DNA from: Desulfocapsa sulfexigens DSM 10523
GTDB taxonomy: Bacteria > Desulfobacterota > Desulfobulbia > Desulfobulbales > Desulfocapsaceae
Assembly (NCBI RefSeq): GCF_000341395.1
Contig: NC_020304.1
Span: 360,001-392,000 of the forward strand
DNA: 32,000 nucleotides
Direction: 5' to 3'
A program made the position numbers and the translations under genes. Shown here one piece after another: positions 1 to 32,000 of the stretch (within the stretch, counting starts at the first letter, position 1; each line of letters starts with the position of its first letter). Below the pieces are notes generated by a model, which was given only the letters and a program-made list of their open reading frames with translations, made no database searches and was not told where the DNA came from.

Positions 1-1370
1 TGACTCAGTCTGAGGATATTCTCAAACCAAACATCATAAGAGAACTGCTTCCCTATGCTGATGAGGAAGTCGCGACTGTTCTTATGTTTCTTCTTCGCAG
101 GGAAAAGGAGATCGCTCCACTGGTCAAGGAAGAACTGCTGCTGTTGATTTGCCAGACACTCGGATACTGTTCTAACAATGATGCTATAGCTGTTTTGAAA
201 GCCTTTCTGGCCAGCCGTAAAAGCGGAGTAAACACTCCAGGCGAACAGGTCATAGAAGCAGTAAGGATATCCATAGAACAACTTGAACAGAACCATCCTC
301 CCAAAACACAGGATGGCCTGCAGAAAGCGCCATCTCCTGGGGTCAGGAAAACAGTTCAAGCAGATATCCCCCAGCAACAACAGATTGATGAACTCCTTAA
401 CAGGGGGAAGAAAGACGAAGCAGTTGCGCTGATAATGCAGCTCATTGAGCAGTGCGCTGGCAAAAAACAGTTTGAAGCTGCAGATCGATTACGTGACTAC
501 CTTATTAAAATCAACCCCATGGCGTTGCTTGAAATCATTCGTGCTGCAGATGTGATTGAAGGGGCAAAACAGTCAGGGATAGATAAAAAACACCTGGAGA
601 CCTGGAGTAAACTAACGGAGATTTTCAGTAGTGAGGAGTTTTCAGCACTCTACCATGCCATGGCTCTGAGAAGTTACACAAAGGGGAAAACAATAGTACA
701 GCAGGGCTCCACCGCCAGAACACTCCTTTTCATCAACGGTGGCCAGGTACAGCTTCAGGCACTTAATCAGGACACATTGATACCATTGAGTGTGAAGGGA
801 GCAGGAGAAATTATCGGAATAGAAACATTTTTTCAGGCCTCAGTCTGGACGGATCAGGCTAAAAGTCTTGGTTGCGAGGTCTTTTTACTTTCACGGCAAA
901 AACTTGACGCCCTCAAGGAACAGCACCCCTCTCTCGAACCAAAATTATCCGACTTCTGCGCCAGCTTCCAGTCGGTTAGTGCAGAATTGACAAAAACCGG
1001 CAGAAACAGAAGGCAATTCAAAAGAAAAAATGTATCGGGAAGAATCAGTTTTGCCGTTCTTAACACAAACGGCACGGAAATCACCACAGAAGCAAAGGGA
1101 GATCTTATTGATATTTCAACGGGCGGAGTGGCGTTTTCCATCCACTCATCCCAGAAGAAGAATGCTGCCGCCCTATTTGGTCGTCAACTCAGAATTAGCT
1201 TCCAGACTACGACAACAACACAGATTATCATTCGGAGAGGAACAGTACAGGCCGTTCGAGATATAGATCTTATCGGAAATGAATACTCCCTGCACCTGGA
1301 ATTCAGCGAACAGTTGAGCTATTCAGAGTTGCAACAGATAGCCGGAGCGTCTCCAGAAGCCAGGTCCTGA
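1..1370 (+). CDS. cNMP-binding-like / PilZ domain protein (putative c-di-GMP receptor); probably 5' partial
   Basis: The frame is open from nt 3 to the stop at 1368-1370. The first in-window ATG is at 84 and has no obvious SD. The C-terminus carries the PilZ signatures RRQFKR (RxxxR, about nt 1008) and DISTGG (D/NxSxxG, about nt 1110-1127). The central cNMP-type beta-barrel segment reads GAGEIIGIETFFQASVW. The N-terminus looks like helical repeats. Confidence 0.75.
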   Translation, partial: TQSEDILKPNIIRELLPYADEEVATVLMFLLRREKEIAPLVKEELLLLICQTLGYCSNNDAIAVLKAFLASRKSGVNTPGEQVIEAVRISIEQLEQNHPPKTQDGLQKAPSPGVRKTVQADIPQQQQIDELLNRGKKDEAVALIMQLIEQCAGKKQFEAADRLRDYLIKINPMALLEIIRAADVIEGAKQSGIDKKHLETWSKLTEIFSSEEFSALYHAMALRSYTKGKTIVQQGSTARTLLFINGGQVQLQALNQDTLIPLSVKGAGEIIGIETFFQASVWTDQAKSLGCEVFLLSRQKLDALKEQHPSLEPKLSDFCASFQSVSAELTKTGRNRRQFKRKNVSGRISFAVLNTNGTEITTEAKGDLIDISTGGVAFSIHSSQKKNAAALFGRQLRISFQTTTTTQIIIRRGTVQAVRDIDLIGNEYSLHLEFSEQLSYSELQQIAGASPEARS

Positions 1371-1381
1371 TGTAATCGGAG

Positions 1382-2395
1382 TCAGGCACGCGCCTTCAAT
1401 TTACGAAGAAGCTCCTCAACCGGACATTCAGAGGTAACATCCATTCGTGCCGGTGGATTTCCTGGCACCAGAAGAGCAGTCCTGCCGTCCTGTCCTTCAA
1501 TATAAGCAGCCTTAAAAACCCCAAGCCCTGAAGATTTACCCAGCATTGCCAGTTTACTGTTTACAGCTATCATGCTACTTTCACCGGCAATTGCCCCAAC
1601 ACCGGACATCCCGCCCAACTCTTGAATAATAAATTTTTTTAACTCGTCGAGTGACAAATTTTCAGCTCCTTCAGAATTTTGGTTTGCAGCTTCCCTGGCA
1701 GCAGTAGTAGAATCAGCATGTTCATCCTTTGCCACCAAAGCCGCCATGATTATTGTCTGGACTGGACTGTTAACCATATTCTCCATAAATGGACAATCAT
1801 GCCGGAGAAACACAGTCACATCATCCCAGAAGAATACTCTGGTTGCCGCTTTAATCCCTTTATATTTCCCAACTCTGGCATCAAGCAACTGGCCATCTTT
1901 AAGATAGAGTATCCCCCCCTCGTCCGAACCGTTATCAAGCATACGTATGGTACATGTTTTCCCTTCCATCTCCATAAGCTGGAGAAACATTGTTGGGGAA
2001 ACATTATTCATAATCCCTTCTTTCGCCTCCTTCCTTAAAACAGTCCGGATCAATTCCGGTAGTTCAGTTTCACGAAAGGGTTTTTCAAGATAGGCGACCA
2101 TCTGCTGAACCTGTTCAATATCAGGTATATCACTTTTCTTCATCCCGGAAATAACAATAATCGGGATGTCGGGATATTTGGTCCGAACATGGTTGATCAG
2201 ACCAATGCCATCCATTCTTGGCATCATCAGTTCTGTGCAAATCAAAGAAAAAGCGGCTTTCTCCAGTTTTTTCAGGGCATCAAAACCATCCACTGCTTGA
2301 ACAACCTGAAATTCCTCTTCAAAGGCGGCTAACTTTCGCTTCAGAGCAAGCTGCAGGATCTGATCATTATCCACTAAAAGAATTTTTCGGATCAT
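1382..2395 (-). CDS. Response-regulator receiver domain fused to a DUF4388 (PATAN-like) domain; atypical receiver
   Basis: The N-terminus reads KILLVDND...DGFDALKKL...SLICTELMMPRMDG...IIVISG...LEKPF, a CheY-like fold. The middle segment MFLQLMEMEGKTCTIRMLDNG...GGILYLKDGQLLDARVG matches the DUF4388 pattern. The phospho-acceptor position is Glu55 (codon gaa at 2233-2231), not Asp. Confidence 0.8.
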   Translation of the reverse strand: MIRKILLVDNDQILQLALKRKLAAFEEEFQVVQAVDGFDALKKLEKAAFSLICTELMMPRMDGIGLINHVRTKYPDIPIIVISGMKKSDIPDIEQVQQMVAYLEKPFRETELPELIRTVLRKEAKEGIMNNVSPTMFLQLMEMEGKTCTIRMLDNGSDEGGILYLKDGQLLDARVGKYKGIKAATRVFFWDDVTVFLRHDCPFMENMVNSPVQTIIMAALVAKDEHADSTTAAREAANQNSEGAENLSLDELKKFIIQELGGMSGVGAIAGESSMIAVNSKLAMLGKSSGLGVFKAAYIEGQDGRTALLVPGNPPARMDVTSECPVEELLRKLKARA

Positions 2396-2425
2396 GCAGT
2401 TATCTCATCAGTACCTTACAATGAT

Positions 2426-3532
2426 TCACGAGCAGCTCCTCACACAATTCTTTCCATCCTGTTTAGCAGCATACACCCCCTGATCTGCAACCTTCATCAG
2501 TTCATCGTAGGTTGCCATACCCGGGGTGAACGCTGCGACCCCGACACTGACACTCCCGTGCCAGATGCCATCCCCAGTCGTTACACGAAGTTCAGACACG
2601 GCCTTACGTATACTCTCCGCAACATTCATTCCATTTACGATATCCGTATTGGGACAGATTATGAAAAACTCATCGCCGCCTAAACGGGACACAATATCAT
2701 CATTCCGCAGGGAGTGCTGAAGTGTTTGAGCCAGTTTCGACAAAACAGCATCCCCGGCATCATGCCCATAGGTGTCATTGACTGCTTTAAAGTGATCAGC
2801 ATCGATCATCATGCAAACCATGGGGGAATTCGTTCGAACCGCCTCCCGCCACAGAAGATCGAGGCTACGCAAGGCATAGCGGCGGTTAGGGAGTCCGGTG
2901 AGAACATCGGTGAGAGAAAGCTCCTCAAGATGGCGATTCGCTTCAGAGAGTTCTCTGGTCCGTTCTGCAACTTTTTCCTCAAGTGACTGGTTCAGGAACA
3001 GCAACTCCCTGTTTCGTACAGACACCTGTTCAAACAGCCCATTTAAAGCAATAAGTAACGGCTCAGTGGCCTCATTTCCTGCTCGTTCTTCATTCTCATA
3101 GGCGGCGGCAGATGTCACACCAGATTGAATCGCTTTTATCTGCCTTGCCATATTCATATCTGCCCCAAGAATATGATACACAAGCCAATGTGTCAGGAAA
3201 TCAAACAGGTGTTTTTCCGAACCAGGATTATCTTCAGAAACAGCAGCATACATAGAGATAACTTCATCCAGGAAATCCTGATGTTTTTTACAGTGTTCCT
3301 TGTAGTGGCGTGCATCGATACCAACCTGTTTCATCATTATCTCTTCTTCCGTGAAATGATACTGAGTGTAGTCAGCAAGCTTCTTGAACACCTGTTCCAC
3401 ATCATCGGATGCGACCTGACCAAGAAGTAATAATCGCCCAAATTCATTTATGGTATCGACAAGATAATGATGTTGAAGATCAACCTCTGACAATCCGGTT
3501 TCGTATGTTTTGGTCCAGTGAAATGAGTCCAT
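2426..3532 (-). CDS. Bacteriohemerythrin-domain diguanylate cyclase (hemerythrin-GGDEF)
   Basis: Hemerythrin iron ligand motifs are present: DLQHH, YHFTEEE, HCKKH and HWLVYHILGAD. A coiled-coil linker follows. The GGDEF domain has an intact RLGGDEFF active site and an RNDD (RxxD) I-site five residues upstream. SD GAGGA lies about 9 nt before the ATG. Confidence 0.88.
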   Translation of the reverse strand: MDSFHWTKTYETGLSEVDLQHHYLVDTINEFGRLLLLGQVASDDVEQVFKKLADYTQYHFTEEEIMMKQVGIDARHYKEHCKKHQDFLDEVISMYAAVSEDNPGSEKHLFDFLTHWLVYHILGADMNMARQIKAIQSGVTSAAAYENEERAGNEATEPLLIALNGLFEQVSVRNRELLFLNQSLEEKVAERTRELSEANRHLEELSLTDVLTGLPNRRYALRSLDLLWREAVRTNSPMVCMMIDADHFKAVNDTYGHDAGDAVLSKLAQTLQHSLRNDDIVSRLGGDEFFIICPNTDIVNGMNVAESIRKAVSELRVTTGDGIWHGSVSVGVAAFTPGMATYDELMKVADQGVYAAKQDGKNCVRSCS

Positions 3533-3601
3533 AACTCTTTATCCTCAAATCTATTTACAATCCAACAGAGTTGTTTCTCGTTTTCTATGTTTTCAGGAGA
3601 C

Positions 3602-6085
3602 TCAGAGAACCCTTTGAAGAGTCACCTTGAAATCATGAAGCTGAAAGGGTTTCGTCATGGCTCCCAGAAAGCCATGGTCACGATAGTTGGCCATGATTGG
3701 ATCATTGGAATAGCCACTGGATACAATAATCTTGGCCTGCGGATCAATTTTGTGAATTTCCCTTACGGCTTCCTGCCCTCCCATGCCACCTGGAATGGTC
3801 AGATCCATAACAACCAGGTCGATGGGGGTATCACTTTCAAGGGCCTCTCTGTAAAATGAGATCGCCTCCACACCATCCCTGGCCAGAATGACTTCATAAC
3901 CAAAATGGTTCAGCATGGCCTCGGCGACCGATCTCACCATCTCGTCGTCATCCATTATCATTATCTTCGCCTTCCCAGGCATTCCGCCGGCATCCTCCTG
4001 CCGAACTGCCACCACAAGCTTTTTATCACGCTCAGCCGGAAGATAGAGGGTAAAAGTTGTCCCCCTGCCCGGTTCAGATTCCACGGTTATATACCCACCG
4101 TGTTTGCTGATAATGGAATGACTCACTGCCAGACCAAGCCCACTCCCCTCCTGCTTGGTCGTAAAATAAGGGTCAAAGATATTTTCGAGCAATGAACCTG
4201 CCATACCGATCCCACTATCCTGAATGCTGATTCTCAGGTAATCCCGAGGTGGCAGAGGAAGCTCACCGCACTGCTCACAGCTGACATTGGAACAATACAC
4301 ATTCACTTCTCCACCCTTAGGCATGGCCTGATCAGCATTAATAATAATATTCTGGATAACCTGACTCACCTGCCCCTGATCTATTTCGACGGGCCACAAA
4401 TCATTGTCACAGTGAAAATTGCAGCTGACATTACTCCCCCGCAAAATAAAACAAGCCGAATCCTCAATAATATTTTTTATGGTTGCCAGTTCTTTTATAG
4501 GTTCACCACCTTTGGAAAAGGTAAGAAGTTGTTGAGTAAGATCCTTAGCCCGCAACGAAGCTTTTTCTGCATCCTGCAACAGTGCATAAGCTCTCTCTTC
4601 AGGATTACTGAAGAGCAGGGCGAGGTTGATATTCCCCATGATTGCTGTCAGGATGTTATTGAAATCATGGGCAATACCACCAGCCAGGAGCCCAACCGAT
4701 TCCAGCTTTCTGCCTTTAGCCAGCTCTGCTTCCCTCTCTCTTTCAGCTGTAACATCCCGGAATACGAGAACAACACCTACGACCTCGCTGTTTTCATCTC
4801 TGATGGGAGCACCGCTGTCGGCAATACTGTATTCCGAGCCATCTCTGGAAATGAGAATCGTGTGGTTAGCCAGGGCAATGATTTCACCACTGGCCAGTAC
4901 TCTGGTCACCGGGTTTTCACAACGTTGCCTGGTCTGTTCATTGAGAATAGTAAACACCTCAGCCAGAGGCTTCCCTGCAGCCTCCTCACAACTCCAGCCT
5001 GTTAAGTCCTCAGCCACTTTATTGATCAGGATAATAACACCCTCGATATCAGTGGTTATAACACCATCCCCGATACTGCGAAGGGTAACGGCCAGCCTTT
5101 CCTTTTCTGCAGCCAGAGCCACCTCCGCCGCCTTACGCTGGCTTACATCCCTGACAACGGCAATGACATATTTCTGATCGCTGAATTCCGTATAACGAAG
5201 GGCCACTTCAACCCACAACAGATCCCCGTTCTGCTTCTTCACACGCCAGTCAAAGAGTTGCGGCCCCTTGGTCATCGCCAACCCAACCCTTTGGGCTCCA
5301 TGCTCCATATCATAGGGCGGTTCACCTGAACTCAGACTGCCAATAGTCTGTACCAGCAATTCATCATAACTATAGCCATAGAGTTCCACGGCTGCCCTGT
5401 TTACATCCAGAATTGCACCAGTGGCAGCATCGTGCATAATAATGGCGTCACTGGGGGCATTATAAATCTCCCTGTACCTCTCTTCACTCTCCCCCAGGGC
5501 TTTTTCTGCTCTAATACGTTCCTGAATTTCCTGCTGCAAGTCCTGGTTCATGTCAACCAGTTCCCGGGTTCGCTCAGTAACCCTGACCTCAAGTATATTT
5601 CTGGCCTCGACAGTATGTAAATACAGACGGGAAACCAACAGAATAAGAGCGGCAACAAGAATAAGATAAAAATAAAGATAAATGGTGCCATGACGATGGA
5701 TAGCCTCAATACTGCCGATAATCTTCCCATTATGCATAACATCAGCATCAAGTGTTACCAGTGGAATCAAGCCGACGGTTTCAAGAGCCCTGTCGATAAA
5801 ACCGTATTCCTGACCACTAACTTCCAAAAATATCTCTTTGGAGGCAGTGAACACTGTTAAACGTTCATGAAACTGGTGTTCAGCAGCTAACTTCAGATAG
5901 GCAACCAGGCCATCGGCATCAAGCCTCCATAGATCTCCAGCAGTCACCTCAGCAGTCTCATGCAGGTAGCTTCTCTCCTTGGCCAGCTGCTTTTTTTCCC
6001 AGAAAAGAACAAAGAGGCAGAAAAACACCACAATGCTTACCAAAAAGACCATATTGGCTTTTCTAGGATTCAAGCTATTATTCAT
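3602..6085 (-). CDS. Hybrid sensor histidine kinase (2 TM + periplasmic loop, PAS x2-3, HisKA, HATPase_c, C-terminal receiver)
   Basis: There are two hydrophobic segments, VFLVSIVVFFCLFVLFW and IYLYFYLILVAALILLV. PAS-like repeats are present. The H-box is AHDFNNILTAIMGN. G-boxes are DSGIGM and GSGLGL. The receiver reads KIMIMDDDE...DLVVMDLTIPGGMGG...TKPF. Confidence 0.9.
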   Translation of the reverse strand: MNNSLNPRKANMVFLVSIVVFFCLFVLFWEKKQLAKERSYLHETAEVTAGDLWRLDADGLVAYLKLAAEHQFHERLTVFTASKEIFLEVSGQEYGFIDRALETVGLIPLVTLDADVMHNGKIIGSIEAIHRHGTIYLYFYLILVAALILLVSRLYLHTVEARNILEVRVTERTRELVDMNQDLQQEIQERIRAEKALGESEERYREIYNAPSDAIIMHDAATGAILDVNRAAVELYGYSYDELLVQTIGSLSSGEPPYDMEHGAQRVGLAMTKGPQLFDWRVKKQNGDLLWVEVALRYTEFSDQKYVIAVVRDVSQRKAAEVALAAEKERLAVTLRSIGDGVITTDIEGVIILINKVAEDLTGWSCEEAAGKPLAEVFTILNEQTRQRCENPVTRVLASGEIIALANHTILISRDGSEYSIADSGAPIRDENSEVVGVVLVFRDVTAEREREAELAKGRKLESVGLLAGGIAHDFNNILTAIMGNINLALLFSNPEERAYALLQDAEKASLRAKDLTQQLLTFSKGGEPIKELATIKNIIEDSACFILRGSNVSCNFHCDNDLWPVEIDQGQVSQVIQNIIINADQAMPKGGEVNVYCSNVSCEQCGELPLPPRDYLRISIQDSGIGMAGSLLENIFDPYFTTKQEGSGLGLAVSHSIISKHGGYITVESEPGRGTTFTLYLPAERDKKLVVAVRQEDAGGMPGKAKIMIMDDDEMVRSVAEAMLNHFGYEVILARDGVEAISFYREALESDTPIDLVVMDLTIPGGMGGQEAVREIHKIDPQAKIIVSSGYSNDPIMANYRDHGFLGAMTKPFQLHDFKVTLQRVL

Positions 6086-6118
6086 TGCTGATCAGGAATA
6101 ATCACTGACTTCTCCCAT

Positions 6119-7096
6119 TTAAAAAGAATATACTGCAGCCACAGAAAACAAGGATGTCTCCAAATCTACACCCGCATTATTAACGTAGCTGGCACAGTAC
6201 CCGTATGGACTGTAACACCACTTGGAATTTCCCTTGATGGTATCATAATACTCATAAAGGTAGGCAACTTTAATTCCAATATGATCGGTGATGTCATAGG
6301 CCAAAGCAACATCGACACCCCACATTTCCCCCTCATTGAAATCACCATACGATACAAGATCACGCATGTGATGTTGATCAGTCGTCTTCCCCCTCACAAA
6401 AATGCTGCCCGTTACTTTTGCAGCCAGGTGAACCGGCCCGAAGTCACCCGTAACAGCAACCCCAAAATAAGGGGCATCTAAGGTCTGCTCGTAGGTGATA
6501 GCAAGTGCCTGCGGAGGAAACGTCCCTGCGGTGTCACGAAAACTGTTTATCGAATAGATATAGGAGCCACCTCGTGCCTCCCATTCAAAGCGGTCACGAC
6601 GAAAACCCGCGATGCCATTAAAAACAAATCCATTCGCAGAAAAGAATGTAACTTCAGCATTAATATCAAACATAATTGCGCTGGTAACATCGGTGTTATC
6701 ATGCACTGATTTGTCAGTCCAGTTTACTCCTGGTAGCAACCAGTCGTAATCCTCCATATACCCGTCGCCATCGTTCACATTAAACCAGAGATCAACACCA
6801 AGATTCAACCAGGGTGTGGAGCGAATCGTCGCACCAATTCCAACCATGAGGGTTGAATCCATCTCCCATGTAAGCTCACTTGCAGTATGCCCCCCCACTT
6901 TGGGCCAATAGACATATTCATGAGCTTCACCACTAAGATAGCCAAAGCCCAGGCGACCAGTAAGAATTAAACCAGCTGGTTCACCATAAACCTCAGTCAC
7001 ATCCTTTTTCTCAACCGTAGCAGCATCAACCTGAACAGCAAGCAGCAGAAAAAATATTGGTATTGCAGCTGTTTTTACAGACAAACTCGTTATCAT
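6119..7096 (-). CDS. Omptin-family outer-membrane aspartyl protease (peptidase A26)
   Basis: The segment [48 protein letters not shown] parallels E. coli OmpT [49 protein letters not shown]. The catalytic pairs are conserved: DYD in MEDYDW, and DQH in TTDQHH. The C-terminal beta-barrel ends in AAVYSF. I set the start at ATG 7096 because [26 protein letters not shown] is a signal peptide. The ORF track's upstream start at 7201 would add 35 non-signal residues. Confidence 0.8.
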   Translation of the reverse strand: [325 protein letters not shown]

Positions 7097-7354
7097 CCTT
7101 GAATAGCCTTTTCTCAATAGATCCCTCTCCTCAATTAATTTTCCAGAGACAGACAATAGCCACCAGCCATCTATCCTTTTTAACATCATACATAGTATCA
7201 TTATATGGACAGGAATTCCAATTATTCCACCGGAACGAACATCTCATATCTTGACTACAAAAAAACGTTTTTTTTTTTATAGTACGCAGCCCCTGCCAGG
7301 CCTTCTCGCTCGATACTTTTTTACACTCTTCAGGGCTATTCTATTCCATACGAA

Positions 7355-7383
7355 TTGATGCTATAGTATTATAGTATTATATT
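7355..7383 (+). promoter_or_regulatory. Candidate sigma-70 promoter for the fdx-aor-ED operon (TTGATG-17 nt-TATATT)
   Basis: TTGATG lies at 7355-7360 and TATATT at 7378-7383, separated by a 17-nt spacer. The elements lie about 55 nt upstream of the ATG at 7438, in the divergent intergenic region. Confidence 0.3.
7362..7383. repeat. Short tandem repeat TATAGTAT x2 plus a partial third copy (TATATT)
   Basis: Read directly: ctatagtattatagtattatattc. The repeat overlaps the candidate promoter spacer and -10 element. Confidence 0.6.
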
Positions 7384-7437
7384 CTCAGGAATTTTTTCCC
7401 TTTCAGCTATCTCATCAAGGCAAATCTACAAAAAAAC

Positions 7438-7839
7438 ATGAAAAAACTCACCACCCCAAGAATTGACCGCTGTATTGGTTGTCACTCCTGTTCCCTGGCC
7501 TGCGCACGACTGGTCCACAAACAGATTTCCTGGGACACTGCGGGGATTCGCATACAATCCTCCGGAGGACTCACCACAGGATTCAAAGCCAGTCACTGCT
7601 TGTCCTGTGATCCTGCTCCTTGTGCAGATGCATGCCCCACAGGGGCTTTTTTACAGAGAAAGGGAGGAGGAGTTCTCGTGAAAAAAAAGCTCTGCATCAA
7701 CTGTGGCGAATGCGTCAGTGCTTGTCCCGTTGATGCTGTTTTTCAGGATCACAACGGAGCCGTTTATGTCTGTATCCACTGTGGTCGCTGTGTGGAATTC
7801 TGTCCTCACAACTGCCTTGGAATGGAGGAAACAGCATGA
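7438..7839 (+). CDS. Poly-[4Fe-4S] ferredoxin-like electron-transfer subunit (AOR partner)
   Basis: There are four Cys clusters: CIGCHSCSLAC, CLSCDPAPCADACP, CINCGECVSACP and CIHCGRCVEFCP. The stop overlaps the next gene's start (ATGA at 7836-7839). Confidence 0.88.
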   Translation: MKKLTTPRIDRCIGCHSCSLACARLVHKQISWDTAGIRIQSSGGLTTGFKASHCLSCDPAPCADACPTGAFLQRKGGGVLVKKKLCINCGECVSACPVDAVFQDHNGAVYVCIHCGRCVEFCPHNCLGMEETA

Positions 7840-9584
7840 TTCGTGACCATTTCAGAGTTCTTGTTGTCAATCTTAGATCCGGCAAAGGACAGATTGTCCG
7901 ACTTGACGGTCGTAACACGGAAGCGGGAGGCAGTGGACTTGCCGCTCTTCTCTTTAATAAATATGGCCATGTTGATCGCCTCTGGAACGATCCCGAACAG
8001 CCTGTTATTTTTGCAATCGGCCCGCTCACCGGATATTTCCCACTGATGAGCAAGACCGTTTGCAGCTTTAAATCTCCTTATCATGATCAGTATACAGAAA
8101 GCCATGCGGGAGGTCGTTCTGCACTGTCACTCTGTTTTGCCAACCTTGACGCACTGGTAATTGTGGGAAAATCAGAACGACTCTGCTCACTCACCGTGAG
8201 TTCACGCTCACTTGACATACAAGATGTCTCCTTTATGAAAGGCATGAGTGTGGACGAGACCGGGAAGCTTTTGCGAGGAATGTCACCAGGATCAGGACAC
8301 CGCACTATTATGCGCATTGGCCCGGCCGGTGAAAACGGTGTCGCCATGGCAAACATCAATGTGGACACCTACCGCCATTTCGGCAGACTTGGTGGAGGGG
8401 CAGCCCTTGGTGCCAAAAACCTTAAGGGTATTATCATTTATGGTGATGCTGTTTTCCCCCAGCCCGAATCCAAAGAATACCCAAAACTCTTTACTGAGGT
8501 CTACAGACAGATTACAGCCACCGATATGATGAAAAAATATCACAACCTTGGTACTCCTGCCAATCTGCAGGGCCTCAACGACATTGAATCCCTGCCCTGG
8601 CGCAACCTCCAGGCCACAAGCGATCCTGCAATCGAGCAAATTAACGGTGAGCGTTTTGCCACTGACAATCTGCTCCGCAACTCCGCCTGTTCCGGATGCC
8701 CGGTCGGTTGCATCCACGTCGGCTATGTCCGGGAAATGTTTGATGCCAACCATCGCTACACGTTCAAACAGGTTGCCTATGATTACGAGATGATTTTCTC
8801 ACTTGGCACCATGCTGGGAGTAACCAGTACTCGTTCCGTTCTCAACATCCTTGATGAAATGGAAAAGGCAGGACTTGATGCCATGTCGGGTGGTGTTGCC
8901 CTGGCCTGGGCCACGGAGGCCACTGAAAAAGAGCATATTTCCGAAAAAGAAACAGAGGTGAAACTTTCCTTCGGAGATGCCAAAGCCTACCAGCAGGCGA
9001 CAGTGCTTCTTGGAAATGGCAGCAATCACTTTTACAGGCTCCTTGGCCAGGGAAGCCTCAAGGCCGCAGCGGAATATGGCGGTGCTGACTTTGCCTGTGT
9101 GCTCGGCCAGGAGATGGCAGGCTATGCCACCGGAGAGGTCTTCTTTGCCGCCCAATCCCTTGGTTTCAGGCACTCCCATCTTGACAGCGGAGGCTACTCC
9201 TACGACCAGAAACACTCAGACCAGGATGTTGCAGGCGTGATAGATTTTCTGATAAAGGATGAGGCTGGACGTGCCTTCATGACATCCATGGTTTCCTGCC
9301 TCTTTGCAAGGGGAGTATATAAAGATGCGCTGCTTGCGGACTGTCTTAATTCCGTCGGCTATCCGGAACTTGCTGCAACCATTGACACAGCAGGAGCTCA
9401 TATCCAGAAAATTCGCTGGCAAACAAGGATTGCCACGGGATTTTCTCCTGAAAATATCACTATTCCAAAACGTTTCTTTAAGATTAAGACCTGGAAAGGC
9501 CCCATTGACCCACTCTATCTCAACACCCTAAAGAGCGAGTACGGAAAAGCCATAATCAAGCTTGCAGGAGTTACGACGCTATGA
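7836..9584 (+). CDS. Aldehyde:ferredoxin oxidoreductase family protein (tungsto/molybdopterin enzyme)
   Basis: The AOR N-terminal pattern is present: RVLVVNLRSGKG...GGSGLAALLF...GPLTG...DALVIVGKSE. The [4Fe-4S] motif is CSGCPVGC and a distal Cys lies in MVSCLFARG. The pterin-binding-like motif is GLDAMSGG. The gene is ATGA-coupled on both sides, at 7836 and 9581. Confidence 0.85.
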   Translation: MIRDHFRVLVVNLRSGKGQIVRLDGRNTEAGGSGLAALLFNKYGHVDRLWNDPEQPVIFAIGPLTGYFPLMSKTVCSFKSPYHDQYTESHAGGRSALSLCFANLDALVIVGKSERLCSLTVSSRSLDIQDVSFMKGMSVDETGKLLRGMSPGSGHRTIMRIGPAGENGVAMANINVDTYRHFGRLGGGAALGAKNLKGIIIYGDAVFPQPESKEYPKLFTEVYRQITATDMMKKYHNLGTPANLQGLNDIESLPWRNLQATSDPAIEQINGERFATDNLLRNSACSGCPVGCIHVGYVREMFDANHRYTFKQVAYDYEMIFSLGTMLGVTSTRSVLNILDEMEKAGLDAMSGGVALAWATEATEKEHISEKETEVKLSFGDAKAYQQATVLLGNGSNHFYRLLGQGSLKAAAEYGGADFACVLGQEMAGYATGEVFFAAQSLGFRHSHLDSGGYSYDQKHSDQDVAGVIDFLIKDEAGRAFMTSMVSCLFARGVYKDALLADCLNSVGYPELAATIDTAGAHIQKIRWQTRIATGFSPENITIPKRFFKIKTWKGPIDPLYLNTLKSEYGKAIIKLAGVTTL

Positions 9585-10291
9585 ATCATTCAATAAACCT
9601 TCATTCATTTTCGGACAAAGATAGCCTGATCACAGACCTTACGCTTAAAATCGCTGCTCTGCTCAATGCCGGAATAAAAAAAAATGGCCGGGCAGGCCTT
9701 GCCGTATCCGGTGGTTCCACTCCAGTCCAGCTCTTCAAGAGTCTCTCAAACAGTGATATTCCGTGGCATACTGTTGACATCACCCTTGTCGATGAACGCT
9801 GGGTTCCACCCGACAACCAGGATTCCAACGAACATCTGGTACGCAGCCACCTCCTGCAAAACAGGGCCGCAACTGCGAGCTTTACCGGCATGTGGAACAC
9901 TGCAGCAACGGCACAAGATGGAGAGGCTCTGTGCGCAGAGCGATTACAGAACACCCACCATCCCATTGACGTATTAATACTGGGCCTTGGAAATGATGGC
10001 CACACTGCCTCTCTTTTCCCCGGAGCTGCCAGGCTCCCCCAAGCCACCGATATGAATTCAGGAAAAATCTGTATGGCTATTACTCCGGTTACGGCACCCC
10101 ACGAACGAATGACCCTGACCCTTCCCGCAATTCTTAACGCAAAACAGATTTTTCTCCATATCACAGGACAGAACAAGAAAGATGTCCTGGAGCAGGCGCT
10201 TGGTGATGGCCCTTCAGAAGAAATGCCAATCCGTTTTATCCTGCAGCAACAGACACAAAAAACAAATTTCAACGTCTACTGGGCAAACTAA
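9581..10291 (+). CDS. pgl: 6-phosphogluconolactonase
   Basis: Motifs seen: GLAVSGGSTP, VDERWVPPDNQDSN and ILGLGNDGHTASLFPG. Confidence 0.92.
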   Translation: MNHSINLHSFSDKDSLITDLTLKIAALLNAGIKKNGRAGLAVSGGSTPVQLFKSLSNSDIPWHTVDITLVDERWVPPDNQDSNEHLVRSHLLQNRAATASFTGMWNTAATAQDGEALCAERLQNTHHPIDVLILGLGNDGHTASLFPGAARLPQATDMNSGKICMAITPVTAPHERMTLTLPAILNAKQIFLHITGQNKKDVLEQALGDGPSEEMPIRFILQQQTQKTNFNVYWAN

Positions 10292-10303
10292 TGGAGAAAT
10301 ACT

Positions 10304-12133
10304 ATGCATAGAGTTGTTGAACAGGTTACAAATCGCATTATAGAACGGAGTAAACCACATCGTCAAAGCTACCTCCAGCGTATCGACGAGGCAAAGGGTG
10401 ACGGAGTTTTTCGTAACAGCCTGCCCTGTCCCAATCTGGCCCACGATCTCGCCGGATGTGTCGGAACCTGTCGCAGCTCTCTGCTCGATGCCAGTGTTCC
10501 CAACATTGCGATCATCTCCGCCTATACCGATATGGTCTCAGCCCATCAACCATATGGCAAATATCCCGAGATTATCAAGGAATCCGTTGCCAAAGCCGGC
10601 GGTAATGCCCAGTTTGCAGGTGGTGTTCCCGCCATGTGCGATGGTGTCACCCAGGGTGAGGCAGGAATGGATATGAGCCTTATGAGCCGTGACGTCATCG
10701 CCATGTCAACTGTTATCGGCCTGTCACACAATGTCTTTGACGGGGCCATCCTCCTTGGTGTATGCGATAAAATCCTGCCAGGACTCCTTATGGGGGGGCT
10801 GCAGTTTGGCCACCTGCCCATGATTCTTATCCCTGCAGGGCCAATGACCTCAGGGATTGCCAACAAAGACAAAAACACGGTCAGGGAGGCATACGCAAAG
10901 GGTGAGGTCGGTCACGCTGAACTTCTCGCATCGGAAGTGAAAGCCTATCACAGCCCCGGAACCTGTACCTTCTACGGAACGGCTAACTCCAACCAGCTCA
11001 TGGCGGAAATGCTGGGTATGCATCTCCCCGGCAGTTCTTTTGTAAATGCCGGGACAAAACTCAGGGAGGCCCTCACCCGATCCGCAGCCGAACGTATCAC
11101 ATCACTTACCCACCTGGGCAGAAACTACACGCCTCTTGCCCATGTGATCAGTGAAAAGGCAATCGTGAACGCCATTGTCGGACTTATGGCCACGGGCGGC
11201 TCCACCAACGAGACCATGCACCTGGTGGCCATTGCCCGCGCCGCCGGAATACGCATTGACTGGAATGATTTTGCGGAAATTTCGGATATCACCCCTCTTC
11301 TGGTACGTATCTATCCCAACGGTTCAGGTGATATCAACTCCTTCCAACGGGCTGGAGGTATGGCCCTTCTTATTCGAGAGTTACTCAAGGGTGGACTTCT
11401 CCACGAAGACGTACAAACCGTAGCAGGAAAGGGCTTTGCACAATACACCGAGGCACCTCTGCTAGAAAATGGCCGGACGGTGTGGCGAAAGGGGCCCGAA
11501 CAGGCAGGAGACAGCACTGTCATCGCAACGGTAAACAAACCCTTTGAATTACTTGGCGGAATCAAAGTCCTCTCCGGTAACCTTGGCCGGGCGATCATGA
11601 AGATATCGGCCCTTGCCGATGGTGAAAAAACCTTCGTTGAGGCACCCGCCATGGTCTTCAACTCCCAGCAGGAGCTTGAAGATGCCTTTAAGGCTGACAG
11701 ACTCAACAGAGATATGGTCGCGGTAGTTCGGTTTCAAGGGCCTCGTGCCAACGGCATGCCGGAACTCCATAAACTGATAACCCACCTTTCTATCACCATG
11801 GATAGGGGCTACAAAGTCGGACTGGTAACGGATGGCCGTCTTTCCGGTGCTTCCGGCAAGGTTCCTTTTGCCATCCACTGCACTCCTGAGGCGGTAACAG
11901 GTGGACTGCTGAACAAGGTCCAGGATGGAGATATCATCTGCATGGATGCTCACAACTCCATCTTGGAACTGAAAGTCAATGAGGAGGAGCTGGGGAAACG
12001 TCAGGCCTTCGTTCACAATCTGGATGCCACCCGTTACGGACTCGGGAGGCAGGTTTTTGCTCCGCTGCGAAAGAATCTGCTCGGGGCCGAAGAGGGAGCA
12101 AGTTCCATCTTCACGTATAGGGACGAAAACTAA
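10304..12133 (+). CDS. edd: Phosphogluconate dehydratase (Entner-Doudoroff dehydratase)
   Basis: The protein is collinear with E. coli Edd from end to end. Shared segments include [79 protein letters not shown] and PEA..GG. Confidence 0.96.
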
Positions 12134-12178
12134 CCAGAAGAGCAACAACCACCTCAAACCGAACACCGGGGTATTCAT

Positions 12179-12817
12179 ATGAACAACATAAACAACTGGA
12201 AACGCTCTGCTCTCGACATCCTCAAAACCGGTCCCGTGGTGCCGGTAATTGTGATTCACGATCTCGACCATGCCGTCCCCCTTGCAAAGGCTCTTGTCGC
12301 AGGCGGCATCAAAGTACTGGAAGTCACTCTGCGCACTCCTGTTGCCATTGAGGCGATCAGAATGATCAGTGAAGAAGTGCCGGATGCCATTGTCGGTGCC
12401 GGAACAGTAGCCACAGAGGATGACTTAGACGCAGTTGCTGCCGCCGGTGGAGTTTTCGCCATCAGTCCGGGACTGACCCCTGCCCTCCTCAGCGCTGCAA
12501 TCAATGGACCCATCGCACTGATTCCTGGGATATCAACAGCATCCGAACTGATGCTGGGCATGGAGTACGGCCTCAGAGAATTCAAGTTCTTTCCGGCAGA
12601 AGCAGCCGGAGGAATACAGATGATCAAAGCCATTGGAGCTCCTTTTCCACAGGCGACCTTCTGCCCCACCGGCGGCATCTCTCCCGAGAATTACAAAAAG
12701 TACCTCGGTCTTGGAAACGTCGCCTGTGTCGGTGGATCATGGCTGGCACCAGGAGATGCTATGAAACAGGGCGCGTGGCAGAAGATAACAGATCTTGCCC
12801 GTAAGGCTCTGGCCTGA
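12179..12817 (+). CDS. eda: 2-keto-3-deoxy-6-phosphogluconate (KDPG) aldolase
   Basis: Motifs seen: VVPVIVI...[27 protein letters not shown] and [11 protein letters not shown] (Schiff-base Lys context). Length is 212 aa. Confidence 0.93.
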
Positions 12818-12832
12818 GAGAACAGGATTTAA

Positions 12833-13681
12833 ATGATCACAAACAAAAATACTCCGGGCAGTTTTGACTATATTGAAATCCAGAACGCAAGCGCCAACGC
12901 CAGAGTGGCTCTGCAGGGTGGCCACCTCTTTCATTACCAGCAGCTCCACAGAAAACCTCTGATCTGGCTCAGCGGAAAAAGTCCTTTTGAAAAGGGAAAA
13001 GCGATCCGGGGCGGCATTCCGGTCTGCTGGCCATGGTTTGGACAACACCCCACCGATTCGTCCCTGCCGCAACACGGTTTGGCACGGACATCCCTCTTTG
13101 AACTCATCGATTCCCAGGAACCCGACGAAAACAGCACCGAACTCCTGCTGCAGCTGCAGAGCTCAGCCGAAACACTCAGCATCTGGCCCTATCGATTCCA
13201 ACTTTTACTAAAAATAACCGTCGGCCCAGCACTCACCCTTGCCCTTACGACCAAAAACTCCGACACAAAACCGTTTACAATCACTTCAGCTCTCCACAGT
13301 TACTTTGCCATCGACGATATTGGCAAGGTGTCTGTTCAGGGAATGGATGAGACTGAATACCTGGATCTTCTGACCAACCAGACACTGATCCAACGGGGCA
13401 GCATTCATATTGATAAAGAAGTTGACAGAGTGTATCGGAAAAGTGCGAACACAGCACTGCTTCTCGACGGTACCAGAACTGTTCAGATACGCTCAGAGGG
13501 ATCTTCATCCACTGTTATATGGAACCCATGGAGCGACAAGTCAAAAAGCATGTCCGATATGGAGGACGATTCCTATCAAACCATGCTTTGTATCGAAACG
13601 GCAAATGCCAAACAGGACGCACGAACTATTGCATCCGGTGAAGAACATTGTCTGAAGGTATCTTTGACAGAATCTGTATGA
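12833..13681 (+). CDS. D-hexose-6-phosphate mutarotase (glucose-6-phosphate 1-epimerase, YeaD-like)
   Basis: Segments match E. coli YeaD: ALQGGHL, IRGGIPVCWPWFG, HGLAR, TSALHSYFAIDDIGKVSVQG, DRVY and CIETANA. Confidence 0.88.
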   Translation: MITNKNTPGSFDYIEIQNASANARVALQGGHLFHYQQLHRKPLIWLSGKSPFEKGKAIRGGIPVCWPWFGQHPTDSSLPQHGLARTSLFELIDSQEPDENSTELLLQLQSSAETLSIWPYRFQLLLKITVGPALTLALTTKNSDTKPFTITSALHSYFAIDDIGKVSVQGMDETEYLDLLTNQTLIQRGSIHIDKEVDRVYRKSANTALLLDGTRTVQIRSEGSSSTVIWNPWSDKSKSMSDMEDDSYQTMLCIETANAKQDARTIASGEEHCLKVSLTESV

Positions 13682-13724
13682 ATTTTTTTCAGAAAAGAGA
13701 ATATTACACTCTCAAGGAGACAGG

Positions 13725-16262
13725 ATGGATCTAAAACAAAAAGAAGATTCCCGAAAAGAACGTATACAAAAACTCAAACGCGGTTTCGCCTATAACATTT
13801 TCTACCGACAGGGAGTTACCCAAAAAACTGCAAGCCTTAATGATTACTACCTTGCGGTGGCCCACACCCTAAGAGACCGGATGCAGCATCTCTTTGTCAA
13901 TTCGGTACAGGCACTGCTGGAAAAAGACTCCAAGATAGTCTGCTATCTCTCCGCCGAATTTCTCACAGGTCCACACCTGCATAACAACTTGGTCAATCTT
14001 GGGCTTTATGAAGAGTTTGAACAGGCAACCCGGGAAACAGGCTTGAACCTCAAGGAACTTATCGACCTTGAAGAGGAACCAGGACTCGGTAACGGTGGCC
14101 TGGGAAGACTTGCCGCCTGCTATCTGGACTCACTCGCCTCCCAGCAGATTCCGGCAATCGGTTACGGTATCCGTTACGAGTACGGCATGTTTGACCAGGA
14201 AATCGCCGATGGCTGGCAAAAAGAACTCAGCGATTGCTGGCTCCACCCGGGTAATCCCTGGGAGATCAAAAAGGCCGATATGGCCTGTGACGTTGGATTC
14301 GGTGGACATACAGAAATATACCACGGAGAACACGGCAACCGACGAACACGCTGGATTCCTGCCCGGGTCATCACCGGGGTTCCCTACGACACCCCTATCC
14401 CAGGTTACAAGGTCAACAATGTCAACGTACTGCGCCTATGGAGTGCTGAAGCGCCCACATCCTTCGATTTTGCAGACTTTAACACCGGTGATTACTATGG
14501 AGCAGTCAAAGATAAAATAATGGCCGAAACCATCACCAAGGTACTTTACCCCAATGACGAGCAGTTTCAGGGCAAGAAACTGCGCCTGGAGCAGCAGTTC
14601 TTTTTTGTTTCCTGCTCTCTTCAAGATATGATTCGCATTCATCTCCATAGCAATGAATCCCTGGATGATCTCTACGATGATTTTGCAGCTCAGCTCAACG
14701 ATACCCATCCATCCGTAGCAGTACCGGAGTTAATGCGTCTCCTGATGGATGTCCATCTTTACGAATGGGATAAGGCCTGGGAAATCACCAAAAAGACACT
14801 CTGTTACACCAACCATACCCTGCTGCCCGAGGCCATGGAAAAATGGCAGATTGAGCTCTTCGAAGATCTTCTGCCCCGCCATCTTGAAATTATCTATGAA
14901 ATCAACAACCGCTTTCTGGATGAGGTTCGGATTAAATTTCCAGGTGATGCTGACCGTCTGAGCCGGATGTCCATTATCGATGAATCCGGCCCCAGATATG
15001 TGCGAATGGCCAACCTTGCCTGTATAGGCTCCAAGGCCATTAACGGGGTGGCTGCCATGCACACGGATCTGCTGCGCAGACATACCCTGGCCGACTGGAA
15101 TACCATGTATCCCGGTAAAATTCGTAATGTCACCAACGGTGTAACCCCCAGACGCTGGATTGCTGTAAGCAACCCCCGTTTAACCAAACTTATATGCGAC
15201 GCTATTGGGGAACAGTGGATCACCCGGCTCGACAAATTGAGAGACCTGGAAAAACTGGCAGATGATACCTCATTCCGGGATGCCTGGTATAAAGTCAAAA
15301 AAGAGAACAAGCAGGACGTAGCCAACCTAATCCTGAAAAAAGAACATCTGCAAATCGATCCGGAGGCGATGTTTGATGTCCAGGTTAAACGAATTCACGA
15401 GTACAAACGACAGCATTTGAATGTACTCCACATCATCACCCTCTATAACCGGATCAAGGCCAATCCGGCCATAGACGTCCCGCCCCGTCTCTTTGTCTTT
15501 GGTGGAAAGGCTGCCCCCGGTTACTTTATGGCCAAACGAATGATCAAACTGATCACCTCGGTGGCCCAGATCATAAATAATGACCCCGACATCCATGGCC
15601 GGATTAAAATATTTTTTATTCCCAACTACAATGTCAAGATTGGCCATATCGTCTACCCCATGACCGACCTTTCCGAACAGATTTCCCAGGCTGGAATGGA
15701 AGCCTCGGGGACCGGCAACATGAAATTCTCCATGAATGGCGCTCTCACCATCGGCACCCTGGATGGAGCCAATGTAGAGATTCGTGAAGAGGTGGGAGCA
15801 GAAAACTTTTTCCTTTTCGGACTCAATGTGGATGAGGTCATGAGTCTTCAGGCCTCGGGATATTCCCCAATGGACTATTACAACAGTAATGACGAATTGA
15901 AACAGGTCATTGACCTGATTGCATCGGGCCATTTTTCAGGCGGTGATCAGGAATTGTTCCGTCCTCTTGTCGACTCACTGCTGCATGAAGATAAGTATAC
16001 ACTTTTTGCTGACTATAAGGACTACATCAACTGCCAGGAGAGAGTTGGCCAAACCTATCAGGACAGGGATTGCTGGACCAGGATGTCGATCCTGAATACA
16101 GCACGAATGGGTAAGTTCTCTTCAGACCGCTCAATTATGGATTACAGCAGAAAGATATGGGACGTCAAAGCTTTTCCCGTTGAACTGAAGTGGGAACGAC
16201 TCCCCAAGGACGGAGTCCTCTTTACTCCCCCGACAAACAATAAAAAGGAAGCCCAGCCATGA
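13725..16262 (+). CDS. glgP: Glycogen/maltodextrin phosphorylase
   Basis: Motifs seen: GLGNGGLGRLAAC, the PLP-Lys region EASGTGNMKFSMNGALTIGTLDGANVEI, and RIHEYKRQ. Length is 845 aa. Confidence 0.96.
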   Translation: MDLKQKEDSRKERIQKLKRGFAYNIFYRQGVTQKTASLNDYYLAVAHTLRDRMQHLFVNSVQALLEKDSKIVCYLSAEFLTGPHLHNNLVNLGLYEEFEQATRETGLNLKELIDLEEEPGLGNGGLGRLAACYLDSLASQQIPAIGYGIRYEYGMFDQEIADGWQKELSDCWLHPGNPWEIKKADMACDVGFGGHTEIYHGEHGNRRTRWIPARVITGVPYDTPIPGYKVNNVNVLRLWSAEAPTSFDFADFNTGDYYGAVKDKIMAETITKVLYPNDEQFQGKKLRLEQQFFFVSCSLQDMIRIHLHSNESLDDLYDDFAAQLNDTHPSVAVPELMRLLMDVHLYEWDKAWEITKKTLCYTNHTLLPEAMEKWQIELFEDLLPRHLEIIYEINNRFLDEVRIKFPGDADRLSRMSIIDESGPRYVRMANLACIGSKAINGVAAMHTDLLRRHTLADWNTMYPGKIRNVTNGVTPRRWIAVSNPRLTKLICDAIGEQWITRLDKLRDLEKLADDTSFRDAWYKVKKENKQDVANLILKKEHLQIDPEAMFDVQVKRIHEYKRQHLNVLHIITLYNRIKANPAIDVPPRLFVFGGKAAPGYFMAKRMIKLITSVAQIINNDPDIHGRIKIFFIPNYNVKIGHIVYPMTDLSEQISQAGMEASGTGNMKFSMNGALTIGTLDGANVEIREEVGAENFFLFGLNVDEVMSLQASGYSPMDYYNSNDELKQVIDLIASGHFSGGDQELFRPLVDSLLHEDKYTLFADYKDYINCQERVGQTYQDRDCWTRMSILNTARMGKFSSDRSIMDYSRKIWDVKAFPVELKWERLPKDGVLFTPPTNNKKEAQP

Positions 16263-17722
16263 GTATGGAAAAGAAAGCATGTGATTTTACTATTTTTGGT
16301 GTGCTTGGAGATCTTTCACGACGCAAACTGATTCCATCACTGTATCAGCTCGACAAGGCGGGTTTACTGGACGAGAACACCCGCATTATCGGGGTGGCCC
16401 GTCATGAACTGAGCCAGGAAGATTTCGCGGCTAAGATGCAGAATAGCCTGGAAACATTCGTTAAGAAAGGACTTGACCCAAAAGTAATGAAACGCTTACT
16501 GGGAAGGCTCCACTATGTACTGATCAATCTGGATGTCCCTGAAGAATACAAACAACTGGAAGAGGTCATTGACCAGGAAAAACGGGTACTGGTAAACTAC
16601 TTTTCAGTGGCCCCTTCCCTCTTTGATGATATCTGCAAAGGTCTTGACCATGCTGGGATTGTCACTCCTGAAACCCGGGTGGTTCTTGAAAAACCCATCG
16701 GCCGTGATCTTGCCTCATCACAGGAGATTAACGATACCGTAGCAAAAGTGTTCACCGAAAATCAGGTCTACCGCATCGACCATTACCTCGGCAAGGAAAC
16801 GGTAATGAACCTTCTGGCACTTCGTTTTGCCAACTCCATCTTCACCACCAACTGGGATCACAACACCATTGATCATGTCCAGATTACCGTGGCTGAGGAA
16901 GTGGGAATAGAAGGGCGCTGGGGCTATTTTGATGAGTCCGGGCAAACACGGGACATGGTACAAAACCATCTGATGCAGATCCTGACCCTGGTGGCCATGG
17001 AACCACCGGTCAACATGGATGGCGATTCTATCCGCAATGAAAAACTGAAGGTACTCAAGGCACTGCGTCCCATAACCGCCGATACCGTCGAAGAAAAAAC
17101 CGTCCGCGGCCAGTATTCAGCAGGATTTATCAAGGGACAGGCTGTTCCCGGCTATCTTGAAGAGCAGGGAGGTAATCCCAATTCGACCACCGAGAGTTTT
17201 GTCGCCCTCCGGGTAGATATCGACAACTGGCGCTGGGCCGATGTCCCCTTCTATCTTCGCACCGGTAAACGCTTAACCACCAAACGCTCAGAGGTGGTCA
17301 TCTATTTCAAACGGCTTCCACACAATATTTTCAAGGACAGTTACAAGAAACTTCCCCGCAACAAGCTCGTTATTCGTCTCCAGCCCGACGAGGGAGTTGA
17401 AATCGAAATGATGAATAAGGTTCCTGGGATTGGGAAAGGTATCAAACTGCAGAAGACCGTACTGGATCTGAGTTTTTCAGATGCCTTCAGCGGTGAACGC
17501 GTGGCTGATGCCTACGAACGGCTCATTCTTGAAACCATGATAGGCAACCAATCACTCTTTATCCGCAGGGATGAGGTTGAACGCTCCTGGCAATGGATAG
17601 ATACCATCCAGAACGCCTGGGCACAATCCAGCGAACCGCCCAAACGGTATCCTGCGGGTACATGGGGGCCTGTTGCCTCGGTTGCCCTGCTGGCTCGTGA
17701 TGGACGGGAATGGGAAGAATAA
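16259..17722 (+). CDS. zwf: Glucose-6-phosphate 1-dehydrogenase
   Basis: Motifs seen: FTIFGVLGDLSRRKL (dinucleotide site), the signature RIDHYLGKE, and QNHLMQIL. The start is ATGA-coupled to the glgP stop at 16259-16262. Confidence 0.96.
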   Translation: MSMEKKACDFTIFGVLGDLSRRKLIPSLYQLDKAGLLDENTRIIGVARHELSQEDFAAKMQNSLETFVKKGLDPKVMKRLLGRLHYVLINLDVPEEYKQLEEVIDQEKRVLVNYFSVAPSLFDDICKGLDHAGIVTPETRVVLEKPIGRDLASSQEINDTVAKVFTENQVYRIDHYLGKETVMNLLALRFANSIFTTNWDHNTIDHVQITVAEEVGIEGRWGYFDESGQTRDMVQNHLMQILTLVAMEPPVNMDGDSIRNEKLKVLKALRPITADTVEEKTVRGQYSAGFIKGQAVPGYLEEQGGNPNSTTESFVALRVDIDNWRWADVPFYLRTGKRLTTKRSEVVIYFKRLPHNIFKDSYKKLPRNKLVIRLQPDEGVEIEMMNKVPGIGKGIKLQKTVLDLSFSDAFSGERVADAYERLILETMIGNQSLFIRRDEVERSWQWIDTIQNAWAQSSEPPKRYPAGTWGPVASVALLARDGREWEE

Positions 17723-17741
17723 CAAGGGACACACATACCAT

Positions 17742-19172
17742 ATGCACATGTTAGCAAACAATAAAACCAAACTGGTCTGCACCATAGGCCCTGCCTCCGA
17801 TTCTCCTCGGATGCTCGAAAAAATGCTTGAAGCCGGGATGAATGTGGCCAGGCTCAATTTTTCCCATGGCGATTTTGCCAGCCATGGCGAAATCATACAA
17901 AGAATCAGGACCGCCTCCGAAAAAACAGGGAAACGAGTTGCCATCCTGGCCGATCTGCCCGGTCCCAAGATGCGCATCCTTGATCTGGCTGAAGAATTCG
18001 TCACCCTTGAAAAAGATGCCTCCTTTATCCTGACTGCAGAAGAAGTTATCGGAACTGCAGAACGGGTCGCAATGACCATGAAGGAGCTGCCAGCTGTGGT
18101 AAGAAAAGGAGATACCCTTTTTCTTAATGACGGATTGATTGAATTACGGGTTCAGAAAGTTCAAGGTGAAGATATCCACTGCACCGTAATTGTCGGCGGT
18201 AAACTCTGGCCGCGAAAGGGCCTGAATATCCCGGGAATTGACCTTGGCACCAGTGCCTTCACCGCCCACGACCGCGAGTGCATGCAGTTTGCCCTGGAAC
18301 ATGGCGTGGATGCTATTGGTCAGTCCTTTGTAAACACGGCTCAGGATGTACTGGATGTGCGTAAAGCCGCCGCTGAAATGGGTTTTGATCCCTTTATCGT
18401 TTCCAAAATAGAACGGGCCAGCGTCTGGGAAAACATCGATGGAATCCTTGAAGTTACAGACGGAGTCATGGTGGCCAGAGGCGACCTTGGTGTGGAAATA
18501 CCCATTGAAGAGATTGCAGTGGCCCAGAAGACAATCACAGCCAGGGCCAACCTGTTTGGCATCCCGGTAATCACCGCAACCCAGATGCTCGAATCCATGA
18601 CCGGGAACCGGAGACCCACCCGCGCTGAATCCACCGATGTCGCCAATGCGATCCTTGATGGTACCGACTGTGTTATGCTCTCTGAGGAATCTGCCATGGG
18701 CGACTACCCCCTGGAGGCCGTGCAGATGCTTGCCAAAATTGCAAGAGTCACGGAACCACACAGATTGCTGCATAACCACTTTGAATTCACATTAAAACCA
18801 CAGGCTACAGGATACACAGCCAGTACCGTTGACATGATAGCTATCTCCATTGAAAATATCTTTTCCCGGATCGATTCTCTGGCGGCTGTACTTGCCCCAA
18901 CACATAGTGGCCATATGGCCAGAGCCCTGACTCGTTTTCGTCTGCCGGTCTGGATTCTGGCAGTATCCACATCGGTCAAGACCTGCCGAGACCTGATGTT
19001 CTCCTATGGAGTACATCCAATACTGGAAAAGAAACGACCGGAAAACTGGACTAACACCGCCAGAAACTATATAAAAACATTCGGGTTAGAGGGAAACTGC
19101 ATGGTTAAAGCCGAGGGTCCCTCACCGGACCATCCGGACATTAACCATAAAATGGAAATCATCGAACTGTAA
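17742..19172 (+). CDS. pyk: Pyruvate kinase
   Basis: Motifs seen: TKLVCTIGPAS, MNVARLNFSHG, ILADLPGPKMR, MVARGDLGVEIP and TQMLESM. I placed the start at ATG 17742 (MHMLANNKTK). It lies downstream of the zwf stop with AAGGGA about 12 nt upstream. The ORF-track start at 17673 would overlap zwf by 50 nt. Confidence 0.93.
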   Translation: MHMLANNKTKLVCTIGPASDSPRMLEKMLEAGMNVARLNFSHGDFASHGEIIQRIRTASEKTGKRVAILADLPGPKMRILDLAEEFVTLEKDASFILTAEEVIGTAERVAMTMKELPAVVRKGDTLFLNDGLIELRVQKVQGEDIHCTVIVGGKLWPRKGLNIPGIDLGTSAFTAHDRECMQFALEHGVDAIGQSFVNTAQDVLDVRKAAAEMGFDPFIVSKIERASVWENIDGILEVTDGVMVARGDLGVEIPIEEIAVAQKTITARANLFGIPVITATQMLESMTGNRRPTRAESTDVANAILDGTDCVMLSEESAMGDYPLEAVQMLAKIARVTEPHRLLHNHFEFTLKPQATGYTASTVDMIAISIENIFSRIDSLAAVLAPTHSGHMARALTRFRLPVWILAVSTSVKTCRDLMFSYGVHPILEKKRPENWTNTARNYIKTFGLEGNCMVKAEGPSPDHPDINHKMEIIEL

Positions 19173-19182
19173 GCGTGCAACC

Positions 19183-20388
19183 ATGAAAATACTGGTATTA
19201 AATTCCGGTTCTTCCTCTCTCAAATTCCAGCTTTTCTTGAAGGAAGATCTTTCCGTGCTGGCCTCTGGGCTGGTGGAACAGATCGGCGACACCCAGAGCG
19301 GGGCCGAACTCACTTTTAATGATTCCTCGGGCCTGAAAAAAAATTTCAGCCGAAAACATTCAATAGCTGATCACCGTGATGCCATCCAGGTAATGTACGA
19401 GATGCTGGAGGAAAGCGGGACGCTTGTTAGCACAGGAGAGCTGGCAGGAATTGGACACCGGGTTGTCCATGGCGGAGAATCCTTCCATCTACCAGTCCGT
19501 ATTGACGCTCACGTCATTGCAGCCATCGAAGAGCTGATTCCTCTTGCCCCTCTCCATAATCCAGCTAATCTTACCGGAATCAGGGTAACCATGGAGCATG
19601 CGCCAAAAACTCCCCAGGTTGCTGTCTTTGATACAGCCTTCCATCAATCCATACCCGAGCATGCCTACCTTTACGCCCTTCCCTACAGTTTATACGAGAA
19701 ACAAAAAGTTCGACGTTACGGTTTTCACGGTACCTCCCATGGATATGTGGCACGACAGGCCGCAGGCCATCTCAAACGACACATTGAGGATTTGCACATT
19801 GTTACTCTTCATCTGGGAAACGGAGCCAGTGCCGCAGCCATCAGGGGTGGAGAATGCATTGACACCTCCATGGGGATGACACCGCTTGAAGGGCTGGTCA
19901 TGGGGACCCGCAGTGGTGATCTTGATCCGGCCATCCTCTTCTATCTCAACCGGGAAATACATATGGGCATGGACGAACTTGACGCCCTGCTCAACAAGGA
20001 GAGTGGTTTGAAGGGCATTTGCGGTGAAAACGACATGCGTAGTATCAGTGTTGCTGCGGAACAGGGAGACCGTCAGGCCAGACTTGCTCTTGGCATTTTC
20101 TGCTACCGCTTGAAGAAATATATCGGTGCCTATATGGCGGCTCTTGGCGGGGCGGACTGTATCGTGTTCACCGGGGGAATCGGAGAAAATTCGGCAATTG
20201 TTCGTGAATTGAGTTGTCAGGGGTTGGAACGACTGGGTATCTCTCTTGACAGGAAGAAAAACACTATCCGCCAAAAGGAGATCTTGGAAATCCACAGCGC
20301 TGACAGCCTGATCAACATTCTGGTCATCCCCACCGATGAAGAACATGAGATCGCCAGCCAGACCTTGGGGGTTATTACTTCTTCATAA
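19183..20388 (+). CDS. ackA: Acetate kinase
   Basis: Motifs seen: MKILVLNSGSSSLKFQLF, GHRVVHGG, HNP.N, RYGFHGTSH, FTGGIGENS and IPTDEE. Confidence 0.96.
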   Translation: MKILVLNSGSSSLKFQLFLKEDLSVLASGLVEQIGDTQSGAELTFNDSSGLKKNFSRKHSIADHRDAIQVMYEMLEESGTLVSTGELAGIGHRVVHGGESFHLPVRIDAHVIAAIEELIPLAPLHNPANLTGIRVTMEHAPKTPQVAVFDTAFHQSIPEHAYLYALPYSLYEKQKVRRYGFHGTSHGYVARQAAGHLKRHIEDLHIVTLHLGNGASAAAIRGGECIDTSMGMTPLEGLVMGTRSGDLDPAILFYLNREIHMGMDELDALLNKESGLKGICGENDMRSISVAAEQGDRQARLALGIFCYRLKKYIGAYMAALGGADCIVFTGGIGENSAIVRELSCQGLERLGISLDRKKNTIRQKEILEIHSADSLINILVIPTDEEHEIASQTLGVITSS

Positions 20389-20442
20389 GCAGCCCACGAG
20401 TGACCTGAGTAATGCTGGTTGATAGGTCTATCTTACCCCACA

Positions 20443-20480
20443 CCGGTTCAACGGAGGCAGCACGCCATCCGCTGAACCGG
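20443..20480. terminator. Hairpin between the convergent ackA and katG genes (possible bidirectional terminator, no U-tract)
   Basis: The arms are ccggttcaacgga and tccgctgaaccgg with a 12-nt loop, giving a 13-bp stem. It has one A-C mismatch in the plus-strand RNA and a G-U wobble in the minus-strand RNA. No flanking T-run is present on either strand. Confidence 0.35.
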
Positions 20481-20520
20481 CTAGTAATGATCATTGACCT
20501 CAAAGACGCCTATGCTGCAA

Positions 20521-22743
<2,223 letters not shown>

Positions 22744-22749
22744 TTAGGA

Positions 22750-22779
22750 GGGAACAACACTGACCACAGCGCTGTTCCC
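22750..22779 (-). other. Strong strand-specific RNA stem-loop between rbr (22808) and katG (22710)
   Basis: The minus-strand RNA reads GGGAACAGCGCUG-UGGU-CAGUGUUGUUCCC. This is a 13-bp stem including two G-U pairs, with a 4-nt loop. In the plus-strand RNA the two wobbles become A-C mismatches. No U-tract follows. Confidence 0.5.
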
Positions 22780-22807
22780 TTTCAGCTGTGCAGTCTCAGT
22801 ACATTCT

Positions 22808-23308
22808 CTATTGAATTTGTACGAAAACAGTTTTTTTTGCTCTACATACCGGGCAGTTCTCGGGAGGCTGACCAAACTCTATATAGCCACAGACTGGACA
22901 GAGATAAAAATTGACCTCATCAAGATCCTTGCCACTCTTTACTGCCTCAAGTGCCTTTTGGTAGAGCTCGGCATGAACGGCTTCTGCCTTTACTGCAAAA
23001 TTGAACATGCGTTTAGCTTTATGTCCCTCTTTCTCTGCCTGCTCAAGCATTGGTGGATACATATCAGTAAATTCATGTGTTTCACCACTTATCGCATCGT
23101 TAAGATTTTCAGCAGTTGATCCAACCTTTTCCAAGGCCTTCAAGTGGCCTTCTGCATGAATCCGTTCTGCTTCTGCTGTGGTTCTAAACAGCTTTGCAAT
23201 ATTAGCAAACCCTTCTTTTTCGGCCTTCGCGGCAAAAGCTCTGTATTTCATATTTGCCTGGCTTTCGCCGGCAAAGGCTTCCATAAGGTTTTCAGTTGTC
23301 GATCCCAT
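22808..23308 (-). CDS. rbr: Rubrerythrin (short form, 166 aa)
   Basis: Diiron four-helix motifs are present: ESQANMKY, EAERIHAEGH and EAVHAE. The C-terminal rubredoxin-like pair is CPVCGY...CPVC. SD GAGGTGG precedes the ATG. Confidence 0.92.
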   Translation of the reverse strand: MGSTTENLMEAFAGESQANMKYRAFAAKAEKEGFANIAKLFRTTAEAERIHAEGHLKALEKVGSTAENLNDAISGETHEFTDMYPPMLEQAEKEGHKAKRMFNFAVKAEAVHAELYQKALEAVKSGKDLDEVNFYLCPVCGYIEFGQPPENCPVCRAKKTVFVQIQ

Positions 23309-23365
23309 TATCCCACCTCGTTTAATTTAAAAAAGATTAATCATTTTTTTATGATAGTTGTGTTG

Positions 23366-23941
23366 TTACCAGTTTTCACCAAGTAGCTCAAAATGAGCCT
23401 GGCCGTGATCACAGGCCGGACATTTCTCAGGGGCCTCGTTCCCCCTGTGCAGGTAGCCGCAGTTGCGACAGCGCCAGGTAACATCCTCGTCCCGCAGAAA
23501 GACCTTGCCAGCTTTGATGTTTTCCATCAGGTCGCGGTAACGCTTTTCGTGTTGCTTCTCCGCCACGGCAATGGCCTCAAAAATAACCGCAATCTCTGCA
23601 AAACCTTCTTCCCTCGCAGTGGCTGCAAAGCCCGGGTACATAACGGTGTGCTCATAGTTCTCACCGCCAGCCGCCTCTGCAAGATTCTCCATGGTGCTCC
23701 CGATAACCCCGGCCGGAAAAGAACCTGATATTTCCACCTCTCCCCCTTCCAGAAGTTTGAACAGGCGCTTGGCATGTTCTTTTTCCTGGTCAGCGGTCTC
23801 CTCAAAAATATGGGAGATCTGGACGTAGCCTTCCTTCTTGGCCTTGGAGGCGAAGTAGGTATAGCGGTTACGTGCCTGAGATTCACCACAGAAGGCGGTG
23901 AGAATGTTCTTTTCAGTCTGGCTGTTCTTCAATAAACCCAT
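23366..23941 (-). CDS. rbr: Rubrerythrin (classical 191-aa form)
   Basis: Motifs seen: [37 protein letters not shown] and the C-terminal CRNCGY...CPAC. SD AAGGAGG precedes the ATG. Confidence 0.94.
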
Positions 23942-24069
23942 CTGTTTTCCTCCTTTTGTTGTCTGCGTTTCTTAATCTTGCGATAAATTCACACCCAAAG
24001 AAGTGCAGTGTTGGTTTTGAGCAACAACATTTATTCAGTCAATTCGCCCCAATATCTATAGACACCTAA

Positions 24070-24086
24070 GTAAGAACAGTTCTTAC
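24070..24086 (-). promoter_or_regulatory. Perfect 17-bp palindrome GTAAGAAC-A-GTTCTTAC, candidate PerR operator upstream of rbr
   Basis: Read directly. It lies in the perR-rbr intergenic region, 9 nt upstream (minus strand) of a TATAGAT -10-like hexamer. It shares the core TAAGAA-N3-TTCTTA with the site at 24568-24584. Confidence 0.55.
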
Positions 24087-24104
24087 GGGAGGCGCAAAAA
24101 AAAA

Positions 24105-24557
24105 TTACTCCTTATTTTGCTCAAGACAGGTGTTGCAGAGCCCGTGCAGTTCCAGATGACGAGATCGTACCTTTCCAATACCAACAACCGTCTCAGGCAG
24201 GGTGGCCTTGTCAAAATCCGGCCAGTATATATCCTCGACCTTCCGACAACGATCACAGACAAAGTGGTGATGCTGTGTCAGATTGACGTCAAAAAGATTA
24301 CGCTTATTGGCAAGATGCAATTTTCTGGTAATACCTAATTCGTCGAAAGTGGCCAATGTACGATAGACGGTGTCCAGAGCTACAGTCGGTATCCTCTTCT
24401 GTAGACGAACATGTATATCCTCCGCTGAAGGGTGATCCGTAGCATTCATCAACTCCTTAAATATTTCAAGGCGTTGATGTGTGAGCTTAATACCGGCCTC
24501 TTCACAGATACTTCTGATCCGGTCAATACTCTTATTATTAAACCCCTGACGTTCCAT
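24105..24557 (-). CDS. perR: Fur-family transcriptional regulator, PerR-like peroxide sensor
   Basis: A winged-helix N-terminus is present (LTHQRLEIFKEL...HPSAEDI). The HHHFVCDRCRKVEDI and CNTC metal motifs are present. The PerR assignment rather than Fur or Zur rests on context (rbr, rbr, katG downstream), so it is an inference. Confidence 0.72.
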   Translation of the reverse strand: MERQGFNNKSIDRIRSICEEAGIKLTHQRLEIFKELMNATDHPSAEDIHVRLQKRIPTVALDTVYRTLATFDELGITRKLHLANKRNLFDVNLTQHHHFVCDRCRKVEDIYWPDFDKATLPETVVGIGKVRSRHLELHGLCNTCLEQNKE

Positions 24558-24567
24558 TGAGCAGCCA

Positions 24568-24584
24568 TTAAGAATTGTTCTTAA
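24568..24584 (-). promoter_or_regulatory. Palindrome TTAAGAA-TTG-TTCTTAA, candidate PerR auto-operator
   Basis: Read directly. It lies 10 nt upstream of the perR ATG and 7 nt downstream of the -10 element of the promoter at 24592-24618. It has the same TAAGAA-N3-TTCTTA core as 24070-24086. Confidence 0.55.
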
Positions 24585-24591
24585 CTAAGAT

Positions 24592-24618
24592 ACTATATCG
24601 AGACATGAACCATGTCAA
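24592..24618 (-). promoter_or_regulatory. Near-consensus sigma-70 promoter of perR (TTGACA-15 nt-TATAGT)
   Basis: The minus strand reads TTGACAtggttcatgtctcgaTATAGT. The -35 is at 24618-24613 and the -10 at 24597-24592. Confidence 0.5.
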
Positions 24619-24756
24619 GAAATATTTAAAGAAAGTTTGAATGGTGAAAGACTCAACTACTGATACCAAAGAACTTTAAATGAACGGCAGACATGACAGG
24701 TGACAACTATGCATCAGTCACTATAAACACTGCCGACTTCCCAATTTCATTCAATA

Positions 24757-27078
24757 TCAAGACAACAATTTCTCAAGACATCTTTCCATATTAAATAACT
24801 GAAATGGCTTGCTCAGAAAACCATCAGGTTTGTTTCCTTTACCTTCATTAAATGGTAAATCATCTTCAGAATATCCACTGCTCAACAAAATCGGCAAGGT
24901 CGGGTTGATTCCTCTAATTATATTCATGGCTTCAATACCATCTGTTTTGGGCATTGAAATGTCGAGTACAATTGCACAAAAATCAATATCATTTTTACTG
25001 ATTTTTTCTACAGCCTCTTGACCATCCATGGCTGTATGAACAGTAAACCCCAACAGTTCAAGCATTTGCCTTCCAACATCAAGAACCATCTCTTCATCAT
25101 CGGCAATGAGTATATTTCCAGATAACTGTACCGCTTCACTCTGGCAATCATCCGAGGGTATCATTTTCTGAGTTGGGGAAACGGAAGGTAGCAGTACCCT
25201 GACAGTTGTTCCCTGCCCACGAACACTCTCAATCGTTATTGCTCCGTGGTGTGACTGCATAACGCCTACGGTCAATGCGAGGCCAAGTCCTCTTCCAACA
25301 AATCTGGTGGTGAAAAACGGTTCAAAGATTCGTGACAAATCACGTGGCTCAACCCCATGGCCCGTATCTTTTATTTGGCAATATGTATAAACACCATCTT
25401 TAATGCTGTCATTTTGAAACGCCACAGGGAACAGATCCGTCGTAAAAAAATCAGTTCCAAATGATATCTGAATCGTCCCTACGCCACCATCCAATGCTTC
25501 AATGCCATTGGTTAATATGCTCTCTATTACCTCTTTGATCTGCTGCTGATCCATGGAACAGTAGAGCCGTTTTTCAGAAGGAGTGAACCGTAGAGCAATC
25601 GAAGGATGTAAGAGTGTTTGTAATGTAGTAACACTTTCTCTGACAAGTATATCGAGAGGAATATCCTGGCGTTTAAGCGGTCGTTGTCCTACGTAACTCA
25701 GCATCATAGAACCAACCTGAGATGCCCCACTAGCTGCCTTTGCGGCACTTGATGCCATCTCATACTCACTGGAGCCTGCGGGTAAGGTAAGAGTCATAAG
25801 CTCCAGATTACCCTGTACTACCATCATGGCATTATTAAAACGATGAGCAATTGCTCCCGCCATGGTCTTAAGACTTTGAAGTTTCCTTAATTGTTCCTTT
25901 TGTAAACTTGCTTCTAACTTCTGGTCCTCTTGGTTTTTTCTCTCCGTAATATCAATGGCAACTGACAAGCGCACAAGTTTTCCGTTTGCCCAGGGAATCG
26001 CCTGATCGTGCACTTCATACCATCTATTAACTCTATAGTTGTAAAGTTCCCATATATAAGGATCTGTTGAATTCCCATCATCATCTATCAGTTTATCATT
26101 TGTGCAGAATTCACAGGGGCCAGTCTTGTTTTTATGGATTGATTGCCAACAAATTTGGCCTGTCAGATCCTTTCCCCAAACGTTTGTCATGTAATCGTTC
26201 GTGTAAAGTATCTCACCAGAGTTAATATCGGTAATATAAATTGCTGCATCGAGATTGTTAAAAACAGCTTCAAGCTGAAGTTTACTATATTTCAGTGCTG
26301 CGTCTACTTTCTTTCGGTCTGTAACATCCCTGACAATTGATAGGGTATAGGGTGTACCCTTCACCATAAAAGAGTGGTCGCTGATCTCTACCTCAAGGTG
26401 CCTGCCATCCTTACACATGAGGGTGATTTCGAATATACAATTTCCACCCTTCTTTTTCTTTTCTTCTACAATCCCAGGAATCACAGACAATTTCTCTGGT
26501 ACAACAAGATTATCGGGAGAAAAGCTTAGAAGTTCCTCACTGCTATAACCAAGCATCTCTGATGCTTTCTGGTTTATCTTGATAAATTTTGATGGCATCC
26601 CATCCGGGGAAGTGTGATAAACAAAAATAGCGTCATTTGCACTTTCAAAGAGCATCCGGTAGTTTTCTTCACTTACTCGCAACGCATCCTCTGCCTGCTT
26701 GCGCTCGGAAATATCCCGTATAAAAGCAACAAATTGGTTTTCTGTTGCTAGAAAGGTTGTGCTGATTTCTACTTGAAAGGTACTACCGTCTTTTCTCCTG
26801 TGCACAGTTTCAAAACGAGCTGATCCCGTTGTTTGTATTTTATTAATTGAATTCGCTGTCTCATGAGCAGTCTCAAGCGCCTCTATATCGGAGATACTCA
26901 TGTTGAGCAGTTCAGCCTTACTGTATCCACTCATACCGCAATAGGTTGAATTAACGTCCAATAGCTTCCCGCACGTACTCACAAGCCAAAAACCATCCAG
27001 TGTCGTCTGAATGATATTATCATAAAAATCGTTACCAGCTTTTTGGTTAAACTCTTTACAAGGAGGTCGGTTTTCCAT
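24757..27078 (-). CDS. Hybrid sensor histidine kinase with three PAS domains, HisKA, HATPase_c and a C-terminal receiver
   Basis: No TM segment is evident, so it appears cytoplasmic. PAS-like repeats end in IRDISERK, VRDVTDRK and IDITERK. The H-box is AHRFNNAMMVVQGN. The G-box is GRGLGL. The receiver reads NILIADDEE...AIVLDISMPKTDG...SKPF. Confidence 0.9.
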   Translation of the reverse strand: MENRPPCKEFNQKAGNDFYDNIIQTTLDGFWLVSTCGKLLDVNSTYCGMSGYSKAELLNMSISDIEALETAHETANSINKIQTTGSARFETVHRRKDGSTFQVEISTTFLATENQFVAFIRDISERKQAEDALRVSEENYRMLFESANDAIFVYHTSPDGMPSKFIKINQKASEMLGYSSEELLSFSPDNLVVPEKLSVIPGIVEEKKKKGGNCIFEITLMCKDGRHLEVEISDHSFMVKGTPYTLSIVRDVTDRKKVDAALKYSKLQLEAVFNNLDAAIYITDINSGEILYTNDYMTNVWGKDLTGQICWQSIHKNKTGPCEFCTNDKLIDDDGNSTDPYIWELYNYRVNRWYEVHDQAIPWANGKLVRLSVAIDITERKNQEDQKLEASLQKEQLRKLQSLKTMAGAIAHRFNNAMMVVQGNLELMTLTLPAGSSEYEMASSAAKAASGASQVGSMMLSYVGQRPLKRQDIPLDILVRESVTTLQTLLHPSIALRFTPSEKRLYCSMDQQQIKEVIESILTNGIEALDGGVGTIQISFGTDFFTTDLFPVAFQNDSIKDGVYTYCQIKDTGHGVEPRDLSRIFEPFFTTRFVGRGLGLALTVGVMQSHHGAITIESVRGQGTTVRVLLPSVSPTQKMIPSDDCQSEAVQLSGNILIADDEEMVLDVGRQMLELLGFTVHTAMDGQEAVEKISKNDIDFCAIVLDISMPKTDGIEAMNIIRGINPTLPILLSSGYSEDDLPFNEGKGNKPDGFLSKPFQLFNMERCLEKLLS

Positions 27079-27323
27079 TTAGGGTTATTCCGTTTGCTTT
27101 ATCAAAGGCAATACAATCGTCCTCTGTGTTGATTCCTAATTCCTTATAAGACTAAGAACCGTTTTCTAAAACAATATCACAAAAGATGTTGAGTATGAAA
27201 TTGAAACGCAGATAGATGAGCAATAATGAGGAACGGGCAATAGAAAAAGAAATCCGCCGGAAACCTAATTTAGCCAAAAAACAGGATCTATTACGCATAC
27301 GCCCCGATTTCTTCCCCCCTCTC

Positions 27324-27337
27324 AAAAAAAAAAAAAA
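27324..27337. repeat. Homopolymeric A14 tract (T14 on the minus strand), preceded by a C6 run, in the kinase upstream region
   Basis: Read directly: cttcccccctctc + a x14 + cga. It lies about 250 nt upstream of the kinase start codon at 27078. Confidence 0.7.
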
Positions 27338-27471
27338 CGATTTGGTAGTAATAAAAACATGCCTCAAAGAAAATCCATATAGGTAGAATACGTATTTTGC
27401 AGAACAATTTCGTCTTCAGGGAATAATCTGTGTATGATCGACACTTAGGTTGGCAAATAGAATAAGGCGGC

Positions 27472-27507
27472 AAAAAAAAAGCGAGACTACCTTTTTGGTA
27501 GCCTCGC
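27472..27507 (-). terminator. Rho-independent terminator of glnK
   Basis: The minus-strand RNA reads GCGAGGCUACC-AAAAA-GGUAGUCUCGC followed by U9. This is an 11-bp stem with one G-U pair. It starts 26 nt after the glnK stop. Confidence 0.9.
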
Positions 27508-27533
27508 TTAGTAATGGACAGTATGACTCTGAA

Positions 27534-27884
<351 letters not shown>

Positions 27885-27904
27885 TCATTAAACTATTTGG
27901 CTAA

Positions 27905-29260
27905 TTAATCTCTGGTGAATTCCGGATAGGCATCAAGACCGCACTCGGCAATATCAACACCTTCCATCTCTTCTTCTTCGCTGACCCGAACACCCATGAC
28001 TGCCTTAAGAACCAGCCACACAACAAGAGAAGTACCAAAGGTCCAGCCAAAGATGGTTCCAATACCGATAAGCTGTTTAATCAGCGAACCATCGGGATTG
28101 GTAAAGGCGACAGCGATAAGTCCCCAGGTACCAACTACGCCATGCACAGAGATTGCACCTACAGGATCATCGACTTTTGCCTTATCTATAAAGATAATAG
28201 CGGGAACAACCAGCAGGCCACCGATAACACCTACCATGGTGGCAATGCCTGGAGTAGGTGTTAATGGCTCAGCAGTTATAGCAACTAGTCCTGCCAGCGC
28301 ACCATTGAGAGCCATGGTAAGGTCAGCCTTACCAAACCAGAGACGGGAGAGCAGCAGGGCTGCAACAAGACCTCCAGCAGCAGCGGTATTGGTATTGACA
28401 AAGACCATGGACACGGCATTCGCCTCGACGATGTTACTGATCTTTAATTCGGATCCGCCATTAAACCCAAACCAGCCAAGCCAGAGGATAAAGGTTCCAA
28501 GGGTTGCAAGGGGAAGGTTACAGCCGGGAATAGCATTGATTTTGCCTCCTGAATATTTTCCCTTACGAGCACCAAGTACCAGTACACCAGCCAGGGCAGC
28601 AGATGCGCCACAGAGATGAACCAGACCGGAACCTGCGAAATCAAGAAAACCGAGGGCGTCAAGAAAACCTCCGCCCCATTTCCAGTAACCGCTGACAGGA
28701 TAGATAAATCCGGTCATGACAACTGCAAAGGCAAGGAATGTCCAGAGTTTCATCCGCTCTGCAACGGCACCGGAAACAATGGACATGGCCGTTGCCACAA
28801 AGACAACCTGAAAAAAGAAGTCTGACATATTGGAATAATATGTTTCCCCACCGCTCTTCAGGACTTCATCAACTCCGTTATCGGGGCCAAGAAAAAAGCT
28901 GAGTCCGGGAATAAAACTGTTAACAGCATCACCGTACATGATGTTGTACCCGACAATAAGATACATCAGGCAAGCGATGGCATAGAGAGCCACATTTTTG
29001 GTGAGAATCTCCACCGTGTTTTTTCCTCTGACCAGACCTGCTTCAAGCATGGCAAAGCCCGCGGCCATCCACATAACCAGAGCGCCGGACATGAGAAAAT
29101 AAAACGTGTCCACTGAATAGGCCAGCTGGATCAGATTATCGGCAACACTGGATGCAGCAGCTGCCTCTTCGGCAATGGCCGGCCCTGCCAAAGCAAGCCC
29201 GGAGAGAACTGCCACTCCTCCCCAGAACGTCTTTCGAGTCATTGTTACACTGTTCTTCAC
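27905..29260 (-). CDS. amtB: Ammonium transporter (Amt family)
   Basis: About 11 hydrophobic segments are visible. Amt motifs are DFAGSGLVH, FGFNGGS and GVHGVVGTWG. A signal-like N-terminus is present. The GTG start at 29260 has an AGGAGG SD 7 nt upstream. An alternative ATG lies at 29242. Confidence 0.93.
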   Translation of the reverse strand: MKNSVTMTRKTFWGGVAVLSGLALAGPAIAEEAAAASSVADNLIQLAYSVDTFYFLMSGALVMWMAAGFAMLEAGLVRGKNTVEILTKNVALYAIACLMYLIVGYNIMYGDAVNSFIPGLSFFLGPDNGVDEVLKSGGETYYSNMSDFFFQVVFVATAMSIVSGAVAERMKLWTFLAFAVVMTGFIYPVSGYWKWGGGFLDALGFLDFAGSGLVHLCGASAALAGVLVLGARKGKYSGGKINAIPGCNLPLATLGTFILWLGWFGFNGGSELKISNIVEANAVSMVFVNTNTAAAGGLVAALLLSRLWFGKADLTMALNGALAGLVAITAEPLTPTPGIATMVGVIGGLLVVPAIIFIDKAKVDDPVGAISVHGVVGTWGLIAVAFTNPDGSLIKQLIGIGTIFGWTFGTSLVVWLVLKAVMGVRVSEEEEMEGVDIAECGLDAYPEFTRD

Positions 29261-29326
29261 TGTAGTTCCTCCTGTTTCATACGGGTTGTGCCAGATTGCA
29301 CCGATTATTGCTTATACTGGGTGTAA

Positions 29327-29342
29327 AGCAATGTCTGTGCCA
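29327..29342 (-). promoter_or_regulatory. Sigma-54 (-24/-12) promoter of amtB-glnK
   Basis: The minus strand reads TGGCAC-AGACA-TTGCT, which matches the TGGCACG-N4-TTGCW spacing exactly. It lies about 67 nt upstream of the amtB start. Confidence 0.75.
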
Positions 29343-29439
29343 ATAACTGGAACTTTTCGATTTACGATGTGAACTCAGCCTGTCGGAGCATCACATACTG
29401 CGTCCCACATAAAAGGAACCTGAACAAATAACAAATATG

Positions 29440-29457
29440 TGCTATTTTTAAATAGCA
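29440..29457. promoter_or_regulatory. Perfect 8-2-8 palindrome TGCTATTT-TT-AAATAGCA, candidate enhancer-binding-protein (NtrC-type) site
   Basis: Read directly. It lies about 100-115 bp upstream of the sigma-54 promoter, a typical UAS distance. Smaller palindromes follow: ACAAATTTGT (29463-29472) and CACATGTG. Confidence 0.4.
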
Positions 29458-29719
29458 AACTTACAAATTTGTCACATGTGCTTAAAGCAAGAAGCCACAC
29501 AATGCTTCCGTGATTCCTTTCAGCTTTTATCAATCTAGCGAATCCGCACAACTATCAGGAGTTATAGAAATCATTTTGCAGTACCAACAAAGCTGGCACG
29601 GAGCGTGTAATGAAACAGACAGACATTGTTTTAAACTGTTCATATTAATCCTTTGTGTAAAACTTCCATAGCACCCTTATTATCTGAAACTTCTGAACAG
29701 GGATACCAAAAACGCTATC

Positions 29720-30460
29720 GTGAAAAGTAAAATTCTTGTTTTACAGCATGTTGACTGGAGAAATCCTGGCCGCTTTTTGCTCAATCTTGCCAACAAACTT
29801 TCAGTTGAACTCCAAATAGTTAAGAGCTGGAAAGAACCGATTCCACAGGGCAATGACTTCGACGCATTAATACTTCTAGGCGGAGTCGTAAGTGGTTCTG
29901 AAAAAGAAAACAGGGCACTCTTTGAAAAAGAAACAGATTTTCTGACCAAATGGCTCCTTCTTGACAAACCCTGTCTTGGTTTTTGTCTTGGGCATCAGGC
30001 CATGCTCGAAGCATTTCAGGCAAAAACCACCCCTAATTTTGTTAACAGTATCGGATTCATTGACGGCCATCTCACCCACGATGGCCGACTCCACCCTCTT
30101 TTCAAAGGTTTTGATCCAACATTTTCTCTTTTCAAATGGCATACCCATGCCATCCAGACACCGGTGCCACCAAATTACATCCTGCTTGCCACTTCAAGCG
30201 ACTGCGTTGTTGAAGCATTCACCATTAAGGGCAGGCCACATATTATTGGATTGCAGTTCGACAATCATGCCGCACACCCCGATGATATTCGCCGCTGGTT
30301 ACAGAGCGACAAGGACTGGCTGAACAGTTTGTCCCTAGGCAAAACGTACGGTGACGAGCTCTTAAAAGACGCAGAACGCTCTCGTAAAAAAAATCAGCAA
30401 ATATTCACCAAACTAATCAGTAATTTTATATCACAGATCAAGGACACAAAGAGAAATTGA
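29720..30460 (+). CDS. Class-I glutamine amidotransferase-like protein
   Basis: Motifs seen: KILVLQH, the nucleophile elbow PCLGFCLGHQAM, and IIGLQFDNHAAHPDD in place of the canonical GxQFHPE. The start is GTG. The C-terminal extension of about 50 aa has no recognisable domain. Confidence 0.7.
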   Translation: MKSKILVLQHVDWRNPGRFLLNLANKLSVELQIVKSWKEPIPQGNDFDALILLGGVVSGSEKENRALFEKETDFLTKWLLLDKPCLGFCLGHQAMLEAFQAKTTPNFVNSIGFIDGHLTHDGRLHPLFKGFDPTFSLFKWHTHAIQTPVPPNYILLATSSDCVVEAFTIKGRPHIIGLQFDNHAAHPDDIRRWLQSDKDWLNSLSLGKTYGDELLKDAERSRKKNQQIFTKLISNFISQIKDTKRN

Positions 30461-30503
30461 GCAGTATTGACTGTGTATCCAAAAGCTAATCAAAATTATT
30501 ACG

Positions 30504-31637
30504 ATGAACAAAAGCAAGCGAAAGCCAACAAAGATAATCGACACAACACTGAGAGAAGGAGAACAAACCCCTGGCGTTTATTTTGATCTCAGCGTGAAGA
30601 AGCAGATAACCAGAGGACTTGCAGACATTGGTGTTGACGAGATCGAAATTGGCATTGCCAACAAAGCAAACACTGACCTCGGAGCACTTGCAGAATTCAT
30701 TCGTACCACATACCCACATCAGTCCTTTTCTCTGTGGGCCCGATGCATGGAAGCAGATATTGACCATGGAGCCTCTCTGCGCCCGAGCTGCCTTTCTTTA
30801 TCTATTCCGGCATCGGATCTTCATCTCAATAAAAAACTCGGCAAAGACAGGACATGGGCTCTAAAACAACTGAAACGCTCCATCCAACAGGCGCTATCAG
30901 CAGGAGTACCAAAAGTCGCGCTGGGTCTTGAAGATGCCAGCCGGGCGGATATTTCCTTCCTCAGGGAACTGGCACAGGCAGCAGAGGAAGCCGGAGCTTT
31001 CCGTCTGCGCCTCGCTGACACGGTGGGTATCTGCACCCCTAGCACTATTGTCCAACTGCTTGAGGTGATGAGTGGACTGAAGCTGGAGTTGGCTGTGCAC
31101 TGTCATAACGATTTCGGAATGGCTACGGCCAATACAATTACAGCCCTGGAGAATGGGGCCATCTGGGGAGATACCACCCTGCTGGGACTTGGTGAGCGAG
31201 CTGGAAACAGCCGTCTCGAAGAAGTTATTGCCTTTTTTGTTCTGCAAAAAAAAACAGGGCATTACAATCTTGCAGGCCTTTCCGAATTAAGCAGGATGGT
31301 GGCCAGGGAGAGCGGACAGGAGATACCACCATTTCGTCCTATTATTGGGAATGCTCTTTTCTTCTGCGAAACCGGTATTCATCTCCAGGGAATTTTCGCA
31401 GACCCAACCACCTATGAACCTTTTTCCCCTGAGACCATCGGTGCCTCGCGCACACTTCTCATCGGCCGCCAGGCAGGGCGACGCAGCATTCTTGCCACTC
31501 TCAGCAGGCTTGGTCTGACAGCGCCCGACGAACCCGAACTTGCTCGCCTTACTCAGCAAATACGTTCACTGGCCATCAGCCGGAGACGCCCCCTGGGAGA
31601 CCACGAAATTTTAGAGTTGCTGAATTCTCAAGCCTGA
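30504..31637 (+). CDS. nifV: Homocitrate synthase, NifV-like (HMGL/IPMS family without the LeuA regulatory domain)
   Basis: The protein is collinear with A. vinelandii NifV. Shared segments are IIDTTLREGEQ, LSIPASDLHLNKKLGKDRTWAL (NifV: [22 protein letters not shown]), LEDASRAD, RLADTVG, HCHNDFGMATANT and GLGERAGN. At 377 aa the length fits NifV rather than LeuA. Confidence 0.78.
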   Translation: MNKSKRKPTKIIDTTLREGEQTPGVYFDLSVKKQITRGLADIGVDEIEIGIANKANTDLGALAEFIRTTYPHQSFSLWARCMEADIDHGASLRPSCLSLSIPASDLHLNKKLGKDRTWALKQLKRSIQQALSAGVPKVALGLEDASRADISFLRELAQAAEEAGAFRLRLADTVGICTPSTIVQLLEVMSGLKLELAVHCHNDFGMATANTITALENGAIWGDTTLLGLGERAGNSRLEEVIAFFVLQKKTGHYNLAGLSELSRMVARESGQEIPPFRPIIGNALFFCETGIHLQGIFADPTTYEPFSPETIGASRTLLIGRQAGRRSILATLSRLGLTAPDEPELARLTQQIRSLAISRRRPLGDHEILELLNSQA

Positions 31638-31673
31638 GCCAGCTCTTCAGGACGGAGGCTTTTCCACTTTTTG

Positions 31674-31892
31674 TTATTTTTTGGCGGCAATTTTCCGTGG
31701 AAGCGTGCCAGCCAGTTGGTGCACAGGAGCACCGTTTTTCATCTGGGCGTAGAGCTTCCCAGATGAGCCAAATACGGACTGGATTCTGACATTACATTTT
31801 GCTGTAAATTGAGGCGCTCTTACCTCAAGAGCATTAATGAAATTTGCCGCCACCGCCACTTGCAGAGATGGGGAATTTTCGGCCAATAGCAA
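31674..31892 (-). pseudogene. Truncated ModA-like molybdate-binding protein remnant (N-terminal about 60 residues only)
   Basis: SLQVAVAANFINALEVRAPQFTAKCNVRIQSVFGSSGKLYAQMKNGAP aligns with E. coli ModA KITVFAAASLTNAMQDIATQFKKEKGVDVVSSFASSSTLARQIEAGAP. The frame then ends 15 codons later, 36 nt from the nifV stop, whereas ModA is about 250 aa. The frame is open upstream to the window edge and encodes a signal-like segment, KIRILIVFLLFYPSLLLA. No canonical start codon precedes that segment; the only TTG codons lie at its C-terminal end, including the ORF-track start at 31892. Confidence 0.5.
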
Positions 31893-32000
31893 AGAGGGAT
31901 AGAAAAGAAGAAAAACAATGAGAATTCTGATCTTGAAAAACCTCGTGTGGCCACTCTTTATTCTGCCTGAGCGAAAGCGGGTTTTGATAGGTTGAATTTT

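Follow-up and report, generated by a model that had tools for sequence, protein, structure and literature searches.

The window that we have studied is a stretch of 32,000 nucleotides from Desulfocapsa sulfexigens DSM 10523 (contig NC_020304.1, positions 360,001 to 392,000). Ten genes are found on its + strand between positions 7438 and 20388, in the order fdx, aor (AOR family), pgl, edd, eda, a gene similar to glucose-6-phosphate 1-epimerases, glgP, zwf, pyk and ackA. The listing of open reading frames agrees with the strand and positions given in a preliminary description of this locus, and the ten identities proposed there are all backed by Pfam and NCBIfam profiles. Four genes code for the core enzymes of the Entner-Doudoroff (ED) pathway: glucose-6-phosphate dehydrogenase (zwf, 16259–17722; TIGR00871 628 bits, cut-off 401), 6-phosphogluconolactonase (pgl, 9581–10291; TIGR01198 202 bits, cut-off 124), 6-phosphogluconate dehydratase (edd, 10304–12133; TIGR01196 913 bits, cut-off 708, model positions 3–600 of 601) and KDPG aldolase (eda, 12179–12817; NF004325 298 bits, cut-off 241, and TIGR01182 259 bits). 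All the profile-matched genes are full length and no lesions are visible, as it had been noted before for edd and eda. After eda comes a 282-aa YeaD-type hexose-6-phosphate mutarotase (glucose-6-phosphate 1-epimerase, 12833–13681; Pfam Aldose_epim), which matches the structures of YeaD (2hta, 1e-45) and of the yeast hexose-6-phosphate mutarotase (2ciq, 3e-31). It is followed by a glycogen/alpha-glucan phosphorylase (glgP, 13725–16262; TIGR02093 1176 bits, Pfam Phosphorylase 1099 bits). Pyruvate kinase (pyk; TIGR01064 498 bits) and acetate kinase (ackA, 19183–20388; TIGR00016 481 bits, Pfam Acetate_kinase 485 bits) complete the run.

The genes are tightly packed on a single strand, as it is normal in bacterial operons. 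ATGA overlaps of start and stop are present exactly at the three places described before: 7836 (fdx/aor), 9581 (aor/pgl) and 16259 (glgP/zwf). The remaining gaps measure 12 nt (pgl-edd), 45 nt (edd-eda), 15 nt (eda-epimerase), 43 nt (epimerase-glgP) and 10 nt (pyk-ackA). A special case is pyk: its longest reading frame (17673–19172) starts at a TTG and would share 50 nt with zwf. Since this frame matches the Pfam PK domain only from residue 30 onwards, the true start is most likely the ATG at 17742 or the one at 17748, so that 19 or 25 nt separate pyk from zwf. With either start the earlier range of gaps, from -4 to 45 nt, holds.

From their sequences, fdx and aor are predicted to form a cytoplasmic two-subunit tungsten-type oxidoreductase, with a small subunit WorS and a large one WorL. 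WorS (fdx, 7438–7839) is a ferredoxin-like protein of 133 aa with matches to Pfam Fer4 families. It has four Cys4 motifs (Cys 12/15/18/22, 54/57/62/66, 86/89/92/96 and 112/115/118/122), enough for four [4Fe-4S] clusters; no Tat signal is present in its sequence, and it matches the Fe-S subunit of WOR5/ASOR (6x6u_B) over nearly its full length. WorL (aor, 7836–9584) is the tungsto/molybdopterin subunit, with 582 aa and the domains AFOR_N and AFOR_C, and we consider it a candidate GOR-like member of the AOR/WOR family. It keeps the Fe-S cluster ligands C285/288/292/488 and all four second-shell catalytic residues (T240/E318/Y430/H448), a pattern which is reported in the literature for the GOR clade and not for archaeal GAPOR. 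In its clade both pterin-contacting Asp of classical AORs are replaced, by E343 and T483. Genes for tungstate transport or pterin biosynthesis are absent from the window.

WorL is connected with the GOR clade by way of a single labelled Methanosarcina sequence, WP_011022903.1 of M. acetivorans, with 43% identity over 512 aa (E = 4e-148), whereas identity with other members of the family is about 30%. This sequence is labelled GOR in the supplementary tree of Szaleniec and Heider (2025), alongside C. bescii WP_015907364. Among solved structures the best match of WorL is 1aor, with only 144 bits. In a neighbour-joining tree the group of WorL is split from 23 generic WOR representatives with 100/100 bootstrap. 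Membership in the GAPOR clade was also considered, and we reject it because a WorS partner is present and Tyr430 and His448 are kept.

The closest relatives of WorL and Edd are found in metagenome-assembled genomes (MAGs) of Desulfocapsa or Desulfobulbaceae. Another species-level Desulfocapsa MAG (L003) has the identical ten-gene order and the same omptin neighbour, with 66–92% amino acid identity. In at least 16 Desulfobulbales loci fdx-aor remains joined to ED and glgP genes, in at least five different orders. Some of these clusters have additional genes: L024 has pta and pgm, L028 has pta, while L012 and L013 have malQ (GH77), a ROK kinase and glgX. It had been asked whether the arrangement is common in related genomes and already described. 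In shuffled forms it is indeed common among Desulfocapsa and Desulfobulbaceae genomes; our literature search found no paper describing the ten genes together. The conserved order in L003 and the rearranged clusters of the relatives, in which the same genes have been assembled again and again, support the earlier idea of a module dedicated to the conversion of glycogen to acetate through the ED pathway.

A wider set of 83 metagenomic loci contains WOR orthologues 62–85% identical to those of the window; many of these loci are only 2–6 kb long. Glycolysis or glycogen genes lie within 5 kb of the WOR pair in 27 of them: pyk (9), glgP (7), eno (6), gpmA (6), pfk (5), pgm (4) and glgX (3). Among the first two genes to either side of the pair, the top Pfam families are pyruvate kinase, PFK, enolase, PGM, phosphorylase and phosphoglycerate mutase. 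The density of panel genes is 14.4 per 100 kb up to 2.5 kb from the pair, compared with 4–7 per 100 kb farther away, and 38 of the 40 genes in this inner zone are on the same strand. In the loci surveyed a GAPDH motif never adjoins the WOR pair; it is present only in the gammaproteobacterial loci recovered with Edd, which have the usual zwf-pgl-edd(-eda) order and in several cases a GAPDH-motif ORF beside edd. A PGK-motif ORF is found inside the WOR cluster of one locus (L118).

The relative in the GOR clade, the glycolytic neighbours and the absence of an adjoining GAPDH motif lead us to propose that WorLS most likely oxidises glyceraldehyde-3-phosphate (GAP). It would be a candidate GOR-like GAP:ferredoxin oxidoreductase, converting GAP derived from Eda into 3-phosphoglycerate. 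The pair might instead be a broad-spectrum aldehyde:ferredoxin oxidoreductase which detoxifies or scavenges aldehydes and is only co-located with the other genes, GAP being handled by GAPDH and PGK elsewhere. Most characterised members of the WOR family do oxidise a broad range of aldehydes, and the four catalytic residues of WorL are those of the generic enzymes. About two thirds of the 83 loci, many of them of the short length mentioned, show no glycolytic neighbour, and two more distant members of the clade (53% and 37% identity) sit in unrelated contexts, not accompanied by sugar genes. However, the pair has stayed with ED and glgP genes through at least five independent rearrangements, and same-strand pfk, eno, gpmA and pyk are far denser next to it than 2.5–10 kb away. 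GAPDH is never its neighbour, and the nearest relative labelled in the literature is a GOR. A broad-spectrum enzyme thus appears unlikely to us.

Upstream of the ten genes, on the - strand, there is an omptin gene; downstream, also on the - strand, are katG, two rubrerythrins and a regulator of the Fur/PerR family, in agreement with the rubrerythrins and PerR described before. A promoter is likely placed in the divergent region between omptin (-) and fdx (+), at 7202–7437, where the signals are consensus matches only: a sigma-70-like match (7355–7383) and an A7/T10 tract (7259–7278). The region also contains a short tandem TATAGTAT repeat (7363–7384); it has no match in Rfam, and no Shine-Dalgarno sequence is visible at the start of fdx. 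Between the convergent ackA (+) and katG (-) a stable hairpin is found at 20443–20480, which is probably the end of the ten-gene unit. The predicted RNA fold of 20386–20525 has -43.5 kcal/mol (z = -2.64 compared with shuffles); the hairpin has no U tract.

Transcription of all ten genes together is suggested by translational coupling and by gaps free of terminators. Two or more transcription units, for example fdx-aor-pgl-edd-eda, epimerase-glgP-zwf and pyk-ackA, kept together by shared ancestry or transfer, could also be considered. Internal promoters could be housed in the gaps of 45 and 43 nt, clusters of the relatives are broken exactly at such points, and pyk contains a sigma-70-like match (18829–18857). 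But terminator-like sites are no more abundant than in shuffled controls (18 in the region, 14.2 ± 4.6 in the controls), and all 18 lie outside the intergenic gaps of the run. Besides the three ATGA overlaps, the other gaps have only 10–25 nt and the sole strong hairpin comes after ackA, so that a division into several units is quite improbable.

Taken as a whole, we think it rather probable that the ten genes make up a single catabolic unit, which would lead from an internal alpha-glucan reserve to acetate through the ED pathway, with GAP as the most likely substrate of WorLS. GlgP would free glucose-1-phosphate with Pi, at no cost of ATP, and a phosphoglucomutase encoded elsewhere would give alpha-glucose-6-phosphate. 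The mutarotase would supply the beta-anomer which Zwf requires; Zwf, Pgl, Edd and Eda would then produce pyruvate and GAP. WorLS would oxidise GAP directly to 3-phosphoglycerate, with electrons passing to ferredoxin, as GOR does in C. bescii, and bypass GAPDH and PGK, which may well be present elsewhere in the genome as they are in C. bescii. Phosphoglycerate mutase and enolase, also encoded elsewhere, would lead to Pyk and ATP; pyruvate would be converted by PFOR and Pta, again from other loci, to acetyl-phosphate, from which AckA would form ATP. We expect each glucosyl unit to give about 3 ATP, and ferredoxin would end up with most of the electrons. That the absent steps must be encoded elsewhere had been stated before; of these, pta (L024, L028) and pgm (L024) are present in the clusters of relatives.

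We infer that the unit serves an internal reserve; external sugars or maltodextrins are another conceivable source. Enzymes of the GlgP family also act on maltodextrins (NF011561 gives 928 bits, under its cut-off) and some relatives have added malQ and a ROK kinase. Yet no gene for a transporter, a PTS, a secreted glycosidase or a glucokinase is found in the window, and GlgP, GlgX, MalQ and Glk are the classical set which degrades glycogen inside the cell. The isolates of Desulfocapsa disproportionate sulfur and make little use of sugars, and we give very little credit to an external supply. Reductive operation of the WOR, in which reduced ferredoxin would reduce a carboxylic acid (e.g. acetate to acetaldehyde) so that the fermentation disposes of its electrons, is extremely improbable: AOR-type enzymes can reduce non-activated acids with low-potential donors (PMC9295118), and ackA, with the formation of acetate, belongs to the same unit, but no alcohol dehydrogenase is found in the window or among the recurrent WOR neighbours, which are genes of lower glycolysis and not of acetate or ethanol metabolism, and the nearest labelled clade is GOR.

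The four core enzymes, all above equivalog cut-offs here, are shared with the classical ED clusters of Pseudomonas, E. coli and Zymomonas (zwf-pgl-edd-eda, in some cases also glk). In D. sulfexigens, an anaerobic member of Desulfobulbaceae, the core is joined instead to glgP, the mutarotase, pyk and ackA, as well as to a two-subunit WOR, and the cluster has no glucokinase, transporter or gap gene. For the oxidoreductase itself, a comparable known system is the GOR of C. bescii (Athe_0820/0821), a bacterial GAP:ferredoxin oxidoreductase of Class II WOR, clade 20. [quoted passage not shown] They differ in that C. bescii is a thermophilic Firmicute using EMP, whose gene lies beside tungsten transport and pterin genes and not in a sugar operon, whereas our pair is set within a probable ED/glycogen operon of a Desulfobacterota lineage without evidence of thermophily. 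Archaeal GAPOR (P. furiosus, clade 23), which works in modified EMP and branched ED pathways, would share the proposed reaction, from GAP to 3-phosphoglycerate, linked to ferredoxin and without ATP, and the same consequence for pathway yield. It is however monomeric (Class I) and falls in a clade of its own, and the conserved region with Tyr and His is missing from it. Desulfovibrio gigas, another anaerobic bacterium of the sulfur cycle, uses internal polyglucose as an endogenous energy source, as we propose here, but its route is EMP-based. In cable bacteria, which are Desulfobulbaceae, ED genes have been noted in MAGs at the module level (PMC10030654); the cable-bacteria papers do not describe a ten-gene operon or a link with WOR, nor did our literature search find one.

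In the preliminary description fdx and aor had been taken as generic genes, markers of an anaerobic lifestyle. Their kinship with the GOR clade and their glycolytic context point instead to a step of the pathway, and this is a new point: fdx-aor is probably the pathway's own ferredoxin-linked step for the oxidation of GAP.

We will start with the ten genes found on the forward strand between positions 7438 and 20388: fdx, aor, pgl, edd, eda, epi, glgP, zwf, pyk and ackA. An ORF listing of the window returned ten forward-strand ORFs which agree exactly with the coordinates of the preliminary description, and its three ATGA start/stop overlaps are also found, at 7836 (fdx/aor, where the stop of WorS overlaps the start of WorL), 9581 (aor/pgl) and 16259 (glgP/zwf). 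The only feature of its layout to be corrected is the start of pyk. The longest pyk ORF begins at TTG 17673 and overlaps zwf by 50 nt. Since the PK barrel domain (Pfam) begins only at residue 30 of this ORF, the start is likely to be ATG 17742 or 17748, which would separate pyk from zwf by 19 or 25 nt. Pyk aside, the remaining gaps measure 12, 45, 15, 43 and 10 nt. No frameshift or truncation was seen in any of the ten genes.

The gene names assigned earlier all stand after comparison with Pfam and NCBIfam: the proteins are full length and, wherever a specific model is available, score above its curated cut-off. Edd reaches 913 bits with TIGR01196 (cut-off 708) and IlvD models stay under their own cut-offs: it is a 6-phosphogluconate dehydratase, told apart by NCBIfam from the IlvD-type dehydratases. 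Eda, the KDPG aldolase, has 298 bits with NF004325 (cut-off 241), Zwf 628 bits with TIGR00871 (cut-off 401) and Pgl 202 bits with TIGR01198 (cut-off 124). GlgP, Pyk and AckA match TIGR02093, TIGR01064 and TIGR00016. The unit thus appears to encode a phosphorylative Entner-Doudoroff (ED) pathway, with Edd, Eda, and the enzymes Zwf and Pgl which would make 6-phosphogluconate. A non-phosphorylative pathway acting on free glyceraldehyde is ruled out, as Edd and Eda are phosphorylative equivalogs. For epi and WorL the NCBIfam scan matched no specific model. The epi product (282 aa) has an aldose-epimerase fold, with matches to YeaD (2hta, 1e-45), to 1jov (3e-32) and to the yeast hexose-6-phosphate mutarotase (2ciq, 3e-31). 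By sequence it belongs to the short (about 280–300 aa) aldose-1-epimerase-fold subfamily (YeaD / YMR099C), which includes the characterised yeast enzyme. Its earlier label as a G6P 1-epimerase seems reasonable because of the 2hta and 2ciq matches.

The first two genes form a tungsten-type oxidoreductase (WOR) pair. WorS (fdx, 133 aa) has four Cys4 groups, with capacity for four [4Fe-4S] clusters. The Fe-S subunit of P. furiosus WOR5/ASOR (6x6u) aligns with nearly all of it, and WorS of 9mqx is a further match. Inspection by eye of its N-terminus, MKKLTTPRIDRC, showed no twin-arginine motif. WorL (aor, 582 aa) contains the AFOR_N and AFOR_C domains (Pfam E-values 6.6e-50 and 1e-45) and would carry a bis-pyranopterin cofactor with tungsten (or Mo). 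Its [4Fe-4S] ligands C285/288/292/488 and the second-shell residues T240/E318/Y430/H448 are kept in 33–34 of 34 clade sequences. Judged by these features, the pair is assigned to Class II of the 2026 WOR classification (WorL + WorS, cytoplasmic, ferredoxin-linked), a class whose only two characterised enzymes are PfASOR and the GAP:ferredoxin oxidoreductase (GOR) of C. bescii, CbGOR. A periplasmic or membrane enzyme of Class V (YdhV-like) is ruled out by the absence of a Tat signal and by a score of 77 bits with NF007354, vs a cut-off of 868. The alignment also shows that the pterin-contacting Asp positions of classical AOR are occupied by E343 and T483 across the GOR-like superclade. In the whole superclade RHSHLD replaces the generic RGG[C/D]H.R motif (WorL residues 445–450 region). 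R156, R160, H446 and R479 are basic residues specific to the clade of WorL.

Solved structures are distant from WorL, the best being 1aor with 144 bits. An exhaustive HMMER search gave graded relatives with 53–37% identity (674–340 bits), followed by a fall to about 30% identity and less than 180 bits for generic members of the family. One intermediate cluster is formed by Methanosarcinaceae; its wider clade includes the M. acetivorans protein WP_011022903.1, which Szaleniec and Heider 2025 (PMC12096430) label 'GOR_Methanosarcina' in their supplement, beside 'GOR_Caldicellulosiruptor_bescii'. Over 512 residues WorL and this protein share 43% identity (E = 4e-148). The link to CbGOR (WP_015907364) was drawn through this proxy, so that membership of WorL in the bacterial GOR clade is indirectly indicated. 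A neighbour-joining tree computed from our own distance matrix separates the Desulfobulbales clade, together with the intermediates and the Methanosarcinales sequences, from 23 generic WOR representatives, a split found in 100/100 bootstraps. All four second-shell residues are kept in the GOR clade, as they are in WorL, but not in archaeal GAPOR, which is a monomer with an unrecognisable Tyr/His region (PMC12096430). Unlike GAPOR, the enzyme of the window is paired with WorS and retains Y430 and H448; membership in the archaeal clade is ruled out by these two features. With CbGOR it shares the gene order: in both, the ferredoxin gene comes first and the oxidoreductase gene second. In Methanosarcina barkeri (CP009530, 1221650–1235413; L168 among our genome and metagenome loci, which carry L-numbers) the orthologue of the GOR-labelled protein has an overlapping WorS gene, and a PfkB-family kinase and a sugar-phosphate nucleotidyltransferase are encoded a few kb away. 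This methanogen stores glycogen; the neighbours point weakly to a connection with carbohydrates.

A metagenome scan with the WorL alignment gave 80 loci with orthologues 62–85% identical, and WorS lies directly upstream of WorL in nearly all of them. Together with three earlier loci they make 83. In 27 of these, genes of glycolysis or glycogen metabolism occur no more than 5 kb from the WOR pair: pyk in 9, glgP in 7, eno and gpmA in 6 each, pfk in 5, pgm in 4 and glgX in 3. Among the 35 loci whose flank reaches at least 8 kb, 15 are positive. The density of panel genes is 14.4 per 100 kb up to 2.5 kb from the pair and 4–7 per 100 kb at 2.5–10 kb, and 38 of the 40 panel genes within 2.5 kb are on the same strand. 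In an unbiased Pfam count of the nearest two ORFs to either side, the most frequent families upstream are pyruvate kinase, PFK, enolase, PGM, phosphorylase and phosphoglycerate mutase; downstream they are Ldh/Mdh, isoamylase and PGI. ED genes or zwf are close to the pair in four of the 83 loci. In other lineages it is found in clusters of the EMP type: pyk-gpmA-(PGK motif)-pgm-eno-fdx-aor (L118), glgX-pfk-...-pyk-gpmA-fdx-aor (L096), pfk-glgP-...-fdx-aor-eno-gpmA (L110), eno-pgm-gpmA-fdx-aor (L150), glgP-glgX-pfk-fdx-aor (L160) and fdx-aor-glgX with a divergent pgm (L085). Such clusters, which bring orthologues together with pfk, eno, gpmA, pyk, pgm, glgP and glgX, tie the WOR pair to glycolysis in general and not specifically to ED.

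The GAPDH PROSITE motif was not found beside the WOR pair in any of the 83 loci; it was only found beside edd in gammaproteobacterial loci. Nearly every enzyme from glycogen through glycolysis accompanies the pair except GAPDH and PGK, the sole exception being the PGK-motif ORF of L118. A GAP-to-3-phosphoglycerate oxidoreductase, which would replace these two, is expected to show this pattern. WorLS is therefore a candidate for the oxidation of glyceraldehyde-3-phosphate (GAP) to 3-phosphoglycerate with ferredoxin. The pair could also be a generic aldehyde oxidoreductase; next to the company of glycolytic genes we find this rather unlikely.

The ten genes share one strand; neighbours overlap or are separated by short gaps, and no intrinsic terminator lies between them. 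Their packing and the lack of terminator-like matches in the intergenic gaps, which were scanned against shuffled controls, make co-transcription plausible. Within the unit as a whole, terminator-like and promoter-like matches are not above the shuffled controls. Several transcription units in place of one are unlikely, somewhat less probable than a generic WOR function. Upstream of fdx there is a divergent intergenic region of 236 nt, which adjoins the omptin gene on the reverse strand. Rfam and tRNA scans of the window gave no match, and therefore this leader contains no known riboswitch. It has an A7...T10 inverted tract at 7259–7278 and a tandem TATAGTAT(TA) repeat at 7363–7384, which overlaps the best -10-like element. 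Shine-Dalgarno sequences are recognisable before aor, edd and glgP, not before fdx and ackA. A stable hairpin (20443–20480, z = -2.6) without a U tract is found between ackA and katG.

Both flanks have features of their own. On the downstream side an oxidative-stress cluster (20521–24557, reverse strand) converges directly on ackA: it has katG, which codes for a catalase-peroxidase of 729 aa, then two rubrerythrin genes (166 and 191 aa) and a gene for a Fur/PerR-family regulator (150 aa). A reserve-glucan operon beside such a cluster recalls the oxygen-linked use of polyglucose in Desulfovibrio. Further on there are a 152-aa ORF with no Pfam match (27450–27908), an ammonium transporter (27905–29260, reverse strand), a class-I glutamine amidotransferase (29720–30460) and a NifV-like HMGL protein similar to homocitrate synthase (30504–31637). 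On the upstream side the divergent gene for an omptin-family outer-membrane protease (6119–7201, reverse strand) is an unexpected neighbour; to our knowledge omptins are little studied outside enterobacteria. It is preceded by a signalling cluster (84–6085) with a cNMP-binding and PilZ protein (84–1370), a response regulator with DUF4388 (1382–2395), a hemerythrin-GGDEF diguanylate cyclase (2426–3532) and a PAS hybrid histidine kinase (3602–6085). This may be a c-di-GMP circuit which senses O2 or redox state.

The nearest relatives of WorL and Edd are found in Desulfocapsa and in Desulfobulbaceae MAGs, and the window sequence itself was found again on a Logan contig. The window proteins were compared by tblastn with 80 genome loci retrieved with Edd. 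One other species-level MAG, an uncultured Desulfocapsa (L003), has the identical ten-gene order, with 66–92% amino acid identity in the operon genes, and also the omptin neighbour in the same position (4848–5897, 61% identity). Rearranged forms of the unit are found in other Desulfobulbales genomes: glgP-fdx-aor-pgl-edd-eda(-epi) in L010, L014 and L032, fdx-aor-glgP-zwf-pgl-edd-eda in L020 and L028, glgP-zwf-fdx-aor-pgl-edd-eda in L051, fdx-aor-pgl-edd-eda-glgP-zwf-pyk-ackA in L005 and fdx-aor-edd-eda-glgP-...-ackA-glgX in L012 and L013. Some clusters are free of WOR: ackA-pyk-zwf-pgl-edd-eda (L030, L031, L035) and pgl-edd-eda-ackA-glgX-epi (L009). By synteny the arrangement is a trait of the lineage and no peculiarity of this genome. 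The GC content is 50–54% from aor to eda (8000–13000) and 44–48% in the flanks, and the closest Edd relatives outside Desulfobulbales are gammaproteobacterial (Idiomarina and Pseudomonas MAGs, 59%); both features would fit an ED core acquired horizontally long ago.

Unassigned ORFs in the clusters of these relatives were identified by a Pfam scan. Steps noted as missing from the unit turn up there: pta and pgm in L024, with the order glgP-zwf-pgl-edd-eda-pta-thioesterase-pyk-ackA-pgm, and pta, preceding ackA, in L028. The latter, a Desulfobulbaceae MAG, also has a GGGtGRT-family protein (PF14057) and two small ORFs between eda and pta-ackA (10181–14502). In L012 and L013 a GH77 4-alpha-glucanotransferase (MalQ) and a ROK kinase lie between glgP and ackA. 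The preliminary description had proposed that the unit takes glycogen to acetate by way of ED. The strongest argument at hand for this reading is that the same functional set has been repeatedly re-assembled. That the unit breaks down external maltodextrin or other sugars, a role in which MalQ and the ROK kinase might find a place, has a small probability.

In the route from glycogen to acetate, GlgP would carry out the phosphorolysis of the glucan, Pgm (encoded elsewhere) would give alpha-G6P and the mutarotase would convert it into beta-G6P for Zwf. Pgl, Edd and Eda would then lead to pyruvate and GAP. WorLS would oxidise GAP to 3-PG and reduce ferredoxin, GpmA and Eno, encoded elsewhere, would supply Pyk, while PFOR and Pta, also encoded elsewhere, would supply AckA. 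For each glucosyl unit Pyk would make one ATP and AckA two, with none invested (textbook stoichiometry), and one NAD(P)H would be formed along with three electron pairs at the level of ferredoxin; GAPDH and PGK in place of WorLS would yield four ATP. A gluconeogenic role of the unit is excluded because GlgP, Edd and Pyk are effectively irreversible and all the encoded enzymes are catabolic in direction. Operation of the WOR as an acid reductase is very improbable.

All the enzyme families in the unit are well known, and our findings come wholly from sequence and synteny. They support and extend the glycogen-ED-acetate interpretation. What seems to be new is a bacterial ED/glycogen operon that includes a GOR-like enzyme, and a Desulfobulbales branch of the GOR-like clade in glycolytic contexts. 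GAPOR or GAPN serve ED branches in Archaea. GOR is known from a thermophilic Firmicute which uses EMP, and ED genes in Desulfobulbaceae have already been noted at the module level (PMC10030654). Our literature searches found no relevant link of GOR, GAPOR or AOR to Desulfobulbaceae, cable bacteria or Desulfobacterota, and nothing relevant on Desulfocapsa with ED or glycogen.

The broader proposal is that Desulfobulbales (Desulfocapsa, relatives of the cable bacteria and allied lineages) have an undescribed, non-thermophile GOR branch as the committed GAP oxidiser of glycogen catabolism. In Desulfocapsa, joined to Edd and Eda, it would form a ferredoxin-linked ED variant which skips GAPDH/PGK and sends six of the eight electrons of each glucosyl unit to ferredoxin; breakdown of the reserve polymer would thereby be coupled directly to low-potential sinks (for example H2, sulfur/sulfite reduction or Rnf). 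We consider that this proposal has an even chance of being correct. Tungsten-type ferredoxin-linked glycolysis has so far been characterised only in hyperthermophilic archaea and one thermophilic Firmicute; if the WOR is a GOR, it would also be present in widespread sediment bacteria of the sulfur cycle. One of the numerous WOR clades would gain a concrete and testable function; in a recent classification only 5 out of 92 clades have a member with a defined physiological role. The lower glycolysis of cable bacteria has been reported as incomplete, and the finding would bear on metabolic models of Desulfobulbaceae, cable bacteria included. If true, it would represent a bacterial ED variant with a different balance of ATP and reductant, and could account for the survival of chemolithoautotrophic sulfur disproportionators that draw on stored glucan.
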